Position numbers and translations under genes: made by a program
Notes under the pieces: model-generated
What the model saw: the letters and a program-made list of their open reading frames with translations, nothing else
The model's database searches: none
Told to the model about the DNA's origin: nothing
Part shown: positions 1 to 64,000 of the stretch, one piece after another
How the letters are laid out: the number at the start of each line of letters is the position of its first letter
How positions within the stretch are numbered: position 1 is the stretch's first letter
Assembly: GCA_963820435.1 (NCBI GenBank)
Contig: CAWGAC010000020.1
Location: 23,523 to 87,522, forward strand
Direction of reading: 5' to 3'
Source of the DNA: an uncultured Spirochaetota bacterium
GTDB lineage: Bacteria > Spirochaetota > Spirochaetia > SZUA-6 > Fen-1364
DNA: 64,000 nucleotides

Positions 1-1012
1 ACCCGAGCTGACGCGGGTCCGCTTCGACATGCTCTTCCGATCCGCTGTGCTCCCCCCTTACGGCGTGCAGCCCGACACGCCCGCCGAAGCGCTTGCGCAA
101 ACGGCGGCGGGATCTCAGCTGCCCGTGGAGCTGGTGTATTCGCGCACCCTCTGGCATGGCAGACCCGCCATCGCTGTTCTCATCCGTGACATCACACGCA
201 GAAAACGCGAAGAGGAAATGGCCCAGGTGCAGCAGCAGAACGTCATGCGCATGGACAAGCTCACGTCCCTCGGTGTGCTCGCCGCGGGCCTGGCGCACGA
301 GATCAGCGTGCCCAACCAGGTGATTATCTCCAACGCATCTCTGCTCTCCCGCGCGTCACCCCAGCTGGCCGCCATGCTCGAAGCGGCCGCTGCCGGGACC
401 GAGGGACTTCTGATCGGGGGGCTGGAGGCCGCGGAGTTCCGTGACCGCTGGCCCGAGATGCTTGCCGCGTTCGTGAAGAGCTCCACCCTCATCGACGGGA
501 TCATCCGGAACCTTCGGGACTTCAGCGTGGACTCACCGGGCCGGGGCACGGCACTGTTCGACGTCAACACCGCCATCCGCAACGCAGTCGACCTCCTGGG
601 CGCCTATATCAGGAGAGCCACGGACCATTTCACGTTGGAGCTGCACTCCGGCCTTCCCAGGACGCGCGGCAGCGCGCAGAGACTCGAGCAGGTGTTCATC
701 AATCTCATCCTGAACGCTTGCCAGTCTCTTGGCGGCAGGGACAAGGCTATCACCGTGCGCAGCCGCCCGGGCGACTCGCGCGCCACCCTGCAGGTCATTG
801 TCCATGACGAGGGCGCGGGCATCCCGGCGGAGATCCTGCCTCGCGTGCGGGAAGCGTTCTTCACCACCCGCGAGGCACACGGGGGCACCGGCCTCGGGCT
901 GCATGTGTCCCAGGCGATCGTCACCGCCCACGGCGGAACGCTGGAGCTGACCTCGAAGCCGGGGGTCGGCACCGAGGCGACGGTGACCCTTCCCGCGGAG
1001 GCGGAAGAATGA
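1..1012 (+). CDS. sensor histidine kinase, 5'-partial (PAS end + HisKA + HATPase_c)
   Basis: ORF 29..1012 stays open in frame back to the window start. The H-box is LAHEISVPNQ and the G2 box is GGTGLGLHVSQAIVTAHGG. Confidence 0.85.
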   Translation, partial: PELTRVRFDMLFRSAVLPPYGVQPDTPAEALAQTAAGSQLPVELVYSRTLWHGRPAIAVLIRDITRRKREEEMAQVQQQNVMRMDKLTSLGVLAAGLAHEISVPNQVIISNASLLSRASPQLAAMLEAAAAGTEGLLIGGLEAAEFRDRWPEMLAAFVKSSTLIDGIIRNLRDFSVDSPGRGTALFDVNTAIRNAVDLLGAYIRRATDHFTLELHSGLPRTRGSAQRLEQVFINLILNACQSLGGRDKAITVRSRPGDSRATLQVIVHDEGAGIPAEILPRVREAFFTTREAHGGTGLGLHVSQAIVTAHGGTLELTSKPGVGTEATVTLPAEAEE

Positions 1013-1197
1013 GCGCAAGTCGAATCCCTGAGAACCCGATCCTCCTTGTCGACGACGAGCAGCCGGTCATCGACAGAGTCTCATGCTCAGGTCCAACGGG
1101 ATCGACACCGGAGGAACGTCGTCCTCTCCATGCCCCACCTGCAGCGCTCCGAAGGGGCGCGATGGGATGCCATGCTGTTCGATGGCAAAGGGTATAG
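1009..1197 (+). pseudogene. response regulator receiver remnant (only ~20 N-terminal codons recognisable)
   Basis: ATGA overlap with the kinase stop. The peptide begins ILLVDDEQPVIDRVS (the receiver D-D motif). All three frames then lose receiver similarity within ~150 bp. Confidence 0.45.
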
Positions 1198-1493
1198 GGG
1201 GAATTGCTCAGCAGTTGGGAATCAAACTTGATAAGGACTTGCAGGCTCTGTGAAGGCCCGGGACCTAAGCTTCCGGGTGCCGATACCTGACCTTCTGCGT
1301 GAGTATCTGCTTCAGGGCGGTGGAGACGATCTTGCCCTTGTTGGCTTCCAGCTCGTCGTCTCCCGCGAGATTGATCTGAATGCTGCGCTTCATTGCCGCG
1401 CAGGTCATTTCATATACGTTGCCCTGGAAGCTTTCCAGGAGATCCAGAGGAAGTACCATGGTGGTCAGATTGTACTGCTTTTTCCGATGTTGA

Positions 1494-2082
1494 TCAAGGC
1501 ATGCGGGATCGAGGAGGCCCTGCCCCCGGCAGCTCGGCCGCATGCGCGACAATTTCCTCGGCAACTTCTTCCTGGCTCAAGGACGTCGGTATCCACCACC
1601 AGGGCGGCGAAGCCGAACCGGTCAACGTCATAGCCGTACAGACCGGGAATAGCGGTCGTCGGTCCCGTCGGTCCCGCTCATCCGTTTCCAGCAGCGTGAC
1701 GGCCGGGTCCTTGGCTTCACGCTTCGCAATCCTGCCTGCCCTGATTTCCAGGGGGGCGCGCAGGTAGACGGTGAAGGCGGTGTCGCGGAGGAGCCAGATG
1801 GCCAGGCGCGAGCCCAGCACGACATCCCCCCTGCTCCGCGAGCCGAACCTGCATCCGGTCGATGGTAAGGTCGTACTGAGGATCCACTTCCGCTCTGCGG
1901 CAGATCTCCTCGAAGCTCAATCCCTGCTCCCGCGCCAGGTCCTTGAAGGTGTAGTTGATGAGGCGAAGCCCGAGCCTGTCGGCAACGAGCCGGGAGACGG
2001 TGGAGTTCCCGCAGCCGCTCTTTCCCGAGATCGCGATGCGCAGCCTGCCGTCCCGCGTGCCGGGCCCAGGTTCATTCGACAT
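1494..2082 (-). CDS. cytidylate kinase-like family protein (Cytidylate_kin2-like), frameshifted in this assembly
   Basis: N-terminal P-loop IAISGKSGCGNSTV (ORF 1717..2082). The C-terminal part YLRAPLEIRAGRIAKRE...SLSQEEVAEEIVAHAAEL lies in a second frame (ORF 1494..1820). At least one frameshift. Confidence 0.7.
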
Positions 2083-2938
2083 TACGCAATTGCTCCCGTA
2101 TCTTCTCCAGAGAGTCTTTCACCGCGATCACCGCCTGGTCGATCTCCAGGCTGATGCTCTTGGACCCGATGGTGTTGATTTCCCTGCCCAGCTCCTGGCA
2201 GACGAAATCCAGCCGCTTTCCCTGCTGCCCGTCCCGTCCGAGGGCATCCCGAAGGCTCTCCAGGTGCGCCTTCATGCGCTGCACCTCCTCGTTGACGTCG
2301 GACCGCATGAGCTGCACGGCGGTCTCCGCGAGGATGCGCGATTCATCCACCCCTTCTCCCAGCAGCTCCTTGAAGCGCTCCCGCAGCCCTTCCTTGATCC
2401 TGCTCTCGATCTCCGGTACCTGCGCTTCGATGCCGGCCAGGCGCACCCGGATTTCTTCAGCGCATTTGCCGATGTCCTGCTCGGTCTTGCGTCCCTCCGC
2501 GGCGCGGGACTGGTCGAATTCGGCGAACACCTTTTCCAGAAGCGGCGTGAGCAGCGCCCAGAGCGCCTCGGGGTCCTTGCGGCTCACCGTTTTCAGCACC
2601 CCCTCCAGTCCCATCAGCGCAGTCAGCCCCGGCCTCTCGCGCACCCCCGCCAGCCGTCTCAACTCCTCCAGGGCAGTCAGATAGGTGCGCACCCGGGCAT
2701 GGTCGACGAATACGTCGCTTTCCTCTTCCAGCTCCGTGACGGAGAGATAGAACTCGACCTTGCCCCTCTGGATGCGGGCGGAAAGGTATTCACGCACCCG
2801 CGGCTCGAGCTGCTTGATGCTGTACGGCAGATTGATGAACAGATCGAGGTACCGGTTGTTGTACGAGCGCATCTCCAGCACCATGTGAACGCGGCTGTCG
2901 CGGTGCTCTCCGTGGCCGAAACCCGTCATGCTCTTCAT
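2072..2938 (-). CDS. yicC: YicC-family stress-induced protein (UPF0701)
   Basis: 288 aa, intact. It has the characteristic MKSMTGFG N-terminus and the C-terminal coiled-coil region typical of YicC. Confidence 0.85.
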   Translation of the reverse strand: MKSMTGFGHGEHRDSRVHMVLEMRSYNNRYLDLFINLPYSIKQLEPRVREYLSARIQRGKVEFYLSVTELEEESDVFVDHARVRTYLTALEELRRLAGVRERPGLTALMGLEGVLKTVSRKDPEALWALLTPLLEKVFAEFDQSRAAEGRKTEQDIGKCAEEIRVRLAGIEAQVPEIESRIKEGLRERFKELLGEGVDESRILAETAVQLMRSDVNEEVQRMKAHLESLRDALGRDGQQGKRLDFVCQELGREINTIGSKSISLEIDQAVIAVKDSLEKIREQLRNVE

Positions 2939-4458
2939 CGCGCTCCCCCGAACATGGAGAGAAGCTCCCGACCGAGCTTCCAGTTGTCTCCCGCTCCCAT
3001 GGTGAGGAAAAGATCGCCGGGCTTCAGCTCCGAGACAAGAAAAGGAGCTGCATCGATCGGCTCCGGGAAGTATTTCACGCGGGGGTGGTTCCGCAACACT
3101 TCCTGGTAGAGGTCCCCGGCCGTGATCCCGCCATCATCCTGTTCTCGTGCGGAGGCGTAGATTCGGTGCAGGATCACGCTGTCCGCCGCATGGAAGCATT
3201 TCCCGAACTCGGGCAGGAGGGCGCGCGTGCGCGAATACGTGTGAGACATGAAGTCAACAACAAGGCGCCTCTCAGGATAAAAACTGCGAATTCCCGCCAG
3301 CGTTTTCTCGATTGCAGTGGGGTGATGCGCGTAATCATCCATGAAGAGAACCCCGCCCGCCTCACCCACGATCTCGCTGCGTCTCCTGCTGCCCGTAAAC
3401 GACTCGATGGCGCGCGCCGCGGCTGTCACGTCCATGGCCGCGCCTTCACCGCGGCGCGGTACTCCGCCCATTCTCTCATCCCGCTCCGCTTCCCACAGGA
3501 GACTGCAAAGCGCGAGGGCAGCGGCGGCGTTCAGCACATTGTGCGCGCCGGGGATCCTGAGCGTGAATGGGCTCTGCCAGCCGGCGAGGGCGAACCTCGT
3601 GCGCCCATTCCCGGCCTCTTCACGGCTGACGTTGAACGGTCCGGCGGCGCTCCTGCCGTAGGGTAGCATCACCAGGTCGGTCCTTTGCGCGTGAATGCGC
3701 GCCGCTGCCGTCCGTGCGCCGGGGTCGTCGTTGCAGTAGATCAGCGCGCCGCCGGGCGGGAGGGATGTGCCATATGACGTAAAGGCGGAAAGCATGTCCT
3801 CCAGGTCACGAAAATAATCGAGATGGTCGGGCTCGATGCTGGTGATCACGATCCGCTTCGCGCGGAAGTTCAGGAAGTGACGGCGGTACTCGCAGGTTTC
3901 GGCCACCAGAAAACGGTCCCCCTGGACAAGTGTCGAGCGGCCGCCGAAGGAGGGCACCTCCGCGCCCACGAGCACCGTGGCGGGAAATCCCCATTCCTTC
4001 AGAATTGCGCCGCACAGGGCGGTGGTCGTCGATTTCCCGTGCACGCCGCTGATGCCGCTGGAGTCGGAAACCCCGGAGAGCAGACCGAGCGCTTCAGGGT
4101 AGCTGAGGGTAGGGATGCCGCGGGCCGCCGCGGCAATGAGCTCGGGGTTCTCATCCTTCCTGTATGCCGCGGAGTGCACGACAAGCCGCGCATCCGCCGG
4201 CAGGTTTTCGGCGGCAAAACATTCGCGATAAGGAATGAAGAGATGCTGCAGGAGGGCGTCCGTATAGAATTTTTCCGCCGTGTCTGAACCGGTGATCCGC
4301 GCTCCGCGCGCGGAAAGGATTTCAGCAAGGGCGGCCATTCCCGTGCCCTTGATGCCCACAAGGTGGACCGGAAAGCCGGAGAGGGATTCAGGCAACCGGA
4401 ATGTCTCGGTCACAGGCGATGCCGGGGCGGCGCTGCATTGTTCGACGATCTGACACAA
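2935..4458 (-). CDS. murC: UDP-N-acetylmuramate--L-alanine ligase
   Basis: 507-aa intact ORF. Motifs GIKGTGMAALAE and GVHGKSTTTAL (Mur ligase P-loop) are present. The true start may be internal. Confidence 0.88.
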   Translation of the reverse strand: MCQIVEQCSAAPASPVTETFRLPESLSGFPVHLVGIKGTGMAALAEILSARGARITGSDTAEKFYTDALLQHLFIPYRECFAAENLPADARLVVHSAAYRKDENPELIAAAARGIPTLSYPEALGLLSGVSDSSGISGVHGKSTTTALCGAILKEWGFPATVLVGAEVPSFGGRSTLVQGDRFLVAETCEYRRHFLNFRAKRIVITSIEPDHLDYFRDLEDMLSAFTSYGTSLPPGGALIYCNDDPGARTAAARIHAQRTDLVMLPYGRSAAGPFNVSREEAGNGRTRFALAGWQSPFTLRIPGAHNVLNAAAALALCSLLWEAERDERMGGVPRRGEGAAMDVTAAARAIESFTGSRRRSEIVGEAGGVLFMDDYAHHPTAIEKTLAGIRSFYPERRLVVDFMSHTYSRTRALLPEFGKCFHAADSVILHRIYASAREQDDGGITAGDLYQEVLRNHPRVKYFPEPIDAAPFLVSELKPGDLFLTMGAGDNWKLGRELLSMFGGAR

Positions 4459-4536
4459 TGTGCCACTGTGTCTGGCACTGTAGCACCGGGTACGGAAGGG
4501 ATCAAGACACGGACACGGACCGCCCGCTCAGGAGCC

Positions 4537-5941
4537 CTACTCCGCCGCGTCGGCGTCGGAGACGGGGAAGCCGTTCTCCCGCGCCGTTTTGGCGTACCAC
4601 CGGCCCGAGTCCTTCAGCACCCGGTTCTGCGTTTCATAGTCAACCCAGGTCATGCCGAACCGCTTGGTGAACCCGAATCCCCATTCGAAATTGTCCATGA
4701 AGGACCAGAGGAAATACCCGCGAATGTCGGCTCCGTCGGAGATGGCCTGCCGGACCGCGGCCGCATGACGCGCGATGTAGCGCACGCCGCACCGGATCGT
4801 GCACTACTCCGTCCGGCCCCGGTGCATCCCGCAGTGACGTGCCGTTTTCAGTAACGTACATGAACCCCGGGTGGTATTCCCGATGCATGCGGAGCAGGGT
4901 TCGGTACAGCCCCTCCGGCGCCATCTCCCACTCCTCGAAATCCGCCCGGGGAACAAATGGCCAGTGCACCTGCCGGGCGGCCCACACGGCTCTGCCCGGC
5001 AGTGCCCCGGCCCGCCGGATCATGCGCAATCACCCTGCGGGTGTAGAAATTGACGCCGAGAAAATCGACGGGAGCTGCAATTGTCTCCATGTCCCCGGGA
5101 GAGATGACGGGCGCGTCCGGCCCATACCAGGCGGACATGTCCCCGGGGTAGGAGCCGCGGAATATCGGATCCAGGAACCACCGGTTGAACGCGCCGTCGT
5201 GCCGCATGGCCGCGGCAACGTCCTCCTCCCGGAGAGAGGCCGGCTCGATCCATTCGAGGTTGTGTACGATCCCGACGCGCGCGCCGCGCGGAATTGGCGC
5301 GGATGACCGGCACCGCGCGGCCGTGAGAGAGGAGTATTCCGTGCGCCACGGAGAGGGCCGTGCGCAGGTCCTTGAGTCCCGGCGCGTGGTCCCCGAAAAG
5401 ATGTCCCACGAACGCGACCACCCACGGCTCATTGTGCGTCATCCAGTCCTTTACCCGGTCCCCCAGCCGCTTGGTGACCGCCTCCACATAACGGACAAAC
5501 GCGTCCACAGTGGCACGATTGGCCCAGCCGCCGCGCTCCTGCAGCGTCTGGGGAAGGTCCCAGTGGAAGAGCGTGGCAAACGGACGTATCCCCCGCGCAA
5601 GCATGCGCGTCCACCAGCCGCTCGTAGAAATCGAGTCCTTTCGGGTTGATTGCGCCGTCCCCGTCGGGGAACACGCGCGGCCAGGCAATGGAGAACCGAT
5701 AGGCCTGAAGGCCGAGATCCTTCATGAGGTCGAGGTCGGCAAGATAGCGGTGGTAATGGTCGCACGCCAGGCGGCCGTCCTTGCCGTCTACGGTCTTCCC
5801 CGGGGTGCCGGCAAATCGATCCCAGATCGACTCGCCCTTCCCGTCCTCGTCCTTGGCCCCTTCGATCTGGTAGGCGGCGGTCGCCGTTCCCCAGACGAAC
5901 CCGTCGGGAAAACGAAGAAAATCTCGGTCGGCCATGATCAC
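4537..5941 (-). CDS. GH1 beta-glucosidase, split over at least 5 reading frames (frameshifted in this assembly)
   Basis: ORFs 5429..5941 ([19 protein letters not shown]), 5020..5688, 4848..5432, 4640..5029 (YVTENG) and 4537..4785 ([14 protein letters not shown]) together tile a complete GH1 enzyme. Confidence 0.8.
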
Positions 5942-6807
5942 CCCTTCAGCGCACCGGCAGTGACGCCGGCCATGATCCGCTTCGAGAAGAAAAAGTAGAG
6001 CACAAGCGGTACGACGGCGACGAGGGTCATGCAGGCAAATTGTATCGCGTAGTCCGAACGATACTCACCCTGGAACTTGATGATGGCAAAAGGCAGCGTG
6101 CGCAGGTCATCCGTGGCCAGGTACGTGTAGGCCATGATGAACTCGTTCCAGTTGTTGAGGAAGGTCATGACGCAGACGGTCACCGTTGCGCCTCCTGACA
6201 TGGGGGCAACGACATTCCAGAAGATCCGGGGCCAGGAGGCGCCGTCCATGAATGCGGACTCCTCCATGGACCGGGGCAGGGTCCTGAGCTGGCCCATGTA
6301 CACCAGCGTGTTGAAGCTCAGCGTGAAAGCCACATACGGGATGATGAGACCCAGGTGGGTGTTGATCAGCCCGAAATAGCTGAACCAGAGAAAGTTGGGC
6401 AGCAGCGTGGTGTGGATGGGCACCACCATGCCGAGTGTGACCGCCAGCATGGCGATGGGACGGAGCTTCCATTTCATTCGTGTGACGGCATAGGCCAGGC
6501 AGAAGGAAATGAAGACGGATGCCGCCACCGAGGTTACGACCACGATCGTGCTGTTCACGAAATAGCGCAGGATCTTCCCGTCAACCCAGGCGCGGACGTA
6601 GTTGCCCCACTGAGGGACAAGCGGGATCTTGAGCAGCTCGGTGCCGAAGAGATCCCCGGACTTCAGGATCGAGTAGTTGAAGACCCAGAGCAGGGGGAAT
6701 AACTGGAGGAAAGCGAGCAGGATGAGAAACGCATACAGGATCGTCTTCCCGATGGACTTCAACGCATTCGGCCGGACGCCGGCCATTGCCCCGCTACTGC
6801 GCGTCAT
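5938..6807 (-). CDS. carbohydrate ABC transporter permease (CUT1, MalG-like)
   Basis: 289 aa with 6 predicted TM segments and an EAA-type loop region ([15 protein letters not shown]). Intact. Confidence 0.85.
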
Positions 6808-7745
6808 CGTTGCGCCTCAGGACCTGCTGCACCACGAGCGTAAGGCCCACCGCCACTGCAACGAACAGAACAGAGAGGGCGTTGCCGTAGCCGTACGCGC
6901 TCGCAACGAAGGCTTTTTGATAGAGATAAACGGAAACAAATTGCGTCAGAAATCCCGGCCCGCCATCGGTGGAAAGAAAAATCATTTCCATCTGCCGCAA
7001 GGACGAAATCACGTCGATCACGAGGACCGCGGAAATGACGGGAAACATGAAGGGAATGATGATGCGCGAATATGCCTGAAACCATCGCGCGCCGTCTACG
7101 CGCGCCGCCTCTTCGATCTCCTTGGGCACCGTCATCAGCCCCGTATAGTAGAAGAGCAGAGCCCACCCGAAGCCCTGCCAGAGAATGATCCAGAGGACCG
7201 ACCCCAGGGCTGTGTGCGGGTTGGAGAGCCAGGAAATGTTGACGCCCGTGAAGCCGATCACGTGAAGCATCTTGTTGAGGATGCCATACGTGGGGTTGAA
7301 GATGCTGACCCACAGCTTGGTGATCACCACGAGTGAGAGAACCGCCGGAACGAAGTAGACTGTGCGCAACACCCGGGAAAAGCGCGACGTCAGGTGGGAG
7401 ACGACGGCGGCAAGGGCGAACGCCGCGGGATTCTGGATGCAGATCGTGACCACCATGAGGATCAACGCGTTCATCAGGGCCCGCCAGAATACGGGGTCGG
7501 CCGTGAGTATCTCGCCGATAGTTCTCGAGGCCGATCATGTGGAATTTCCCGAATCCCGCCCAATCGGTGAGGCTGTAGTAGGCGGAGAACCCTATGGGCA
7601 CCACAAGGGAAAACACCATCACGGCAATGCCCGGCACCACCAGCGCGGCGACCACCTTTCCATTGCCGAACAAGCCTTTCACGCGCCAGACCTCCTTGCA
7701 TTGTCTGCAAAGAGCGGCGCCCTTGAAGGGCGCCGCCAGGGACAA
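6794..7745 (-). CDS. carbohydrate ABC transporter permease (CUT1, MalF-like), frameshifted
   Basis: ORF 6794..7474 is MalF-like and contains EIEEAARVDGA. The N-terminal TM segments sit in another frame (6804..7745). Confidence 0.75.
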
Positions 7746-7757
7746 TCAAAAAGAGAG

Positions 7758-9014
7758 CTAGTTCTGCTTCGATGCCTTTTCGGCCGAAGCCTCGAGCTTC
7801 TTGCAGAACTCTTCCGGCGTCACGAGGCCGGATGACAGCTCGCGGATGAAGTTCTGGTGGTCCTCGCCGAATTGCGGAGTTGACCGGTCGATAGTGGTAG
7901 TACCGCTCACCTTCTTCGCATCGCCCAGGATCTTGAGAAGAGTTTTGGCCACAGCGCTGTCGGATTCCCGTGCCGCGACCTTCTGCGCCGGGAATGCTGC
8001 CCCCTTCTCCCACGCCAGCCCAGGGAAGCGCTCGGCATAGTACTTGAGGTACTTCAGGTCGAGGTCCTTGTACTTCGAGGCGGAGCTGATGACGTAGTTG
8101 CCGCCGAACCAGGCTTCAAGATCGTCCACCTTTCCCTTGCCATTTTTCAGCACAGGGAACTTGAAGGCGTCCACATTGGCCCTGAACTCTTCGGAGAAGT
8201 TCGAGTCCGTGGCAAGTCCCATTTCCCAGGGGCCCATGATGTACATGGCTGCCTTGCCCTGGCCAAAGAGGTTGCGGGAGGCTCCGTAGTCGGAGACCAT
8301 CAGATCGTCCTGGAACAGACCCGACTGGACGAACTTGAGGTACTGCCGGGCGCCCTCGACAAAGTCAGGATCCGTGAAATTCGCCTTGCGGTCCAGCGCT
8401 GCCTGCTGACGGGAGAAGTCGCCGTTCACACGCTCGCAGAAAACGTCATAGGTTATGGACAGCGGCCATGCATCCTTGCCGTCCGTGACGATCGGGATGA
8501 TCCCCTTGGCCTTGAACTTCGGGGCAAGGGCCATCAGGTCTTCGATCGTCGTGGGCACCGAAGCTCCCGCGTCCTTGAACAGCTTCTTATTGTAGTAAAT
8601 GACCCAGAAGTCGCCGGAGACCGGAATGCCGTAGAGTTTCCCGCCGTACATGTTGCTCTCCAGGGAGCCGGACACGTAGCCGTATTTCGCGAAATCCGCC
8701 TTGTTGAGCTCCATCACGAACCCGCCGTCCACAAGGGGCTTCAGCCGCGTAGAAAAGCTCCAGTACTTGAAGACGTCCGGAAGCTGCTTCGCGGTGGCGT
8801 AAATCTTGATCTTCTGCTGGAGGGGTTGGTCGGGATAGCTTTCCGTAACGATCTCGACGCCCGGGTTGGCCGCCTTGAATTCGGCGTTGATCTGCTCGAT
8901 GACCGCGCCCCAGCCGTTGGTACGGTCAGGATGCGGGTCGGCCATCTTCAGGGTCTGCGCCCAGAGCCCGCTCGCAATGCACAGAGCGAGCGCTACGATG
9001 CCAAGTCTCTTCAT
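7758..9014 (-). CDS. extracellular solute-binding protein (sugar ABC transporter SBP, family 1)
   Basis: Start verified at ATG 9012-9014 with a GGAGG RBS. Signal peptide MKRLGIVALALCIASGLWAQ. SBP_bac_1-like body. Confidence 0.85.
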   Translation of the reverse strand: MKRLGIVALALCIASGLWAQTLKMADPHPDRTNGWGAVIEQINAEFKAANPGVEIVTESYPDQPLQQKIKIYATAKQLPDVFKYWSFSTRLKPLVDGGFVMELNKADFAKYGYVSGSLESNMYGGKLYGIPVSGDFWVIYYNKKLFKDAGASVPTTIEDLMALAPKFKAKGIIPIVTDGKDAWPLSITYDVFCERVNGDFSRQQAALDRKANFTDPDFVEGARQYLKFVQSGLFQDDLMVSDYGASRNLFGQGKAAMYIMGPWEMGLATDSNFSEEFRANVDAFKFPVLKNGKGKVDDLEAWFGGNYVISSASKYKDLDLKYLKYYAERFPGLAWEKGAAFPAQKVAARESDSAVAKTLLKILGDAKKVSGTTTIDRSTPQFGEDHQNFIRELSSGLVTPEEFCKKLEASAEKASKQN

Positions 9015-9196
9015 AGATCCCTCCTTCATCTGATTGCGCCGACCTTGCACGGTACTCCGTGCGGTTTTCGGCGGATTTTGGATGACGAGAGGGAGTATCC
9101 CATTGTGTGCGGGACCCGTGAATGACGTGTATTCCGGTAGTTTGACGAATTCTCCGACAAAACGCGGTTTCGGCACGCCCGCGAGCGGTCGCTCGA

Positions 9197-10411
9197 TCAC
9201 CCATCCGAGCCCTCGCTCCCCCGCGGCCACGCGCTTGGGCTGAGACCGGTGAGCTTCTTGAAAACCCGGCTGAAGTGCTCAACGTTGGGGTAGCCCACCC
9301 GCTCACCCACCTCGTACACCTTCAGGCGGGAAGAGGAAAGAAGCCTTTTGGCCTCCTCGATCCGGACCTGCGCAAGGTGTCCCATCAGCGTCTCCCCGGT
9401 TTCCCGCGCGAACTCCCAGCTCAGGTGGTTCTTCGAAACGCCTGCTTTTTCTGCAATTTCCGAAAGCGAGATGCCTGGATTCCCGTAATGATCGCGAATG
9501 AAGCGTCTTGCGACGACAACGATCCGGGATTCCACGCTGCGGCCGGCCAGAAGACCGCGATACATGGACGGTATCGATTCAAGGCTTTCACACACCTTGC
9601 CATGGACGAACGAGGTGTGCACGGACAGATAGCGCTCCATGTACTCCCGTGCGTCCTCGCAGAAACCCTGCGCAGCGGCTTCGTGACCGGTGAAAAACAC
9701 AACCGCGTGATCGGGTCTGACGATCACGACCTCCCCCGATCCTCTCTTCGCAAGCACCTGCGCAAGAGAACGTTCCACCATGGCTGAAAAACGGGCCAGG
9801 CCCTCCTCGCGATGGCGGAGGGAGACCTCTTCGAAATCCTTGACCCAGAACGCGCACAGGAAAAAAGGCGGCGCCAGTGACACGCCCAGTCCGGCCAGCA
9901 CTTCCGCCTGGTCCGCTCCGGCAGGCCCGGCAAGAAGATCCTTCAACGTCTGTGCGCGCAGGAACTCGACCTGCGTGCGTTCGAGAATCGAGGAGGTGCG
10001 CTCCCGGGACTCTTCGATCCCCTCGGCTGTTGCGCGCAGAAGGGCGAGGAGCGATTCCCCCTCCATCTCCGCTTTCAGCACGTAGTCCCGCGCCCCGAGA
10101 GTGAAAGCGGTGCGGACAAGATGAAAGTCGTCGTAGGCGGAGAGCACGATCACGGCAACCGGATTCTCTCTCCGGCCGCCCTCCCCTGCGGCGACACGGC
10201 GCAGAAACTCGATGCCGTCCATCACCGGCATCGTGATATCCAGCAATACCATGTCGATCTCGGGATGGGCGGCGAGGACCGCAAGGGCCTCCCGCCCATT
10301 GGAGGCCTCGAAGCGCAGAGAAAAGCCGTCCTCTTCCCATTGGCGAAGGCTGGCGAGAGAAAGCCGCACAAAGGGCTCATCGTCCACGAGGAGGACGCTA
10401 TGCATCACCAC
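9197..10411 (-). CDS. two-component response regulator, CheY receiver + AraC-type HTH (YesN-like)
   Basis: N-terminus LLVDDEPFVR...VLLDITMPVMDG. C-terminal AraC HTH (SLSEIAEKAGVSKNHLSWEFARETGETL...EHFSRVFKKLTG). Confidence 0.88.
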   Translation of the reverse strand: MVMHSVLLVDDEPFVRLSLASLRQWEEDGFSLRFEASNGREALAVLAAHPEIDMVLLDITMPVMDGIEFLRRVAAGEGGRRENPVAVIVLSAYDDFHLVRTAFTLGARDYVLKAEMEGESLLALLRATAEGIEESRERTSSILERTQVEFLRAQTLKDLLAGPAGADQAEVLAGLGVSLAPPFFLCAFWVKDFEEVSLRHREEGLARFSAMVERSLAQVLAKRGSGEVVIVRPDHAVVFFTGHEAAAQGFCEDAREYMERYLSVHTSFVHGKVCESLESIPSMYRGLLAGRSVESRIVVVARRFIRDHYGNPGISLSEIAEKAGVSKNHLSWEFARETGETLMGHLAQVRIEEAKRLLSSSRLKVYEVGERVGYPNVEHFSRVFKKLTGLSPSAWPRGSEGSDG

Positions 10412-12242
10412 CCACCGCGCGCACGATCACGGGAAGATGGAAACGGACCAGAGTGAACACTCCCGGTTCGCTCTCCACGGACAGTCCGAAAGGATCGCCA
10501 AAATTGAGCCGAATGCGTTGCCTGACATTTGCCAGGCCGATCCGGTGGAGGCTTCCAACGTCTCCGTGCGGATCATGTGGGCTCTCGAAAAGAGATGCAA
10601 TCCGTTCCCCGTCCATGCCCACGCCGTTGTCGCGTACTTCCAGCACGAGGCGCCTTCCGGGAAGGGCAACGAGCTCCGGCTCTGACAACGGCGCGCTGCC
10701 CAGATCGGGCGCGTCTTCAAACCGGGCCTGCAGGACCAGCGCGCCCCTGCGCCCGCAGCCTGAGATACCGTGAAGAATCCCGTTCTCGACGATCGGCTGG
10801 AGGATCATTTTGAGCACGAGGCAATCCTGGGTCCCCTCGGAAATTCGGTAGTCGACGTCGAAGTTCTCGCCAAAACGCACCTTCATGATCCCGACATAGC
10901 TGTGCATGTTCGCAATTTCGTGCGCAAGGTCGGTAAAGGGTCCTGCCCCGGCATAGCTGTCCGCCAGGATGCGCATCAGCGCCTGGGTCATGTCTCCGAT
11001 GGCGTCCACCTTCGCCGCCCGGGCCATGAGCCGAATTGAGTTCAGCGTGTTGGAAACAAAATGCGGATTGATCTGGAACCGAAGCGCCTCGAGCTCCGCC
11101 TTCAAGCGCTGACGGTCCCGGACCTCCTTTTCCAGCGTCAGGGTGCGTATTTCCTCCATCATCCGGTTGAAGCTCTCAGTAAGGAGGGCGATCTCCTCGA
11201 TCCCTGTCGTGGGAACACGCACCGCGTAATCTCCGCGTCCTGCATGGCGCATGCTGTGGGCGACCGCGCGGATCGGATTGGCGATCCTGGACGTGAAGAT
11301 ACCCGCGTAGAGGAAAAACAGAACGCAGAGCAGGGCGAGCGCGGGGTAGACGTACCACTGGTAGGAGGTGATCCGCCCGGTGATCGAGGACTGATCAGCG
11401 AGCAGCACGATGGTCCAGCCGGTGGACTCCATGCGGAGCGAGCTGGCCAGCCACGATCTGCCCTCCAGCGTCACGGAATGGAATGTGGCGGCGTCCCCCT
11501 CTGGGTCGGTACGAGCCGGCACCAGGGCAGCCAGGTGCTCCTCCGTCACGGAGGCCGGCAGGCTGGTCAGGAGCACACGGCCGTCCCGGGAATAGATCAC
11601 AACGTTGCTCGCGGTCTCGGCCTGGGGCCGGGACATGAGCGTGTCAAAATAGGGGACCCGGAACATCACCAGGATGGCATCGAGGTCCGTATCATACTCC
11701 CCCGGCGACGGGCAGACCGCCACGGAAAGCATGAACTTCTCCCCGATATTCCCTGCCACTCCGGTGAGGCTGTCCAGCAGGAATACCTTGCCCGGGTCTT
11801 TCTTGGCTTCGGCGTACACGGACCGGTCGATCCCTCCGACGGACCGTATATTCGGATAGTTGCTGTAGTAGTAGACCCCGCCGTGGCGCATGTAGAGAAC
11901 TACCGCCCCCACCCGATTGGAAAATATGAGAAAGCTGACCAGCTTGTCGTCCAGGCGCGTTGAGGCGAGGAGCCTCTCTCCGCTGCCCTCCGCGCGGGCA
12001 TACCGATCCGCCAGTGTGCGAAGCTCCTGGTCATGGTAAAGCGCAGAGGTGAGAATGGAGACCCCATCCGCTTCGCTGCGGATGCTCTGCGCCACCTGTG
12101 TGATGACCGCCTCAGTCTGTCGGGAGACAGTGGCGTACAACGCGGAGATGTACAGCCGCGAAAGTATTATCGATACCAGCAGGCCGGGGAGAAAAATGAG
12201 CATAATGAAAGCGAGGTTGAATCTGCGGCGGATCGAGACCAC
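10398..12242 (-). CDS. sensor histidine kinase (YesM-like; TM-HAMP-His_kinase-HATPase_c)
   Basis: 614 aa with 2 TM segments, a HAMP domain, the His_kinase box QINPHFVSNTLNSI and a C-terminal HATPase_c (DNGVGMD). Confidence 0.88.
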   Translation of the reverse strand: MVSIRRRFNLAFIMLIFLPGLLVSIILSRLYISALYATVSRQTEAVITQVAQSIRSEADGVSILTSALYHDQELRTLADRYARAEGSGERLLASTRLDDKLVSFLIFSNRVGAVVLYMRHGGVYYYSNYPNIRSVGGIDRSVYAEAKKDPGKVFLLDSLTGVAGNIGEKFMLSVAVCPSPGEYDTDLDAILVMFRVPYFDTLMSRPQAETASNVVIYSRDGRVLLTSLPASVTEEHLAALVPARTDPEGDAATFHSVTLEGRSWLASSLRMESTGWTIVLLADQSSITGRITSYQWYVYPALALLCVLFFLYAGIFTSRIANPIRAVAHSMRHAGRGDYAVRVPTTGIEEIALLTESFNRMMEEIRTLTLEKEVRDRQRLKAELEALRFQINPHFVSNTLNSIRLMARAAKVDAIGDMTQALMRILADSYAGAGPFTDLAHEIANMHSYVGIMKVRFGENFDVDYRISEGTQDCLVLKMILQPIVENGILHGISGCGRRGALVLQARFEDAPDLGSAPLSEPELVALPGRRLVLEVRDNGVGMDGERIASLFESPHDPHGDVGSLHRIGLANVRQRIRLNFGDPFGLSVESEPGVFTLVRFHLPVIVRAVGGDA

Positions 12243-12317
12243 GCGGGAAGTATATCACGGAAATGAAGCGCTCCGGGGAGTCGACAAATAGGGTATATTA
12301 TCCGGGGAAGGGAAAAT

Positions 12318-12683
12318 ATGAAGCGGATGCTCCCTCTGGCAGCTCTGGCCGGATGCGTAGTCTTGATAAGCTCCTGCTCGTCGTTCGCGTATCTTTATTC
12401 CGACGACTATGCTCAGGCCGGAATCCACATTGCGACAAATCCAGCCGCAGTATCCGGAATGCATCGCACCAACCAGTGGACGAGTGAGCTTGTTTTCACG
12501 TATAGCGCCGAAGACGTTGGAGTGTGGGCCGCCAATCGGTTGGCAAGACAGGGGCGACATGACGTCCTGATCCTGGTCGAGTTGATCTCTGCGTATGATC
12601 CCCCGCACGGGGACCGCATGCAGGTGGAAAACATGTGGAGGATATCGGTCTACCCGATTGTTCCGGAGGACAAGGTCAAATAA
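12318..12683 (+). CDS. hypothetical lipoprotein
   Basis: Signal peptide with lipobox (LISSCSS). 121 aa, no recognisable domain. Confidence 0.5.
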   Translation: MKRMLPLAALAGCVVLISSCSSFAYLYSDDYAQAGIHIATNPAAVSGMHRTNQWTSELVFTYSAEDVGVWAANRLARQGRHDVLILVELISAYDPPHGDRMQVENMWRISVYPIVPEDKVK

Positions 12684-12994
12684 CAAGGCGGTACTTCGCG
12701 TTGTGCGGCAGCCCCTCAACTCGACCGAGAGGAGCGCCTCTCCCCAGTGACTGACTCGGTAGACATCCAATGGCAAACACTGACAGGTCACTTGCAATCA
12801 CCGGCAAAGCGTTTTGCTACGGCTTTGTTACGGACTTCTTTTTCGGGAGTCGAATCGTCACGCGGCCATACACCCCAGTCTTTTTTTTGGAGTTCCTTGA
12901 GTTCACGTTTCAGTTTGCTTGGTTCTTTGTCCGCCGCCCTGGAAATCTCCCTTGGATCTCTTGACGACTCTTAGGAACGTGATATCACTGAATC

Positions 12995-13192
12995 ATGGCA
13001 AAGCGCATCGGCGAGATCCTGGTACTCATGGGGACGATGAAACCCGAGCAAGTAGAGTCGGTTCTTGCGGCGCAACGGGCAGGGGACAAACGCCTGTTTG
13101 GTGCGATTGCGCTCTCCCTCGGTTTCGTCGAAGACAATGCTCTACGACGATATGCTGACTACGTGGACGAGCACGGGGACGGCGCGATATAG
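12995..13192 (+). CDS. stand-alone MshEN / T2SSE_N-like domain protein (candidate c-di-GMP receptor)
   Basis: 65 aa. RIGEILVLMGTMKPEQVESVLAAQ fits the 24-residue MshEN motif RLGxxLLxxGLLxxxxLxxxLxxQ. A second half-motif KRLFGAIALSLGFVEDNAL follows. Confidence 0.55.
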   Translation: MAKRIGEILVLMGTMKPEQVESVLAAQRAGDKRLFGAIALSLGFVEDNALRRYADYVDEHGDGAI

Positions 13193-13605
13193 CGTCACGG
13201 CCCCCCATGGGGGAGGTTTCCGCCCCCCCCCGATTGCCACAAAATGCCAAAATCGCGCCACGGGGCGGGAATCGCGTTTGGGGGCAAATCGGTCGGGGAC
13301 GAAAAAGGAGTCGTCGGAGGTCCAGCGCGTAAAGCTCTGGGGAGTTCGCGATTCCGACAAATTGAAGGGGCACGGTCGCGGTCCCTGTGAGGCGCCTCCT
13401 GCATGGCTCGATTCCCAGGAGCCGGACGGCCCGTGAAAGAACCTACCTGTTATCGTCACCCGGCGCCGCCAGGCGTCTCTTTAGCCCCTACCGGGATACG
13501 GCAACCTGCGAATCGTTACACGAAGGCCCCCGAGAGTTCGGGCTTTTTTCTACCTTTGGCGAGCTGGGCTGGTGCCCGAATCATGGGTTATGGTAAGATA
13601 GGCGA

Positions 13606-13899
13606 ATGGAAAACGAAGGGCCAAAACGAGTTTCGGCCATTAAACCAGACAGAGAAATTCTCGGCTATCCCTATGGATTCAATTGCTATGGCGGCAGCTC
13701 GGGGAAACGTGAAAGGGACGTTAAGGATGCAATCGACAGGTGCCGCATAGACCCCAACAGCATCTTTCAAACATCTGTACTCGATGGGTTCCCAGGAGCT
13801 GCTGAGAACTTCCTGAGTGTGAGAGGCCGGCGTGAAGGAGACTTGAAAGAGGTTCGAGCGATGCTTCTTTCCGGAGACTTTGGATACAGCGAAGCTTAG
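13606..13899 (+). other. unassigned 97-aa ORF in a locally low-GC (~50%) region; coding status uncertain
   Basis: ORF with no recognisable domain. It is overlapped by a 110-aa antisense ORF. GC is lower than the flanks. Confidence 0.2.
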
Positions 13900-14065
13900 G
13901 TCCCAGCCTCCGCAGAGCATGATACCGTGAGGCCGGCTAACTCGACGAGGACCGGCCCGGGCGCGTTCTCAGCTGTTTCCCTAATTCACTCGTTTTTGTT
14001 GTCCGTTGCCAGATTCCGGAGCCCTTTGGGACGCCTTGCTCAACTCAAGGTGCGTGATAATCAAG

Positions 14066-14088
14066 AAGGCGGCACTTCTGCCGCCTTT
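14066..14088. terminator. bidirectional intrinsic terminator (GC hairpin GGCGGCA-CTTC-TGCCGCC flanked by T-runs on both strands)
   Basis: Perfect 7-bp GC stem with a 4-nt loop. TTTTAT follows on the + strand and a U-rich stretch follows on the - strand, immediately after the tRNA-Glu 3' end. Confidence 0.6.
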
Positions 14089-14160
<72 letters not shown>

Positions 14161-14617
14161 ACACCCAGGTTGCGGGCTCACGTATAGCCTCCGAGGCTGT
14201 TTTTGTCAAGGGTTTCGAGGCGCCGGACAGAGGTGCCGGAGGGTGGTGACGCGCAGGGGCGTCCTGGTGTAGGATGCATGACACAACATTGGAGGAGGCC
14301 GTATGGCGAAGGTCAGCTGGAACCGGACATGGAGCATCAAGATGAGAAAGAAAAGCCGGGGAAAAAAGGCAAGAACAGGAACCGGAAGAAGAAATAGGTC
14401 AGTGTCCCCGTCTTCCCGGCAGACGTTGCACTCCAGCGACGACTCGACAATGCGGACCCGCTCAACGCCTGGAGATTCAATCTGAACTATTTCCCCATAG
14501 AAATACCTGCACCTCCAAAAACATGAAGACCGCTTGTAGACCCCTAAGGTATTCGTCGCCCCGAATGGCATTCGCTCACCCAAAGCTTGCATAGGAAAGA
14601 GTTGACCAGATGGGTGT

Positions 14618-15118
14618 CTACAGCTGTGCCTGGCAAGCCGGACAGGTTTCCGTGCCTGCATTCGGCTGATAGGGGACGACCCCGCCGCGGCTGAAACGTC
14701 CAATTACGCCCTGCCCTTCGGTTGAGGTGAGCCACCGCAGGACCCGCAGCGCAGCGTCGAATCGGGGCATGCGACCAGCGCCGGGGTTCAAGGCGATGAT
14801 GCTGAACTGCTCCTGCGGGCCCGCCGCCATCACACGCAGCATCATAGCTCCGACCCCCTCGCGCACGAGATTTTCCGCCTCGGAAGAATCGACGAAGATA
14901 GCGTCGACTTCTCGCGCGCGGGCGAGCTGGATGACCTGGGCGTTCCCCGCCACTTTCCACTCCACAGAAAGGCCGGTGCGGGTCTTCAGAAGGGGTTCAA
15001 CGTAGGACAGGAAACCGGATGCCTGGAGAGAGCTTGAAGCGCCAACGACAACGAGGTCTTCAGCGGGAGCGTTGAAAGCCGCGCAGAGGATTACCAGGCC
15101 AGCAAGCAGTGCTTTCAT
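14618..15118 (-). CDS. small periplasmic substrate-binding-domain protein (PBP-like, 166 aa, with signal peptide)
   Basis: Signal peptide MKALLAGLVILCAAFNAPA. Half-size PBP-like fold, last gene of the ABC operon. C-terminal CPAC motif. Confidence 0.45.
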   Translation of the reverse strand: MKALLAGLVILCAAFNAPAEDLVVVGASSSLQASGFLSYVEPLLKTRTGLSVEWKVAGNAQVIQLARAREVDAIFVDSSEAENLVREGVGAMMLRVMAAGPQEQFSIIALNPGAGRMPRFDAALRVLRWLTSTEGQGVIGRFSRGGVVPYQPNAGTETCPACQAQL

Positions 15119-15122
15119 TGTG

Positions 15123-16106
15123 TCAGATCCTCCTTCGAGCGATCAGGATCTGGTTCAGCAGGACGGCGCCAACAAGGATCACACCGAGGATGCCCAGCTG
15201 CCAGATCGGCTGGATGCCGGAGATGTCCATGCCGTTGTACAGCATCGTGATGATGACGAGCGCCAGGACAACGCCGCCGATCGTGCCCTCCCCGCCCTTG
15301 ATGCTCACGCCGCCCAACACGGCGATGGTGATCGCCTCCAGCAGGTAGCTCGATCCGATGTCGGGTCGCGCGCTTGCGACCCGGGAGGTGATGATCCAGC
15401 CGGCCAGGGCGCAGAGGAATCCCGAGAGGGTATAGACGGATATCCTCACGCGACGCACGCTGATACCCGAGAATCTGGCCGCCGTCTCGTTGCTCCCCAC
15501 TCCGTAGAGTCTCCGGCCGAAGGCCGTCCTGTTCAGGAGGAACAGGAGGACGAGCACGATCGGAATGAGAACGCACAGGACCTGGAAGGGGATCTCGAAA
15601 ATCCTGAACTGGCCCAGGAAGTAGAACGAGTCGCTGAAGTTTGACACCGGCATCGGGTTGGCGCCGAATCGGGGATCCACGGCGATCAAAAGGGCCAGCG
15701 AGCTGTACCCATACATGGTGGCAAGGGTCACGATGAGAGGCGGGATCATGGTGTAGCTGATAAGGACGCCGTTGAGGTAGCCCATGAAGGTTCCCGCGGC
15801 AAGCCCGAGGGGCACGGCAAGCGCCATGCTCATGCCGGCCCTGCCGATGAGCACGCCAATGACCATCGCGGCCAGGGACATGATGGAGCCAACGGAGAGG
15901 TCGATCCCGCCGCCCCCGGAGAGGATCACGAAAGTTTCCGCGAGGGCAAGGAGCCCCAGCTCCACCGCGTACTGTGTCATGTTCGTGAGGTTGTAGAGGG
16001 TGAAGAAATCCTTCACGAACACGGCCAGGAGCAGGAAGAAAAAGACGAACAGCACGGCGAGAAAGATCATCCTGTTGCCGATGATCCTGTCAAGGGTTCC
16101 TTTCAT
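15123..16106 (-). CDS. sugar ABC transporter permease (CUT2, RbsC/LsrD-like)
   Basis: 327 aa, intact. Multi-TM protein of the BPD_transp_2 family. Confidence 0.85.
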   Translation of the reverse strand: MKGTLDRIIGNRMIFLAVLFVFFFLLLAVFVKDFFTLYNLTNMTQYAVELGLLALAETFVILSGGGGIDLSVGSIMSLAAMVIGVLIGRAGMSMALAVPLGLAAGTFMGYLNGVLISYTMIPPLIVTLATMYGYSSLALLIAVDPRFGANPMPVSNFSDSFYFLGQFRIFEIPFQVLCVLIPIVLVLLFLLNRTAFGRRLYGVGSNETAARFSGISVRRVRISVYTLSGFLCALAGWIITSRVASARPDIGSSYLLEAITIAVLGGVSIKGGEGTIGGVVLALVIITMLYNGMDISGIQPIWQLGILGVILVGAVLLNQILIARRRI

Positions 16107-17053
16107 GGCCTTGCTCCCCTCGCGCGAACGATGTCGATGAGAACGGCGACGATGATGAGCCCGCCCGTGACCAGTCCTTCGCTGAGGGCGGGGATGTTGA
16201 GGAGCACCATCCCATTCTGAATCAAACCCAGGAGCGCCGCGCCCAGGAGGCTCCCGACCAGTGTCCCTTTACCGCCGAGAATGCTCGTACCGCCGAGGAC
16301 AACGGCGGCAATGACCTCCAGCTCGAAGCCCGTTCCCGAGTTGGTCTGCACGATTCCGGTGCGGGCAACGTAAATGAGGCCGGAGATTCCCGCCAACGCC
16401 CCGGTGAGGGAATAGACGAAGAGGTTGGTCCGGTTCAGGTTGACTCCCGAGACCCGCGCCGCATCGGCGTTGTTGCCCATGGCGTACACGGCGCGCCCCT
16501 GCGAGCGCGTGGCGAGGAAAACCGAAAAGAAGGCGATGAGCACGAGGGCGATCCAGAAGGGAATGGGAAGCGAGAGGAACCTGCCCAGGCCCAGCGGCGT
16601 GATGGTCCGCGGGACACCCGACACCCAGCGCCCCCCCAGCACGCCGAAAAGGAGCGCGCGGATGATGTTCATCGTGCCCAGCGTGACGATGATGGGGGGG
16701 ATGTTGCCGTAGGAGATGATGACGCCGTTGAGCATGCCCACGGCGAACCCTGCGGCAAGAGCCGCGACGACGATCACGGGCGCTGACGCATGCGCCATGA
16801 GGAGCTTGCCGGCAACGACCGAAGCGATGCCGAGAGCCGATCCGACCGATACGTCGATGCCGCCCGTCACGATCACCAGTGTCATCCCTATGGACACGAT
16901 CGCGATCCCGGAGAGCCCGAGGAGCGTGTTGGAAATGTTACTCGTCGAGAGGAAGTTCTTGGTCGTCAGGGACAGGACGACGGCCAGCACGATGATGACC
17001 CCGAGAATCGTCACCTCACGCATCTGCAGGACGCGCCTGACTGTTGTCTTCAT
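16103..17053 (-). CDS. sugar ABC transporter permease (CUT2, RbsC/LsrC-like)
   Basis: 316 aa, intact. BPD_transp_2 family. 4-bp overlap with its neighbours. Confidence 0.85.
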   Translation of the reverse strand: MKTTVRRVLQMREVTILGVIIVLAVVLSLTTKNFLSTSNISNTLLGLSGIAIVSIGMTLVIVTGGIDVSVGSALGIASVVAGKLLMAHASAPVIVVAALAAGFAVGMLNGVIISYGNIPPIIVTLGTMNIIRALLFGVLGGRWVSGVPRTITPLGLGRFLSLPIPFWIALVLIAFFSVFLATRSQGRAVYAMGNNADAARVSGVNLNRTNLFVYSLTGALAGISGLIYVARTGIVQTNSGTGFELEVIAAVVLGGTSILGGKGTLVGSLLGAALLGLIQNGMVLLNIPALSEGLVTGGLIIVAVLIDIVRARGARP

Positions 17054-18579
17054 GGCGCGCCCTCCCGGCCCGCTTCTTCCGAGAGCATGCGCTCTCCGAT
17101 TGCCGCGCGCAGGAGGTTTTCAGACGTGATATCCCCGGATTCGAACTCTCCGGTGATGGCGCCTTCGTGCATGACGATCACCCTGTCGCACAGCTTGAGA
17201 ATCTCGGGCAGCTCGGAGGAAATGATGAGAACCGCCATTCCCCGCTCGGCAAGACGCGCGATCATGTGGTGGATCTCGCTCTTGGCGCTCACGTCGATGC
17301 CGCGCGTCGGCTCGTCCAGGATGAAGATCCTCGGGTTGACGCCCAGCCATTTGGCCACGACGACCTTCTGCTGGTTGCCTCCGCTCAGACTGTAAATCTT
17401 CGAGTCCAGGCTCGGCGTCTTGATCGAGAGGTCCCGGACATATGCCTCTCCGATCTCACGCTCCTTGGCACGGTCGACGCCCCCGAAGGCCGCCGCGATG
17501 TCGCGGAGCCTGGTAATGGTGATGTTGTAGGCCGTGCTGAGGATGGGAAAAAGCCCCTGGACTTTCCTGTCCTCAGGAAGGTAGGCGATGCCGTGGCGCA
17601 TGGCTTCTTCAGCCGAGGAGAAGCTCACCTGCCGGCCGTCCAGAAGGATTTGTCCGCTGTCGGGCCGGAGCACACCAAAGATGCACTGCGCAACTTCGCT
17701 CCTGCCCGATCCCACGAGGCCGGAGAATCCCAGGATCTCTCCCTGGTAGACGTCGAAGGAGATGCGGGAGAACCACCCGGCGAGAGAAAGAGAGTTCACG
17801 GAAAGAATGGGCGTATCGGATTTCTTTCCGGCGTGCGCGACCTCCTCGACGAGGAGCTTCCCCGCCATCAGGCCGATGATCCGCTTGGCATCGACCTCCC
17901 GCGTGGGGAACTCTCCCACTACCTCACCGTCGCGCATGATAGTCACCCGGTCTGTCTGGGCAAAGATCTCCTCCAGCCGGTGGCTGATGTAGACCACGCC
18001 GACCTGGCGCTCCTTGAGCTTGGCAATAATGGAAAACAAACGTTGGGTTTCGTGCTCGGTCAGGATGGCGGTAGGCTCGTCGAATATGATGACCCGGGCA
18101 TCGTACGCAAGCGCCTTGGCGATCAGCACCTGCTGTTGCAGGCCCACGCTCAGGGCGCCCATCCTCTCCGACATGAGCTGCGTGGAGATCCCCAGTGATT
18201 CGAAGAGCTCCCGCGCTTTTCGGTTTTCTGCGGCCCAGTCGATTCCCCCGAGCCGATTCTTCAACTCCCGGCCGAGGAAGATGTTCTCCAGCACGCCCAG
18301 CTCGGGATAGACCATGGGCTCCTGGTAGACGGCGGAAATACCGATCTCCTGGGCCTTGCGGGGCGAATCGATGGCGACCTTCCTGCCCTTGTAGTGGATC
18401 TCCCCTTCGTCAGGGGTAAGGACGCCCGAGATCATCTTTATCAGCGTGGATTTGCCTGCGCCGTTCTCGCCGACCAGCGCATGCACTTCGGAGGCGTCCA
18501 CGGTGAAATTGACGTTCCTGACCGCGGCGACTCCACCGAAGTTTTTCGAGACACCTCGGCACTCAAGTATGGTATCCAT
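17050..18579 (-). CDS. sugar ABC transporter ATP-binding protein, duplicated ABC domains (RbsA/MglA/LsrA-like)
   Basis: 509 aa. Two Walker A motifs (GENGAGKST; GLVGSGRSE) and two ABC signatures (LSVGLQQQV; LSGGNQQKV). Confidence 0.92.
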   Translation of the reverse strand: MDTILECRGVSKNFGGVAAVRNVNFTVDASEVHALVGENGAGKSTLIKMISGVLTPDEGEIHYKGRKVAIDSPRKAQEIGISAVYQEPMVYPELGVLENIFLGRELKNRLGGIDWAAENRKARELFESLGISTQLMSERMGALSVGLQQQVLIAKALAYDARVIIFDEPTAILTEHETQRLFSIIAKLKERQVGVVYISHRLEEIFAQTDRVTIMRDGEVVGEFPTREVDAKRIIGLMAGKLLVEEVAHAGKKSDTPILSVNSLSLAGWFSRISFDVYQGEILGFSGLVGSGRSEVAQCIFGVLRPDSGQILLDGRQVSFSSAEEAMRHGIAYLPEDRKVQGLFPILSTAYNITITRLRDIAAAFGGVDRAKEREIGEAYVRDLSIKTPSLDSKIYSLSGGNQQKVVVAKWLGVNPRIFILDEPTRGIDVSAKSEIHHMIARLAERGMAVLIISSELPEILKLCDRVIVMHEGAITGEFESGDITSENLLRAAIGERMLSEEAGREGAP

Positions 18580-18672
18580 GGCTCCGCCCGCCCTTTCGCC
18601 AGACCGAGGCGCACGTGAGACGGGACGGGAGGCGCCACGCGTCGTGACGCCTCCCCCTTCGGGATTCAGGAT

Positions 18673-19662
18673 CTAGAAGCTGAAATTGTCGACGTTCGAC
18701 TCGTCGAAGACCTTCGGCGGTCCGAGGACGAGCATCTTGTCCTTTGCAACGAATGACGGCTTGGTCTCGATGCCCTTCACCGTGTACGTCCTGCCATTGA
18801 CGAACTTATTCTTGTCCAGCAGGTACTTCGCTGCCCATACGGTCAGGTAACCGAGGTCGACGGGATTCCATAGCACGAAGCTCTTCACGGTCCCGTCCTT
18901 TATGTACTTCGACATCATGGAGGGAACCGAGATTCCCGTCGCGAAGATCTGACCGGACTTGCCCGCCTGGGACACCGCCTCCGCGACGCCGGGAGCCGAA
19001 GTGCTGCACTCTCCGATCACGCCCTTCAGGTTGGGGAACGCGTTGATGAGGTCCTGCATCACGTTGATGGCCTGCTGCACATCCTCTTCAGCATAGCGGA
19101 TCGTGACGAGCTTCATCTTGGGGTACTTGGCAAGCTGCTGTTGCTCGTACAGGATCCACGTGTTCAGGTTCCATGCGGTGGGGCCGCAGGAGACGATGGC
19201 AAACTCGCCTTCCTCACCCATGGCCTTTGCCATCTCGTCCATGGTGGTGAACCCGATCTGGTCCTGGAGAGCCTGGTTGACGAACACCTCCCGCACGTCC
19301 TGCGCGCCGTCGGTGTCGCTTGTCAGGACGACGATGCCCCTGGCTTTCGCCTTCTTCAGGACGGGCGCGATAGCCGCCGGGTCGTTCGGAGCCACGGCAA
19401 TGGCGTTGACGCCGCGGGTGATCAGGTTGTCGACGATCTCCGCCTGCTTTGCAACGTCAGCCGTGGTTGGACCGGTGTAGATGAACTCGACCCCCAGGTC
19501 CTTGGCAGCCTTGTCCCCTCCGTCCTGCATCGCATTGAAGTATGGAATTCCGATCAGCTTTGGCACGAATGCGATCTTCCACTTTTTCTGTGCCATGGCC
19601 GATGGAGCAGCGAGCGTGAAGACCAGTACGAGGGCGACCGGAAAGAAAAGAAATTTCTTCAT
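18673..19662 (-). CDS. periplasmic sugar-binding protein (Peripla_BP_4, RbsB/LsrB-like)
   Basis: 329 aa. Signal peptide MKKFLFFPVALVLVFTLAAPSAMA. Ribose/galactose-type binding fold. Confidence 0.88.
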   Translation of the reverse strand: MKKFLFFPVALVLVFTLAAPSAMAQKKWKIAFVPKLIGIPYFNAMQDGGDKAAKDLGVEFIYTGPTTADVAKQAEIVDNLITRGVNAIAVAPNDPAAIAPVLKKAKARGIVVLTSDTDGAQDVREVFVNQALQDQIGFTTMDEMAKAMGEEGEFAIVSCGPTAWNLNTWILYEQQQLAKYPKMKLVTIRYAEEDVQQAINVMQDLINAFPNLKGVIGECSTSAPGVAEAVSQAGKSGQIFATGISVPSMMSKYIKDGTVKSFVLWNPVDLGYLTVWAAKYLLDKNKFVNGRTYTVKGIETKPSFVAKDKMLVLGPPKVFDESNVDNFSF

Positions 19663-19740
19663 TCCTCTACCTCCTGCATTACTTGAATTTGCATCGACTT
19701 AGTCGCGTTGTCAACCGTCCCCCCGCGTCAGCCAGGCCAG

Positions 19741-20160
19741 TCAACCGCTATGGGCCGGGCCGCGAGAAGGCCCGTCCCGTTCGCCTTCCTCGACCAGCTC
19801 CCCTCGCCACCGGGAGATCGCGCCGAAATCCACCACGCGGGTGAAGCCCAGGTCGTCGAGAGTCTTTTTGGCGATGGCGGAACGCCGCCCCGAGGCACAG
19901 TAGACGATCACCAGCGCAGACCGCTCCCCCGTGGCGAGCTTCCCCGCGATGATGGAGACAGGGAAGTTGACGGCGGTGGGGATATGCCCGGAGGCATACT
20001 CCTCCGGCGTCCGCACGTCAACGAGAATGTACGGTTCGGACTTCTCTGTGATCAGGCGGGACAATGCATCGGGGTCCGAAAACTGGTTTTCCATTGCACA
20101 GGCAGCGACCGCATTCGAACAGAGGGCAGCGGCGATCACGAACAACATGACTCTTTTCAT
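19741..20160 (-). CDS. secreted rhodanese-domain sulfurtransferase
   Basis: Signal peptide. Rhodanese motifs ILVDVRTPEEYASGHIPTAVN and active-site IVYCASGRRS. Confidence 0.85.
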   Translation of the reverse strand: MKRVMLFVIAAALCSNAVAACAMENQFSDPDALSRLITEKSEPYILVDVRTPEEYASGHIPTAVNFPVSIIAGKLATGERSALVIVYCASGRRSAIAKKTLDDLGFTRVVDFGAISRWRGELVEEGERDGPSRGPAHSG

Positions 20161-20423
20161 GAGCGGGCTCCTTCCCCCAGGGGCTTTTCTGCGTCTTAGC
20201 GCAAAAGCCGCGTTCTATCAATCCCTGTCCCCGGCGCACGTGGCGTTCCCGCTGCGCCGTCGTGAAAGCGACTGAGTGGATGCGGCCGGCCCGCTCCGTG
20301 AAACTTCAGAGAGGCTGCTGAGACACATGATTGAGCTGCTGCGCAGCTACAGTCTTTCGGGAGCCTCAGCGGTCCACGCGGCGCGGATGTCTTGATCCCA
20401 CATTCTAATTTCTTGTTTTCAGA

Positions 20424-20722
20424 TGAGAGATGGCCTCGCATGCTTCGCTTGCCCTCGCTCGCGATCATCTCGATTTTCAGGCAAATGGTCCTAATTCTGG
20501 TCCTACGCAAGGAGCACAGCGTGAAAAGCTAAGGCCGCCAACGAACATATGAATCAGCTGCGCCCCTCGGTCATGGGGGGGCACAAGTTCAGACACGCTG
20601 ATCATTTCTTCGCCCTACCCTTATAGCAGAGCACCCCATCGCGTTCATGCGAATAGCGGCACTTCGCAAACCCGGCCCGTCTTCACGATTGCGTGGCAAC
20701 ATAGGTTTATCACGCGATTGTC
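20424..20722. repeat. ~300-bp repeat family, copy 1 (no adjacent tRNA fragment)
   Basis: About 85-90% identical to 24885..25195 by direct alignment. Shared blocks: cctcgca.gcttcgcttgccctcgctcgcg, ggccgccaacgaaca.atgaatcagctgcgcccctcggtcatg.gggggcacaagttcagacacgctgatcatttcttcgccctacccttatagca and gaatagcggcacttcgcaaaccc. Confidence 0.85.
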
Positions 20723-20830
20723 AAAAGGTTTCTCTTTCAAATAATCGGCCCCAAAGGGCGCAAATTGACGCGGTGACAAGAAGCCCGGCAACAGGAGCCC
20801 GGTCCCTAGCCCACGCGGGGTAAAATCGGT

Positions 20831-23800
20831 CTATTCTGTTGTGCCGCCCGCCGCGAGCTGACCCCAGTAGTTGTTCCCCCAGGTCCAGACCGTGCCGTCG
20901 CTCTTGAGCGCAAGTGTGTGGTAAAGCCCGATCGCGATCGCCGCTACCCCTGAGAGACCCTGCGCCTGCGCCGGTAGGAAACGGTTCGTGGCGGTGCCGT
21001 CGCCGAGCTCGCCCTGCCGGTTGTCGCCCCAGCCCCAGACCGTGCCATCATTCTTGAGCACAATTGTGCGGTTGGCGCCTGCCGCGACCGCTACTACCCC
21101 GGAGAGACCCTGTACCTGCGCCGGCACGGAGCGAGCGGCGCTGCTGAGGCCAAGCTGACCTTCGCGGATCCACCCCCAGGTCCAGACCGTGCCGTCGCTC
21201 TTCAGCGCAACCGTGTGCTCGTATCCAGCCGCGACCGCGACTACCCCGGAAAGACCCTGCACCTGCACTGGAACGGAGCGGTCCGCCGTGGTGCCGTCGC
21301 CAAGCTGGCCTAACCGATTCTCCCCCCAGGCCCAGACCGTGCCGTCGCTCTTCAGCGCAACTGTGTGGGAAAAACCTGCCGCGACCGCGACTACCCCGGG
21401 GAGACCCTGGACCTGCACTGGCACGGAGCGGTCCGCCGTGGTGCCGTCGCCAAGCTGGCCTAACCGATTCTCCCCCCAGGCCCAGACCGTGCCGTCGCTC
21501 TTCAGCGCAACTGTGTGGGAAAAACCTGCCGCGACCGCGACTGCCCCGGGGAGACCCTGCACCTCCACCGGCACGGAGCGGTTCCTCGTGCCGCCGTCAC
21601 CGAGCTGGCCGTCACGGTTCCACCCCCAGGTCCAGACCGTTCCGTCGATCTTGAGCGCAACCGTGTGATGGCCCCCTGCCACAATCGCCTTTATCCCGGA
21701 AAGACCAGGGACGAGGAATGGAAAGGATTGCTGTGTCCAGTTGGCGGCCCCAACTTCCCCGGAACTGTTCAGACCCCAGCAAAAGACCGTGCCGCCAGTC
21801 TGCAATACTGCGGAATGGAGGTCACCGGCTGCGATCATGGCTATTCCGGAAAGATCCGGCACCCGGGCCGGCTTGGATCTGACCGAGGTGGTTTCATAGC
21901 CCAACTGGCCCTTGTCATTGCCACCCCAGGTCCAGACCGTGCCGTCATTTTTCAGCGCAACGGTGTGGGAAAACCCAGCCGCGATCGCGAGCACTCCTGA
22001 GAGACGGCTAAGGCCTCCGTCACCAACCTGGCCATATTCGTTATTCCCCCAGGCCACGACTGTTCCATCGTTCCTCAGCGCAACGGTGTGAGAGTATCCC
22101 GCCGCGACTGCTATCACCCTCAAGAGACCCCACACCTGTACCGGCACGGAACGGTTCGCAGTGCTTCCGTCACCAAGCTGGCCCCAGTCATTCTCCCCCC
22201 AGGCCCAGACCGTGCCGTCGCTTTTGAGCGCAAGCGTGTGAACGGCGCCTGCCGCGACCCCTGCCACGCGAGAGAGATCTTTGACCTGCACCGGTTTTGA
22301 ACTGTCCCTTATGGTACCGTCACCAAGTTCGCCATATAAGTTTCGACCCCAGGCCCAGACCGTGCCGTCATTCCTCAGCGCAACGGTGTGGAAAAGCCCA
22401 GCCGCGATCGCGGCTACCCCGTAGAGACCCTGCACCTCCGCCGGCGCGTAGCGATTCGCGGTGCTTCCGTCACCAAGCTGGCCATGATCGTTCTCCCCCC
22501 AGGCCCAGACCGTCCCGTCGTTCTTGAGAGCAAGGGTGCAATAGTCCCCCGCCGCAATCGCCGTTACCCCCGAGAGATTCGTGACCTGAACCGGCTTGAA
22601 GTGCGCCTGGGTGGTGCCGTCACCTGGCAGGCGCAGGAGATCCAAACCCCAGGACCAGACTGTCCCGTCGCTCTTGAGCGCAACCGTGTGGGCTCCTTCG
22701 GCGGCAATCGCCGTAACCCCTGTGAGCCCGGGAACTTGCGTTGGTGTTGGGCGGTTCGTCGAGTTGCCGTCACCTATCTGACCAGACGTGTTGTCCCCCC
22801 ATGCCCACACCGTGCCGTCATTCTTCAATACTACGGTATGCCAAGAGCCCGCCGCGACCGCCGCCACTCCTGAGAGACCTGTGACCTGGTGCGGTCTGTG
22901 GTGTTCAACCGATTCCGTCGCCGCGAAGCCGGCGTTGATTCCAACCCCAAAACGATGAGGCGGCCGATCGAGCACGAGCTCAATGTCCTCGCTCATGGCA
23001 GATCGATCCATCCGAGCCTCAAGACGCGTCAGGTATATCCCGGCGCCTTCCGGGAAGGGGTTTTTCATCAGCCTGCCAGCGACCTTATGAGAGTCGGGTT
23101 CCTGGTAAGGCCCCTTCCACAGAACGGCCAATCCCCGACCGTCGCTCCCCGCGGTCTCCCGAATGCAGCCTTCCACGTATTTTTCGACATCCACCGATCC
23201 GGGCACTACTCTCTTGAACTCTATAGGCGTTGTCTCACGATTCAACGAAGAGACCGTGCTCTCGGCGATCACATACAGAGTGATCCTCGCAGCATTGACA
23301 GTGCTAACCGAAGAGATACGCAGCGGGAAAATGAGGCGGTCATGGCGGTATCTGATCGTGAACGGCGGGAGAAGCTCATTCTCGTAGTATCGCTTCTCGC
23401 TTGGCTTCAGTTTGACCGCGACAAAGTTCCAATCCCCGTGGATATAGCCATCGAGGACCTCCTGAGCCGCAGGATTGATTTGATAGCCGTTTTCCTTCAT
23501 CCAGCTCAGAAGAGCCAATGCGTCCGTCGCTCCGAGAATGCTCACCTCGTAATGTTTTAGGGTCACGCTATCGTGGGGTCTGACCCCGCCAGAACTCACC
23601 TTTGTTTCAGCGGCACCTTTGTTGTGAACCAGGATGCCCGCCTTGTGAACCGCGTAATTGTGATGGCCTTCGACTTCAAGATTGAACACCTCGACCCTCT
23701 CCTGCCGACTCGAAAGGCCTGTGACGATAAGCCCCTTGCCGCTTATCTCCTTCAGCACGTCACCTTCTCTTAGGTCGCGGGCTTCCACCCATCGCCCAAG

Positions 23801-24451
23801 CACCCCCATCCTTTGTTCTTCTTTCGGGACGTCTCGCGGGGCGGGACGGCTATCGAGTCGGTCTCCGCGGAGGACACAGAAGGGGTGGTTCACGGTGGCA
23901 CGGATCGAGATTTGACCCACCCGGAGGGTGATCATGTCACCCTCGTACTGGATCGACAGGCGCCTGAGGACCCTCGCGAGGGTCCACTTTCCGGTCGCTA
24001 TGTCGCACCCTTGGACCCGTGTCCCAGCCCCGATGCTTTCGATGGCCCGAGGTCCGTCCGCCGTGAGCACCTCGGTTCCGACAGGGAAGCATCCGCCAGA
24101 AAAGGTGCGGACTACGGGCGTCGTGTGCTGATCGAGGAACTTGAACGCGGCTTCCCCGCTCTCGACAGCTTCTGTCACATCCTCGACGGCGGGAGGGACC
24201 GGTGTGGGAATGATCCAGCCGAAGTCTTCGCCCCCGCCGGTGTATCCCGTGGAGAAGGTCATGCTGATCTCGCTGCCATTCTTGATGATGATCGCCCGCT
24301 GGTCGGCGCTCACAGCCACTGACCGTGGGCTGAAGTACCCACCATCCCCCGAGGCCCGGGGGGTGGGAAGCAAGGCCAGACCAACGACCATCAATCCGAT
24401 CCATTTTCCATTTTTCACATTTCGTTTTCCTCGACGCAGAAGATTAATCAT
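20831..24451 (-). CDS. giant secreted protein: signal peptide + DUF2330-like domain interrupted by an intein-like Hint (BIL-type) domain + ~16 RCC1 beta-propeller repeats
   Basis: 1232-aa ORF 20831..24529 (the annotated start at 24529 is TTG; the first ATG is at 24451, followed by signal peptide MINLLRRGKRNVKNGKWIGLMVVGLALLPTPRASG). Contains a GGYF...FGWIIPTPVPP motif, Hint blocks A/B/F/G, and repeated GTVWAWGxNxxGQLGDG units. Intact, no frameshifts. Confidence 0.85.
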   Translation of the reverse strand: MINLLRRGKRNVKNGKWIGLMVVGLALLPTPRASGDGGYFSPRSVAVSADQRAIIIKNGSEISMTFSTGYTGGGEDFGWIIPTPVPPAVEDVTEAVESGEAAFKFLDQHTTPVVRTFSGGCFPVGTEVLTADGPRAIESIGAGTRVQGCDIATGKWTLARVLRRLSIQYEGDMITLRVGQISIRATVNHPFCVLRGDRLDSRPAPRDVPKEEQRMGVLGRWVEARDLREGDVLKEISGKGLIVTGLSSRQERVEVFNLEVEGHHNYAVHKAGILVHNKGAAETKVSSGGVRPHDSVTLKHYEVSILGATDALALLSWMKENGYQINPAAQEVLDGYIHGDWNFVAVKLKPSEKRYYENELLPPFTIRYRHDRLIFPLRISSVSTVNAARITLYVIAESTVSSLNRETTPIEFKRVVPGSVDVEKYVEGCIRETAGSDGRGLAVLWKGPYQEPDSHKVAGRLMKNPFPEGAGIYLTRLEARMDRSAMSEDIELVLDRPPHRFGVGINAGFAATESVEHHRPHQVTGLSGVAAVAAGSWHTVVLKNDGTVWAWGDNTSGQIGDGNSTNRPTPTQVPGLTGVTAIAAEGAHTVALKSDGTVWSWGLDLLRLPGDGTTQAHFKPVQVTNLSGVTAIAAGDYCTLALKNDGTVWAWGENDHGQLGDGSTANRYAPAEVQGLYGVAAIAAGLFHTVALRNDGTVWAWGRNLYGELGDGTIRDSSKPVQVKDLSRVAGVAAGAVHTLALKSDGTVWAWGENDWGQLGDGSTANRSVPVQVWGLLRVIAVAAGYSHTVALRNDGTVVAWGNNEYGQVGDGGLSRLSGVLAIAAGFSHTVALKNDGTVWTWGGNDKGQLGYETTSVRSKPARVPDLSGIAMIAAGDLHSAVLQTGGTVFCWGLNSSGEVGAANWTQQSFPFLVPGLSGIKAIVAGGHHTVALKIDGTVWTWGWNRDGQLGDGGTRNRSVPVEVQGLPGAVAVAAGFSHTVALKSDGTVWAWGENRLGQLGDGTTADRSVPVQVQGLPGVVAVAAGFSHTVALKSDGTVWAWGENRLGQLGDGTTADRSVPVQVQGLSGVVAVAAGYEHTVALKSDGTVWTWGWIREGQLGLSSAARSVPAQVQGLSGVVAVAAGANRTIVLKNDGTVWGWGDNRQGELGDGTATNRFLPAQAQGLSGVAAIAIGLYHTLALKSDGTVWTWGNNYWGQLAAGGTTE
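21180..21630. repeat. three near-identical 150-bp tandem DNA repeats (one RCC1 blade each) inside the giant gene
   Basis: cccagaccgtgccgtcgctcttcagcgcaac...taaccgattctccccccagg recurs at 21181, 21331 and 21481, period 150 bp. The protein shows ...SHTVALKSDGTVWAWGENRLGQLGDGTTADRSVPVQVQGL... three times. Confidence 0.9.
23621..24091 (-). other. Hint / intein-like (BIL-type) domain, aa 147-303 of the giant protein, inserted within the DUF2330-like domain
   Basis: Cys1 codon tgc at 24089-24091 (CFPVGTEVLTADG = block A). TVNHPF = block B (TxxH). VEVFNLEVEGHHNYAV = block F. GILVHN = block G. The +1 codon is AAA (Lys), checked in the DNA. Confidence 0.75.
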
Positions 24452-24776
24452 ATCACAGATCGCCAATCCGAAGGCGCAGGAACTCGCCCACGGTAGGTGC
24501 CGCGCCGCTAAGCCCGCCGAGGAGGACAAGGATCACAACGGGCGAGCCCCCGGAATATTTACGGCACCGTCGTGACCGGGAACGATAGGGATTAGGAGGT
24601 GGGTGTCAGGCTGGGTTGACCCGATTACTTTGCGTCGACAGCAACTGCAATGAATTGGCGAAATCCATGTTTAGGATTCGCAAGGTAGAGGCTATCCTGA
24701 CCGGGGCGGGGTGTAAGTCTTTGCTGCAGCCCGCGCTCTATGCGCCCCGGCCTGTCCCCTCAAATGAGGGCTTGTG

Positions 24777-24825
24777 TATTGAGCCGCCCCGGACTCGAAC
24801 CGGGGACCCACAGCTTAGAAGGCGC
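24777..24825 (-). repeat. tRNA-Lys 3'-half direct repeat, copy 2 (att-like; acceptor 3' strand through anticodon loop)
   Basis: attgagccgccccggactcgaaccggggacccacagcttagaaggc matches 28766..28812 of the intact tRNA-Lys with 1 mismatch. Confidence 0.85.
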
Positions 24826-25195
24826 TCTGAAGCATTTTCTCAGCGTCGCTCGTGTTCGTCCACCCTCGCTCATGTTCATGTATCGAAAGGAGATAGCCTC
24901 GCAGGCTTCGCTTGCCCTCGCTCGCGCTCGGCTCGCTTTTTCAGGCAATTGGTCCTAAATATGGTCCCACGCAAGGAGCCACAGGGAGAAAAGCTGAGGG
25001 CCGCCAACGAACACATGAATCAGCTGCGCCCCTCGGTCATGAGGGGGCACAAGTTCAGACACGCTGATCATTTCTTCGCCCTACCCTTATAGCAAAGCGA
25101 GCACCCCATCGCGTTCCTGCGAATAGCGGCACTTCGCAAACCCGCCTCATTTTCACGATTCGCGTGGCAATGCGAGTTTATCACGCGTATGAGTC
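24826..25195. repeat. ~300-380 bp repeat family, copy 2 (fused to tRNA-Lys fragment copy 2)
   Basis: Aligns with copy 1 (20424..20722). Its 5' 150 bp also aligns with copy 3 (27652..27805). Contains the GC hairpin gcccctc-ggtcat-gagggggc. Confidence 0.85.
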
Positions 25196-25573
25196 AAGGG
25201 GAGGAGGGAGTTTCTGACCCAGAAAGGCCGTTGGCATGAGCAGTCGCGCTGCAAGGAGTTGGTCAATATCGGAAATGGCCATTGTGACCTACAGTGTGAG
25301 CAGTTCTCTGAGGCCGCGCATGAGTGAGCGCTGCCAAGAGCGCTTTGCCGTCTTTCCCGCGGACGATGCACAGCAGGCGGGTGGTCTATTACTACATGAC
25401 TCGCGATGAGGATGGCACAGGGGGTTCGTGTGAAGCCGGTGAAGTATCACCGGGAAGAAGAGAACGGGAAAGGTCGCCCTCAACCCTTCCCGTTCGTCTT
25501 CCCACATTCTCTATGTCACTTTTCAAGGAGGCCTATCAAGCCCCTTTGCGATCGAGTCGCGCATTCAAGGCTC

Positions 25574-27037
25574 TTAGAACCTCTTTACGCGGAACACTCC
25601 GTCCGTGATGGAGTGCGGCGCAAGCGTGCCCTTCTCAAGGACGATGGCGGAGAAAGTACCTTCGATGAAGCCTCCGACTCCTCCCGCCGTTGTCAGGACC
25701 ACAGTGGCGCTGCCGAAGTTCCCGCTCTTGTCGTAGACGGAGTAGCTGAAATCCGGCGACGCGTATTTGACGTCGTGAATCTCGTGGACCCCGTCCGAGA
25801 AGGTGTATGTCCCGGCAGGCGGAGGCTGAGTGCCCGGTTCGCCTATCAGGGTAATCTCTAACTGGGTGGCGTTATCGCTCATGAGTTCCCTGGGCAGCCC
25901 TACTTGAAGTGCAATGATGTGCGTTCTATCGTACACGTGGCCGTCGTGCTCCCAACCAGTCTCCGGGCCTGCCAGCGGAACATTTCCGAACTCCAAAATG
26001 CCTTCTGTGAACTTGACCGGGGTGCCGTCGAACTTGAACGAAGCGAAGTACTCCGACTCCTTTCCTATCTGAAAGCTTGCCGTAGCGCTGCCGGCGCGCA
26101 TCCCGTCCGCCGTGAAGGCCGTCACGTCCAGCCGATAGTACCCCGTATTGAGATCGCTCCCAAAAGTATAGCTCGGCCCTGTTGCCTGGCACACGCCGTT
26201 CAGGTACCACACGTAGAGCACATTCGCCGTTCCATCGCTCACCGACGCAGTTGCCGTCACACTCGTCCCTACTGCAACCGTGGAGGGCACCCCGCTGATG
26301 CTCACCGGTATGGGATTCGCCAGCGCCGGGGTGATGTTCACCACAAGCGTGCCCCTGTTGACATGTGAGAAGTCATAGGCGCCCGATGTGATCTGCCCTG
26401 AGACGATCCGCACCACCTCCACCGCGCCCATGACAGGGAAGTTGTTCTCCATCAATTGCAGCGTCAGGGTGTAGTAGCCCGCCGCTATCGTGGAGCTGGA
26501 ATAGCTGGCCTGGTTGCCCGAGACCGCAAAGTCCAGGCTTGGAGCCGAACCGCTGGGGGCAGCGGATAGGCCTGAGAGAGGCCTGGATCGAGGGGTTCTG
26601 CAGGGAGGCCGTCCAGGTCACCGATAGATTCAAGTCCCCTGTTCCGCCCAGGGGTGTGACGGTGATGGCCAAGGTGGTGTTCTGCCCCGGGCTGACGGTG
26701 GCGATAGCCTGCCCCTGGCCGATGACGGTGCCGTCTGGTGTTCAGCGCATTCACCGTGACGGTCCAGGTCCCGAAGGGCAGTTCCTCCACGGTCACCGGA
26801 TCTCCGCTGGTCGACCGGGAGAATGTCGCACCGTTGGGGCCGTCGCCGATGACGGTGTAGCTTGCCGCATCCATGCTGATGGGTGGCAGCAGGGTCCTGG
26901 CGTTGATGTTGTTCTTGATCGATACGGTCAGCGATGCGCTCTTGACCGACGCCACTGGGTTGGGGCAGCCGGCCAGCAGCACGACAAGCGACGCTGCAAC
27001 GCAGACGGCTAATAGTGAGAGACGTCCTGGTTTTCAT
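25574..27037 (-). CDS. large surface lipoprotein with Ig-like/beta-sandwich repeats, frameshifted (>=3 frames)
   Basis: The N-terminus decodes as MKTRTSL|SLLAVCVAASLVVLLAGCPNP only after a frameshift within the first 10 codons. ORFs 26485..26982, 26373..26672 and 25574..26455 tile one protein rich in T/S/V/G beta-strand repeats. Confidence 0.6.
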
Positions 27038-27607
27038 AATTCCTCCTCACTGCTACGGAGGACGGAGCGACGTTCAAGATTGGCCGATCCGCCATTGAGC
27101 AGCAACTTCTCCAATCGTCCTGAGATGGCTCAGAAAAGGATCCGACACATGCCAAGGGCTCACGGTCCTCTTGTTGTCGAATGAATGTATTGGCCAGTTT
27201 AAGATCCGACACACGTCATAGAATTGTGAATCAATCCAAGAGCACCTGACTTGAGTAGCCTGTTCATAGTCTGTTTTCCTTCAACTTTCCGTTCAACCTT
27301 TCGCCTGTAGCTCGATGACTCTCGCTTGGATCATGCAAAGGGGATGCCAAGAAGAGCGGGCAGTGCTTATTCCTTTTAATGAAATGACTTATTGCTCTTT
27401 GCGGGCACGAGATAACATCTCCACCCCTGCAACGTACGTTGCTCTTCTCAACCTGGGTTGCAGGGGGAGAGAGAATAGACAATAAAGTATTTTGTCGAAT
27501 CCAGTTGAGTCAGAGCCGTCCAGATGCCGTTCTTCCAGCAGCCGGGTATCGCGGATAGACCTGACTGTCAATGCTTATTAATTTCTTACATTACAATAAA
27601 TTATATA

Positions 27608-27648
27608 TGATCCGCCCCGGACTCGAACCGGGGACCCACAGCTTAAAA
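27608..27648 (-). repeat. tRNA-Lys 3'-half direct repeat, copy 3 (att-like)
   Basis: tgatccgccccggactcgaaccggggacccacagcttaaaa has 38/38 identity to the tRNA-Lys 3' portion, apart from 1 mismatch in the acceptor strand. Confidence 0.85.
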
Positions 27649-27651
27649 ATC

Positions 27652-27805
27652 GTTTCGAGCCATTTTCTCCCCTTCGCTCACCTTCGCCTACCCTGGGCTA
27701 TGTTCACGCGCTGAAAAGAGATAGCCTCGCAGGCTTCGCTTGCTCTCGCTTGCGCTCGGCTCGCTTTTCAGGGCAATTGGTCCTAAATGTGGTCCTACGA
27801 GAGAG
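27652..27805. repeat. repeat family copy 3 (5' portion only; diverges after ~150 bp)
   Basis: gagccattttctcc...aaagagatagcctcgcaggcttcgcttgctctcgcttgcgctcggctcgcttttcagggcaattggtcctaaatgtggtcctacg aligns with 24826..24975. Confidence 0.8.
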
Positions 27806-28078
27806 GCCGAAATCTAAGGTCCGTGTGCTATAGGTATTCTGGTATTGACATGTGACTTGGCGAGCATACACTGAAGCTAAAATGTGCTGACACGCCTTGG
27901 CGAAGTCTCTCGTGAAGTGAGGTGACTTCGGTGTCGGACTCTCGATCTTGTATTGCCCAACCCTTAAAGCATCGACACCACGTCCTTCCGAAAGATCGCG
28001 GCCCACCTCCTAATCTCGATGGAGTGCGAATGCACCGGGACTTCAAGCACTGTCAAGCAGATTATGTAGGAGAGAAAA

Positions 28079-28521
28079 ATGAGAAAGAATTCTAAGTTTC
28101 TTTTCAAAATTCTTCCATTAGCGTTTATGTAGCGTTTATGAGCGCCCTGACTGTTCTCTCTCTCGCCGGATGCCCACCCCCCCACGAGACTCCCGAATTC
28201 GTCGGTACGTGGTTTGGACAGTTCCCGCAAACTGGGACGGCCACCGTTACGTTTACTGAGACAACGTGTACAATATTTACTACCGGCAATTTCCCTGATA
28301 CTGAGACCGACACTGGAACGATTACATTCGACACATCTCTGAAGCACATCCAATGCGTAGTCGCAACAGTCACACGTACGGGCGGCGGAACGTCGACGAC
28401 AGCGCCGGGAGATACATTCTACATGTTGTACTCTCTCAGCGGCACTACTCTAACGATGGCGTCGAGCAAAACAGGGTACCCCGTTGACCTCAGCGGCGGG
28501 ATGGCGATGACCAAGCAGTAG
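28079..28521 (+). pseudogene. low-GC lipoprotein gene whose N-terminus is disrupted by an 11-bp tandem duplication (tagcgtttatg x2 at 28119..28140)
   Basis: MRKNSKFLFKILPLAFM-stop. After the duplicated unit, ORF 28138..28521 continues MSALTVLSLAGCPPP (lipobox). Removing one unit restores MRKNSKFLFKILPLAFMSALTVLSLAGC. GC is much lower than the genome average. Confidence 0.6.
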
Positions 28522-28768
28522 GGACGGCGACAGCCACAGGAGACGGACTCGCCTTTCTGAGCCGGGTTGCGACCAGGAGGAGAATAAGGAGTTGCCGAGG
28601 TAAGGCAGCGTACGGCTTGCGGCCCTTCCAGGTTCCGGGCCGGAACTGGGCAGGGGATAATCAACTACTGCGCCCACACCGGCGGGCCGTGCTCCTGTCT
28701 CTTGTAAAAAGAGGAAGCGGTGGCCCGGAACCCCCGCACCGCTTCCAAATGCTCCAAATAACTTAAAT

Positions 28769-28841
28769 TGAGCCGCCCCGGACTCGAACCGGGGACCCAC
28801 AGCTTAAAAGGCTGATGCTCTGCCAACTGAGCTAGCGGCCC
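28769..28841 (-). tRNA. tRNA-Lys (anticodon UUU)
   Basis: Reverse complement is GGGCCGCTAGCTCAGTTGGCAGAGCATCAGCCTTTTAAGCTGTGGGTCCCCGGTTCGAGTCCGGGGCGGCTCA. D-arm GCTCAGTTGGCAGAGC, anticodon loop CUUUUAA, T-loop GGTTCGAGTCC, 7-bp acceptor stem. No encoded CCA. Confidence 0.9.
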
Positions 28842-28922
28842 GTTTCACGCGCGAGTACAATAACTGGTCGGTTTTTTTTTGTCAATTCGAAGCGGCGTGC
28901 GGGGCCGGTGCTTCAGTACCTG

Positions 28923-30105
28923 CTACCAGCGTATGGCAACATCCAGTGTCGCGCCTGCCCGTGGTCTGTCCCCGAGGTGCGCGCCAAGCTCCTGAGTAAA
29001 GAGGGCGAAATTCAAATCCAGGACGAGCAGCTTCACACCGGCCCCGAATGTCAGATAGCCCTGGTTGAGCCCGGTGCGCAGAGCAAACATGTTGAGCAGC
29101 TTGAGCTCCGCGCCGCCGTGAAGATCATACCAGATCGAGTGGCTGCCCCCCAGGACCCCGCCGAGGTCTTGCAGGTCGACGCTGAGTGAAGGGTCGACCC
29201 AATACTTGAGCGTCCCCAGGTCGGGATGCACGGCAACCCCGATCCCGACATTCATGGGAATCACATACTGGTCCGCCGTCACCGATGTGCCGCCTGGGAA
29301 CCTCAGCGAAGAGCCGAATGTGCTGGAAAAGGTCCCGAAGGTGTTCTCATTGTACTTTGAACTGCGTGCCGCCCAGATCACGCACGGAAAGCCCGAACGT
29401 GAACCAGCCAAGCTCCGCAATAGCGCCCAGATCAATTCCGATCCCCACTCCGTAGAGCGCATCCGCGCTGTTGAGCGGTGAAAGAAGGTCCTGACCATCG
29501 GCAATGGCAGTCAGCATCCCGAGGGCGACGCTGTTCGAGATGGGTGCGTGGACCCTGATCATGGGGCGGATATCTCCCCCCACATGGAGCTTGAACCCCA
29601 GGACGTCGAAGGGAACCGACAGGCCGCCGATGAAGCCGATGGTGGCGGTCAGGTCACCGCTCGCTCCCAGAAGGGTGGATCCGTACAGTGTGGAATCCTC
29701 GATGATCATCATACCAAGACCCAGCCCGTTTCCCACATAGCCAATACCGGCAGACATTCCTATCCCGAACCCTCCTGAGGTGACCTGGTTGTTCAGGAAG
29801 CTCAAGGTAGAAGATGAAGAGCCGGTTCCTGCCATGAACTTCTGGCCCAACCCGATCAGCTCATCCGGACGTGAGTACGCCCACGTGGTGGCTGAGAGAA
29901 GGGTGAAGGAACCTCCGCTGCGGGAGAAACCTGCCGGATTGTAGAAGAAGGAATCATAGCCGTGCGCGTCCGCGATGAACGACCCTCCCCTTCCCATCAC
30001 CTGGGGACTCATGGGAAGGAAAGGAATTTCCGCGATGGTATCCGCGAAAGCAAGGCCGCCGCACAGAAGGGTGATCAGCGCACCGATGAAAAGTATTTTC
30101 CTCAT
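28923..30105 (-). CDS. putative outer-membrane beta-barrel protein, frameshifted near 29350-29500
   Basis: Signal peptide MRKILFIGALITLLCGGLAFA (ORF 29347..30105). The C-terminal part (ORF 28923..29504) has alternating hydrophobic strands and ends in an aromatic residue (...LDVAIRW). Confidence 0.5.
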
Positions 30106-30115
30106 AGGTGCTTCA

Positions 30116-30888
30116 TCACTTGGGATGGGGCGCGCCGGCCGCGTCGAAGATATTCGTCAGCGGCGGATTGAGCGGGTTGAAGGGGTCCGCCACGCTGACG
30201 CCCGAGATCTGGTTGGTCGGATCATTGTTGACGAGAAGATACATCTCGTGGATGGCATCCGCCGTTGTCGGTACCACCGAAGGGGTGATTGCGTTCACCA
30301 CCGCCTGCATGAGATACGCGACGGCCGCCTTCTGGGCAACATCTCCCATCGTCATACCAGGTGGAACACTGTAGGGAGGAGTTTCCGACCCCAGCGCCTG
30401 GTAAGCCTTGTTCGCCTGAAGTAATCCAACCATCATCGCCGTAAAGCCCGTCTCATTCCCCGCGACATCAGCGGGGATGATGGAGGAAATGAGGGAGGAG
30501 ATGTTGCCCGTCTGGGTTGACGTCATGACCGCGGCCACGATGTTGTTCACGAGCTCGTCCCCGGACGTGGTCTTGAGATAGAGGTCGCCGTAGAGCATCG
30601 CGGCAGACTCCTTGTCCGGAGTGTCCAGGGGCCCCGTCGTGACCTGGTAGGTCGTTTCAAGGTAAGACTCGAGCGCCCGCGTGGTTGTCGGATCCGCCTT
30701 GAGTTGGGCCACGACCGCGGGTGAGCCAAGGTCGCTCGCCAGCTTGGCGAGCCCGCCGCTTCCCCCTGATAGTCGCTCAGCTTCGGCGCGGAAGGTTCAT
30801 CGAGCGACTTAAATGCATTGAAGCCAAAGAACGCCGAGCATCCCGCCAGAAGAAAGAGCGGGATCACCAGGAGCGCCGTGGCTTTCAT
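30116..30888 (-). CDS. hypothetical lipoprotein, frameshifted near 30715
   Basis: MKATALLVIPLFLLAGCS lipobox in ORF 30547..30924. The body lies in ORF 30116..30712. Confidence 0.5.
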
Positions 30889-30991
30889 TCTCGACAACCG
30901 ATACCTCCGTCTCAGGGTATGCACACGCGGGACTTTCTTGGAGTGCTCTCATCAAATTATAGCGCAGAAAGAACCTGAAAACCATCGAATG

Positions 30992-32360
30992 TCAATCGAA
31001 CCCGAGGAAGCGGCCGCTGCATTTCCCTGATTCCGATGTAATCCGTGCCCTCGCAATCCTGCCCTCGGCCGCATCAGCGGCAGGGACGCCGCCCACATCT
31101 ACTTTTAAATAGTTCCCTGAGACGCCCCACGCTCTTGTGCCCTCGCCGCCCTCCAGAAGCACCTCCACGTCCCTGCCGACCCACGAACGCGCGTAGGACG
31201 ACGAAGACAGGCGGCCCATCGCACGAAGCACACGTGCTCGCTGATGTCTCGTGCGCTCCGGCACCGCCGGCCTCAGGCCGGACGCGGCCGTGCCTGGCCT
31301 TGGTGAAAAAGGAAAAACGTGCAGGGCTGCGAACGACAGCTCTTCTGCCAGGCCCCGTGTCTCCGCGAACTCGGCGTCAGTCTCGCCCGGGAAACCTGTG
31401 ATGATGTCCGCGGCGATGTATGGATCCTCTTTCGTGTCACGGAGAAGGGCCACCGCCTCACGAATTCTGCCCGGTCAAAGAGCGCCGCCTCATCCTGCCC
31501 AGAACGCTGTCCGAACCGGACTGTGCGGGAATGTGGAAATGGGGGCAGATCCGCTTATGGGCAATCACTTCTCCCAGAGCCTCGGTGATGCATTCCGGCT
31601 CCAAAGAGGAGAGCCGGAAACGGATGCGCTGGGTTGCTTCCAGGAGCACCTGCAGCAGCCGGTGCAGCACGATGCCTTCCGAGCTGTAGGATGCGATATT
31701 GACACCCGTGATGACGACCTCACGGTACCCCAGCTCCTCGAGCTCCACGCCCCTTCGCACCGCTTCCGCGGGGTTGAGGCTTACCGAGGGACCTCGCGCC
31801 AACGGCACGCGGCAATAGGAGCATCGTGAATCGCAGCCGTCCTGCACTTTGAGATAGGCCCGGGTGCGAAAGTTGTGCGCGCTCGCGGTGAGACAGAAAA
31901 TGTCACGGGGTACCGTGACCGGTGAAAAAATGTCACGGGGTACCGTGACGCCCTCACGATCCGCAGTAACTGCGGGACGGCCGAGAATCATCGGCAAATC
32001 GAGGAGGCTCGCCTTTTGCGATTGCGGTATCACGAGGACATTTTCCCCGAGTGATGACAGGGCGCCCGCATCCAGCTCTGCCGAGCAGCCTGTCACAATA
32101 AGCAGGGCGTGTGGCCGGCTGCGCGCAAGGCTGCGGATGAGGGCGCGGGCCTTGTGGTCCGCTCGGCAGGTGACGGTACAGGTGTTGACCACGTAGGCGT
32201 CAGCTTCCTGTTCGAACGGGACGACCGAGAGGCCCTGGTTCTTGAATGAGGAGGCAAGCGCTTCGGTTTCGAACTGGTTCAGCTTGCACCCGAAGGTATG
32301 AAACCCGACCCTGCAACGCCGCGGCCACGGTACCGTCAGCGGTACTCCGTGGCGGCCCAA
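30992..32360 (-). CDS. mtaB: radical-SAM methylthiotransferase (MtaB/MiaB family), frameshifted near 31455, carrying an in-frame ~30-bp tandem duplication
   Basis: N-terminal MTTase domain FHTFGCKLNQFETEA. Radical SAM core CDSRCSYCRVP. C-terminal TRAM region in ORF 30992..31453. Duplicated peptide VTVPRDIF appears twice (31896..31950). Confidence 0.75.
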
Positions 32361-32426
32361 ATGCCATGGAGTACCGTGGCTGCATTCGGGCGATCATCCC
32401 ACGACATGTAGCGCGGCCGGTGACAC

Positions 32427-33641
32427 TCAACCGCCTCTGAGCTTCTTGTCCACGTTGTCCTTGCCCCGCTGAGCATCGCCGAGGCCGGGGTCCAGCTTGA
32501 GCGCGCGCGCATATGCATCGGAGGCCCATTTCAGGTCGTTTGCCAGCTCTCGTGCATACCCGAGCCGGGCCCACCACAATGCGTTGTTCTGCTCGTAATA
32601 GACGGCGGTCGAGATGGCGATGTCGGCGTTCTGGTACTCCTTCAGGCGGATGTAACATTCCCCCATGAGCCAGTACACGCGCGCGATCCGGTCTCCGTTG
32701 GGGCGATCCAGCACGTATTTCTTCAAATTCTTGAGCGCATCATCGATCTTGCCCAGAAAAACGTCGGCTTCCCCGATGATCTGCTCGACACGGGGATCGT
32801 TGGGGTTGATGACGGCGGCTTTGCGCGCGATGTCCAGCGCATCCTGGTACTGCTGGAGCCTGAGGTAGCTCCACCCCATCACCACGTGAGAATCGATATT
32901 GTTCGGTGATACGGCCAGCTCCTGCTGGCACACCTTGACCGCGTCTGCGAATCTGTTCGCGCGATACAGCTCCAGGGCGTCGGGCTTGTCCTGGGAGAAC
33001 AGGGGAGCTGTCGCCAGAATCGCCATAAGGAGCGCGACGACGGCGAGGCGAGGTTTCATTTCTGGGGCCCCCCCTGGCCGGAAGGCGAACCGGGGGGCTT
33101 CTGTTGAGGGGCGTGCTGGTTCCCCGGCTGCGGCAAGGGAAGGGTCTGCTGGCTTCCCCCCTGCCCTGCCGCCGCTCCCCCTTGTTGATTGCCTTGTTTC
33201 TGCGGGTGTTGCTGCTGTTGAGGCTGCTGCCCGGGCAGGGGCGCCTGCCTGGTGCGCCGCGGCGGGCTGCGGCTGCGGCGCATCTCTCCTCACCCCGCCC
33301 ATGTTGCAATAGCCGTTGAATTTGCATCCGCTTTCGACAACGAAGTCAGGCGTGGTTATGTCTCCCTCCACCTGCGCCGTGGAGAACAACTCCACGCGGG
33401 AGTGTCCGACGATGTCCCCCCTGTGCTTGCCCCGCGAGGATACGATATCGGCCTCGGTCTTGGCTTCCACGTACGCCTTCTCGCCGATGTACAGGGAGCT
33501 CGTCGACTTGATCTCGCCTTTGAACTTTCCCTTGATCATGAGGGGCTTTTTGAACGTGAGGTGCCCCTCGAAATCGATGTCTTCCGCGAGGATGGTATCA
33601 ATCTCGTGCTCGTCCATATCTTTGATGTGTACTTCAGCCAT
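32427..33641 (-). CDS. single 404-aa ORF containing an N-terminal bactofilin domain, a Pro/Ala-rich linker, an internal signal-peptide-like segment and C-terminal TPR repeats
   Basis: Bactofilin beta-helix repeats (IGEKAYVEAKTEADIVSSRGKHRGDIVGHSRVELFSTAQVEGDITTP). Internal MKPRLAVVALLMAILATAPLFSQ near 33059. TPR/Sel1-like helices thereafter. Confidence 0.55.
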   Translation of the reverse strand: MAEVHIKDMDEHEIDTILAEDIDFEGHLTFKKPLMIKGKFKGEIKSTSSLYIGEKAYVEAKTEADIVSSRGKHRGDIVGHSRVELFSTAQVEGDITTPDFVVESGCKFNGYCNMGGVRRDAPQPQPAAAHQAGAPARAAASTAATPAETRQSTRGSGGRAGGKPADPSLAAAGEPARPSTEAPRFAFRPGGAPEMKPRLAVVALLMAILATAPLFSQDKPDALELYRANRFADAVKVCQQELAVSPNNIDSHVVMGWSYLRLQQYQDALDIARKAAVINPNDPRVEQIIGEADVFLGKIDDALKNLKKYVLDRPNGDRIARVYWLMGECYIRLKEYQNADIAISTAVYYEQNNALWWARLGYARELANDLKWASDAYARALKLDPGLGDAQRGKDNVDKKLRGG

Positions 33642-33750
33642 AGGCCTCTCCGTGGTGTGAGCTGGTCGTGCTACGGGCGGGCTTTCGGCGTCCCTGCCTC
33701 GCCCGCCCCTTCGGCGTCCCTGCCTACGTTACCTACGCCTGCCCGGCATG

Positions 33751-34497
33751 TCAACCATCGATCGCCAGCATGATCGAGCGGAGAGATTTCTCCAGCCGGG
33801 CGCGCATTTCGCGGGTATGCGGATTGTATCGCTGAAGGTCGAGAAAGAGCTGCCAGGGGTCGTTGCATGTCTGCTCGACTATTTCCAGAAGCTTGTTGTA
33901 GCCCACTGTGGCGATGGGGGATTGGCGCACTCCCAGATCAGAGAGCACCCTTCCAATGTAATGCGCGATTCCCTGGGTAAAGGCCGCTTCCCGGTCGTGC
34001 TCATCTGACGACATGACGGACACTGCCAACCCCATGGAGGCGAAAAACTCGCGCCATTTCTCGAGCTCGCGCCCGGCGACGCGCGCGGGACACAAGATCA
34101 TCGGGAGCCCCGCCACACTTTCACGGGCTGAATCCGGGCCGAACATCGGATGGGTGCCCAGGATCGAGGCAGTGGCGGGCAGCATGCGTTCCATGAGACC
34201 CAACGGATGAGTCTTCACCGAGCAGGTATCCATCACGAGCGCCCCCGGGGAAAGCCGACCGCGCGTGCGTCCCAGGACGTCTTCCATGGCGGAAATCGCG
34301 ACGCAGAGGAATATCACCGGTTGAGAAAGAAGCTCCGCCTCCCCCACCCTCCGTGTACCGGGCGGAGTGGCCCTTTCAGGAGATCGGGAGTAGACACAGA
34401 CGGGAACCGAGCGCGCGAGCAGCTCCGCCCAGAAATAGCCGAACCTTCCCAGGCCGTAAACGCCGATTGTCATGAGCGCGATTATTGCAGTTTTCAT
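33751..34497 (-). CDS. tyrA: prephenate/arogenate dehydrogenase
   Basis: N-terminal Rossmann motif [14 protein letters not shown] and a PDH catalytic domain. 248 aa, intact. Confidence 0.8.
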
Positions 34498-34557
34498 GGA
34501 AAAAGCTATACTTGCTCTCCCGGGGGATTTCTCGCATTCCCGGAAAGGAGCCGTCAG

Positions 34558-35563
34558 ATGAACTTCATAGAAGAGATGCGCGCAAAGGCAAAATCCGATC
34601 CGAGGAAACTTGTGCTGCCCGAGGGATACGAGGGGCGTACGCTGAAGGCGGGCCGGATCATTCTCGACGAGGGCCTTGCAAGCGAGGTAACCCTCCTGGG
34701 ATCAGTCCCCCAGATCGAAGCTGAGGCGAAGAAACAGGGTGTCAGCCTCAAGGGTCTTCACGTGGAGGAGCCCGCGGCTTCGCCGCTTCGCAAAGAGTAC
34801 GTGGACGACTATTTTGAGCTGCGCAAAGGCAAAGGGATCAGCCACGAGGAGGCGGAGAAGGTCTTCATGGGAGACACCCAGCATTGGGGAGCCATGATGA
34901 TGCGCAGGGGACGTGCGGATGCGATGGTCTCGGGAGCGGACAGTGAAACCGCCAAGGTGCTGCGCGCGGCCCTCACCATCGTCAAGACGGCTCCGGGAAT
35001 CAAGACGGCGTCCTCCTGCTTTGTCATGTACCTTGCGGGCACGAAGTGGGGCGTTGATGGTCACATGATTTTCGCGGATTGCGCGGTAGTTCCTGATCCG
35101 ACTCCTGAACAGCTCGCCGACATCGCACTTTCCTCGGCGGAGTCCTGCCGCGTGTTCCTCAAGGCGGAGCCCCTGGTCGCGATGCTTTCCTTCTCAACCA
35201 AAGGCAGCGCCAGCTCATCCGCTCGTGGACAAGGTGGCGAGCGCAGTGAAAATGCTGCATGAGAAAAACCCGAAGCTCCTTGTCGACGGGGAGATGCAGG
35301 CGGACGCGGCGCTCGTTGCCAGCGTCGCCGCGAAGAAGGCTCCCGGCTCGCCTGTCGCGGGCAAGGCAAACACGCTGATATTTCCCGACCTGCAGTCCGG
35401 GAACATCGGGTACAAGCTCGTGCAGCGGTTCGCACACGCCGAGGCATACGGGCCTTTCCTGCAGGGCTTTGCCAAGCCCGTGAGCGATCTTTCCCGCGGG
35501 TGCTCCGTGGAGGATGTCGTGAACACCTCCGTGGTCACCCTGGTGCAGTCGCAGAAGAAATAA
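34558..35563 (+). CDS. pta: phosphate acetyl/butyryl-transferase, frameshifted near 35230
   Basis: ATG at 34558 with a GGAAAGGAG RBS. PTA_PTB fold (ORF 34150..35262 tail; C-terminal part in ORF 35225..35563 ending ...VTLVQSQKK). Confidence 0.75.
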
Positions 35564-35564
35564 C

Positions 35565-36324
35565 ATGAGAATCGCCATCGTCGGATACGGAAGCATGGGC
35601 CGCGAGGTGGAGAAAGTCCTTCTTGAGCGGAAGCACGAGGTGACGGCGCGGGTGGATCCGGCCCAGGCGGCGGCGGACGGAACACACCTGACAGAGGAGA
35701 TCGCCCGGCGAAGCGACATGGCAATCGAGTTCTCGCACGCGGATGCAGTGCTGGAGAACGCGCGGGCCTATCGCACGGTTCGGGCTCAGCGCGGTCAGCG
35801 GGACAACGGGCTGGTATGCGAAGCTGGAGGAGCTTCGCGCCATCATCGGCGCATCGAAGATCGGCTACCTGTACGGCAGCAATTTCTCCATCGGCGCGCA
35901 CCTTTTCTTCGCGCTGGTGGCGGCTGCAACCGAGCTTGCAAACCCCTGCCCCGAGTACGACATCATGGGCTGGGAGGTGCACCACAAGCGCAAGAAGGAC
36001 TCGCCGTCGGGCACCGCCCTGACCATCGCCCGGATCATCACGGGCCAGAGCGAGCGGAAGAAAAAGGTGGTGACGGAGAAGCTCGACCGGGCTCCGGCGG
36101 CGGATGAGCTTCACTTCGCCTCAGTCCGCGGCGGGGAAATCCCCGGCACGCACACCGTGCTCCTGGATTCCGCCTTCGACACGATCGAGCTCACCCATCG
36201 CGCCCGGACCAGGGGCGGGTTCGCCCTCGGCGCGGTGCGCGCGGCAGAATGGCTGTCGGGGAAGCACGGCGTTTTCGAGGTGAATGATTTCATCCAGAGC
36301 CTGCTGCAGAGGAGACAATCATGA
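35565..36324 (+). CDS. dapB: 4-hydroxy-tetrahydrodipicolinate reductase, frameshifted near 35770
   Basis: MRIAIVGYGSMGREV Rossmann N-terminus (ORF 35565..). The C-terminal DapB domain with HHKRKKDSPSGTA lies in ORF 35743..36324. Confidence 0.8.
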
Positions 36325-37199
36325 AACTCGACGGGTTATACACGGCTCTCGTCACGCCGATGACCGCGGACGGAAAGGTGGACGAGAAGGCTCTTCGGAG
36401 GCTCGTGGATTTCCAGGTGGAAGGCGGCGTCCACGGCCTGGTGCCCGTGGGCACGACAGGAGAGAGCCCGACCCTGGACGGAGCGGAGTGCAAGCGGGTC
36501 ATCCAGATCGTGGTCGAACAGGCGAGGGGACGCGTTCCCGTCATTGCAGGGGCGGGGTCGAATTCCACGAGCGAGGCCATCGAGTATGCCCGGGACGCAA
36601 AAGAGGTCGGGGCGGCCGCGACCCTGCAGGTGGCCCCTTACTACAACAAGCCGACAAATGCGGGCTTCCTCGCGCATTTCCGCGCCATCGCGGACGCGGT
36701 GGACCTTCCGCTGGTCGTGTACAACATTGCGGGCCGCACCGGCAAGAATATCGACAACCCCACGATGCTGGAGCTGGCGAAGCACAGGAACATCACGGCG
36801 GTAAAGGAGGCAAGCGGCGACATCGGACAGGTGATGGACCTGATCGCCCATAAGCCTGCAGGATTTACCGTGCTTTCAGGGGACGACAACCTCGTGTTCC
36901 CCATCATGGCGCTGGGCGGCCGGGGGGTGATATCCGTCGTCAGCAACCTCGTGCCGGACCGCATGGCGAAATTCGTCAACGCGGCGCTCCAGGGCGACTG
37001 GGACGGTGCGAGGAAAATGCACTACGAGCTCCTCCCGCTCTTCAAGGCCATGTTCATTGAAACCAATCCGATCCCGATAAAGGCGGCGATGGCAATGAAG
37101 GGGATGATGGCGGAGATCTACCGGCTTCCGATGTGTCCCCTGGCGCCGAAAAACAGAGAGTCTCTCCAGGCAACGCTCAAGGAGCTGAAAGTCCTGTAA
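36321..37199 (+). CDS. dapA: 4-hydroxy-tetrahydrodipicolinate synthase
   Basis: 292 aa, intact. GTTGESPTL motif and a DapA-family TIM barrel. Confidence 0.9.
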   Translation: MKLDGLYTALVTPMTADGKVDEKALRRLVDFQVEGGVHGLVPVGTTGESPTLDGAECKRVIQIVVEQARGRVPVIAGAGSNSTSEAIEYARDAKEVGAAATLQVAPYYNKPTNAGFLAHFRAIADAVDLPLVVYNIAGRTGKNIDNPTMLELAKHRNITAVKEASGDIGQVMDLIAHKPAGFTVLSGDDNLVFPIMALGGRGVISVVSNLVPDRMAKFVNAALQGDWDGARKMHYELLPLFKAMFIETNPIPIKAAMAMKGMMAEIYRLPMCPLAPKNRESLQATLKELKVL

Positions 37200-38043
37200 G
37201 CGCTCGGGCCAGACTGAGGAAGATCTCGGGAGAGAGCTGCTCGGCCCTCTTGCCGAGGTCGATCCCCTCCCCTTCCAGCGCCGCCTTCACCGCCACCGCG
37301 GATACATCAGGTCCCAGCCTTCCCGAGCCCAGGTTGTTGCGGATGGTTTTCCTTCGCGAGGAGAACAGGCCCCGACAGAGCGCAGAGAGCACCCGCAGGG
37401 TGCGGCTGTCCGGAGCATCATTCCTCGGCCTCATTTCCACAATTGAAGAGACCACCTCAGGCACCGGATAGAAGCTGCCCGGGCTGCAGGTCACCCCGGC
37501 TGATCACATGGAAGCAGGACTGGCACAGAACAGAAAAAGATGAGTAGCTCTTGGTTCCCGGGCCGGATGCCATGCGCTCGGCGAGCTCGCGCTGCACAGT
37601 CACCACACAGACCCGCGGCCGCAGGCCTCCCTCGATGAGGTCCCCTATCATGAGCGAGGCTGTGCGGTAGGGCAGATTGCCCAGCAGGCGGTCAGGCGGC
37701 CCGTAGTCCGAGACCGCGTTCCTCCAGCTCTCCAGGAAATCCCCCGGCACCAGCTTGAACGATGGCGTGCCGCCGAAAGTCTCCAGGAGGAATCGGCACA
37801 AGCCGCGGTCCACCTCGAACGCCAGAACACGGACGGCCCGCCCCAGAAGCAGGCCCGTCATGGAGCCGAGTCCCGGGCCGATTTCCCAGACTGTCTCGTT
37901 TTCCTGGAGCTCCAGCAAAGATACGAGGCGCTGCCGCGCACCCCTGTTGACGAGAAAATTCTGACCCCAACGCTTTTTCAGCGCGAGTCCCCGCTCTTCC
38001 AGCACCGCACGGATCTCCGCGGGGGAATCGGGATTCACGCGAG
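37177..38043 (-). CDS. rsmA: 16S rRNA (adenine1518/1519-N6)-dimethyltransferase, frameshifted near 37480
   Basis: KKRWGQNFL and EIGPGLGSMT SAM-binding motifs (ORF 37457..38947, C-terminal part). The tail lies in ORF 37177..37494. The start is uncertain. Confidence 0.75.
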
Positions 38044-39512
38044 GATCACCGGCGCGGCCCGCCGTCTTGCAGGCAGGAATCCGCCCAGGAATGCCATCAC
38101 CACGATGGATGCTCCCAGGACCCAGGGCACAAGCGCGGGCGTGACCGTGATGCCCGGCAGGCGCGCCAACGCTTCTGCGCTCCATTCGATGGCACTGTAC
38201 AGAATCGAAAAGATGCGCGCGCATATGTCGTGCAGGAGCTGCCACGGAACGAGGTACAGCGGCAGCCACGCGAGCCCCGCCCAGAGAAAAGCAGTTGTCA
38301 AGGGCACCAGGATCAGGCTCGCGACCAGGCCCGAAGGATAGTAGCTGCCGAATGTCGCTGCCACGAGAGGCAGGGTGGCGATCTGCGCGCCAACCGACAT
38401 GGCCAGCATTGCGAGCACGAATCGTGGGAGCCTGCCCTCGAGAGGCCGCCGCACGATGGGGCCCAATGCCAGGATGCCGGCCAGGGCGAGAAATGAGAGC
38501 TGGAATGAAAGGGAGAACGCCTGGAAGGGATCGATACACACAATCGCAATCCCGGAAATGGAGAGAAGGTTGAGCGGCTCCGCGTCGCGGTCCAGAAGGA
38601 GCGCTCCCCCACCCACCAGGATCATCACCGTGGCGCGCAGGAGCGAGGGAAAGAAGCCTGCAAGAAACTGGTAGAACAAAAGCACGAGGGTTGCCAGAAG
38701 GAATTTCAGGCCGGGCCTCCGGATGAATCCCAGGACGCCGGCGATGAGGCCGTAGATCACGGTCACGTGGAGTCCGGAGAGCGCCAGGATGTGCAGGCTT
38801 CCCGTGCGCCGAAATCCCTCGTAAAGCCGCTGCGGCACGTCTTCCCTGCTTCCGATCAGGAGCGCCTGGAGGAGGGCGGAAGCCGGATAGCCGGCTCGAT
38901 CCAGGGCCCGATTCAGCTCCGTCCGCAGGCGAGCCCTGATTTGCCATATTCTCGAGGAAAACCCGGCCTCTCGAACATCCTTTCTGGCCGCGCGCGCCGC
39001 AAAAGCCTCGGGACCCGTCCCCTGGAATGGGGAGAGCCGTGCATGAAACGAGAGCTCCTGGCCCAGGAAAAACCTGTAGTCGCCGGCAAGAATGACGAGC
39101 ACGTTTCCGTGCGCAGCACCTCGAAGCCCCTTCTGGACGGAGGACGCCTGTCGGACTGCGACGCGCAGCACTGTCTCGCCCTTTTGGGAAAGACTGCTGT
39201 CCTGTGACAGGGAACCGCTGAAATCAGATACCTCGCCGGCGGGAACAGGGAAAAATGAAGAGTCGCTCGTGCCCGACATCCGCCTGAGGGAAACCGCGCC
39301 CATAAGAAGACCTGCAGCGATGAAAAGCGCGAAGAGCCCGCGCGCCGGAGTCGGGAGGCTTCGGTCCGCATGAGCACGCTTCCCGCGGCCGCCGCCACTG
39401 TGCACGGGGCAAGCAGCGCCCCCCACCTCGAAGACAGTATGGGGCGCGAGAGACAGCAGGCCAGGAGAACAGAGAACAGGACGAGCGCAGGGGTGAGGTG
39501 CCTGCGAATCAT
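38035..39512 (-). CDS. ComEC/Rec2-family membrane protein (DUF4131 + competence domain; no metallo-beta-lactamase domain), frameshifted near 39330
   Basis: Multi-TM competence domain (HILALSGLHV...). The N-terminus MIRRHLTPALVLFSVLLACCLS lies in another frame. Confidence 0.65.
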
Positions 39513-39543
39513 GCACCAGAAGGCCGGCGATGCTCCGCCGGCT

Positions 39544-40731
39544 CTACCATTTCAGCTTGTCGAGAGCCGCGCGGGCCGCTTTCTTCACCGCGCCGGTGTA
39601 ATTCAAATACTGCGTGTACATCAGGTCGTCAAACGCCACCTTGTCCGCGAGAGCCCCCAGGTTCTGCAGAATGGCCGTCACGACCAGGTCGTCATACGCC
39701 TTGCCTTTTTCAGTGTAAGAATTGACGATCACCAGGTACTGGGTGAGCCGCACTGCGGCCTCATGGGAGCTCATGGCGCCCAGGTCTCCTATAGCGTTCA
39801 GCAGGTGGTTGCGGTCCGAGAGGCCCTTGTCGAACTCGCCGATGGTCGTATCCAGGTGCTCGATGAGAAGCGGCGACGCGTGTGAATACTTTCGAGCTCC
39901 GAGGCTGTCCGCGGCCTGAAACCGGATGTCCCGCAGGAGCGCCTTCCCTGTCGAGTCCGAGGCGTTCAGGTGCAGCCCGACATCAAGGGCATATTCCGCG
40001 AGCTGGCCTATCTGATCGTCCGTGAGCTTGTCCGTGCCGAGAGCCATCTGGAGGGCAAGCTCTTTTTCCGGTATGGGCCGATCCCTGATCACCCCGAGGA
40101 GCATTTCCTTGAAATCGCCCTTGATGGCGAGGAGCGCTTCCTTTGCGATTGCCGAGATCTGGTCGGAGTACCCCCGGTTCATGGTACCGAACAGGGTGGA
40201 GAATGAGGAGGCATCGCCGATCTTTCCGAGCGCCTGGAGACAGGCCACCAGCACCGCGGCATCCGGCATCTTGCCCGAAGCGAATGAGGCATTCTGCGCT
40301 TCCACGTAATGGTTCAGGTTCGCGATGGTTTGCGCGTCCCCCGTCCCCAGGACCCCGAGCGCCGTGGCGGCCTTTGCGAGTGTCTGGGAATCCGAGGTTG
40401 TCTGAAAGAGCTTCCAGACGGCGTCCCGGCCCTGCGTATACCCGACAATACCCGTTTGCTCGGCACCAATGGCGGCAAGCTGGTTGAACCTCGCGTCAGT
40501 GGGAACGAGGCTCGAGTTGTCGATCACGAACTCCACGGCCTGCAGGAAAAGCGGTCCCATGGCGGACGCGGTCTTTCCCGCCGCCGCATCCTGGAGTATC
40601 TGGATCTTCACATCGAGGCTGCCGATAGCGAAGTTGCGGCGGAATGCATCCAGAAGCTTTTGCGCGTCCTGCGCCTGCGCGACGATCGACGCCGCAAGGA
40701 GCGCGATGCAAATGCACAGAGCACGTTTCAT
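39544..40731 (-). CDS. secreted hypothetical protein with HEAT-like helical repeats
   Basis: Signal peptide MKRALCICIALLAASIVAQA. All-alpha repeat architecture. Confidence 0.5.
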   Translation of the reverse strand: MKRALCICIALLAASIVAQAQDAQKLLDAFRRNFAIGSLDVKIQILQDAAAGKTASAMGPLFLQAVEFVIDNSSLVPTDARFNQLAAIGAEQTGIVGYTQGRDAVWKLFQTTSDSQTLAKAATALGVLGTGDAQTIANLNHYVEAQNASFASGKMPDAAVLVACLQALGKIGDASSFSTLFGTMNRGYSDQISAIAKEALLAIKGDFKEMLLGVIRDRPIPEKELALQMALGTDKLTDDQIGQLAEYALDVGLHLNASDSTGKALLRDIRFQAADSLGARKYSHASPLLIEHLDTTIGEFDKGLSDRNHLLNAIGDLGAMSSHEAAVRLTQYLVIVNSYTEKGKAYDDLVVTAILQNLGALADKVAFDDLMYTQYLNYTGAVKKAARAALDKLKW

Positions 40732-40823
40732 GCCTCTCCCTCCTGGGGGCTTTATCGATTTCAATACTATAATGATCGGACTCAATGTACAACCGGCTGC
40801 GGGACACGCGCGCGGCGCCTGAT

Positions 40824-41939
40824 TCAGGAGGCGCCTGACGCGGGTTTTGCCGCGGTCGAGGAAGCTTTGATTACAATCCCGTCTGATCCGCGGTCCTTTG
40901 CCTGACTATCCGGTTTCCGCACTGCGCCAGGAGTTTCCCGCTCGCCGAAAAGGTTGTAAACGTACGTGAGGACTCGATTGCGCGCGGTCGGGCTGAGGGG
41001 GTTCGCCTGCACGTGCAGGAGGGACCTGTTCTTTTTCTGATCGAAGTTGATCCCCTTCACAACCCCGCTCATGACCACCTGGTTGTCCCCGATGCTGAAC
41101 TGAACCTTGATCGGCAATCCTACTTTTGCCTTGCCGCCGATGAGCACCGCGAGCCCCCCCTCCGAAAGGTCCGCAAGCCGGCAGCGCAGCCCGCGCGCGC
41201 CTTCCGGGGTTTCGCTCGCTCCGTCGATGGTTTTCAACGGAAACAGCTCGGCAGGGATGTCGGCCTCCACCCGCACCGAGCTTCGCTTCTGGGCGCGAAT
41301 GAGGTTCTCGGAGTGCAGGATGTGCAGGATGGGGTACTGTTTGTCGAAAAAGTCATCAAGCACCTTTGTCTGGAAAAAATACCCTGCGTCCTCGGTTCGC
41401 CAGAAGTACACGCCGATTTTCTGGTTCTTCCACGAAAAGCCCTCCGGAAGCTTCGGGCCCTGCGGGTAGGACACCGCAAGGTAGCGGCCGAGGATTTCCA
41501 CGACAATGGACCCGAAAGGACCGATGCCGGGGAGCGTGATGCGCAGGCTCTGCTTGGGTTGAAGCTTGCGCGTGCTCTTGATGCCGAGCTTGTACTTGGG
41601 TTGATCGAACTCGACCCTCTTGCGCAGCTCGAAAAGCTTCGCAAGCAGGAGGTTGTACTCGGGATCCTGTTCCTGGGACCGGGACCTGTACCTTATGATG
41701 GTGCCCTTGAGAGACCGATCGAGCTGCTTGATGGACCAGAAGAGCGCCGTCGGGTTGTCGAGCTTCGCCTCCACCGCCACGCGGCGCAGCAGGTTGATTT
41801 CGCGGAACACAAAGCCCGACTCCCGGCCCTTAAGGTAGAATTGGAGCCAGGGAAACTTGCCGCCGCCCGCCCTGCGCAGAAGAATGATGGCGAGCACCGC
41901 TAAGAAAGCTATGGCGAGGAGGACAACCACGAATAACAT
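40824..41939 (-). CDS. membrane-anchored PilZ-domain protein (c-di-GMP receptor family)
   Basis: N-terminal TM segment. C-terminal PilZ motifs (RSSVRVEADIP...DLSEGGLAV). Confidence 0.65.
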   Translation of the reverse strand: MLFVVVLLAIAFLAVLAIILLRRAGGGKFPWLQFYLKGRESGFVFREINLLRRVAVEAKLDNPTALFWSIKQLDRSLKGTIIRYRSRSQEQDPEYNLLLAKLFELRKRVEFDQPKYKLGIKSTRKLQPKQSLRITLPGIGPFGSIVVEILGRYLAVSYPQGPKLPEGFSWKNQKIGVYFWRTEDAGYFFQTKVLDDFFDKQYPILHILHSENLIRAQKRSSVRVEADIPAELFPLKTIDGASETPEGARGLRCRLADLSEGGLAVLIGGKAKVGLPIKVQFSIGDNQVVMSGVVKGINFDQKKNRSLLHVQANPLSPTARNRVLTYVYNLFGERETPGAVRKPDSQAKDRGSDGIVIKASSTAAKPASGAS

Positions 41940-42004
41940 ATCGCTTCTGTAATTATCGTGAAAAAAGACCTATATTTCCATACAATTTGAAGGAAATGGT
42001 GTAA

Positions 42005-42715
42005 ATGAAACCTTCGCGCCTTCTCCTGGAGATGTCCCTCTTCTTCCTGGCGTTTTTCTTGCCGGGCTATCTTGCCCAGACGCACCCGCCCGCTGCGGGT
42101 CCCGCGTCCACCCTCGCGATGCTCCAGGTCATCGTGACGGGACTACCTCAATTCATGCTCATGGCCTACGTTGCCACGCTTTCCGTTGGAAAAGCCCCTC
42201 GCAACTGGGGACTCGTTGCGATGGAGACACGGGACGGGCTCAGGATCCTTGTTCTCCTCTTCGGCTGCTTCGTCGTTATCGCGCCCTTCGTGGCTCTCGC
42301 TCTCGCGCTGCCTCCCCGATTCAGCAAGTCACTCACTCTGGGGTATCGCTGGGGGCTCTTGAGCGCGGCGCAGGCCCCTGTTGCCCTGTTGTTCGGTCTC
42401 ACGGTCGGTTACAAGGAGGAGTTCTTTTTCCGCTCCTACCTGCTGGGCAGGCTCGGACAGCTCGGAGTTCCCGTCCCGATCGCGGCAATCGCCTCGACAG
42501 CGCTGTTCAGCCTCGGCCACATTTATGAGGGGCCGCTGGGGGTCGCCATCACGGCGGCGCTGGGCGCACTTTTCGCCGCGGTCTACATCCGCAGGCCGAA
42601 TCTGCACGTCATCGCGATTGCCCACGGCATGTACAACGCGATTGTGCTGTGGCTGAGCCTTCTGATTCCCAGCTCGTTGCCCGCCGCAGCCGGAAACCTT
42701 ATCTTCCGTCCATGA
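42005..42715 (+). CDS. CPBP-family intramembrane metalloprotease (CAAX protease/Abi)
   Basis: EEFFFRSYLLGRL (EExxxR) and FSLGH motifs. 236 aa. Confidence 0.8.
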   Translation: MKPSRLLLEMSLFFLAFFLPGYLAQTHPPAAGPASTLAMLQVIVTGLPQFMLMAYVATLSVGKAPRNWGLVAMETRDGLRILVLLFGCFVVIAPFVALALALPPRFSKSLTLGYRWGLLSAAQAPVALLFGLTVGYKEEFFFRSYLLGRLGQLGVPVPIAAIASTALFSLGHIYEGPLGVAITAALGALFAAVYIRRPNLHVIAIAHGMYNAIVLWLSLLIPSSLPAAAGNLIFRP

Positions 42716-43362
42716 TGCGAAAACCAGCGCTGCTTCTCCTGCCGGGGTTCGCCGTTCTTTTTCTCCTGGCCTGCGCCCCGAAACAGGCCCCTGCGGGGGC
42801 AAGCCGGAATGGAGCGGAAAGTGCATCGGTTTCTGCAGCACCGGACCCTTCCACGGCGGAACAGGGTTCACGCAGCGCCGCGCCGGGGAGCGTCAATGAA
42901 ATGCTCCTGAAAGCGGGATTTGCGGTGCCGAAAGCGGAGATTGCGGCATCGGATTTTACGCTCGAGTCTCTGGACGGCAAGAACGTAAGCCTCGCTTCCT
43001 TCAAGGGATCGCTTGTTTTCCTGAGTTTCTGGGCAACCTGGTGCGGACCCTGCAAGCAGGAGCTTCCCTCGGTCCAGGCGCTCTACGACAAGCTGAAGAG
43101 CAAAGGTTTCATCGTCGTGGCCGTGGACGTCATGGAAGAAAATAAGACCGTCAGCGTTTTCGTGAAGGCCAACCGCATGACTTTTCCCGTGCTTCTCGAT
43201 GCGGACGGCAAGGTGGGCGGGGAATACGATGCGCGCAGCATTCCCACGAATTACCTCCTCGATCGCAAGGGAAAGATCCTGGCCCGAATCGTGGGCTTTG
43301 ACGGTACGCTCTGGGACAGCCCCGAGCGGGTCGCGCTCTTCGAGAAGCTCCTCGCGATGTAG
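42712..43362 (+). CDS. TlpA/ResA-like thiol-disulfide oxidoreductase (thioredoxin fold, secreted)
   Basis: ATGA overlap with the upstream gene. Signal peptide MMRKPALLLLPGFAVLFLLACA. WCGPC active site. Confidence 0.85.
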   Translation: MMRKPALLLLPGFAVLFLLACAPKQAPAGASRNGAESASVSAAPDPSTAEQGSRSAAPGSVNEMLLKAGFAVPKAEIAASDFTLESLDGKNVSLASFKGSLVFLSFWATWCGPCKQELPSVQALYDKLKSKGFIVVAVDVMEENKTVSVFVKANRMTFPVLLDADGKVGGEYDARSIPTNYLLDRKGKILARIVGFDGTLWDSPERVALFEKLLAM

Positions 43363-43444
43363 GACGCCGCAGCAGCCTCAGCCTTTACACGCCCTCCTCT
43401 CCGTTGTATCACTGTAGCCTACTCTCGACGACCAGGAGGCAGTT

Positions 43445-44645
43445 TTGGACATCTTTGAAAAATGCTTCACCTGGGAGGAAGCAGAGGAAGCCCGAGGAAA
43501 AGGGATGTACCCGTACTTCATCCCCATCCAGGAAAGCCGCGGCACGCGCGTGGTCATGGAAGGCAAGGAGCTCATCATGGCGGGCTCCAACAACTACCTG
43601 GGGCTTTCCTGGGACCCGCGGGTGAAGGAAGCCGCGATCGAGGCCACGCGGAAATGGGGCACGAGCTGCTCCGGCTCCCGGTTCCTCAACGGCACCCTCG
43701 CCCTGCACGAGGAGCTGGAGGCGCGGCTGGCGCACTTCGTGGGCAGGGAGCGCGCGCTGTGCTTCACCACCGGCTACCAGACCAACCTCGGCGCAATCTC
43801 CGCCCTCGTCGGGCAAGGACGAGCACATCTTCTCCGACAAGCTCAACCACGCCTCGATCATGGACGGCATTTTCCTCGCGGCGGGGATGCGCGGCAAGGT
43901 GCGCGTGCACCGCTACCTGCACAACAACATGGAGAGCCTGGAGAAGTTCCTCGCCGAGGAGCCCCGCGACGCGCCGAAGCTGGTCGTCACGGACGGCGTC
44001 TTCAGCATGGAGGGGGACATCGTGAAGCTCCCCCGGTTGAAGGAGCTGTGCACGCAGTACGGCGCGCGGCTGTACCTCGACGAGGCGCATGCGCTGGGCG
44101 TGCTGGGAAAGACGCGGCAGCGGCACCGAAGAGCATTACGGGCGTCGGCAATCACGCCGACGTGGTGATGTGCACGTTCTCGAAGTCCTTCGGCTCTCTC
44201 GGCGGGTTCGTGGCGGGTGACGACGACGTGATCGACTACATCAAGCACATGGCCCGGCCTCTCATCTTCAGCGCGAGCATGCCGCCCGCCACCATCGCCT
44301 CGGTGGGCGCCTGCCTTGAAATCATCGAGAAAGAGCCCGAGCGGGTGCAGCAGGCTGCAGGCCATCGGCCGCAAGATGGTGGCAGGGTTCAAGTCGCTGG
44401 GCTTCAACGTCGGCAGCGCGGAAACGCCCATCGTGCCGCTCCTCATCGGGGACATGGAAAAGACACTTCTCTTCTGGCGCGCCCTGTTCGACGGCGGGGT
44501 CTTCACCAATCCCGTGCTCAGCCCCGCCGTGCCGCCCGACAGCACCCTCATCCGCACCTCCTACATGGCAATCCACACGGACGAGGAGCTCGACCGAATC
44601 CTGGAGGTCGCCGGCAAAGCGGGGAAGAAGCTGGGGATTATCTAG
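43445..44645 (+). CDS. PLP-dependent alpha-oxoamine synthase (serine palmitoyltransferase / KBL / BioF family), at least 4 frameshifts
   Basis: N-terminus [34 protein letters not shown]. Fragments in ORFs 43860..44168, 43462.. and 44316..44645 (C-terminal [25 protein letters not shown]). Confidence 0.7.
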
Positions 44646-44723
44646 CCAGGGACGGCGAAGGCGCGCGAGTACAGGGACGGCGTTCGCGCCGAACGGGTAC
44701 TCCCGTATGCACGGGAGCGCGCC

Positions 44724-46572
44724 TTAGAAGAAGTCCCTCAGGCGCTGCAGGAGGCTCTTCCTGCGCGCCTCTTCCTCGTGAAAGACGCCGAGGCTGAGGA
44801 ACTTCTGGTGCCGCTGCGCCAGGAGGGATTCCACGCTCCTGCGGGAGAGCACGGCGAGCGAGGTCAGGATGTCCGCCTTGAGCGCCGCGGCCGCGCCGCC
44901 CGGGTCCTTGTGCGCGCCCACCTGCGGCTCCGACACGATCCTGTCGACCACGCGGAAGCGCAGCAGGTCCCGGGGGGTGAGCTTCAGCAGGGCCGCGGCC
45001 TCCCGGGCCTTGCCGGAATCCCGCAGCAGGATCGACGCGCACCCCTCGGGCGTGATGACCGAGTAGTACGCGTTCTCCATCATGAGCACGATGTCCGCCA
45101 CGCCGATGCCGATGGCGCCGCCCGAGCCGCCCTCGCCGAGGATCGTGGCGATGATGGGCACGGGCAGGACCGAGAACTCCTTCATGTTGAGCGCGATGGC
45201 CTGGCTGATGCCGCGATCCTCGCCGGATACTCCCGGGTACGCCCCCGGAGTGTCGATGAAGGTGAGGATGGGCCTGCCGAACTTCGCCGCCTGCCGCGCA
45301 AGCCGCAGCGCCTTGCGGTATCCCTCGGGGTGGGCCATGCCGAAGTTGCGCTTCAGGTTGTCCTTCATGTTCTGGCCCTTCTGCGTGGCCGAAGAACGTG
45401 ACGGGCATGCCGTTGAGCAGCGCGATGCCGCCCACCATCGCGGGGTCGTCCCCGAAGTTCCGGTCGCCGTGCAGCTCGAGAAAATCGTCGAAGATCAGCT
45501 CCGCGTACTGCAGGGTCGTCGGCCGCTCGGGGTGCCGGGCCAGCTCGACGCGCCGCCAGGCTTCGTTCTCCGGTGCAGGGACGGGCGGGAGCTGGAGCTT
45601 GAGCTCCAGCTCGGCCAGCTCGCGGCTGATGTCGACGTTGGACTTCTCCGCCAGGCCCTTCAGCTCGAGGAGCTTGTCGCGAAGCGTGTTTTCGCTCATG
45701 TCCTGCCCCCTTGCGGCGCGAGCGTGGGTTTTCAGCAGGAACCCGAGCGTCTTTTTCAGCTCCTTGCGCGGCACCACCAGGTCGATGAAACCCCTCTCGT
45801 AGTGGTACTGCGAGAGCGGGAAGTTCTCCGGCACCTTCTCTCGGATGGTCCCGGCGACGACGCGCGCCCCCGCGAACCGCATCAGCGCGCCGGGCTCGGC
45901 GAGGGTGACGTCCCCCAGCATGGCAAAGGAGGCGAGCACCCCCGCGGTGGTCGGGTCGGTGAGGACCACGAAATACGGACAGCGGCTCTTTTCCAGCGCC
46001 TGCGTGGCCACGGCCGTCTTGGCCATCTGCATGAGGGACAGGATGCCTTCCTGCATGCGCGCGCCGCCCGAGGCGGTGAAGACGATGACCGGCAGCTTCT
46101 TCTCCGCGCCGACCAGCATGGCGCGCATGATCTTCTCCCCGACCACCGATCCCATGCTCCCGCCGATGAACCGGAAGTCCATCACCGCCAGCACGACTTC
46201 CTGGCCGTCGACTTTGCACAGCCCGGAGACCACAGCCTCCTTGACACCGGTCTTTCAGTGCCGCGGCGGCTAGCTTCTGCTCGTAGTCGGGGAACTCCAG
46301 CGGATTGGCCGTCTCGATGTCCGCGGACAGCTCCTGGAACACGCCCTCGTCAGCGGTAAAGCGGATCCGCTCCCACGCGGTGAGCCGGAAGTGGTGCTGG
46401 CAGTGCGGGACAGGTGTAGAGGGTCGCCTCCAGCTCATGGGCCGCCGAGGGGCCGATGGCAGGAGGGGCAGGAGTTCTTCTCGTCGATGAACGAGCGTTC
46501 ATCGCGCTTCTTCTGGACCGGGTGCTCGATGAGATCCCGGATCCAGCCCTGGATCCCTTTGGAATTACTCAC
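44724..46572 (-). CDS. accDA: acetyl-CoA carboxylase carboxyltransferase, fused beta (AccD) + alpha (AccA) subunits, frameshifted at several sites
   Basis: GTG start at 46572 with an AGGAGGG RBS. AccD Zn-finger CPHCQHHF. The AccD C-terminus runs without a stop into the AccA N-terminus ([31 protein letters not shown]) in ORF 44638..46233. AccA C-terminus is ORF 44724..45368. Confidence 0.75.
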
Positions 46573-47897
46573 AGGCCGCCCTCCTTGAGGATCTCCCCGA
46601 GAAAGCCCGTCCCGTACTCCCCCTTGCGGAATACCGGGTGCGAGACGATCTTTTTCTGCGACTCGATGTTGGTGGCGATTCCCTCGATCACCAGCTCCGA
46701 CAGCGCCCGCTCCATCCGCCGCAGCCCTTCGGCGCGGGTGCGGCCCGTCACGATGAGCTTTGCCACCAGGTGATCATACCACGGGGGCACCTGGTAGCCC
46801 GGGTAGAGGAAGGTGTCCATCCGCACGCCGAAACCTCCGGGGCTCATGAACTGGGTCACCCGGCCCGCCGAGCGCGCGTTGATGCGGCACTCCACCGCGT
46901 ACGCGCCCAGGCGCACGTCCTCCTGCGCGAATCTCCAGCGATTCGTCGCTTGCCGCGAGGATCTGCTGGCGGATGATATCCACGCCGGTGACCATCTCCG
47001 AGACGGGGTGCTCCACCTGCACCCGCGCATTCACTTCCATGAAGTAGTGCTCGCCGTCCTTGACCAGGAACTCGACGGTGCCTGCGCCCGTATAGCCCAT
47101 GCCCGCCGAGGAGGCGCACGGCGTCACTCTCCCATGCGCTCCCGCAGGGCGGCGCTCACGGCGGGAGAGGGGCTTTCCTCGACAAGCTTCTGGTGGTTCT
47201 GCTGCACCGTGCAGTCCCGCTCCCCCAGGTGCACGACGTTGCCCGAGCGGTCCGCGACGATCTGGATCTCCACGTGGCGCGGGTTCTCCAGGTAGCGCTC
47301 CAGGTAGACGGTGCCGTCGGAAAAAGCCTTTTCCGCTTCATGCGAGGCGATGGCCAGAACATCGGCCAGCTCATTGCCGCTCCGCACGATGCGCATCCCT
47401 TTCCCGCCGCCGCCGGCAGCCGCCTTCACGATCATCGGGTAGCCGATCTCCGCTGCGGCAGACAGCGCCTCATCAGCGTCGCTCACCGACCCGGCGCTTC
47501 CGGGAATGACCGGGATGCCCAGCTCCTGCGCGGATCGCTTTGCGCGGATCTTGTCTCCGAGGAGCTCGATCACCTCGGGATCGGGACCCACGAAGATGAG
47601 ACCCGCTTCGCGCACGTCCCGGGCAAAGGCGGCGTTCTCCGCCAGGAAACCGACACCGGGGTGCAGAGCGTCGCAGCCGCTGAGCACGCCGGCGGTGACG
47701 AGATTCCGTACGTTGAGATAGCTGTCGCGGGCCGGGGCCGGACCGACGCAGACATGGTCGTCCGCGAGCCTCACCGGCAGCGAGTCCCTGTCCGCCTGGG
47801 AATAGGCGACAACGGTCCGTATGCCCATCTCCCGGCAGGTACGGATGATCCGTACGGCAATCTCCCCGCGGTTGGCGATGAGCAGGCTCTGGATCAT
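46569..47897 (-). CDS. accC: biotin carboxylase, frameshifted near 47127 and ~46980
   Basis: [27 protein letters not shown]-terminus and an ATP-grasp core (ORF 47124..48398, 3' part). The C-terminal domain is in ORFs 46774..47127 and 46569..47030. Confidence 0.85.
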
Positions 47898-48338
47898 ACC
47901 CTGCGCACCTCGAAGAGGGGCGCGCCGAACTCGACCATCTTCCCGTTCTCCGCGAGGATGGCGACGATCTCCAGGTCGAACTCCGCCTGGAACTCGTTCA
48001 TCAGCTTCATCGCCTCCAGGATGCAGAGGGGTTTTCCCTTTTTGCACCGTGTCGCCTTTTTCGACGAAAGGCGGCGCATCCGGCGCAGCGGCACGGTAGA
48101 AGGTGCCGACAAGCGGAGAGCGGATGACTTCAGTATCAGATGCCTGCTTGACGTGCGGCTCGACGATCGGGGCCCGGGTCTCGTGCGCGGCGTACGCAAC
48201 AGGCATTGTCAGGGGAGCCTGCGGCGCGGACACGACTTTTTTCAGCGCCACTTCCTCTCCGTCTTTCTTGAACACCAGCTCGGAGAGCCCGCTTTTTTCG
48301 AATCGCTCCATCAGGGCGTACAATTCCTTTATTTCCAT
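47894..48338 (-). CDS. accB: biotin carboxyl carrier protein, frameshifted
   Basis: MEIKELYALMERFEKSGLSELVFKKDGEEV N-terminus. Biotinyl domain with the EAMKLMN lysine motif in ORF 47894..48199. The stop overlaps the accC start. Confidence 0.75.
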
Positions 48339-48509
48339 GGCCGTTCCCCCTATCCGGGTCCAGTCAACCCGCGCGCCGGTCACGTTGTACCGTGACATTT
48401 TTAGTTTTTATCTATGACAAGAATAGTCGGAAATTAGCATGTGCCCCCTGCTCTGTCAATTCGACACGCGCTCTTTCCATTCACCGCCGGGCCGTGATAG
48501 GCTTCCGGC

Positions 48510-48929
48510 ATGACCGACATCAAAACCCTCCTCCCCCACCGCGAGCCTTTCCTTTTCGTCGACCGGATCGAAAAAGCGGACAAGGAAGAAATCATCGGGT
48601 ACAGGCGGTTCACGGAAGGCGAGTTCTTTTTTCCGGGCCATTTCCCCACGTATCCGGTCGTGCCGGGCGTGATTCTCATCGAGACCCTCGCGCAGTGCGG
48701 CGGCGCGGGCGCGCGCATGATCTCGGACAACCCCGGTCTCTTTTCTGGCGGCCGTGGAGAAGGCGAAGTTCCGCGCCAGGTCAAGCCCGGCGAGGAAGTG
48801 CGCCTGGTCATCACGAATCTTCGCCTGAGCAGGTCGATGGTCCGGCAGTCGGGCAAGGCCTACGTCGGGGATGAGCTTGCGGCCGAAGCCGAATGGCTCG
48901 GCCTGATTGGAGATGGCACTCGCTCCTGA
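48510..48929 (+). CDS. fabZ: 3-hydroxyacyl-ACP dehydratase
   Basis: HREPFLFVDRI...GHFPTYPVVPGVILIETLAQ. The correct peptide (LAAVEKAKFR) is briefly in another frame around 48740-48790, with compensating indels. Confidence 0.85.
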   Translation: MTDIKTLLPHREPFLFVDRIEKADKEEIIGYRRFTEGEFFFPGHFPTYPVVPGVILIETLAQCGGAGARMISDNPGLFSGGRGEGEVPRQVKPGEEVRLVITNLRLSRSMVRQSGKAYVGDELAAEAEWLGLIGDGTRS

Positions 48930-48939
48930 CAACGGCACC

Positions 48940-50936
48940 TCACCCGTGCCGCGCGATCATGCGGGCGGGTTCTCGGCGACTCCCCCGGGAGCGGGAATGC
49001 CGTCCTGCTCGACCGATTCCACCGCTTCGGCCTCCGCAATGTTTTCGATGGTATCCACGATCCCCGCGGCATCCCGCGTCGGCAGGAACTGCTCGCCGCC
49101 CGGCGTGACGGTCCCCGTCGACTCCTCCCTGCAGCTTGAGGGTCTCGCCGAACCACGAGAATGCGGCGGCCAGGCGGTCCGTCATCTGGCGCATGTCGTG
49201 CGACACCTCGAGGATCGACCGGATGAGCGTGTCCACGCCGGCCAGCCCGTCCTGGATGTCCGTGTGCGCCCGGCTCACGTCCTCGAGGGCGCGCGAGTTG
49301 TCCGCGATCATGGTGCGGATCTCCTCGCTCCGCTTCATGATCTCGGAGAATCCCGTGCCCAGCCCCTTGATCCTGTCGACGCCCTTCTCCACGCCGCGGT
49401 TGGTGTCCTTGATCACCGCGCTGACCTGGTCGGACACGGTGCGCGTGAGGTCCGCGAGCTTGCGGATCTCCTGCGCGACGACGGAGAAGCCCTTCCCCGC
49501 CGTCGCCCGCCTTCGCCGCCTCGATGGAGGCGTTGAGGGAAAGCATGTGCGTCTTCTCCGCGATGCCGATGATCTGGCTCACCGCCTTGCGGATGACGAT
49601 GGACCGCTGGTAGAGCGCCTCCATTTCTCGGCAGCGTCTCCTGGATCTGCGCGTTGAAGCTCGTGATCAGGCCGTCCACCTGCTCCGTGTAGCCGAGGAT
49701 GTCCTTTTCCTTGGCCACGACCCGCGATTCGCCGGTGCCCGCGTCCTCGAGGGAAACGATGAGCCCGCCGATCGTGAAGGACTGCTTCTGCGCGCTCTCC
49801 AGGAGCTTCCCGGAAAGCTTCATGATGTCGATGTTGCGTTTTTCCAGCAGCTCCTTGCCCTCGCGGATCCGCTCGATCATCTCCCAGTCGCTCTCGATCC
49901 TCTCGATCAGCTCCTGGCTGGTCTGCCGGTACATGGCTTGCGTGCGGGAAAGCTCGCTCAGGAGCAGGGTTCCCTCGAAGAGCGGGATGAGGAGGCCGGG
50001 GAGGAAGGAGAAGAGCCCGAGCCGGGGGAGAAAAAAGTCGGCAAAAACCCCGCCGCCGAGGACGAGGAACAGCGTGATTCCCAGGGCGAACGGCAGCAGC
50101 GCGCGCCGCAAGCCTGCCTTGAGCCTGCCGACCAGGCACATCAGGGCAAGAACGGCGAACGAGGCGGCCAGGACGGCACGCGCGGCGGTTCCCGCGATCT
50201 CCATGACGTCCGCACGCGTGGAAACCACGACGACGCATGCGGCCAGGAACGGCGGGAGGACGAGCGGGAGGAGGAAGCGCAGGCGCGCGGCCTTCAACAG
50301 CTCGAGCGTTGCCTGCACGAGGAAAAGCGCAGTGAGGAAAAATGCGACGATACCGAGCTTCAGGGCGAGCACCGGCGAGATGAACCCCACGACGTACGAA
50401 GGCAGGACTTCCGATGCGGCATTCGCGATAAGGGCGAAAACAAGAAAGAGCGTCTCCCGCGAGCGCTGGCGGACGAAGAGCGCAAGAAATTGAAGGGACA
50501 ACAGCAGCGAAAGAAGTCCCGCAAAGACCCGCAGCGGCACCACGGGCAGATTGAGGAGCGCGAGCCGCGCGGTCAGGCCCTCCAGGGGGACGATCATCAG
50601 CACAGGCGGGGAGGAAGTGGCGGGCGACTGCACCAGGCGAACCGTCACCACGTGCCTACTCACGGAATCCGACTGCGGAAGCAGGTAGCCGCGGTACTCC
50701 GGCACCCCGCCGATTGCCGGCCGACCAATGATCCGGCCGTCGAAGGAGATCTCTTCCGCTTCCGCGGTCGGACCCACCACGAGCGCGAATTGCCCCGACG
50801 CGAGGGATCCTTCGCTTTGCAGCCCGACACCGGGGCCTGCGACCGCAGCGGGAGTCCACGCCGCGCCCAGATCGGCAGCGGCGAGCGGCGTGAGGGCGGC
50901 CAACAGGAGGAGTGAGATCGGCAGGAGTTTTCTCAT
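48940..50936 (-). CDS. methyl-accepting chemotaxis protein with N-terminal signal peptide + 7TM-type membrane domain, frameshifted in the signalling domain
   Basis: ATG at 50936 with an AGGAG RBS. Signal peptide, then 7 hydrophobic segments. MCP signature HMLSLNASIEAAKAG in ORF 48860..49624 and the C-terminus in ORF 48940..49437. Confidence 0.8.
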
Positions 50937-51078
50937 CAAAGGCTCCTGAAGCATAGTATAGAGAGAAACACTGCTCAATGAAAGACGAGGGTATGCGGCA
51001 CCTTCCACGGTCAATCGACGCGTGCCAACCCGACCCCGATTTGACAGCCGGCAGCCGCGGTAGTACCGTTATAAGGTC

Positions 51079-52939
51079 GTGACAGAAGTCGTTCTCAAAA
51101 TCATCGAAGAGTTCTCCGATGGCTTTCTCATTCTCAACGAGGACGGCCGGATAGTCTTTTTCAACGAGCTGCTCCTGAAAACAATGGGGCTGCGAAGCGC
51201 GGACATTTTTGCCCATGAAGCGGATTTTCTTGCCCATCTGGGGATCGCCGCCCCGTACGAGCCTTCCGAGCGCGAAGTGCTTGTGGAGGACCGCGACGGC
51301 ACACCCCGACGTCTGCTCGTGTCGACGCTTGCCGTGGACGGGAACAGAGGCCAGTACATACTGGCGCGCATCAAGACGGCTCCCTCGAAGGGCAACGGCT
51401 CCTCGGGGCTCGCGCGGAGGGAGCTCGAGCAGCTCTTCCGCAACATCGGGGACCCTCTGATCACCGCGGATCTCGGCGGCGTGATCACCTGCGCGAATCC
51501 TTCCTTCTACAAGATGATCGAGTGGGAACAGGGAAAGGACCTTCCCAACATAGCCGAGCTCTACGCCCATTCCGCGGAGCTGGAGGACAAGATCCTGCGG
51601 CTCGCGGAGTCGGACATGGTCTTCAATCTGGACACGCACTTCGTGACCAGGGCCAAGCAGGCAAGACGCGTGTTGGACACCTCGTGGGTGCTGCGCGACG
51701 ATCGCGGCGTCGTCACGGGCTATACGAGCCACTTCAAGGACCTCACCTACGTCAAGAATCTCGAGACGCGCCTGAAAATTTCCGAGCGCAACTACATCGT
51801 GCTCTTCGATACGATCCTCTCCTCGATCGTCATGATAGACCCGTCCGGGAAAGATCCTCAACTGCAACTACTACGCGGAAGAAATGTATGGCTACCGCTG
51901 GGCCGATCTTGTCGGGAAGCACTTCGACGAAGTGTTTCACGCGCACGGCAAGAGTCTTCGCGTCCTGCAGATCATTGCGCTGGTGGACGGAAACAAAGGA
52001 AGGTACGTGGAGACGGACGTTCCGCGCAAGTGCAGGGACGGATCCATCAAGTTTACCTACGCATCGTACTCCGCCCTCACCAGCACAACCGGAGAGATAA
52101 TCGCCTATGCCATCATGGAAAGGGACTTGAGCGAGCGCGTCCGGCTGGAAAAGAAGCTGCAGGACTCGTTCCAGCAGATCAGGGACACCCAGTCAGCGGC
52201 CATACTCGGGTTCGCGCGCCTCACCGAGTACAGGGACATGGACACCGGCAAGCACCTCGAGCGCCTGCGCGAATACACGCGCGTCCTTGCCCTCGGCCTG
52301 GCAAAGCTGCCCAAGTACTCGGGGTACATCACCGCGGACTACGTGGATGACCTCTGCCTCTCCTCGGTGCTGCATGACGTGGGCAAAGTGGGAATCGAGG
52401 ATGCGGTGCTGCGAAAGCCGGGCAAGCTCAGCCCGGCGGAGTTCGAAAAGATCAAGCAGCATGCCCGGCTTGGAGGAGAAGCGTTGAGCGCGGTGGATAG
52501 CGAGCTGAAGCAGCAGTCGTTTCTGACCATCGGCAAGGAGATCGCCTTCTCCCATCATGAGCGCTGGGACGGTTCGGGTTATCCGGCGGGAAAGAAACGC
52601 GACCAGATACCGCTCTCGGCCAGGATCGTGGCCCTTGCGGACGTCTACGACGCACTCACGAGCAAGCGCAGCTACAAGGATGCGCTCCCCCATGAAGAAG
52701 CCGTGCGGATCATCGTGTCGGAACGGGGAACGCATTTCGACCCGGAAATCGTGGATGTTTTCGAGCAGAACCTCGATGCGTTCCGCCGCATCCATCTGCT
52801 GGAGTCGTTCAAAACGGGCCTCCGGAAGCATGGACGACATCCTGAAAGCGGGCCGCGCATAGAACGCGCAGGCGGCGCAAACGTCGCGGCGCTTACTTTC
52901 GCCCCGCCCTGCTTCCTGATATACTCACGCGCGGGATGA
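51079..52939 (+). CDS. PAS-PAS-HD-GYP c-di-GMP phosphodiesterase, frameshifted near 51870
   Basis: GTG start. PAS segments (GFLILNEDGRIVFFN; LITADLGGVITCANPS). HD-GYP motifs LHDVGKVG and HHERWDGSGYP. Confidence 0.8.
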
Positions 52940-54428
52940 CCTCCAGGATCGACATCGCCGAGATACAGAAGGCCGCCCTCAGGTCGATTCCCCTCACATT
53001 CCGGCTCACCAGCCTCCCCCACGAGTCCCACGCGCTTCTGGACAGGATTCTGGAAGTGTACCTGGAGGAACTGGGACAGGAGAAGATCCTCGAGCCCCTC
53101 TCGTACTGCCTCAAGGAGCTCATCATCAACGCGCAGAAGGCGAACACCAAGCGACTGTACTTCGAGGAGAAGGGGCTCGATATCACGGGTACGAGGACCG
53201 AGTACGAGACCGGGATGAGGGATTTCCGCCGTGAATCAGCCGAGCGGCTGGAGCACTGGCTGAGCCTCCTGAAGGAAAGGGGCCTGGTCATCGGGGTCAC
53301 CTTTCATACAACAGGGGGATGTCTCGCCATCTCCGTGCGCAACAGCGCCGAGCTCACGCCCCGTGAACAGACCCGCATCTACGACAGAATCGCGCGTGCC
53401 CGGGCGTTTCATTCCTTCGTGGAGGCGCTCGCCCAGCCGCTCGATTCCTCGGAGGGCGCCGGGCTCGGCATTCTCATCCTCCTCCAGTTCCTGAAGAGAA
53501 TCGGCCTGGGCGAGGAGGCATTCGCCATCGAGACGCGCAACGGCGAAACAGTGGCCTCCCTCGCCATCCCGATGAACCAGGGTGCAGCTGGAGAAAATCA
53601 GCGTCCTGACGCAGGCCATCGTGCGGGACGTGGATTCCCTGCCGCATTTTCCCGAGACGATCGTGGAGATCGTTCATATGAGTGAGGATCCGCGCGCGAC
53701 CCTTTCCCGCATTGCCGGGAAGATCGCCACCGATCCCGCCCTCACCGCTGACCTCCTGAAGCTCGTGAACTCCGCCCACTACATGCTGCCCCGCCGGGTG
53801 AACAACATCCTCCAGGCAGTCAAGATCGTCGGGATGAAGGGCCTGCGGAATCTGCTGTACTCCTATGGCGCCCAGCAGATCATGGGTGAGAAGTACGCGG
53901 AGATGAAAACCCTGTGGGATCACTCCTACCGCACCGCGTTCTATGCATTCATGCTCGCGCGCAGCTTCAAGCAGAAGAGCGGATATCCTCGACGACGTGT
54001 ACGTGGCCGGCATCCTGCATGACCTGGGGCAGATCATCGTGACCTACCTGCACCCCGACGCCATGGAACAGATGGCAAAGTTCTGCAAGGAAAAGGATAT
54101 CCCGCTGCGCATTCTCGAGCATTTTTCCTTCGGTCTGAACCATGCCGATATCGGCGCCCTCATTGCCATGAAATGGAATTTCCCCGACCAGCTTGTGCAG
54201 GGCATCAAGTACCATCACGACCCTCTGATGGCGCCGGTGCAATACAAGGATGTCGTGTACTGCGTGTATGTGGCCAACGCATTCTGCGGCCTGGAGCGTG
54301 ACTACATCACGTTCGAGCAATTGGAGAAACCCGTGCTGGGAGACTTCGGCATACGAAGCGAGGAACAGTGCAGAAGGATTCTCGGACGGCTGCAGAAATC
54401 ATTCGACCAGCGGAGAATCAGTTTTTGA
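52936..54428 (+). CDS. histidine-kinase-like ATPase (GHKL) domain fused to an HDOD domain, frameshifted near 53590 and 53990
   Basis: N-box ELIINAQKAN and G-box SEGAGLGILIL. HDOD region: ILHDLGQIIV...HADIGALIAMKWNFP. Confidence 0.65.
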
Positions 54429-54445
54429 AAAACTCCTTCTTTCAC

Positions 54446-54474
54446 TTGACAATCATCCAGAAAACGCATACATA
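54446..54474 (+). promoter_or_regulatory. putative sigma70-type promoter of the ilv-leu leader (TTGACA, 17-bp spacer, TACATA)
   Basis: Perfect -35 hexamer TTGACA at 54446..54451. A -10-like TACATA lies at 54469..54474, 10 bp upstream of the leader ATG. Confidence 0.45.
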
Positions 54475-54483
54475 TACACCGTT

Positions 54484-54576
54484 ATGAGCGGCAGCGCGGG
54501 CTCTCTTTCAATTCTCTGCGGACTCGTCCTTATTGGCGTACTCCTTGTGAGGAGCAGCAGACGCCCGGAAGGGTAG
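54484..54576 (+). CDS. ilv-leu leader peptide (30 aa, Leu/Ile/Val-rich)
   Basis: [30 protein letters not shown] has 11 of 30 residues as L, I or V, including the run [10 protein letters not shown]. It sits between the promoter and the terminator hairpin, and its stop overlaps an antiterminator-capable segment. Confidence 0.6.
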
Positions 54577-54605
54577 CGCGCAGCCGTTGGCAGATGCAAT
54601 GCGCG

Positions 54606-54640
54606 GGCCGTTCTCCTTCCGGGAGAACGGCCTTTTTTTT
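54606..54640 (+). terminator. attenuator / intrinsic terminator upstream of ilvD
   Basis: ggccgttctcc-ttcc-gggagaacggcc is an 11-12 bp perfect stem, followed by T8. The upstream cccggaaggg (54565..54574) is complementary to the 3' arm of the stem (alternative antiterminator). Confidence 0.7.
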
Positions 54641-54691
54641 CGGAACCCGCGGCGCATGCCGCCGGGTAAGAGCGGAGGAGGCAGCGTCAGG

Positions 54692-56385
54692 ATGGACACA
54701 GCAAAGCGTCGCAGTGCGGTGGTTCAGGAGGGCGCCTCGCGCGCCCCGCACAGGAGCCTGCTCCACGCCCTGGGGTGGGACGGCGGAGCCCTCGGCAGGC
54801 CGGTCATCGGGATCGCCAACTCGTACAGCGAGCTGGTCCCCGGCCATCGCGATCTTCGAAGGATCGTGGAAAGCGTCCGCGAAGGCATCTGGTCGGAGGG
54901 CGGGGTGGCGTGCGAGTTCGGCACCATCGGCGGTGTGCGACGGAATCGCCATGGGGCACGAGGGGATGAAGTATTCGCTGCCCAGCCGCGACCTGATCGC
55001 GGACTCGGTGGAGATCGTCGCCCAGGCCCACGCGCTGGACGGCCTGGTCCTTGTCGGAAGCTGCGACAAGATCGTGCCCGGCATGCTCATGGCCGCGGCG
55101 CGGCTGGACATTCCCTCGGTCATCGTCTCCGGGGGGCCCATGCTCGCGGGAGACTGCGACGGCAAAGAGGTGGGGCTGGAGGCGGTATTCGAGGCGGTCG
55201 GCCGTCACGGCGCGGGGAGAATGACTGATCGCGAGCTGGCGCGGCTGGAAACACGCGCATGCCCGGGCTGCGGCTCCTGTGCCGGCCTGTTCACGGCGAA
55301 CACGATGAACTGCCTCTCCGAGGCGCTGGGGATCGCTCTCCCCGGGCAACGGGACCATTCCCGCCGTGTACGCGGACCGGTGCCATCCTCGCCCGGGAGA
55401 CGGGCCGGGCCGCCGTGCGGGCGGTCCGCGCAGGGACTCACCGCCGCGCAAGGTGCTTACGCGCGCCGCCTTTCTCAATGCGGTCGCCCTTGACATGGCC
55501 CTCGGCGGCTCCACGAACACCGCGCTCCACCTGCCTGCAATTGCCGCCTCCGCGGGCGTTCCCCTCTCACTGGACGATTTCGACGAAATGAGCGCGAAGG
55601 TCCCTCATCTCTGCGCGCTGGCCCCTTCGGGGCCGTACTACATGGAGCACCTTCACTCTGCCGGCGGAGTCATGGCGGTGATGAAGACGCTGGCAGGTAT
55701 GGGACGGATCGACGGGGGCGCGGCCACTGTGACAGGTTCCCCGCTCTCTTCATCTTACGAAGGAGCGCCGGCGCCTGATGGAAAATATATCGCGCACCCG
55801 GAGAAGCCCTACCATGCCGAGGGAGGCCTCGCGGTGCTGAGGGGAAACCTCGCGCCTGAGGGCAGCATCGTAAAAAAGGCCGCGGTGGACCCCTCCATGC
55901 TCGTTCATGAAGGCCCTGCGCGCGTGTTCGATTCTGAGGAGGAGGCGCAGGAAGCGATCCTGGCGAAGAAAGATCAAGCCGGGGGACGTCATAGTGATCC
56001 GCTACGAAGGCCCGCGAGGCGGGCCCGGGATGCGTGAAATGCTCTCCCCCACCGCCGCAATCGCGGGGATCGGCCTGGACCGGGAGGTGGCGCTCATCAC
56101 TGACGGCAGGTTCTCCGGAGCCAGCCGCGGCGCATCAATCGGCCACGTCACGCCCGAGGCCGCGGCCGGCGGCCCCATCGGCAATCGTGCGCGAAGGGGA
56201 CCGCATCAGGGTCGACATCCCGGGAAAGAGGCTGGACCTTCTGATCGATGAGAAGGAATGGAAGATCCGCACGGACGGTTTCCGTCCGCGCGAAACACGG
56301 ACGCTGAGCGCGTTCCTCGACTCGTATGCCCGGGCGTCGGTCCCGCCTCGCATGGCGCCTTGCGCGAAACAGGAGGAGATCCGTC
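54692..56385 (+). CDS. ilvD: dihydroxy-acid dehydratase, multiple frameshifts
   Basis: ATG at 54692 with a [36 protein letters not shown] and [20 protein letters not shown] (Fe-S Cys motif) are present. The C-terminal part is in ORFs 55366..56037 and 56034... Confidence 0.85.
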
Positions 56386-58138
56386 ATGAAACGCTCAGGC
56401 GCGCAGCTCCTCGTCGAGGCTTTGAAAGCGGAGAAGGTCGAAATCATCTTCGGTTTCCCCGGCGGGGTCGTGATCCCCGTGTTCGACGCGCTGTACGGGG
56501 AACGGGAGCTCAGGCTCGTCCTGGTCCGCCACGAGCAGGGAGCGGTGCACGCGGCGGACGGCTACGCGCGGTCCACGGGCCGGGTCGGCGTCTGTCTTGT
56601 CACGAGCGGACCCGGGGCCACCAACACGGTGACGGGGCTGGCGACCGCCAATTTCGACTCGGTGCCGCTCGTCGTGCTCACCGGGCAGGTCTCGCGCAAC
56701 ATGATCGGCAACGATGCATTCCAGGAAGCCGACATCGTCGGAATCTCGCGCTCGGTCACCAAGCACAACTACCTGGTCACCGACCGCAAGGACCTCGGCA
56801 GGATCCTGAGGGAGGCCTTCTACATCGCGCGGAGCGGGAGACCGGGCCCGGTGCTCGTGGACATCCCCAAGGACGTTCTCATCGAAGCCTCCGCGGAGCC
56901 GCTTCCGGACACCGTTTCCATCCGCGGCTACAACCCCGTGTACAAGGGGCACCCGCTGCAGATCCGGAAGGCGGCGCAGGCCCTTGCAAAGGCGAAAAAA
57001 CCCCTCTTCTACGTGGGCGGCGGCCTGAACATTTCCGGTGCCGCGGAGGTCTTCCGCAAGGTCGTGCAGACGGTGAACGTTCCCACCATCGCTTCTCTCA
57101 TGGGGATCAGCGTTCTCCCGAGCGAGCATCCGCGATTCCTCGGCATGCTCGGCATGCACGGCACGTACGCGGCGAACACGGCTGTTCAGAACTGCGACCT
57201 GCTGTTCGCCATCGGCACCCGATTCGACGACCGGGCCACGGGGGACCTCGCGAAGTTCGCACCCCACGCCACGGTCGTGCACGTCGACATCGACCCTTCC
57301 TCCATCTCGCGCAATGTCGCGGTGGAGATCCCCATCGTGGGAGATGCCCGTACGGTGCTCGAGGAACTCCTGCCTCTGCTCCAGCCCCCGTCCCAGGACG
57401 AATGGCTGCGGGAGACCGACGGGTGGAAACGCGATCACCCGCTGGCGGAGATCGAGGGCAACGGGGCGCCTGTCGCCGACGGCAGTCATCCGCGCCATCG
57501 CCGCGGCCTTTCCCGATGCCATCGTCACAACCGAAGTCGGCCAGAACCAGATGTGGACCGCGCTGTACTATACCTTCCGTGAGCCGCGGTCGTTCCTCAC
57601 CTCGGGCGGCCTGGGCACCATGGGCTACGGGTTTCCCGCGGCCATCGGCGCGCAGCTGGGCAATCCCGGCCGGCGGGTCATCGACATCGCGGGAGACGGC
57701 TCCATCCAGATGAACATCCAGGAGCTGGCCACCGCCGTGACCGAGCGCCTCCCCGTGATCGTCGCCATCCTGAACAACGGCTACCTCGGGCATGGTCCGC
57801 CAGTGGCAGGAGCTTTTCTACAAGCCGACGCTATTCGGGGGTGTGCCTGGAGCGGACCTTCGACTGCCCTCCGGACTGCGCGGAGCCGACCGGGAATTGC
57901 CCGCCGTACGTGCCTGATTTCGTGAAGCTCGCCCAGCGCATACGGCGCGGAGGGAATCCGCGTCACCCGTCCCTCGGAGATCGATGCCGCGCTGGGGGAG
58001 GCGCTCCGGGCCACCGACCGCCCTCTTTTCCTCGACTTCCAGATCGAGCGGGAAGCAAACGTGTGGCCGATGGTGCCGGCAGGCGCCGGCATCGACGAGA
58101 TGATGAACGCCGGAGGATCGGGAAGACAGGGGGTTGGC
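56386..58138 (+). CDS. ilvB: acetolactate synthase large subunit, frameshifted; apparently read through in frame into ilvN
   Basis: ATG at 56386 with an AGGAGGAG RBS. TPP-enzyme N-terminal, central and C-terminal domains ([18 protein letters not shown]; [16 protein letters not shown] in a shifted frame). Confidence 0.85.
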
Positions 58139-58650
58139 ATGAAGCACATCATTTCCCTGCTCGTGGAAAACAAGCAGGGCGTCCTTGCCAGGATTTCCGG
58201 GCTCTTCTCGGGCCGCGGCTACAACCTGGAGAGCATCACCGCGGGTGTCACCACCGACCCCACGGTCTCGCGCATCACCCTGGCCTGCACCGGCGACGAC
58301 GCGGTGGTGGAGCAGATCAAGAAGCAGCTCAACCGGCTGATCGACGTGATCAAGGTCACCGAGCTCACCGACGTGCCCGCGCTGCACCGGGAGCTGATGC
58401 TCATCAAGGTGAGCGCCCGGGGGCGCGCAGCGGGGAGAGATCTTCCAGGTGGCGGACGTGTTCAAGGCCCAGGTCATGGACGTCGGGCCACGACACCATG
58501 TCCGTGGAGCTCACGGGCTCACCCGAAAAGATCGACGACTTCTCTTCCCTGCTGCAGCCCTACGGCATCGTGGAGATCGCGCGCAGCGGGGTCGTCTCCA
58601 TGGAGCGGAGCAAGAAAGCAGGCGGCGCGGCGGCGGCCGTGCGCGCGGAT
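58139..58650 (+). CDS. ilvN: acetolactate synthase small subunit (ACT domain), frameshifted near 58430
   Basis: [36 protein letters not shown]. The C-terminal part is in the 57841..58710 frame. The end is approximate. Confidence 0.75.
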
Positions 58651-58676
58651 GCACGAAGAGAGAAAGGAGGATCGTC

Positions 58677-60215
58677 ATGGACCGTATTGCGATTTTCGAC
58701 ACCACGCTGAGGGACGGCGAGCAGTCGCCGGGCGCTTCGATGAGCGTCGAGCAGAAGCTGGAGATCGCGAGCCAGCTCGCGCGGCTCGGCGTGGACGTGA
58801 TCGAGGCGGGATTTCCCATCTCCTCGCCTCACCAGCTCGAGGGCTGCAAGCTCATTTCGCGTCAGGTCAAAGGGCCCACCATCGCGGCGCTGGCCCGCGC
58901 GCTGGAGAAGGACATCGACTGCGCGGCCGAGGCGCTTCACGACGCCGAGCACCCGCGCATCCACACGTTCATCGCCACCTCGCCCATCCACATGGAATAC
59001 AAGCTCCGCAAGAAACCCGACGAGGTCGTGGAGATGGCCGTCAGCGCGGTGCGCTATGCGCGCGGGAAGGTGGCGGAGGTGGAGTTCTCCCCCGAGGACG
59101 CGACGCGGAGCGAGATCCCGTTCCTCTGCCGGATCATCGAGAAGGTGATCGACGCGGGCGCGCGGATCATCAACATTCCCGACACCGTCGGCTACGCGGT
59201 GCCCAGCGAGTTCGCGCGAGTTCATCAGGAAGATCATGGAAGGGACGCCGAACATGCACAAGGCCGTTCTCTCCGTTCACTGCCATAATGACCTGGGCCT
59301 GGCCGTGGCCAACTCCGTGACCGCGGTTCTGGCGGGCGCCCGCCAGGTGGAGGTGACGGTGAACGGGATCGGCGAGCGCGCGGGAAACGCCTCCCTGGAA
59401 GAGTTCGTCATGGCGCTCAACGTGCGCAAGGACCGCCTGCCCTTCTCCGCCGGGATCAACACGAAGCAGATCTGGAACACCTCGCGCCTGCTCGCCAACA
59501 CCATCGGCTTCCCCATCCCGCGGAACAAGCCCATCACCGGGGAGAACGCGTTTGCGCACGAATCGGGAATCCACCAGGACGGCGTTCTGAAGAAGCGCGA
59601 AACCTACGAGATCATGACGCCGGAATCCGTGGGCAGGGACGCCAGCCAGCTCGTGCTGGGACGGCATTCGGGGCTGCACGGGTTCAAGAACCGGCTGTCG
59701 GAGCTCGGGCTGCCCCTCTCGGAGGAGGAGGCGAAGAAGGCGTACGACGCGTTTCCTCGAGATCGCGGACCGCAAGAAGGAGGTCTACGACGACGACCTG
59801 TACGTCATCGTCGCGGATCAGCTGGGCAAGGAGACGGAGACCTTCAGCCTGGACTACTTCAACATCCAGTCGGGAAACGTCGCCGTGCCGACCGCAACGG
59901 TACGGCATCGCCTCGGGCGGAGAGCGGTTCGAGGAGGCGGCCACGGGTGACGGTCCCGTCGATGCGATCTTCAACGCCATCGACCGGGCGCTCGGGCTCA
60001 CGACGAAGCTCCTCGAGTACGTCGTGCAGGCCGTGACACCCGGCAAGCAGGCAATCGGCGAGGTGAGCGTGTCCCTGGAGATCGACGGAAGAAAGTTCGT
60101 CGGGCAGGGGCGCCTCCACCGACATCCTGGAGGCGAGCGCAAAGGCGTACGTGAATGCGCTCAACAGGTGGAAGGCATACCAGTCCGCTCGAAAGGGAGA
60201 GGATGACGAGAATGA
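58677..60215 (+). CDS. leuA: 2-isopropylmalate synthase, frameshifted (>=3 sites)
   Basis: ATG at 58677 with an [40 protein letters not shown] and a LeuA regulatory tail. Confidence 0.85.
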
Positions 60216-60255
60216 CGCTGTGTGAAAAAGCGCAAGGGAAAGCGCGAGGTGCGAA

Positions 60256-61857
60256 ATGAGCGGGAAGAAGATCATAATCTACGATACGACCCTGCGGGAC
60301 GGCATGCAGGGCCAGGGCATCAATTACACGCTGGAGGACAAGGTCCAGATCGCCCTGGCCATGGACGAGTTCGGCATCGACTACATCGAGGGCGGCTTTC
60401 CGCTGTCCAACCGCAAGGAGGCCGAGTTCTTCCAGCGCATGCGCAAGGAGAACCTGCAGCATGCAAAGGTCGTTGCCTTCGGCTCCACCAGGAAACCGCA
60501 CGGGAAGGCAGCCGCCGATCCCCAGATCGCCGCCCTGCTGCATGCCGAAACCCCCACGGTCATCGTCGTGGGAAAGACCTGGAAGGCTCACGTGCGGCAC
60601 GTGCTGCAGACCACGGAAGAGGAGAACCTCGCGATGATCGCGGACTCCCTCGCAGCGCTGAAAAAGGCAGGGACGGGAGGTCTTCTTCGACCTGGAGCAT
60701 TTCTTCGACGGGTACAAGGACGACCCTGAGTACGCGCTGCGCCGTGCTGACGACCGGCGCATGAGGCGGGCGCAGACTGCCTCGTGCTGTGCGACACGAA
60801 CGGGGGGACGCTGCCTTCGGAGGTGGCGCGCATCATGGGCGAGCTTCGCCTCGCCGAGCTGGGGCCCATCGGCGTCCATTTCCACGACGACACGGGCAAC
60901 GCGGTGGCCAACGCGCTCACCGCCTTGGAGCGCGGAGCGTCGCACGTGCAGGGGACCATCAACGGCTGGGGCGAGCGGTGCGGGAACCTGAACCTCTGCG
61001 TCCTCGTTCCCACCCTCTGCCTGAAGATCGACTGCGAGATCAGCGGCCTGCGCCAACCTGAAGCACCTCACGTCCCTTTCGCGCTTCGTCGCGGAGAAGG
61101 CAAACATCATCCCCGAGAAGCGCCAGCCCTACGTGGGTGAGGCCGCATTCTCCCACAAGGCGGGCCAGCACGCGGACGTCATCAGCAAGGCGCCCGCAGC
61201 TCATGGAGCACATGGACGGCGCCCTCGTGGGCAACGAGCGGCGCGTGCTGCTCTCCGAGCTTGCCGGCAAGTCCACCATCGTGAAGAAGATGGCGCGCTA
61301 CGGGGACTTCGAAAAATCCTCCGAGGTGGTATCGCCGTCTGCTCGAGCAGCTCAAGGAGCTCGAAGAAAAAGGCTACGAATACGAGGCAGCCGAGGCTTC
61401 ATTCGACCTCGTCATCCGCCGGGCCCTCGGGCTGTACAAACCCCTTCTGGAGCTCAGCAACTACCACATGGAGAACTACAAGTCCGGCGACACACCCGCA
61501 AAGACCGTCGGCAGGATTTTCGTCCGCGTCAACGGCAACGTGCTCATGGGAGCCGCGGTGGGCGACGGTCCCGTGGACACACTGAACGGCGCGCTCCGCG
61601 ACGCCCTGCTCCCCCTGCACCCATTCCTGAAGAAGCTGAAGCTCACCGACTATCGCGTGCGCGTGCTCAACCCTGAGAAGGCCACCGCGGCACGGGTGCG
61701 GGTTTTCATCACCACCTCGGACGGCGAGCATACCTGGGACACCGTGGGCGCGGACGAGAACATCATCGAGGCATCCTGGCAGGCGCTCGTGGACGCCGTG
61801 GAGTACTACTACAACAACTTCGTTGTGGAGCGCGAAGAGCGGCAGGCTCCAGGGTAA
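60256..61857 (+). CDS. second IPMS-family enzyme, CimA/LeuA2-type ((R)-citramalate synthase-like), multiple frameshifts
   Basis: MSGKKIIIYDTTLRDGMQGQGINYTLEDK...GIDYIEGGFPLSN. The C-terminal LeuA_dimer domain is in ORF 61468..61857. Confidence 0.7.
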
Positions 61858-61862
61858 GACGA

Positions 61863-63035
61863 ATGGCGCCGACGATCGTCTACCTCGCGGGATTCCGCCA
61901 GCACGCCGGAAAGACCGTGACCGCGCTTGGAATCATCTCCCGGCTGCGCACGCGCATGGATCCTGCCCGGATCGCCTACCTCAAGCCGGTGGGACAGGAG
62001 CTGGCCACACTGCCTGACGGGTCGCGCATCGACAAGGACGCGCCTCTGATGAAGGAGTTTGCCGGCATACCGGATCTGGACCTCAAGTTTGTCTCCCCCG
62101 TGCGTCTCGGGACAGGCTTCACACAGGAGTACCTGGATTCAACGGATCACCGGCAGGGTACCCGGGATTTGCAGGACGAGATCATCCGCTGCCTTGACAG
62201 CCTCAGCCGGAAAGACGTGATCATCGCGGAAGGGACCGGGCATCCCGGCGTCGGCGGGATCGTCGGGCTTTCCAATGCGGATGTTGCGAACCTGATGGGA
62301 GCAAGCGTGGTTTTCCTTTCCGGGGGCGGCATCGGCAAAGCACTGGATATGCTCGAGGTGGACCTCTCGTATTTCCTGTACAAGAAATGCAGGGTGCGCG
62401 GCATTCTCTTCAACAAGGTAATACCGGACAAGATCTCCTCTATGGCGCACTACATAACAGAGGACCTCTTGAACGACAAGTATGGGGCTTTCGGGGGACC
62501 CCTCCGCATCCTCGGTTTCCTGCCGGAGATCGGGGACCTGGGACGGCCGTCCATGCGAACAATCCTCGAACGCTATGACAAATCGGAGCCTCTCTGGCCG
62601 CCGGAAGGACCGTCCTGGCAATTCCCCTGCAACCAGACACGGATCATCTCCGCCGATGCGGACTCCTTGAAAGTCGAGGAGTATCTCATGCCGCGAGACG
62701 TCGTGATCCTTGCCGCAAGCTCGAGAAGGCGCGCCCGCAAGGTCATCGAATATCACATGCGCGCCGACGCGAAGTTCCCGCTCGGAGGTCTGGTCCTGAC
62801 TTGCGGCAAGACCGACAACCTGGACGCCGGAGTGCGGGAAGAAATCGTGGCCTCGCGCCTGCCCGCCCTGCTCGTCAAGGACGACACGGCGATTGCGGAG
62901 CAGCGGATCCTCGAGATCTATGAGAACACGAAGCTGCAGACCTATGATTCGAGCAAGGTCGCGGAGATCGAAGAGATGTTCGAGCAGCACTTCAAGACTG
63001 ACCTTTTTATGGAGACGTTTCGGATAGGGGTGTAA
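61863..63035 (+). CDS. AAA_26 (CobQ/CbiA-like) + DRTGG domain protein (Pta N-terminal-like)
   Basis: 390 aa, intact. P-loop-like YLAGFRQHAGKT and a DRTGG region (VVILAASSRR...GGLVLTCG). Confidence 0.6.
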   Translation: MAPTIVYLAGFRQHAGKTVTALGIISRLRTRMDPARIAYLKPVGQELATLPDGSRIDKDAPLMKEFAGIPDLDLKFVSPVRLGTGFTQEYLDSTDHRQGTRDLQDEIIRCLDSLSRKDVIIAEGTGHPGVGGIVGLSNADVANLMGASVVFLSGGGIGKALDMLEVDLSYFLYKKCRVRGILFNKVIPDKISSMAHYITEDLLNDKYGAFGGPLRILGFLPEIGDLGRPSMRTILERYDKSEPLWPPEGPSWQFPCNQTRIISADADSLKVEEYLMPRDVVILAASSRRRARKVIEYHMRADAKFPLGGLVLTCGKTDNLDAGVREEIVASRLPALLVKDDTAIAEQRILEIYENTKLQTYDSSKVAEIEEMFEQHFKTDLFMETFRIGV

Positions 63036-63045
63036 GGGGGAAAAT

Positions 63046-63495
63046 ATGAATCGGAACATCATTACCGAAGGGGATGCCAAGCGATTGGAGAAAGCACCGA
63101 CGGCGCCGACGAAAGACACCTATTTCGACCGTTTGTACAAGTACGTCCCTATGGAAATCATCGGGGCGTACCTGGTGATCGAGGGGAGCCTCAAACAGCT
63201 TCTAAAGGACATGCCACTTTTAATAGGTCTCCTGGTCTTGTTTGTGCTCGGCATCCTGTCCACGTGGCTTTACGCCAGGCGGGCACTGAACGTGATTCGC
63301 GGGAAGCAACTTGCCATGTCGGCGTTCGCTTTCGTCGTCTGGGTCTTCGCGACTGGCGGATGGTTCGAAACCTTTACGTGGTGGGCCCCCGGCTGGGGTA
63401 CGATCGCTGTCGTCGCATTCGCGGTGATGGTAGCAATCTTAAAGATCGGTCCGCTGCCCGAACCGGAACCGCAGCCGAATGTCGCCGGCTCATGA
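63046..63495 (+). CDS. hypothetical membrane protein (3-4 TM segments)
   Basis: 149 aa. Hydrophobic segments LLIGLLVLFVLGIL, AFAFVVWVFATGGW and GTIAVVAFAVMVAIL. Confidence 0.5.
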   Translation: MNRNIITEGDAKRLEKAPTAPTKDTYFDRLYKYVPMEIIGAYLVIEGSLKQLLKDMPLLIGLLVLFVLGILSTWLYARRALNVIRGKQLAMSAFAFVVWVFATGGWFETFTWWAPGWGTIAVVAFAVMVAILKIGPLPEPEPQPNVAGS

Positions 63496-63624
63496 GTGGG
63501 TCGCCGGGGTGTAGACGCGCGCCTTGAGCACCAAATCCGCATCCCCTCATTCTCCCGCCGGTAACCGGATCCCGAGTGGCCGTAGCGAGATTCTCTGACG
63601 CTCTGCCGTGTCTTCATGCCCACT

Positions 63625-63654
63625 TTATGCCCCCAAGAAATGAGGTGCTATAAT
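63625..63654 (+). promoter_or_regulatory. putative promoter with extended -10 (TGcTATAAT) upstream of the ankyrin gene
   Basis: tgctataat lies at 63646..63654, about 25 bp upstream of ATG 63680, which is preceded by an aaaagga RBS. Confidence 0.4.
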
Positions 63655-63679
63655 ACCCCAAGAGGCAGAAAAGGATGCC

Positions 63680-64000
63680 ATGAAAAAGATTGCGACCCTC
63701 ACGGTAGCCCTGGTCAGCGTCGTTGCCTTGGCGGCTACTGCTCAGACAGATGGCTTTTTGGAGCTTGTGAAAACAGCAACGGCGCTGCAGGTGCAGGAAG
63801 CACTACAGCACGGGGCAGATCTTAACGCCCGGGACAACTACGGCCGGACACTTCTGATGCATGCGGCCATGTCCAACCGAAACCCCGACGTGATCAGCGC
63901 ACTCCTAAAGGCAGGGGCCGATATCAACGCTCGGGACAACTACGGCTGGACAGCGCTGATGTTGGCGGCTTCGGGCAATCAGAATCCTGGAGTGATTTCT
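63680..64000 (+). CDS. secreted ankyrin-repeat protein, 3'-partial at window end
   Basis: Signal peptide MKKIATLTVALVSVVALAATAQ. Ankyrin repeats follow (DNYGRTLLMHAAMSN...DNYGWTALMLAASGN). Confidence 0.8.
   Translation, partial: MKKIATLTVALVSVVALAATAQTDGFLELVKTATALQVQEALQHGADLNARDNYGRTLLMHAAMSNRNPDVISALLKAGADINARDNYGWTALMLAASGNQNPGVIS

Follow-up and report, generated by a model that had tools for sequence, protein, structure and literature searches.

Partial tRNA-Lys copies and conserved arms delimit integrase-less islets in an uncultured peat spirochaete: probable tandem accretion of integrative elements

How did a single tRNA gene of an uncultured peat Spirochaetota bacterium (Spirochaetia; SZUA-6; Fen-1364) come to be followed by pieces of its own 3' half, set apart by short stretches of DNA that carry secreted or surface proteins and no integrase? 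The DNA analysed here, hereafter the window, comprises 64,000 nt of contig CAWGAC010000020.1 (assembly GCA_963820435.1, positions 23,523 to 87,522 of the forward strand), in which the region first flagged, 20424–28841, covers 8.4 kb. The intact tRNA-Lys(UUU) gene (28769..28841, minus strand), the sole such gene found by ARAGORN and Rfam, anchors the region and marks the attL side of the island. An exact 34-nt piece of its 3' half occurs three times in identical orientation (24784–24817, 27612–27645 and 28773–28806); no occurrence is expected by chance, and 100 shuffles gave none.

The two copies outside the gene both lie on the minus strand. Fragment B (24778..24823) extends from the tRNA 3' end into the anticodon stem and is identical to the gene at 43 of 44 positions, and fragment C (27608..27648), the attR-type scar of islet 1, starts at the same end and reaches the anticodon loop, with 40 of 41 positions identical, both in ungapped comparisons. 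The first-pass annotation, which had located these fragments to within 1–2 nt, took two partial 3'-half copies beyond the gene for the attL = tRNA/attR = fragment geometry of tandemly accreted elements, and both the copies and the geometry are upheld, since the 3'-half copies have the same orientation as the gene and lie distal to it. Past the anticodon loop the identity drops, to 46/73 over the full tRNA for B and C alike, and the core-left sequence is GCGCCTTC in fragment B versus CGATTTTT in fragment C. The only mismatch of fragment C is in the acceptor stem; that of fragment B turns the anticodon from UUU to UCU and yields a loop, CTTCTAA, like that of an Arg-like fragment at a second locus. 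Islets 1 and 2 have att-type cores on both sides and islet 3 on the proximal side alone; a weak candidate for a decayed acceptor end is found at 20329..20345 (minus strand), where ATTGAGC stands at the expected fragment end and a hand count by eye gives about 12/16 matches to the tRNA 3' end.

The anticodon side of each fragment borders on a conserved non-coding arm, which measures about 180 nt for C (arm C, 27649..27827) and about 370 nt for B (arm B, 24824..25197). The first ~180 nt of arm B are common to arm C at about 82% identity (18–22% diverged), and a further ~200 nt are shared with arm A alone (20413..20720), a third copy with no recognizable tRNA fragment alongside. Arms A and B are 89% identical over 298 nt (20427–20716 versus 24890–25187), so that the terminal repeat of about 300 bp proposed earlier is real, and their extra ~200 nt are 92–97% identical. 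GGACCA occurs twice in every arm at a spacing of 12 nt (expectation 0.05 per arm), GAGCGA is over-represented, and the repeats within the arms are direct; arm C also contains TGGTCCTAA-N3-TGGTCCTACG and GC-rich CTCGC iterations, and the inner boundary of this arm (27828) is where two other strains part from the window. The arms contain no conserved ORF, and RNAalifold on the four fragment-linked arm copies revealed no conserved fold (covariation term +1, no conserved long hairpin). A comparison of B with C shows 2/41 differences in the part derived from the tRNA and 36/160 in the arm (P=0.007); set against the arm block that is best conserved (12/92), the contrast loses significance (P=0.22). 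That the fragments are less diverged than the arms fits host-derived fragments beside element-derived arms.

ORFs and domain searches gave the three cargo genes the identities first proposed for them: a low-GC lipoprotein, an Ig-like lipoprotein and an RCC1 protein. The small lipoprotein of islet 1 (28080..28521, plus strand; lipobox LSLAGC; DNA of 49–54% GC), to which no Pfam family could be matched, has its signal peptide broken in the window by an 11-nt duplication at about 28119–28140 and is intact, at 145 aa, in L021. The Ig/PKD-like lipoprotein of islet 2 (25574..27037, minus strand) is intact in L001, with 483 aa and a lipobox, and appears in the window as three ORFs, probably as a result of assembly indels; the window comes from an error-prone long-read contig with about one indel per kb relative to short-read contigs and several split genes. 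Between strains this gene is about 93% identical, as against about 99% in the flanks. The 1232-aa protein of islet 3 (20831..24529, minus strand) begins with a signal-like N-terminus; a Hint domain is inserted in its DUF2330 domain, 12–14 RCC1 repeats follow, and the closest database homologue is 64% identical. The G+C content of islets 1 and 2 is 54–57%, compared with 61–63% in the flanks.

Comparison with related genomes confirmed that the islet DNA is accessory and that its junction lies at the 3' end of the tRNA. In the two sister species (L028 and L029), which have a single tRNA-Lys gene and no fragments, tRNA-Lys and tRNA-Glu are 0.4–0.9 kb apart, whereas the gap in the window is 14.6 kb. 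Homology with both ends at 28765–28766, the tRNA 3' end, and restarts at about 14422 beside tRNA-Glu(UUC) (14088..14161, minus strand), which together with a conserved small basic ORF (about 14304–14400) marks the return of sister-species synteny. The 8.4 kb of the first-pass annotation was therefore too small, the island relative to the sister species extending from about 14423 to 28768. Its distal part (14423..20328, minus strand) encodes a rhodanese (19741–20160), a periplasmic sugar-binding protein (18673–19662), an ABC ATPase, two permeases and a 166-aa PBP-like protein, and in these ~6 kb of rhodanese gene and ABC operon no att scar was found at the distal end. Exclusively secreted or surface cargo, as originally described, thus holds for the three islets but not for the island, which includes the rhodanese gene and the sugar ABC-transporter operon.

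Strain variability is concentrated at this locus, where short-read contigs break, and strains were found to differ in islet content, as had been anticipated. The one clear presence/absence polymorphism concerns the RCC1 islet, which is missing from most same-species contigs (seven) and has its junction inside the 300-bp arms; strains that lack it have a single arm, which is an A/B mosaic. A junction within the arms together with a mosaic arm fits homologous recombination and not att × att excision. There is therefore no evidence that the islets are mobile at present, and because the only documented indel is explained in this way, site-specific recombination was not observed. Other strains have insertion-sequence fragments or different cargo at the locus, one of them a DUF772 transposase fragment; the first 15 codons of an ORF found there presumably resemble the start of an IS110-family transposase. 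The claim that no transposase is present accordingly stands for the islets of the window and fails for other strains. The locus shows strain-to-strain variation of the surface repertoire in an uncultured peat spirochaete.

The absence of an integrase, excisionase or transposase from the 8.4 kb, also claimed at the outset, was borne out: Pfam scans of the islet ORFs tested detected no such domain and no transfer genes were found in the islets, the 3.1 kb of non-coding DNA within the islets and next to them, translated in six frames, contained no recombinase remnants, and none of the other window ORFs tested encodes a recombinase. No arm-bearing element of relevance was found by BLAST among phage and plasmid records. 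Exact-pattern scans of species-representative genomes, JGI metagenome contigs and IMG/VR, which miss diverged arms, nowhere found arm and integrase together and placed the arm at two loci only, both without an integrase. At the second of these, also in Spirochaetia (L008, L013, L015, L036–39), the arm (81–84% identity) lies beside the 3' half of an Arg(UCU)-like tRNA; the anticodon stem–loop GCCTTYTAAGCTG is common to the tRNA-Lys and Arg(UCU)-like targets, and the cargo at the two loci is unrelated. A homologous Ig-lipoprotein gene, with 85% nucleotide identity over 2 kb, occurs in L041 between two 44-nt direct repeats resembling the 3' half of tRNA-Val(UAC). It is antisense to these tRNA-Val-like fragments, no A-, B- or C-like arm accompanies the repeats, and the 2.4 kb contain no integrase; what L041 shares with islet 2 may be just a member of a large paralogous lipoprotein family. 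The arm itself is sufficiently well defined to serve as a probe for the missing integrase.

Our working hypothesis, which we consider probable, is tandem accretion of related elements at the anticodon loop of tRNA-Lys, the remains of which are now islets resembling cis-mobilizable elements (CIMEs). The proximal 8.4 kb would have arisen by successive site-specific integrations of related integrative elements, each with an attP that reproduced the tRNA sequence from anticodon loop to 3' terminus, so that every integration would rebuild the tRNA gene and displace the previous 3' half outward. The attR scar left behind would have two parts: the element's arm, with its GGACCA and GAGCGA iterations a putative P arm for binding of the recombinase, and, after it, the 3' half displaced from the host tRNA. 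With a crossover in, or just 3' of, the anticodon, the UCU loop of fragment B would come from the element and the functional gene would retain UUU; an attP origin of the left part of the core predicts a loop of the UCU type in fragment B, such as occurs at the second locus. We infer that the arms serve for integrase binding, that each islet goes back to an integration of its own and that the elements originally had integrase genes; the recombination modules would since have been lost completely, with one cargo gene left per islet, and it is in this respect that the islets resemble CIMEs. Today the array would be reshaped mainly by other processes, namely homologous recombination between the 180–370-nt arms, by which the RCC1 islet may have been lost from most strains, insertion-sequence activity and allelic exchange of surface genes. 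One tRNA-Lys gene would then have served as a landing pad for stacked inserts that are shuffled by recombination between their conserved ends.

Could the islets instead be functional, integrase-less single-gene cassettes, each comprising a gene with an attP-like arm and core, that are excised and stacked at tRNA anticodon loops by a recombinase acting in trans, encoded elsewhere in the genome or on a helper element, in the manner of satellites or integrons? Each islet is indeed clean, with one gene, short spacers and an arm and no recombinase debris in any frame; the arm is conserved between loci with different tRNA targets and unrelated cargo, the integrase-less L041 homologue lies between tRNA-Val(UAC)-like repeats, cargo alleles are about 7% diverged as against less than 1% for the flanks, and a circle of fragment B, RCC1 gene and arm recombining into a resident arm would give the same layout. 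Yet no helper integrase was seen among the window ORFs tested, neither a circle junction nor an empty-site junction was encountered, the sole indel junction, inside the arms, is the signature of homologous recombination, the P' (tRNA-proximal) sides of the three islets have no sequence in common, the exact-pattern scans found the arm at two loci only, and L041 has neither an A-, B- or C-like arm nor its gene in the orientation of the fragments. We consider mobilization in trans unlikely, though worth keeping in mind, and since the searches yielded no intact partner element combining this arm with an integrase, a satellite-like reading stays speculation; if true, the islets would constitute a new kind of minimal cassette. 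It is a doubtful further step to a dedicated trans-acting cassette system in peat Spirochaetia, in which surface-protein genes with a ~180-nt arm and a tRNA core would be stacked by a recombinase encoded elsewhere and for which Lys-UUU, Arg-UCU-like and perhaps Val-UAC-like tRNA genes may be the targets.

Homologous recombination between arms demonstrably operates at the locus, which invites the explanation that there were only one or very few integrations, after which unequal crossing-over or segmental duplication multiplied the arm and fragment module on the spot, with cargo entering between the modules by, for example, homologous recombination or insertion sequences. The similarity of arms A and B in their extra ~200 nt looks recent, other strains have insertion-sequence fragments at the locus and arm A stands without a fragment, all as such copying would have it. 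It is nevertheless improbable: arms B and C are 18–22% diverged while their tRNA parts differ at 2/41 positions and each lies within one mismatch of the live tRNA, the core-left sequences of B and C differ, and the same arm is joined to the 3' half of a different tRNA at the other locus, a linkage of which local duplication cannot be the source. That the fragments are relics of a tandem tRNA-Lys array with decayed 5' halves is effectively refuted. A faint D-arm-like resemblance beside fragment B (GCTCTG and, later, TCAGC) would suit such an array; the place of the 5' half is, however, occupied by an arm common to B, C and the locus of a different tRNA, Rfam and ARAGORN detect a single tRNA, and a lone tRNA-Lys gene, unaccompanied by fragments, is present in the sister species. 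An assembly chimera might be suspected for the RCC1 islet with fragment B, a combination found in this window and in no other contig and flanked by 300-bp repeats in an indel-prone assembly with several split genes. This is very improbable, given that arms A and B differ by about 11% and the flanks continue colinearly, as is not expected of a repeat-mediated misjoin, that the 3.7-kb RCC1 ORF is intact and that contig L006 breaks inside arm A, as expected with two arm copies in that sample; fragment C with arm C was found independently in short-read contigs (L001 and L014).

Tandem accretion and CIMEs have been described for elements related to ICESt1 and ICESt3 of Streptococcus thermophilus and for composite islands at tRNA-Lys in S. 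agalactiae (PMC5704250). As in those CIMEs, the islets lie between att sites containing the target gene's 3' end, the stack is a tandem one with the newest member next to the intact gene, and integration and transfer genes are gone while att sites and cargo are kept (PMC5704250). Judged from sequence, the islets resemble CIMEs in having att-type sites and no integration or transfer genes, and any mobilization in cis would be putative. They differ from the Streptococcus CIMEs (PMC5704250) in that no related ICE or IME with a cognate integrase was found for them, their P' sides are not conserved, there is a single gene per islet and the host is an uncultured spirochaete. The tandem islands downstream of ssrA in Dehalococcoides are likewise each delimited by a direct repeat of the 3' end of a small-RNA gene, with a conserved motif just upstream of each repeat, and form the main site of strain variation (PMC3146451). 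Most contain a serine recombinase module (DsiB), and those without it were read as CIME-like by the authors (PMC3146451). Their target is tmRNA, with a 20 bp repeat (PMC3146451), whereas the spirochaete islets have a 41–46-nt repeat at the tRNA-Lys anticodon loop, a ~180-nt arm and no recombinase in any island. Tycheposons of Prochlorococcus are defined by tyrosine recombinase and replication modules, with fragmented integrases among the remnants (bioRxiv 10.1101/2020.12.28.424599). Their islands also lie next to tRNA genes, with repeated integration at the same tRNA, adaptive cargo and partial tRNA copies that separate elements, scattered copies representing older events (10.1101/2020.12.28.424599); the spirochaete locus, by contrast, has no tyrosine recombinase, replication module or integrase fragments. 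A tycheposon is ruled out by the absence of a tyrosine recombinase from the islet ORFs tested and from six-frame scans of the non-coding DNA.

Of the features of a tRNA-targeting island, the locus has direct repeats of the 3' end and intervening DNA that is absent from relatives, and it lacks a recombinase gene in the ORFs and non-coding DNA scanned. The first-pass annotation had described decayed or satellite-like islets of an unconventional kind; decay agrees with our results, whereas integrase-less stacks separated by partial tRNA or tmRNA copies have already been described, so that the locus is less unconventional than first claimed. As the evidence stands it is an ordinary though tidy example of island decay, and gives a spirochaete instance of tandem accretion and mobility-gene loss, a pattern already known. 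As with integron cassettes, mostly single-gene units that are promoter-less or autonomous form an array in which a recombination site ends each and new units join at one end. Unlike integrons, the window has no intI, attI or Pc, its arms are not attC-like imperfect palindromes and the repeated core is a tRNA 3' half; an integron cassette array is ruled out by the lack of IntI or any recombinase in the ORFs tested and of attC-type hairpins. If there were a trans-acting cassette system after all, it would be a tRNA-anchored functional analogue of the integron that diversifies the cell surface.

The tRNA-Lys gene is identical across all related contigs and has a promoter-like TTGACA-17-TATTGT at 28885–28857. 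The 198 nt directly downstream of it (28571..28768, minus strand), with which the newest islet begins on its tRNA-proximal (P') side, are about 99% conserved in all same-species strains and missing from the sister species, and the strains diverge at 28571. By eye, they contain an inverted repeat rich in G+C and, after it, a run of T, which the scan does not list.

The tRNA-Lys(UUU) gene at 28769–28841 (minus strand) is called as a single gene by ARAGORN and Rfam, and a 34-nt piece of its 3' half is present in three copies in the window, each in the same orientation (none in 100 shuffles). Two of these copies lie in partial tRNA sequences distal to the gene: fragment B (24778–24823), which extends from the 3' end into the anticodon stem and is identical to tRNA-Lys at 43 of 44 positions, and fragment C (27608–27648), identical at 40 of 41 positions and reaching the anticodon loop. 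Past the anticodon loop, the identity of both to tRNA-Lys collapses. The exact copies and the near-perfect matches show that the tRNA-Lys 3'-half repeats reported in the first-pass annotation are real and were correctly located. Fragment B carries a UCU version of the loop, whereas the live gene retains UUU, as would be expected if the left part of an attR core derives from the attP of the element and if crossover took place within the anticodon or immediately 3' to it. Crossover at this position would fit the class of integration sites in tRNA anticodon loops that Williams is said to have described in Nucleic Acids Research in 2002. A tandem array of tRNA genes was also considered as the source of the fragments and was rejected.

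Conserved non-coding stretches, here termed arms, abut the anticodon side of the two fragments (arm B, 24824–25197; arm C, 27649–27827), and a further arm, A (20413–20720), has no recognizable tRNA fragment alongside, with solely ATTGAGC at the expected fragment end. Arms B and C have approximately 180 nt in common at approximately 82 % identity, and A and B share an extra stretch of approximately 200 nt at 92–97 %. The pattern TGGTCCTAA-N3-TGGTCC is present in every arm and reads, on the tRNA strand, as two GGACCA motifs 12 nt apart (0.05 expected per arm); iterations of GAGCGA/GCGAG are also abundant. B and C differ from each other at 2 of 41 positions in their tRNA-derived part and at 36 of 160 in the arm (P=0.007), a contrast that is not significant when the best-conserved arm block is used. 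Of three other identities considered for the arm, an RNA gene (no Rfam match and no conserved fold) and coding DNA (stops in all six frames, and frames unconserved between A and B) are not supported, and a decayed tRNA 5' half was rejected.

The same arm is carried, at 81–84 % identity over 130–155 nt, by a second locus represented by contigs L008, L013, L015 and L036–L039. All are from the same samples. Contig L035, which adjoins them and has their AbiE flank in common, encodes proteins bearing NCBI names of Spirochaetia. At this second locus the arm runs into the 3' half of a different tRNA, with the anticodon loop CTTCTAA (UCU) and an acceptor end of Arg-like appearance; the anticodon stem–loop GCCTTYTAAGCTG is common to both target tRNAs. 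No integrase is present in the 10.9 kb on the arm side, which contain a dipeptide ABC operon and an enolase-family gene. Just past the tRNA-Arg(UCU)-like fragment, L036–L039 (in L037, around 6743–7051) contain an AbiEi/AbiEii toxin–antitoxin module with a CopG-like gene, and in L035 (around 9050–9125) the AbiE module lies just past a different, tRNA-Arg(CCU)-like fragment, which suggests that AbiE is another mobile module using tRNA sites in the same lineage.

In two sister species, tRNA-Glu is found 0.4–0.9 kb after the same tRNA-Lys; in the window the distance is 14.6 kb. This comparison rests on L028 (a 1.03-Mb contig of approximately 86 % nucleotide identity to the window) and L029, as the further sister-species contigs L030–L033 stop short of the tRNA. 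Homology to the sister species ends at 28765–28766, the 3' end of the tRNA, and restarts at approximately 14422; therefore, all of 14423–28768 is accessory relative to L028 and L029. It contains three islets, with small lipoprotein, Ig-like lipoprotein and RCC1 genes, respectively, as well as a rhodanese gene and a sugar ABC-transporter operon. The island of 8.4 kb with exclusively surface cargo proposed in the first-pass annotation is thus a true island, but a larger one whose cargo also includes non-surface functions. No fourth att scar (arm or fragment) was found at the distal island end (14.2–15.2 kb), and the att-scar structure is therefore confined to the proximal 8.4 kb. A conserved 31-codon ORF encoding a very basic peptide (MAKVSWNRTWSIKMRKKSRGKKGKNRNRKKK) adjoins tRNA-Glu in the window (approximately 14304–14400, plus strand as read; 9000–9095 in L001) and lies between tRNA-Glu and tRNA-Lys in the sister species.

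No recombinase was detected among the main islet ORFs by Pfam search, which returned RCC1/DUF2330/Hint and, weakly, PKD domains, nor among the other window ORFs tested, which are housekeeping genes; the 3.1 kb of non-coding DNA within the islets and next to them, translated in all six frames, matched no Pfam family at E≤0.1. Searched as an exact pattern, the arm sequence GCTTCGCTTGCYCTCGCTYGCG gave a single chance match in species-representative genomes, eight matches in JGI metagenome contigs (two to this locus, three to the second locus and three by chance) and none in IMG/VR, where another arm pattern and the 3' half of tRNA-Lys were likewise without matches. Fragment plus arm, compared by BLAST with phage and plasmid records, retrieved only unrelated phage tRNA-Arg genes. 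Across these scans and BLAST searches, no element carrying both an arm and an integrase was found.

Our preferred reading, which we consider rather likely, is that related integrative elements targeting the anticodon loop would have integrated one after another at tRNA-Lys and that their recombination modules have since been lost. We base this on the geometry of the repeats, on a boundary that coincides with the 3' end of the tRNA, on an arm of the kind expected of an element, on the UCU core of fragment B and on the presence of the same arm at another tRNA. A purely local duplication of the arm–fragment unit is improbable, since it does not account for the same arm being joined to a different tRNA elsewhere. 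Rather less remote, yet still unlikely, is the main rival, in which the islets would be functional cassettes that lack an integrase and are moved in trans; it is favoured by the cleanness of the single-gene units, by conservation of the arm and by recurrence at further tRNAs. Successive integration would make the tRNA-Lys locus a further case of the known pattern of tandem accretion and cis-mobilizable elements, as in streptococcal ICEs and IMEs (PMC5704250), the ssrA islands of Dehalococcoides (PMC3146451) and the tycheposon islands of Prochlorococcus (10.1101/2020.12.28.424599). With three such systems already described, the locus is less unconventional than the earlier interpretation suggested; that interpretation was largely right, and overstated the case in this respect, as it did for island size and cargo and with regard to mobility.

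Seven contigs of the same species (L001–L005, L009 and L011) correspond to the window minus 20717–25270, and so are without the RCC1 gene, fragment B and one arm. Their single arm has an A-like middle and a B-like inner end, the mosaic that homologous recombination of arm A with arm B, and not core-to-core excision, would produce; the observed polymorphism is consequently no evidence of islet mobility. The 198 nt directly downstream of tRNA-Lys (28571–28768) are kept in all strains. Past 28571, some strains show the start of an ORF (MDKSITAVRRFVGLD), of which 15 codons are visible, at the contig ends of L016, L017, L020, L022 and L026; many short-read contigs end approximately 135 nt into this sequence, which is probably multi-copy. 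The ORF may resemble the N-termini of IS110-family transposases. Two further variants part from the window at 27828, the inner edge of arm C: L001 and L014 continue into a truncated piece of a DUF772 transposase and another, different protein of 222 aa, whose N-terminus looks signal-like by eye, and L021 keeps the small lipoprotein and has other DNA where the arm would be. Identity between strains is approximately 93 % for the stretch of islet 2 that takes in fragment C, its arm and the Ig-lipoprotein gene, and approximately 93 % for islet 1 with its lipoprotein; the flanks are at approximately 99 %. Short-read contigs from either side terminate at the tRNA-Lys locus. The array now changes through homologous recombination of its arms with one another and through the action of insertion sequences.

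To judge by the names that homologues bear, the host belongs to uncultured Spirochaetia of peat. Genes for MiaB (475 aa), the tRNA-adjacent outer-membrane protein (393 aa) and the Ig-like lipoprotein (483 aa) are split in the window and intact in relatives. Because the window differs from same-species short-read contigs by approximately one single-base indel per kb (example regions 30992–32360, 28923–30105 and 25574–27037), the split genes are probably assembly errors and not pseudogenes; the indels are probably long-read consensus errors, and what looks like a pseudogene in the window is not to be taken at face value. PTA, KsgA and others are also split. In the small lipoprotein gene, an 11-nt tandem duplication (agcgtttatgt agcgtttatg, approximately 28119–28140) introduces a stop within the signal peptide; the protein is intact in L021 (145 aa).

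In the RCC1 protein (20831–24529, minus strand), a Hint/intein-like domain (PT-HINT, Intein_splicing) interrupts DUF2330 at residues ~145–305. Homologues of 44–64 % identity keep the DUF2330–Hint N-terminus with the C-terminus swapped between RCC1 and ankyrin repeats, and the Hint segment recurs in proteins that contain serpin or other domains. Homologues elsewhere do not exceed 64 % identity; L034, the single context checked, comprises housekeeping-type genes.

The Ig-lipoprotein belongs to a large paralogous family of Spirochaetia with a conserved N-terminal region of approximately 320 aa and variable C-terminal domains. In L041, a homologue 85 % identical to window 27469–25447 lies between two 44-nt direct repeats (121–164 and 2521–2564; 2,400 bp apart, 98 % identical) that resemble, by eye alone, the 3' half of tRNA-Val(UAC). 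The gene is antisense to these tRNA-like fragments, and neither an integrase nor an arm resembling A, B or C was found between the repeats; what L041 and the window have in common may be merely the lipoprotein gene family. In the sister-species contig L040 (10001–13920), two tandem paralogues of 612 and 645 aa, 98 % identical over the first 300 nt and diverged in their C-terminal halves, lie approximately 2.2 kb from tRNA-Pro(GGG); no tRNA-fragment repeats accompany them. The Ig-lipoprotein gene is preceded by an imperfect inverted repeat of 24 nt (…CCCCTGCAACGTACGTTG / CAACC…GGTTGCAGGGG…), within a 5' region of approximately 160 nt that is approximately 86 % conserved upstream of paralogues in other contigs. 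The stretches concerned are window 27418–27472, L040 9687–9845 and L041 approximately 560–640, and this may be a shared regulatory element of the family.

Follow-up and report, generated by a model that had tools for sequence, protein, structure and literature searches.

A Hint domain nested in the DUF2330 domain of a predicted exported RCC1-repeat protein from an uncultured spirochaete

Within the window, a stretch of 64,000 nucleotides of DNA from an uncultured Spirochaetota bacterium, an open reading frame on the minus strand runs unbroken over 1232 codons. It encodes, in this order, a predicted signal peptide, the N-terminal part of a DUF2330 domain, a 157-aa Hint domain, the C-terminal part of DUF2330 and 14 RCC1 blades. 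The ATG at 24451 is the likely start of the coding sequence and gives a protein of 1206 aa, from which residues are numbered here; the GTG at 24418, which GAGGAAA precedes by 7 nt, is no less plausible and gives 1195 aa. No paralogue of the gene was found within the window, and a scan for promoters and terminators returned a single weak promoter-like site (24609-24582). Under three start choices the exact protein had no match in a collection of 15 billion sequences, and public databases may therefore carry it under another gene call or as a pseudogene. The features of the locus are as follows.

20427..20716, unstranded: repeat R1, 89% identical to R2
20717..25270, unstranded: strain-variable islet of 4.55 kb, present here and in strain L001, absent from six related contigs
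20831..24529, minus strand: full open reading frame, 1232 codons from TTG, stop codon at 20831-20833
20834..22894, minus strand: RCC1-like repeat region, 14 blades, enough for two seven-bladed propellers
21230..21529, minus strand: pair of adjoining, nearly identical blades (residues 975-1074) that arose by recent tandem duplication of 150 bp
22937..23620, minus strand: DUF2330 C-terminal part, residues 278 to about 505, opening with the flexible linker KGAAETKVSS
23621..24091, minus strand: Hint domain classed as type-A BIL / PT-HINT, residues 121-277, with Cys121, T186-x-x-H189 and H276-N277; the +1 residue is K278
24092..24346, minus strand: DUF2330 N-terminal part, residues 36-120 (85 aa), with beta strands, helix 96-110 and a flexible linker ending SGG
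24347..24451, minus strand: Sec signal peptide predicted from sequence features, residues 1-35 from the ATG, cleavage before the invariant DGGYF
24778..24823, minus strand: 46-nt integration scar that copies the 3' half of tRNA-Lys at 98% identity
24824..25187, unstranded: repeat R2, the islet-internal copy, of which 24890-25187 matches R1
27606-27651: second tRNA-Lys half-copy, 87% identical
28769..28841, minus strand: tRNA-Lys (UUU), anchor of the variable region

A cassette that carries this gene and no other is gained or lost by recombination between repeats of about 300 bp in a region linked to tRNA-Lys, and the locus is accessory and fast-changing. In the six related contigs position 25271 is joined directly to 20716, so that exactly 20717-25270 is missing, and the empty site carries a single repeat that is a hybrid of R2 and R1. 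R2 together with the adjoining tRNA-Lys half-copy also matches a third repeat, R3, at 27608-27799 (the match spans 24780-24971). These empty sites, repeats and half-copies bear out the initial annotation, which had placed the gene as sole cargo in an islet beside tRNA-Lys. In strain L001, an independent assembly from another sample, the sequence matches this one colinearly through 6 kb (98.5% identity) and has an equal number of repeats. No integrase was found within 20717-25270; only strain L001 has one of phage type, about 4.5 kb past the gene.

Export of the protein is plausible, as the earlier description of it as secreted had assumed. The leader shows a basic n-region followed by a hydrophobic core, with A-S-G ahead of the invariant DGG[YF]F, and all homologues have a hydrophobic leader followed by this motif at a conserved position. 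At the other end of the protein, the RCC1 region scores 536 bits against PF00415 and 686 bits against PF25390. The Pfam matches give 14 blades, a multiple of 7, in place of the roughly 16 first estimated; one of them has only 41 aa, and the last is incomplete. A single amino acid distinguishes the blade at residues 975-1024 from that at 1025-1074, and the DNA shows 96% identity over 182 nt, in agreement with the recent 150-bp duplication noticed at the outset; the blades are still duplicating. That such propellers bind host or cell-surface targets, as the initial annotation put forward, is an assumption. The sole secreted bacterial RCC1-like protein met in this analysis was the beta-lactamase inhibitor BLIP-II (PDB profile search, E 2e-9).

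Several observations indicate that the Hint domain interrupts a single DUF2330 domain. In the full protein Pfam places DUF2330 at residues 278-492 (profile positions 97-278). When residues 121-277 are deleted in silico, DUF2330 (PF10092) becomes continuous over residues 36-335 (profile 7-278) at 102.4 bits, for a gathering cut-off of 24.7 bits; the N-terminal 120 aa by themselves score 16 bits (E 0.006). Homologues that have no Hint and end in RCC1 or ankyrin repeats can be aligned to either side of the insertion site, where they carry a short Gly-rich loop. DUF2330 therefore lies on both sides of the Hint, and the domain order in the initial annotation stands, as does its suggestion that relatives lacking the insert might be found. 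In an AlphaFold2 model of residues 1-522 (pLDDT 82) both domains are confident and only the linkers 114-120 and 279-288 are disordered. The insertion falls in a disordered loop that is the most variable of DUF2330 by the homologue alignment and the models, and the models place the Hint in a single long flexible loop after helix 96-110. A literature search for DUF2330 returned no papers, and comparison of five homologous loci revealed no recurrent partner gene beside the DUF2330 homologue. A PDB profile search with an untrimmed alignment was dominated by RCC1 and ankyrin entries and was uninformative on DUF2330.

The Hint spans exactly 157 aa, from CFPVGTEVLT to ILVHN, and is best classed from its residues as a type-A bacterial intein-like (BIL) / PT-HINT domain and not as a canonical intein, because the +1 residue is Lys and the DUF2330-hosted copies have no Cys or Thr, and a single Ser, at that position (n = 74: Lys 53, Gly 16, Ser 1). 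The nested insert of 157 aa in the initial annotation stands, with the correction that it is not an intein. PT-HINT (Pretoxin HINT, PF07591) is the best Pfam Hint model at residues 121-277, the predicted fold is that of the type-A BIL / PT-HINT class, and the best match in both sequence and fold is the type-A BIL domain of Clostridium thermocellum (PDB 2LWY). The motif of block B is T186-V-N-H189, and both its Thr and its His are conserved in 90% or more of a 25-sequence Hint alignment. Across the Hint clade Cys1 is kept in 185 of 185 copies and the His-Asn pair in 184 of 185, the length is constant at 157 aa, and there is a conserved insert, RP.P.D.P..EQ....GRWVEARDL. The -1 residue is Gly in 67 of the 74 DUF2330-hosted Hints; in nested hosts Gly makes up 91% at this position, compared with 48% in other hosts.

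The combination of DUF2330, Hint and RCC1 is undescribed in the searchable literature, as had been supposed, yet it is not unique: the DUF2330 family has at least 110 database proteins, several with all three modules, and its metagenomic relatives, more than 100 of them, are mainly from Spirochaetota. Relatives may have the Hint or not, and end in RCC1, ankyrin or NHL repeats or in none; the repeat modules are interchangeable behind a conserved DUF2330 module. The Hint clade itself is found mostly in unrelated hosts, among them VWA and RHS proteins, toxins and lipoproteins. Among the 127 closest clade representatives that the initial search for homologues had not already found, 104 belong to neither the DUF2330 proteins nor the serpins. 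A search with the single Hint sequence added only 6 matches, and an exhaustive profile search was needed. The mobility of this clade among other secreted proteins is a point that the initial annotation had missed.

Taken together, we read the gene, with a probability of about 0.68, as an accessory islet gene for a Sec-exported modular protein whose Hint would excise itself after export, leaving DUF2330 and 14 RCC1 blades as a mature form with an extracytoplasmic binding role. Self-excision after export, with the loop either religated or left nicked, is the likeliest mechanism. Type-A BILs are described as forming a thioester, cyclising Asn and ligating by aminolysis, with cleavage products dominant (PMC4031507, PMC7765530). 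Here the Hint would act once the protein is exported and folded: Cys121 would form a thioester at the Gly120-Cys121 bond, and cyclisation of Asn277 would cut the Asn277-Lys278 bond. A branched ester could not form, because a +1 Cys, Ser or Thr is missing. The freed amino group of Lys278 might then attack the thioester to give a spliced loop (...SGG-KGAAE...), or the thioester might be hydrolysed, leaving a nicked two-chain DUF2330 in which the 85-aa N-fragment and the remainder would presumably be held together inside one predicted domain. We keep the two end states as alternatives because reviews disagree on how efficiently type-A BILs ligate (PMC4031507 vs PMC7765530). By either route the Hint would be lost and the mature protein, with DUF2330 and its blades retained, would most plausibly be an extracytoplasmic binding protein. 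In serpins with the same Hint, the reactive-centre loop is canonical (22-26 residues, from P15 Gly to s1C Phe) only after the Hint has been removed and the ends ligated, which argues that this Hint clade can splice.

In p35 the cleavage loop comes after a helix. The insertion loop of the DUF2330 models also comes after a helix, the DUF2330 N-fragment has 85 aa compared with 87 in p35, and in at least 18 serpins the same Hint clade is placed 3-5 residues ahead of the predicted P1. The interrupted domain, as modelled, may share the p35 fold, a likeness that the initial annotation had not raised. It is unlikely, all the same, that DUF2330 is a bacterial counterpart of that fold in which the Hint, placed in the equivalent of the reactive-site loop, arms, masks or fires a protease trap, whether as a pro-inhibitor switch or as a thioester built in at the bait position (for the inhibitor mechanism of p35 see PMC3252740). 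For the DUF2330 model Foldseek found nothing significant in the PDB and did not list p35, hhalign against the p35 single sequence and family profile gave probabilities of 0.1-0.2%, and the proposed equivalence of the loops is drawn from element order only. Pfam Baculo_p35 did not match the protein with the Hint kept or deleted, a search for p35 homologues gave no bridging sequence, only baculoviral p35 proteins of 65% identity or more, and a literature search on serpin, intein and reactive center loop found nothing relevant. A local match, EHYEVS/EHYSVS, was seen with the single p35 sequence and gone with the family profile, and was dropped. Loops that lack the Hint conserve a GGWG motif and are not hypervariable bait, and most of the Hint clade sits in unrelated hosts. 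This broad host range makes tolerance of flexible Gly-rich loops the simpler account, and makes a specific preference of the Hint for inhibitor loops less likely. The wider proposal is improbable: that DUF2330 is a cellular counterpart of the p35 scaffold, none having been described before, and that a mobile BIL-type Hint was taken up into the bait loops of both DUF2330 proteins and serpins, trap-type inhibitors unrelated to each other, in the same lineages, where self-processing arms, masks or triggers the trap.

The Hedgehog autoprocessing site is GCF, to which the junction SGG/CFP is equal, and the Pfam Hedgehog-type Hint model matches 35 of 79 clade members. An external nucleophile (a lipid, a glycan or a peptidoglycan amine) might on this basis resolve the Cys121 thioester and anchor the N-fragment, or the whole protein, to the envelope; the enrichment of -1 Gly in nested hosts is in keeping with such a transfer. 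We consider it very improbable. The Hint is minimal at 157 aa, with the sterol- or adduct-recognition region missing, and its invariant C-terminal His-Asn suggests cutting at each end, in the manner of inteins and type-A BILs, and not the single N-side reaction of Hedgehog.

There is still less to commend the view that the PT-HINT frees a C-terminal effector as in polymorphic toxins of the Rhs, CdiA and MafB type. The Pretoxin HINT model and the RHS, Ntox33, WHH and colicin-DNase proteins among close clade relatives are consistent with it, but the Hint lies near the N-terminus within a folded domain, the C-terminus consists of RCC1 repeats with no toxin domain, the gene is followed by repeat R1 and a rhodanese gene and not by an immunity-like gene, and orthologues without a Hint share the same architecture. 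Least credible are a canonical class-1 mini-intein with four-step splicing, which the NCBIfam intein C-terminal motif (21 bits, cut-off 15.6) and the Hint-less alleles recall but which the lack of a +1 nucleophile (K278) refutes, the site being a variable loop and not a conserved active-site motif and a homing endonuclease being missing, and an assembly chimera across the 150-bp repeats, a possibility raised in the initial annotation and excluded by colinear L001 and 74 homologous Hint-DUF2330 junctions.

BIL domains are known, and what they do biologically remains a matter of debate. On the favoured reading, self-excision after export, the more than 70 natural examples in which a type-A BIL holds a fixed, intein-like place in a single loop of an exported, folded domain offer a test system for BIL chemistry. 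The insert-free orthologues supply a reference for the spliced state, and with it a clean route to ask about nucleophile-free splicing outside the cytoplasm; the Hint-bearing serpins could inhibit only if the Hint ligates the reactive-centre loop. The locus also documents modular turnover in uncultured spirochaetes, by cassette gain and loss, blade duplication and swapping of C-terminal repeats. A p35-like fold would be the first structural lead for DUF2330 and, if true, would bear on the unexplained origin of p35, which is listed as a virus-specific fold (SCOP b.28.1; PMC5671483); the corresponding trap would be a new mode of regulating extracellular protease inhibitors, by self-processing instead of by the target protease.

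Among known systems the Hint is closest to type-A BILs, with which it shares Cys1, TxxH, the C-terminal His-Asn and the absence of a +1 nucleophile, and which also occur in secreted, non-conserved bacterial proteins. It differs in being nested family-wide at one fixed loop of a folded domain for which Hint-less orthologues exist, whereas type-A BILs lie in hypervariable linkers or ahead of toxins. Like canonical mini-inteins it interrupts a host domain of which uninterrupted alleles exist, and the need for excision keeps its catalytic residues invariant, but it has neither a +1 Cys, Ser or Thr nor a homing endonuclease, and its host is an exported accessory protein interrupted at a variable loop. 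The Hedgehog C-terminal autoprocessing domain likewise acts on a secreted protein at a Gly/Cys-Phe-Pro junction; it is C-terminal and not internal, has a sterol-recognition region and lacks the C-terminal His-Asn. DUF2330 resembles p35 in its size of about 300 aa and in a helix followed by an exposed loop some 85 residues from the N-terminus, but has no detectable sequence similarity to it and no Foldseek match, and is bacterial and extracytoplasmic. BLIP-II, finally, also has RCC1-type blades on an exported bacterial protein, with 7 blades rather than the 14 that are here fused to DUF2330.

The studied gene encodes a predicted signal peptide, a DUF2330 domain interrupted by a 157-aa Hint domain, and a series of RCC1 blades; residues are numbered from the ATG at 24451.

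Features of the studied gene
20831..24529, minus strand: ORF of 1232 codons from TTG, 1206 aa from the first ATG (24451)
Residues 121-277, minus strand: Hint domain, beginning CFPVGTEVLT, containing T186-V-N-H189 and ending ILVHN277, followed by Lys278

The GTG at 24418, with GAGGAAA 7 nt upstream, is an equally good start and gives a 24-aa leader similar to the leaders of homologues. Pfam assigned PT-HINT, the pretoxin Hint profile, to residues 121-277, DUF2330 to residues 278-492 (profile positions 97-278 only), and 14 RCC1 repeats; NCBIfam returned intein terminal motifs and nothing else. The N-terminal 120 aa by themselves score 16 bits against DUF2330. When residues 121-277 are removed in silico, DUF2330 becomes a single continuous match (residues 36-335, profile positions 7-278, 102 bits), and DUF2330 is thus supported on both sides of the Hint, as the initial annotation had proposed. 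In general its observations were confirmed with minor corrections, and its interpretation was right in part. An AlphaFold2 model of residues 1-522 (pLDDT 82) is confident for both the Hint and DUF2330, with only the linkers 114-120 and 279-288 disordered. The predicted mature N-terminus, DGG[YF]F (residues 36-40, nt 24332-24346), has low confidence in the model; it is nearly invariant family-wide, with the Asp and first Gly invariant in the family alignment, A1, and this conservation suggests that the free N-terminus is functional.

A homologue search with the first 522 aa yielded 110 proteins. They have in common a leader, a mature protein that begins with an invariant DGG[YF]F, and the DUF2330 domain, and in most of them this domain holds the 157-aa Hint at one and the same site. 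Across these proteins the C-terminus is exchangeable: it may be made of RCC1 blades, of ankyrin repeats or of NHL repeats, or be no more than a short tail, and in several homologues this tail resembles a hydrophobic C-terminal anchor. The recurrence of a constant DUF2330 domain with a swappable repeat module suggests a predicted role for the mature protein as an extracytoplasmic binder. Genome matches came from Spirochaetota MAGs and one Fermentibacteria MAG, and more distant DUF2330 proteins turned up in Phycisphaerales. At NCBI, the flanking sugar-ABC proteins have identical counterparts in MGD0728086.1 and MGD0728085.1, MAG proteins that carry the label "Spirochaetia bacterium". A literature search found no paper mentioning DUF2330. 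In the searchable literature the architecture is undescribed, as first supposed, but it is not unique, since it belongs to a family of at least 110 proteins that includes other RCC1 forms.

Family members without a Hint, among them the RCC1 forms P0058, P0063, P0065, P0082 and P0085, can be aligned both before and after the Hint site, where they have a short Gly-rich loop, often with GGWG. The sequence GGWG[KAR] is common in this loop (P0058, P0063, P0065, P0070, P0079 and P0092; equivalent to residues 120/278), and its conserved Trp occupies the place where the Hint Cys1 would sit; this motif may either be a trace left by a lost Hint or have a function. In the DUF2330-ankyrin protein P0057 only the last ~45 Hint residues are left (...VYHIEVESYHNYAVNRIGILVHN|GGK), Cys1 and the preceding helix being gone; this Hint appears to have decayed, and at most C-terminal-side cleavage would be possible. 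A rough neighbor-joining tree of Hint-excised domains, which is weakly resolved, interleaves members with and without the Hint, and RCC1 and ankyrin members likewise. One contig carries two DUF2330-Hint-ankyrin paralogues in tandem (L014, 7001-11520) and another encodes a VIT + PT-HINT protein near a DUF2330-Hint gene (L015, 1-278), indicating several Hint-bearing exported proteins per genome in this group.

The Hint is not confined to DUF2330. An exhaustive profile search covering 1.84 billion representatives gave 683 proteins with E <= 1e-30; among the best 150 of these, 127 representatives were new relative to the first homologue search, and 104 of the 127 were neither DUF2330 proteins nor serpins. 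A Pfam tally of host domains in 79 of the new representatives gave VWA (7), RHS (5), CsgG/LpoB-like lipoproteins (4), LVIVD (3) and the toxin domains Ntox33, WHH and colicin-DNase (3 each), as well as VIT and others. Some clade proteins have multiple tandem Hints; P0197, P0165, P0121 and P0192 carry 3-8 in direct tandem with ...VHN-KGG-CF... junctions. DUF2330-hosted Hints have a mean similarity of 56% to serpin-hosted Hints and 55% among themselves. The Hint clade is a cassette widely distributed among exported and polymorphic proteins, and it is also established in DUF2330 loops.

This broad host range makes it simpler to suppose that flexible loops tolerate the cassette than that DUF2330 has a p35-like fold with the Hint in the counterpart of the p35 cleavage loop, a reading we consider improbable. 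The Hint loop does follow a helix, as the p35 cleavage loop also does, and 85 residues separate it from the mature N-terminus, a distance comparable to that of the p35 cleavage site, Asp87. However, a Foldseek search of the DUF2330 model against the PDB found no p35 similarity, and a profile-profile comparison of DUF2330 with p35 was non-significant. p35 acts by a suicide-substrate mechanism and had no known cellular homologues when this was described (PMC3252740), and its fold is classed as virus-specific (PMC5671483). We regard the p35-like fold as a lead worth testing.

A chimeric mis-assembly of the ORF is ruled out by L001, a contig assembled independently from another sample (ENA ERZ25039477), which is colinear with window positions 26815-20806 at 98.5% identity and has an equal repeat number. 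Between the two there are 80 substitutions and 10 single-base indels, and the indels explain why the gene in L001 is called as four pieces. We counted 14 RCC1 blades, one short (41 aa) and the last partial, rather than the ~16 first reported. The recent tandem blade duplication stands: adjacent blades 975-1024 and 1025-1074 differ by 1 residue, with 96% DNA identity across 182 nt.

As had been proposed, the gene is the sole cargo of an islet near tRNA-Lys, and this islet is strain-variable.

Features of the islet and its surroundings
28769-28841: tRNA-Lys
27606-27651: copy of the tRNA-Lys 3' half, 46 nt, 87%
24778-24823: copy of the tRNA-Lys 3' half, 46 nt, 98%
20427-20716 (R1) and 24890-25187 (R2): ~300-bp repeats flanking the gene, 89% identical
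25574-27037, minus strand: lipoprotein gene, weak PKD-like match, split into three overlapping ORFs
L001 6074-9531 and 10571-11818, L027 20-910: 3'-flank IS transposase genes, plus an integrase (L001)

In L019-L023 and L025, six contigs that come from other samples and are 93-96% identical, position 25271 is joined straight to 20716, so that 20717-25270 (4.55 kb), with the studied gene as its only gene, is missing. The single repeat at these empty sites is R2-like for its first ~50 nt and R1-like for the remainder, a hybrid that we read as the mark left by recombination between R1 and R2. The successive segments 27606-28766 and 24824-27605 are each bordered by a tRNA-Lys 3'-half copy and have ~190 bp in common at their ends (R2/R3). 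They resemble what is left of tRNA-Lys-integrated elements arranged in tandem; no integrase is left within the window. In two related contigs, L001 and L027, IS transposase genes start 10-25 bp past the stop codon of the studied gene; L001 has two DDE transposase genes, with a phage-type integrase further downstream, and L027 what its sequence suggests is an IS4/IS1634-like transposase ORF. We take the 3' end of the gene to be a recombination hot spot. The lipoprotein gene is intact (483 aa) in six related contigs (L019 925-2376), and its split copy in the window, either a pseudogene or the product of assembly indel errors, agrees with the earlier remark that many genes here are broken.

The closest solved-structure sequence match of the Hint is the C. 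thermocellum bacterial intein-like (BIL) domain 2LWY (E 1e-8). Its junctions were compared across the clade.

Junction residues in 185 Hint copies of the clade, by host
DUF2330 hosts (n = 74): Cys1 in 74, His-Asn in 73, -1 Gly in 67; +1 is K in 53, G in 16, S in 1, never C or T
Serpin hosts (n = 18): Cys1 in 18, His-Asn in 18, -1 Gly in 17; +1 is K in 8, G in 5, E in 2, Q, M and N in 1 each
Other hosts (n = 93): Cys1 in 93, His-Asn in 93, -1 Gly in 45; +1 is K in 56, N in 17, R in 10, T in 3, S in 2

A canonical intein is ruled out, the +1 residue being Lys278 here and neither Cys nor Thr in any of the 74 DUF2330-hosted copies.

The architecture, the catalytic residues, the flexible tethers and the orthologues without the insert form the basis for a proposed processing pathway. 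After Sec export, the Hint would form a thioester at Gly120-Cys121 and cut after Asn277, and the loop would then either be religated through the Lys278 amine or stay nicked. In nine serpins (P0096, P0098-P0100, P0104-P0107 and P0111) a Hint of the same 157-aa clade lies within the reactive-centre loop, immediately past the hinge EGTEAAAATA.G (canonical hinge EGTEAAAAT) and 3-5 residues ahead of a K/R that is likely to be P1. By manual count this loop, from P15 Gly to s1C Phe, is of normal length (22-26 residues) only with the Hint removed and the ends ligated. Because of this, and because Gly at -1 is more frequent in nested hosts (91% of DUF2330 hosts and 94% of serpins) than in other hosts (48%), we favor real excision at both junctions. 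We found no paper on Hint domains in serpin reactive-centre loops, and they too are a lead worth testing.

Type-A BIL domains have a C-terminal His-Asn and no +1 nucleophile; in their proposed chemistry an N-terminal thioester and Asn cyclisation are followed by ligation through the freed amine, with cleavage products dominating (PMC4031507), and PMC7765530 is more sceptical of ligation. Their defining features, Cys1, His-Asn and the near-absence of Cys, Ser or Thr at +1, are present in the studied Hint clade, and on these junction residues we assign the Hint to type A, in an intein-like topology. The nesting that the initial annotation described (121-277, by Pfam) holds, and the Hint is a type-A BIL domain rather than a canonical intein. 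A Hint of a known kind is nested, family-wide, in an uncharacterised exported domain carried on a strain-variable cassette.

Follow-up and report, generated by a model that had tools for sequence, protein, structure and literature searches.

The locus and its Hint domain

The window, a stretch of 64,000 nucleotides from an uncultured Spirochaetota bacterium, carries on its minus strand a long reading frame whose product consists, from N- to C-terminus, of a predicted signal peptide, the N-terminal half of a DUF2330 domain, a Hint domain, the C-terminal half of DUF2330 and approximately 14 RCC1 repeats. The frame was called from a TTG codon, but the likely true start is the ATG at M27 (window position 24451). 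Based on the sequence features of its predicted signal peptide, the host looks like a secreted Spirochaetia protein. The hydrophobic stretch is directly followed by a DGGYF motif, which is kept even in a distant DUF2330 protein (P0111) and would form the mature N-terminus. The individual features are the following:

20831..24529, minus strand: whole open reading frame, 1232 aa counted from TTG
24350..24451, minus strand: predicted signal peptide MINLLRRGKRNVKNGKWIGLMVVGLALLPTPRAS, from sequence features
24092..24349, minus strand: DUF2330 N-terminal half, aa 61-146, Pfam profile positions 6-81, AlphaFold2 (AF2) pLDDT >90
23621..24091, minus strand: type A BIL / PT-HINT domain, 157 aa, Cys147 to Asn303
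24089..24091, minus strand: Cys1 codon (Cys147), predicted thioester-forming nucleophile, preceded by Gly146
23885..23896, minus strand: block B, T-V-N-H, aa 212-215, aligned with TFDH of 2LWY
23621..23626, minus strand: block G, His302-Asn303, with Asn as the predicted succinimide-forming residue
23618-23620, minus strand: +1 residue Lys304, codon AAA, read from the DNA
23588..23620, minus strand: post-Hint linker KGAAETKVSSG, read from the DNA, pLDDT <50
22976..23620, minus strand: DUF2330 C-terminal half, aa 304-518, Pfam profile positions 97-278
20831..22897, minus strand: RCC1-like repeat region, ~14 repeats with a 150-nt period

An earlier note on this DNA had described an intein-like Hint domain with Cys1 and a terminal His-Asn, and the segment CFPVGTEV...GILVHN (aa 147-303) was found at precisely window positions 24091..23621. 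As that note had reported, all four splicing blocks are present, namely A (CFPVGTEVLTADG), B (TVNH), F (VEVFNLEVEGHHNYAV) and G (GILVHN), and the 157-aa insert is of mini size and without an endonuclease domain. The blocks occur in order and the model adopts the HINT fold, as expected for the HINT superfamily. The proposed comparison with Hint profiles gave an alignment far above chance: Pfam PT-HINT (PF07591, cutoff 27.7) scored 59 bits for the isolated domain (E 7.8e-16) and, with the whole protein as query, 50.8 bits. The region is matched by Pfam PT-HINT, Hint_2 and Intein_splicing, the last with a score below its cutoff (31.5 vs 35.8). Among the NCBIfam models, intein_Cterm lies above its cutoff (24.4 vs 15.6) and intein_Nterm below (21.1 vs 24.5). 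When the Protein Data Bank was searched with phmmer, the top match was the BIL domain of C. thermocellum (2LWY, E 1.2e-8). Similarly, the top Foldseek matches of the AF2 Hint model were BIL2 (6Y75/6TMM, E 4e-11) and 2LWY (target TM-score of 0.90), while more than 50 solved intein/BIL structures were matched at a probability of 1.0. In both sequence and structure searches, known BIL domains, rather than inteins, are thus the nearest matches.

The junction DNA reads CAC AAC AAA GGT GCC (H N K G A), placing Lys at +1 as claimed before. This Lys is no assembly artefact, as HN/KGAAETKV is also found in two metagenome sequences that are nearly identical (P0006/L029 at 99% and P0198 at 98% identity). 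With Cys1, a block G His-Asn, a +1 residue other than Cys, Ser or Thr and BIL domains as nearest solved relatives, the earlier assignment to type A holds, and the most fitting class for the domain is type A BIL / PT-HINT, not canonical intein. Type B is ruled out by the His-Asn of block G. The domain shares with PT-HINT a score above the gathering threshold, and its more distant relatives, retrieved by a Hint profile search, are annotated as polymorphic-toxin HINT proteins. In the literature found, PT-HINT domains occur in CDI, Rhs and other polymorphic-toxin contexts. Unlike these pretoxin domains, the present Hint has no C-terminal toxin: no toxin family was matched downstream of it, where DUF2330 profile positions 97-278 and the RCC1 repeats are found instead.

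The insertion site in DUF2330

The insertion had been described as lying inside a conserved domain. Indeed, DUF2330 (PF10092) is split by the Hint, and deletion of the Hint restores one continuous match over positions 7-278 of 279 (102 bits, above the gathering threshold). The insertion point itself, however, falls outside the conserved core. Across relatives that lack the insert, the stretch over this point varies both in its sequence and in its length (30-45 aa, measured between the flanking conserved positions), and Gly, Lys, Ala and Ser are abundant in it. In the AF2 models, approximately 19 residues of this stretch are disordered (pLDDT <50), the linkers flanking the Hint on both sides are disordered, and so is a loop in the insert-less model. 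By these models, the Hint occupies a variable, disordered, glycine-rich surface loop of DUF2330. The suggestion that such a placement is unusual for a BIL therefore stands at the level of the Pfam-defined domain but not at the level of residues, where the site is non-conserved, as is usual for BIL domains (PMC5874633). The search for insert-less alleles among orthologues proposed in the earlier note was positive, in that insert-less DUF2330 relatives exist and are scattered among insert-bearing ones.

The N-terminal half (aa 61-146) is modeled as four strands, one helix and one short strand, ending in ...TFSGG. Pfam treats both halves as one domain, and the insert-less model reaches a pTM of 0.79 despite approximately 50 disordered residues. 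The halves are thus probably a single compact fold of which the N-terminal piece is an integral part. The release of a free ~90-aa N-terminal piece, as had been envisaged, is unlikely in view of the four beta-strands and helix modeled in the 85 residues before the Hint, and a single compact fold would make a nicked or re-ligated loop the likelier product.

Junctions and divergence across the family

We assembled a family of ~75 complete Hint copies, to which later searches added more copies and fragments. Hosts are mostly uncultured bacteria, and the few named records belong to Spirochaetota and to one Fermentibacteria genome. In addition to DUF2330, where the remainder of the domain and then RCC1 (or ankyrin) repeats follow the Hint, the same Hint was found in LVIVD and VWA proteins and in serpins. 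The copies have diverged to roughly 40-50% identity, and the catalytic positions are retained: Cys1 in all copies (75/75, 100%), His-Asn at block G in 73/75 (97%) and, in block B, Thr in 96%, Asn in 100% and His in 68/75. In several copies, mostly in serpins, the block B His is replaced by Gln, and activity may therefore differ among copies. The junctions are conserved as well. Gly precedes the Hint in 92% of copies, and the +1 position (n = 74) is occupied by Lys in 49 (66%), Gly in 17 (23%) and Ser in 1, so that 73/74 members have no Cys, Ser or Thr there. Position +2 is Gly in 77%, the post-Hint consensus K-G-x-x-E is found regardless of the host protein, and a Lys lies within ~8 residues after the Hint in every copy inspected (flank lists were read by eye and not formally counted). 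The same junctions were seen in 19 further representative copies.

Mean identity is 0.546 for the Hint and 0.543 for the host domain, with a difference of 0.003 +/- 0.049 over 1081 pairs and a correlation of r = 0.73. Tandem paralogues (P0042 and P0049) show the same pattern (0.44 in the Hint, 0.43 in the host). Hint and host thus share a long history of vertical co-evolution, and, since the Hint diverges at the rate of its host even in tandem paralogues, selection has maintained it as a functional component.

An intein reading, be it a canonical class 1 mini-intein with a misread +1 residue or an inactive remnant undergoing decay that the loop tolerates, would account for the intein-like Cys1, block B TxxH and terminal HN, for the intein_Cterm score and for the interspersion of insert-less with insert-bearing alleles. 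Class 1 mini-inteins likewise have a HINT fold, Cys1, a terminal Asn, in-frame intradomain insertions and insert-less alleles. We nevertheless consider this reading highly improbable. The +1 Lys recurs in the near-identical sequences and nearly all relatives lack a Cys, Ser or Thr there, PT-HINT is well above its own cutoff whereas two of the intein models are not, and the preservation of catalytic residues over deep divergence, in a Hint evolving no faster than its host, speaks against decay. Moreover, unlike class 1 mini-inteins, the present Hint has Lys or Gly at +1, no homing endonuclease or trace of one, a variable-loop site and a secreted host that is not a housekeeping enzyme, and its flanks move with the element and do not belong to the host. 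The intein reading is already largely refuted. Lys304 leaves no Cys, Ser or Thr at +1 for transesterification.

BIL domains have been known since 2003 and were described between variable regions or ahead of toxins; type A was reportedly covered by Amitai et al. in 2003 and Dassa et al. in 2004. Like the type A BIL 2LWY, the present Hint has Cys1, block B TxxH, His-Asn, no +1 nucleophile and a mini size, as well as a secreted bacterial host and a locally non-conserved site. Unlike type A BILs, it lies within single folded domains and not between modules of hypervariable proteins, has flanks of its own (G / ... HN / K-G-x-x-E) across unrelated hosts, and has co-diverged with its host at an equal rate. 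What emerges is a coherent Hint family inside folded domains, with catalytic residues preserved and with Gly / ... / Lys-Gly junctions that belong to the family itself.

Candidate chemistry and the host loops

Our preferred reading, to which we assign a probability of roughly 0.7, is that the segment is an active type A BIL (PT-HINT) autoprocessing domain in a disordered surface loop of DUF2330, in a Spirochaetia protein predicted to be secreted. After folding, Cys147 would attack the carbonyl of Gly146 (N-to-S acyl shift) to form a thioester, and cyclization of Asn303 would cut the Asn303-Lys304 bond. A branched ester intermediate would be impossible because the +1 residue is not Cys, Ser or Thr. 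For type A BILs, cleavage is documented, as is splicing by an aminolysis that needs no +1 nucleophile (PMC4031507, PMC5874633). Two exits are conceivable. Hydrolysis of the thioester would leave a nicked DUF2330 whose two chains stay associated non-covalently. In the other, which is the route published for type A BILs, the Gly146 thioester would be attacked by the newly free amine of Lys304, and the loop would be re-ligated. The analysis shows what the domain is, where it lies, how its catalytic residues and flanks are conserved and that it has long co-evolved vertically with its host; that this chemistry occurs, and which product would dominate, is inferred. As the type A BILs reported so far gave mostly cleavage products (PMC4031507, PMC7664689), religation may be minor. 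The AF2 model of the precursor, Hint included, is confidently folded (pLDDT 86.7), and the protein could therefore function unprocessed. The family offers a good natural system in which to study the purpose of nucleophile-free Hint chemistry, be it loop nicking, aminolytic splicing or isopeptide formation, and short endonuclease-free Hints splicing with Gly/Lys junctions could be possible protein-ligation tools. A further point against the preferred reading is that simple cleavage gives no explanation for the strongly conserved Lys-Gly at +1/+2 and Glu at +5.

Alternatively, the Hint could be a thioester-transfer module like those of Hedgehog or BUBL, in which another nucleophile captures the Gly146 thioester. 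If the epsilon-amine of the conserved +1 Lys served as this nucleophile, an isopeptide-spliced product would result; if a separate molecule supplied an amine or hydroxyl instead, the N-terminal DUF2330 piece would be covalently joined to a target. We regard this as unlikely, though several findings are in its favor. The GG/CFP junction at the N-terminus of the Hint resembles the Hedgehog autoprocessing junction, the Pfam Hedgehog 'Hint' model matches 23 members weakly, the prevailing Gly at -1 would give the least hindered thioester, and Lys is both the most frequent +1 residue and present shortly after the Hint in the copies inspected. Among the top structural matches is the BIL2 of Tetrahymena BUBL, which forms a Lys-epsilon isopeptide and conjugates its own N-flank to other proteins (PMC8616854). 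Chemistry from a Gly thioester would be common to all, the thioester being captured by an amine in BUBL (PMC8616854) and by cholesterol in Hedgehog (PMC5874633). On the other hand, the +1 residue is Gly and not Lys in nearly a quarter of copies, the modeled N-terminal 85 aa appear integral to the DUF2330 fold and would offer no detachable cargo, and no partner gene is evident beside the spirochaete locus. Unlike BUBL BIL2 and Hedgehog Hog, to which identity is ~20%, the present Hint has no ubiquitin-like N-flank and no sterol-recognition region. It also retains the conserved C-terminal His-Asn, which implies C-terminal cleavage, a step absent from Hedgehog domains.

For the autoprocessing domain that we favor, the serpins provide a parallel. 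The same Hint is located in the reactive-centre loop of bacterial serpins (18 full-junction copies), always preceded by the hinge GTEAAAATxxG and roughly at P5/P4 of the loop. In the one serpin tested (P0101), deletion of the Hint restored a match spanning the whole Serpin profile (positions 2-370 of 370) and raised the score from 393 to 409 bits. Cutting of the reactive-centre loop is the trigger of the serpin conformational change, which makes a Hint in this loop striking in its own right; no published report of such an arrangement was found in the literature searched.

A further reading, which we consider slightly less likely than thioester transfer, extends this parallel to DUF2330 as a P35-like fold. 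Here the Hint would be a self-trigger in the bait loop of metastable suicide-substrate inhibitors, with a self-made nick or a stored thioester taking the place of protease cleavage, or forestalling it, and bringing about a conformational switch. In addition to the constant placement in serpins, P35 was the sole Foldseek match of the insert-less DUF2330 model with E <1e-3 in both libraries (baculovirus P35 in PDB, E 5.5e-4 over 273 columns; entomopoxvirus P35 in BFVD, E 6e-4). A helix precedes the reactive-site loop of P35, and the disordered DUF2330 loop also comes after a helix. This loop lies ~85 residues from the mature N-terminus and the P35 cleavage site is Asp87 (PMC7863939); furthermore, the putative mature N-terminus, DGGYF, is invariant, and that of P35 is functional (PMC7863939). 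The likeness to P35 and serpin inhibitors concerns the host domain only, through the reactive-centre loop and a long exposed DUF2330 loop at a similar N-terminal distance. Against it, TM-scores between DUF2330 and P35 are just 0.30-0.43 (rmsd 7-8 A) and the loop equivalence is putative. Sequence-level support is likewise absent, with no profile similarity by hhalign (P 0.24 and 0.56) and no match of the Pfam P35 model (MEROPS I50 / PF02331) among 50 members searched up to E 10. DUF2330 is also not known to inhibit proteases. Long flexible loops may merely tolerate a 157-aa insert, and the LVIVD and VWA hosts are not inhibitors.

The resemblance of the modeled insert-less DUF2330 to the baculovirus P35 caspase inhibitor is weak and to be taken as a lead only. 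That the Hint subfamily was recruited specifically into bait loops of suicide-substrate inhibitor scaffolds, the serpin reactive-centre loop and the P35-like DUF2330 loop, to provide a protease-free Gly thioester and loop break, seems to us about as unlikely as thioester transfer. If true, the protein would be an inhibitor or adhesin that triggers itself or is armed with a thioester, and Gly(-1) and Lys(+1) might even be isopeptide-joined, as in BUBL. A full-text search found no DUF2330 papers, and for this family of more than 5000 sequence clusters the P35-like model would be a first structural lead.

A Hint domain in a variable loop of DUF2330

The Hint domain splits the DUF2330 (PF10092) domain of a protein with RCC1-like repeats at its C-terminal side. 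The two features are as follows.

20831–24529, minus strand: host open reading frame, 1,232 aa counted from TTG
24091–23621, minus strand: Hint domain, CFPVGTEV...GILVHN, exactly residues 147–303

The true start of the reading frame is likely the ATG at M27, after which comes a signal-like segment, basic at first and hydrophobic further on. Codons read directly across the C-terminal junction (CAC AAC AAA GGT) give His-Asn-Lys-Gly, and the domain reached 59 bits against Pfam PT-HINT, well over chance (cutoff 27.7), bearing out an earlier note that had described a Hint domain with Cys1, terminal His-Asn and Lys at +1, the residue after the terminal Asn. Scores were under the cutoffs of both Pfam Intein_splicing and Hint_2; of the NCBIfam models, intein_Cterm was over cutoff and intein_Nterm slightly under. 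By sequence, the closest solved structure was 2LWY, a BIL domain from C. thermocellum (E = 1.2e-8), and the alignment took in blocks B, F and G. Foldseek searches with an AlphaFold2 model of residues 27–545 (pLDDT 86.7) returned Tetrahymena BUBL BIL2 (6Y75/6TMM) and 2LWY (target TM-score 0.90, 31% identity) as best matches, and mini-inteins ranked under both. No second Hint copy was found in the window by tblastn.

A sequencing or frameshift artefact at +1 was ruled out by the direct codon read together with the agreement of two near-identical metagenome sequences, P0006 at locus L029 (99.2% DNA identity) and P0198, which both give the junction HN-KGAAETKV. L029 carries 8 indels elsewhere in the gene, yet its Hint junction is identical. 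The presence of the Hint is confirmed and the Lys at +1 is real, as the note had maintained.

Pfam DUF2330 matched residues 304–518 as profile positions 97–278, and the N-terminal 120 residues correspond to positions 6–81. When the Hint was removed in silico, positions 7–278 were matched as a single stretch (102 bits), so the Hint interrupts the Pfam domain. The idea that it lies inside a conserved domain therefore holds for the domain but not for the exact site, which is a variable, disordered loop. Inspection of orthologues for insert-less alleles, suggested earlier, did recover insert-less DUF2330 relatives, in which the site is a Gly/Lys/Ala/Ser-rich stretch of 30–45 residues between flanking conserved positions, variable in length and sequence. 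In the query model, pLDDT was below 50 at model positions 117–120 before the Hint and 278–288 (KGAAETKVSSG) after it, and above 90 in both DUF2330 halves. The equivalent loop (109–127) is disordered in the model of the insert-less relative P0089 (pTM 0.79), and the order of secondary structure around the site is the same in the two models. We infer from these models that the halves form one compact fold with the Hint hanging off a flexible loop, so that release of a free N-terminal piece (85 aa, put at ~90 aa in the note) is unlikely. Placement in a variable loop agrees with the published generalization that BILs occupy non-conserved regions (PMC5874633).

Eight insert-less DUF2330 proteins (P0058, P0063, P0065, P0070, P0079, P0082, P0085 and P0093) carry G-G-W-G-(K/R)-A exactly at the Hint site (aligned to window ~24092/23620). 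Since a 471-nt deletion TG[C...AA]G would create a TGG codon (Trp) flanked by Gly(-1) and Gly(+2), these loops may be scars of Hint deletion.

Conserved flanks and predicted chemistry

A family search with residues 27–545 returned 112 clusters, which with the query include 75 complete copies of this Hint.

Hosts of the complete Hint copies
DUF2330 proteins (C-terminal RCC1, ankyrin or NHL repeats, or none): 62
Serpins: 9
LVIVD-repeat proteins: 2
VWA/YfbK-like protein: 1
Other: 1

Later searches added ~15 serpin fragments and 19 DUF2330 representatives with the same junctions. Cys1 and Phe2 are invariant (100% each) and the terminal His-Asn is present in 73/75 copies; block B has Thr in 96%, Asn in 100% and His in 68/75. 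Conservation extends to the flanks, with Gly at -1 (92%), Lys (66%), Gly (23%) or, in one case, Ser at +1, Gly at +2 (77%) and Glu at +5 (62%). Because the resulting motif, G-Hint-K-G-x-x-E, is common to the unrelated DUF2330, serpin, LVIVD and VWA hosts, these flanks are part of the module and not of the host. While the domain type is already known, and PT-HINT appears in the literature we found mainly in polymorphic toxins, these Gly/Lys-Gly junctions borne by the module are new, as is its position within the loops of folded domains.

A profile search with the Hint alone returned short fragments only, which limits the survey of host range. Scanning a genome collection with the Hint gave a single close relative, L001 from a Spirochaetota MAG, outside any ORF of at least 150 aa and with masked residues in the neighboring translations; at the remaining 27 loci the match was to a distant Hint domain or to block G only.

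Type A BILs form a thioester at the N-junction and then cyclize Asn at the C-junction, with no branched intermediate since the +1 nucleophile is missing; they yield mostly cleavage products, and some splicing via attack of the freed alpha-amine on the thioester (PMC4031507, PMC7664689, PMC5874633). The residues needed for this route are all present and conserved in the family, and we therefore propose that the Hint may excise itself from the DUF2330 loop. The predicted outcome is a DUF2330 either nicked into two chains or with its loop re-ligated. With Gly conserved at -1, the thioester would be unhindered, as it is in Hedgehog and ubiquitin, and the Lys-Gly conserved at +1/+2 suggests that the ligation step is under selection. 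An isopeptide outcome may also be possible, given that BUBL BIL2, the top structural match, is reported to make Lys N-epsilon isopeptides (PMC8616854).

The block B His (Hint position 69) is replaced by Gln in 5/9 serpin-borne copies (P0099, P0100, P0101, P0106 and P0107) and in two DUF2330 copies. All of these retain Cys1 and the terminal Asn, and their N-junction activation may differ.

Serpin loops and a possible likeness to P35

Serpin relatives (P0097–P0109 and P0163–P0176) carry Hints 55–66% identical to that of the query. In every copy the hinge EEGTEAAA(A/V)Txx(G) is followed directly by the Hint, then by 8–13 Lys-rich residues and (I/L)F(R/L)ADHPFLF, which places the domain in the reactive-center loop at ~P5/P4. 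Pfam Serpin matched P0101 in two stretches with the Hint in place (positions 2–329 plus the remainder, 393 bits) and in one full-length stretch without it (positions 2–370 of 370, 409 bits). Without the Hint, these loops measure 26–30 residues from the P15 Gly to the Pro of DHPF; the same span is 25–28 residues in three classical serpins. Given this near-classical length, excision followed by re-ligation would yield an ordinary serpin that often has Lys/Arg near the predicted P1, and nicking alone would yield a cleaved serpin. In our full-text literature search, no relevant paper described a serpin with an intein or Hint in its reactive-center loop, and this placement is new.

In the VWA/YfbK-like host P0098, two tandem Hints (aa 33–361) lie just behind an N-terminal hydrophobic segment and before the vWF_A/VWA/YfbK_C domains. 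The first ends in ...VVSD, without the terminal His-Asn, and the second belongs to the G-Hint-K-G-x-x-E family. This is the classic layout for anchor release.

The search likewise returned no paper on DUF2330 or on P35-like bacterial proteins. The P0089 model (corresponding to window 22976–24349 minus the Hint) had a single PDB match with E below 1e-3 in Foldseek, baculovirus P35 (1P35_C; E = 5.5e-4, probability 1.0, 273 columns, TM-score 0.34 by query and 0.43 by target). Against the BFVD viral models, the only match at that level was entomopoxvirus P35 (E = 6e-4, TM-score 0.30/0.39). P35 is a suicide-substrate caspase inhibitor whose reactive loop is cut at Asp87, after which its N-terminus traps the thioester (PMC7863939). 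Profile comparison by hhalign gave no support when DUF2330 profiles (50 and 72 sequences) were set against P35 by itself and against a P35 alignment with 7 members (P = 0.24, or 0.56 with deeper alignments on both sides), and the Pfam P35 model matched none of 50 DUF2330 members at E up to 10. The disordered DUF2330 loop follows a helix and lies ~85 residues from the invariant mature N-terminus DGGYF, a layout and distance that we take to resemble those of P35. It falls on DQMD-G of P35 in a non-significant greedy hhalign alignment, a mode that always gives long alignments and carries little weight. The likeness is thus an unproven lead from Foldseek alone. If true, one Hint would occupy the reactive loops of two unrelated suicide-inhibitor scaffolds; if false, the shared factor may be just long flexible loops tolerating a 157-aa insert with its ends close together.

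History and genomic surroundings

Across 1081 pairs of DUF2330 hosts, mean identity was 0.546 for the Hint and 0.543 for the host domain (r = 0.73; difference 0.003 ± 0.049), without outliers. This co-evolution of Hint and hosts at equal rate is new. For the tandem paralogues P0042 and P0049, which share a 156-kb contig, identity is 44% between the Hints and 43% between the host domains; the Hint is older than their duplication and was not homogenized afterwards. The absence of outliers and the co-divergence of the paralogues led us to reject a recent transfer of the Hint between DUF2330 genes, whether by horizontal movement or by gene conversion. The pair (Hint, DUF2330 and ankyrin; L030 8713–14520) is immediately preceded, on the same strand, by a gene for a PrsW-family membrane protease.

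Insert-less proteins are scattered throughout a poorly resolved neighbor-joining tree of the host domain. At E up to 1e-3 the wider DUF2330 superfamily comprises 5376 representative clusters, and among the best 150 of these matches no Hint occurs from about rank 85 on. The most economical history has a single old acquisition in this clade and repeated loss afterwards. The nearest relative of 4/9 serpin Hints and of both LVIVD Hints is a DUF2330 Hint, so rare transfers between host genes took place. Named sources of the family are Spirochaetia, Spirochaetaceae and Spirochaetota MAGs and one Fermentibacteria MAG, and genes neighboring the query in the window are identical to proteins from a Spirochaetia MAG.

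No partner gene was evident beside the query, whose neighbors are a rhamnose/sugar ABC transporter and unannotated ORFs. The ~1 kb upstream (window 24530–25573) holds short ORFs only, the longest of 158 aa, and matched no Rfam family; the whole window has just two RNA genes, both tRNAs (14089–14160 and 28769–28841). In the second assembly, L029 2216–5985 corresponds to window 20831–24600 and is broken by its indels into four called ORFs, as the result either of errors in long-read assembly or of decay of the allele; a DDE transposase gene adjoins this copy. The RCC1-coding region (window 20876–22691) is a tandem array of ~14 repeats with a 150-nt period and at most 81% matches between units, in which two neighboring 50-aa units are near-identical, suggesting a recent expansion.

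Follow-up and report, generated by a model that had tools for sequence, protein, structure and literature searches.

In Escherichia coli and Salmonella, the ilvGMEDA and ilvBN operons are preceded by the leaders ilvL and ivbL, each with an ORF of about 30 codons carrying a multivalent cluster of Leu, Ile and Val codons and with a terminator before the first ilv gene. In these enterobacterial leaders the last part of the ORF supplies the antiterminator strand, and a ribosome that reaches the stop codon covers it. In actinobacteria, leader ORFs are frequently leaderless. A Leu-rich or branched-chain amino acid (BCAA)-rich attenuator peptide before an ilvD-first operon has been studied experimentally in Staphylococcus aureus (PMC5794164) and Listeria monocytogenes (PMC5864092), and the leaders there reportedly respond to BCAA supply and act together with CodY. 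For ilvBNC of Corynebacterium, the published work describes a conserved BCAA uORF (ilvB-II motif), alternative hairpins and a terminator before ilvB (PMC10272879, PMC11857589, PMC1262725).

We analyzed a 64,000-nt stretch of DNA from an uncultured Spirochaetota bacterium, hereafter the window, in which the segment 54446-54640 on the plus strand precedes genes of BCAA biosynthesis. The initial annotation had interpreted this segment as a ribosome-mediated attenuator, and this interpretation was supported by conservation, by linkage to BCAA genes and by folds in which a ribosome was masked. We concluded that the segment is very likely a leader-peptide transcription attenuator of ilvD-ilvB-ilvN-leuA-cimA that responds mainly to Leu and Ile.

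The leader resembles ilvL and ivbL in its Leu/Ile/Val ORF of about 30 codons, its intrinsic terminator and its antiterminator strand at the end of the ORF. It differs from them in that it shows no sequence similarity, belongs to Spirochaetota and precedes an ilvD-ilvBN-leuA-cimA operon. Also unlike ilvL and ivbL, it has no Shine-Dalgarno sequence, has its ATG about 9 nt after the -10 element and is probably leaderless. Across its family, Leu and Ile dominate while Val is not enriched, and the 1:2 pause or protector hairpin was not detected, again in contrast to the enterobacterial leaders. A leaderless start, probable for the window, would be a likeness to the actinobacterial leaders. As reported, the S. 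aureus and Listeria leaders share the ilvD-first operon, but they are from Bacillota and are unrelated in sequence. The three-hairpin model of Corynebacterium reportedly has mutational support, whereas the window leader is a computational prediction, and the two differ in phylum and sequence.

The promoter of the leader would consist of a TTGACA -35 box at 54446-54451, read directly from the sequence, and a putative -10 hexamer TACATA at 54469-54474. The perfect TTGACA and the 17-nt spacer were as the initial annotation had described them, but the -10 hexamer it had paired with them is weak. This promoter was not called by a consensus scan because the second hexamer matches only three of six positions; it also lacks the final T. 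The leader ORF at 54484-54576 has 30 sense codons and a TAG stop (ATG at 54484, TAG at 54574-54576), and its translation is exactly as first quoted, with 6 Leu, 2 Ile and 3 Val making up 11 of the 30 residues. Leader codons 8-22 (54505-54549) form the regulatory Leu/Ile/Val block, and within it lies a TC-CTT-AT core (54527-54533) that is invariant among relatives. In the ORF list the leader frame is open back to 54250, and this extension, which overlaps the upstream gene in another frame, is not conserved.

The purine-rich end of the leader reads CCCGGAAGGG at 54564-54573. It had been described as overlapping the stop codon, but it actually abuts it. With the first base (U) of the stop codon and the AGCG after it, it forms region 2 (54564-54578), the 5ʹ strand of the antiterminator, which spans the last leader codons and the stop codon. 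A variable spacer follows at 54579-54604, for which per-sequence folds predicted a small hairpin inside the antiterminator loop. The intrinsic terminator occupies 54605-54640, with a stem of 54605-54617 paired to 54621-54633, a TCC loop and a T8 run at 54633-54640. The hairpin and T8 had been reported as an 11-12 bp perfect GC stem; both are present, but the stem has 13 pairs, of which 8 are G-C and 2 are wobble, closed by the 3-nt loop. Region 3 (54609-54623, CGTTCTCCTTCCGGG) is common to the antiterminator and the terminator; it takes in the 5ʹ arm and the loop and runs 3 nt into the 3ʹ arm. Within it, TCCTTCCGGG (54614-54623), the complement of CCCGGAAGGG, takes up the final 4 nt of the 5ʹ arm, all of the loop and those same 3 nt of the 3ʹ arm. 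The competition between antiterminator and terminator that had been proposed therefore stands, but it is directed at this apical stretch rather than at the 3ʹ arm as such. The T run ends 51 nt before the ilvD ATG at 54692, in line with the distance of about 50 bp given earlier, and GGAGGAGG precedes that start codon.

Relatives of the leader were gathered through contigs with ilvD homologues and through a gene-agnostic DNA pattern for the terminator applied across metagenomes. Six loci found through close ilvD homologues, and a Spirochaetales metagenome-assembled genome (MAG; L001), carried TTGACA, a short Leu/Ile/Val-rich ORF and a terminator with a CCTTCC-type apex before ilvD. The terminator pattern gave 138 metagenome matches, of which 43 were followed by the start of a BCAA gene no more than 400 nt downstream; the remaining 95 were unrelated terminators. 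The leader ORF was present in all 43 BCAA-linked matches, so that relatives with the hairpin but no conserved ORF, which the initial annotation had named as a refutation, did not occur among them. After de-duplication the family comprised 44 distinct members, from metagenomes and the one Spirochaetales MAG, which is the sole carrier among the matches listed for the ilvD fragment in the genome collection, mostly from distant phyla. Three near-identical, independently assembled loci with 90-91% ilvD identity (L082, L150 and L152) keep the hairpin and a leader of the same 30 codons as in the window, and this equal length indicates that the leader itself is free of the frameshift damage seen in the genes downstream. 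A locus with 67% ilvD identity (P0010/L087) has a different context, without the leader. A Spirochaetia host is indicated by the murC of the window, whose named relatives are all "Spirochaetia bacterium" MAGs, at 65-71% identity.

In every member of the family the terminator is followed by a BCAA gene: ilvD in 33, ilvB-ilvN(-leuA) in 10 and leuA-cimA in 1. The ilvB-first loci include L098, L102, L117, L123, L133, L140, L184 and L200, and L135 is the one in which leuA-cimA comes first. Upstream, in contrast, an HDOD/HD gene is the neighbour at 24 of the 43 loci, with other genes at the remaining 19, so that the element belongs to the BCAA operon. This distribution bears on a simpler explanation, in which the hairpin and T8 terminate the upstream HDOD/HD gene (53943-54428) and the ORF is a chance frame in its 3ʹ UTR. 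The hairpin does follow that gene on the same strand, at a distance of 177 nt, an HDOD gene is the upstream neighbour in those 24 relatives, and an open frame of 30 codons is unremarkable alone. However, a TTGACA promoter box stands between the HDOD stop codon and the ORF, with TTGAC kept in 42 of 44 relatives, and the ORF and hairpin stay where the upstream gene differs, yet a BCAA gene lies downstream in 44 of 44. The leader frame is also open in all 44 members as against at most one for other frames, and complementarity between the ORF end and the terminator apex is maintained by compensating changes. We consider a terminator of the HDOD/HD gene hardly credible.

The leader frame, scored as open from ATG to stop over at least 20 codons, was found in 44/44 members, and the other two frames in 1/44 and 0/44. 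Leader length varied from 26 to 41 codons and the N-termini were variable, while a Leu/Ile-rich core, for example ISVITILIPVLILIA, was common to all 44. The C-terminus is almost always Pro-(Glu/Gly)-Gly-stop, and each leader of the family closes with a purine-rich segment whose pairing partner is the loop and distal 5ʹ arm of the terminator. In L133 and L200 the leader diverges (…LALIIISLIIIGAAPIIAGG), and its pairing with the terminator apex is weaker, at -10 to -12 kcal/mol. When variable sites were counted by codon position, the counts were 18/16/17 in ten leaders of 30 codons and 14/15/13 in seven leaders of 29 codons. No excess at the third codon position, which we looked for in these leaders, was found, and this flat variability indicates that the amino-acid sequence is without purifying selection. 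The absent excess argues against a conserved peptide, not against translation. What the family retains is the open frame, the Leu/Ile codon cluster and the position of the stop codon, which is the signature of a regulatory uORF.

Codon content was compared with the genes of the window. Leu and Ile make up 18% and 11.5% of the family leaders versus 10% and 5.6% in window genes, about a twofold enrichment, while Val was not enriched (5.7% versus 7.5%). Minor codons were favoured in the leaders: CTT 42% versus 19%, ATT 54% versus 18% and GTA 30% versus 7%. The 11 of 30 Leu/Ile/Val residues in the window leader are by themselves only mildly above the background of about 23% in window genes; what is beyond chance is that a Leu/Ile-rich frame is conserved in all relatives.

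The hydrophobic core LVLIGVLLV, with RSSRR after it, is reminiscent of a short membrane-spanning helix anchored by positive charge, and leader peptides that function in trans exist, as reported for peTrpL (PMC7298713). The ORF could on this basis encode a functional small membrane peptide, with a terminator that is constitutive or leaky and senses no amino acid. Against such a peptide stand the even spread of variable sites over codon positions, the length range together with the unconserved N-terminus, and the exclusive association with BCAA biosynthesis genes. The conserved Pro-Glu/Gly-Gly end, moreover, is accounted for by RNA pairing, since it is most simply a by-product of the pairing constraint on CCN GRR GGG. 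A functional peptide is thus very unlikely to be the reason for the conserved frame, and the attenuator remains the preferred reading.

The terminator folded at -24.1 kcal/mol (z = -4.8), and none of 200 shuffles was as stable; the unconstrained fold of the window leader also includes it. Among 42 sequences, 98% of the terminator cells were paired, 29 cells were compensatory and 0/500 shuffles reached the observed values, part of this conservation being imposed by the search pattern used to gather the relatives. The Y/R position that the pattern leaves free in the stem covaries perfectly, with C-G in 30 sequences and U-A in 12.

The antiterminator fold at 54560-54624 had an energy of -34.1 kcal/mol (z = -2.6), and 1/200 shuffles was as stable. 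In the window it pairs CCCGGAAGGG (54564-54573) with UCCUUCCGGG (54614-54623), extended by AGCG:CGUU. The position of a ribosome decided between the two structures when its footprint was masked and the transcript was cut at the end of region 3 to mimic nascent RNA. A ribosome masked on the conserved CUU codon gave the antiterminator in 8/8 sequences, while one masked at the stop codon covered region 2 and left only the terminator in 8/8 sequences, as expected of the mutually exclusive folds that the initial annotation had proposed. Duplex energies also placed the best 15-nt leader partner of region 3 at the end of the ORF in 8/8 sequences.

Because indels at the apex shift the register, we used alignment-free duplex energies for the pairing of region 2 with region 3. 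Across 26 distinct haplotypes, cognate pairs summed to -433 kcal/mol versus -389 +/- 10 for permuted pairs, and 0/100,000 partner permutations matched the cognate energy, in a test that ignores phylogeny and may reflect perhaps 3-4 independent events. Compensated pairs include CCAGGAGGG with CCUUCCUGG, CCGGGAGGG with CCUUCCCGG, CCCCGAGGGG with CCUUCGGGG, and CCCGGGAGGG with CCUUCCCGGG. In column-wise counts, 93-95% of antiterminator cells were paired, and in the count with 93.4% paired, 99-234 of 500 shuffles reached the observed values. That this count does not rise above the shuffles is explained by the helix itself, which consists of runs of C and of G and, when slid by 1 nt, keeps 83-84% of its cells paired, and by the apex indels that shift its register. 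The antiterminator is supported by these predictions, short of proof. The purine motif AAGGAG in the ORF (54546-54553 region) was considered as the main antiterminator strand and rejected, as it pairs with 5 nt of the window terminator and is absent in the L001 subfamily.

In RNA free of ribosomes, region 2 was predicted to pair with pyrimidine-rich segments of the ORF with a mean probability of 0.71 over 44 sequences. The position of this partner varies, and the 1:2 fold of the ORF region did not exceed shuffled sequences in stability (z = +0.7). Three copies of the pyrimidine motif (C)TCCTT are present, as the invariant TC-CTT-AT codons (54527-54533), in a CUCCUU-GUG-AGGAG mini-hairpin in the ORF (54541-54546) and in the 5ʹ arm of the terminator (54613-54618), and for each of them the purine-rich region 2 is a potential partner. 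The first two copies may act as alternative region 1 partners.

A different way to control the same terminator would be a leader RNA that binds a ligand, tRNA or protein, as a riboswitch, a T-box or a TRAP- or CodY-like system, with the ORF being incidental. T-boxes control BCAA operons of Bacillota. Published work also lists ppGpp riboswitches and weak candidates for ilvD and ilvB riboswitches (PMC8632094), and the spacer at 54579-54604 folds into a hairpin in individual sequences. However, this hairpin is without column-wise support, with 53% of its cells paired. Nearly the whole transcript upstream of the terminator is ORF, and apart from the terminator and region 2 only the codon block TC-CTT-AT is conserved. 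No Rfam family rose above noise either. A search of 53500-55500 with Rfam 15 (4227 models) at E-values up to 10 gave leader hits at chance level only, the best being BcKCsr2 (E = 0.53), whose 17.4 bits fall short of the threshold of 40, and no match to a T-box, ppGpp or other riboswitch was found in the leader. A scan of the whole window at gathering thresholds returned two tRNAs elsewhere and no leader family. Control by a bound ligand, tRNA or protein is therefore a highly improbable alternative to the leader-peptide attenuator. The Leu, Thr, His, Trp and leu/phe leaders of Rfam are of the same functional class, but the window element matches none of them, and the spirochaete leader would be a family separate from the Rfam leader families.

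The start of the leader suggests how it might be translated. In 42/44 family members, TTGAC precedes the leader ATG by 35-40 nt, and an AT-rich TAYATA or TAAAG block is conserved among relatives at the spacing of a -10 element. In the window the -10 hexamer ends 9 nt before the ATG, and across the family the ATG follows the -10 block by 6-9 nt. No Shine-Dalgarno sequence was found before the leader ATG. Judging from the spacing between promoter and ATG, a leaderless ORF, or a 5ʹ UTR no longer than 3 nt, is probable, and it is on this inferred start that translation of the ORF rests. We suggest, tentatively and without favouring it, that the attenuator runs from a leaderless mRNA, with coupling of the first ribosome through 5ʹ-end (70S-type) initiation rather than through a Shine-Dalgarno sequence and a 1:2 pause hairpin. 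If true, such coupling could explain the lack of a detectable conserved 1:2 structure, and the likely leaderless start without a detected 1:2 hairpin would offer a compact model for coupling without the full four-segment design. A DNA-binding repressor may additionally act at the promoter.

From these elements we infer the following regulation. Transcription would start at, or a few nt before, the AUG at 54484, and a ribosome would translate the 30-codon leader as RNA polymerase proceeds. With an ample supply of charged tRNA-Leu, tRNA-Ile and tRNA-Val, the ribosome would reach the UAG at 54574 and cover region 2 (54564-54578). Region 3 would then pair with region 4, and the 13-bp terminator with its U8 would stop transcription 51 nt before ilvD. 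When Leu or Ile, and less so Val, is scarce, the ribosome would stall at codons 8-22 and leave region 2 free to pair with the emerging region 3 through the 10 bp of CCCGGAAGGG:UCCUUCCGGG and the additional AGCG:CGUU. This pairing would sequester the 5ʹ arm of the terminator, and the polymerase would read into ilvD. In this scheme Leu and Ile would dominate the response.

The genes under this predicted control matched NCBIfam models for dihydroxy-acid dehydratase, the large and small subunits of acetolactate synthase, 2-isopropylmalate synthase and citramalate synthase, which agrees with the five-gene ilvD-ilvBN-leuA-cimA operon of the initial annotation. All are on the plus strand: ilvD, the first regulated gene, at 54692-56200 (TIGR00110/NF002068), ilvB at about 56386-58100 (TIGR00118), ilvN at about 58136-58650 (TIGR00119), leuA from about 58674 (TIGR00973), and cimA, the last gene of the operon, at 60256-61700 (TIGR00977). 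The ends of ilvD, ilvB and ilvN are approximate because the genes are frameshifted in this assembly. The citramalate route to isoleucine is known from Leptospira. The presence of cimA in the operon implies that isoleucine would be made by the pyruvate (threonine-independent) route, and the proposed switch would also gate this route, consistent with the Leu- and Ile-dominated codons of the leader.

A full-length ilvD query aligned to the window in five pieces and three frames. Against the contigs L081-L084 it also broke into several pieces each, at positions differing from those in the window, while 16 orthologous metagenome contigs gave a single frame. The single-frame orthologues together with the differing break positions indicate that the breaks in the operon genes of the window are assembly errors (indels). 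We considered a decaying pseudogene operon and rejected it on the same observations. Many genes elsewhere in the window are also broken by frameshifts, for example at 51079-52939 and 43445-46438. The window looks like an error-prone long-read assembly, and protein-level annotation of the contig looks unreliable. Elsewhere in the window, an ORF of 1232 aa on the minus strand (20831-24529) has an N-terminal region containing a Hint/intein-like segment, and more than 15 RCC1-like repeats (…DGTVWAWGENxxGQLGDG…).

We found no description of such a leader-peptide attenuator in spirochaetes in the literature. The mechanism itself is already known, and the present locus would extend textbook leader-peptide attenuation to an uncultured lineage of Spirochaetia; if the leaderless reading is true, no earlier family of leader-peptide attenuators would be on record for Spirochaetota. 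The family, with at least 44 distinct sequences, lies outside Rfam and could improve the annotation of BCAA regulons in metagenomes.

An "ilvB motif" restricted to Leptospira and an "ilvD motif" restricted to Veillonella have been listed as weak riboswitch candidates (PMC8632094). In Veillonella intestinalis and Veillonella sp. R32 (L017 and L018:5700-5983), we observed a Leu/Ile/Val-rich uORF of 49-50 codons before ilvD (MLGLVVVIISLLIIIDIIVI...). The two uORFs differ by an in-frame indel of one codon, and a terminator lies 26-50 nt before ilvD. The Veillonella ilvD motif may instead be a leader-peptide attenuator. By extension of the leaderless reading, if that is true, some of the weak riboswitch candidates before Veillonella ilvD would be attenuators with a Leu/Ile/Val uORF.

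Unrelated Leu/Ile/Val-rich mini-ORFs with terminators were also seen before ilvD at L055:1970-2127, L045:3170-3334, L019:3935-4051 and L008:5520-5610. Their hosts are MAGs of Desulfobacteraceae, "Proteobacteria" and Dehalococcoidia, and examples of their peptides are MKLPIVNILLVLVIIVEVIITTSWRRGS and MIQKSTKLTVISLIIILVVGVLSCHEVMG. This kind of regulation seems to have evolved repeatedly.
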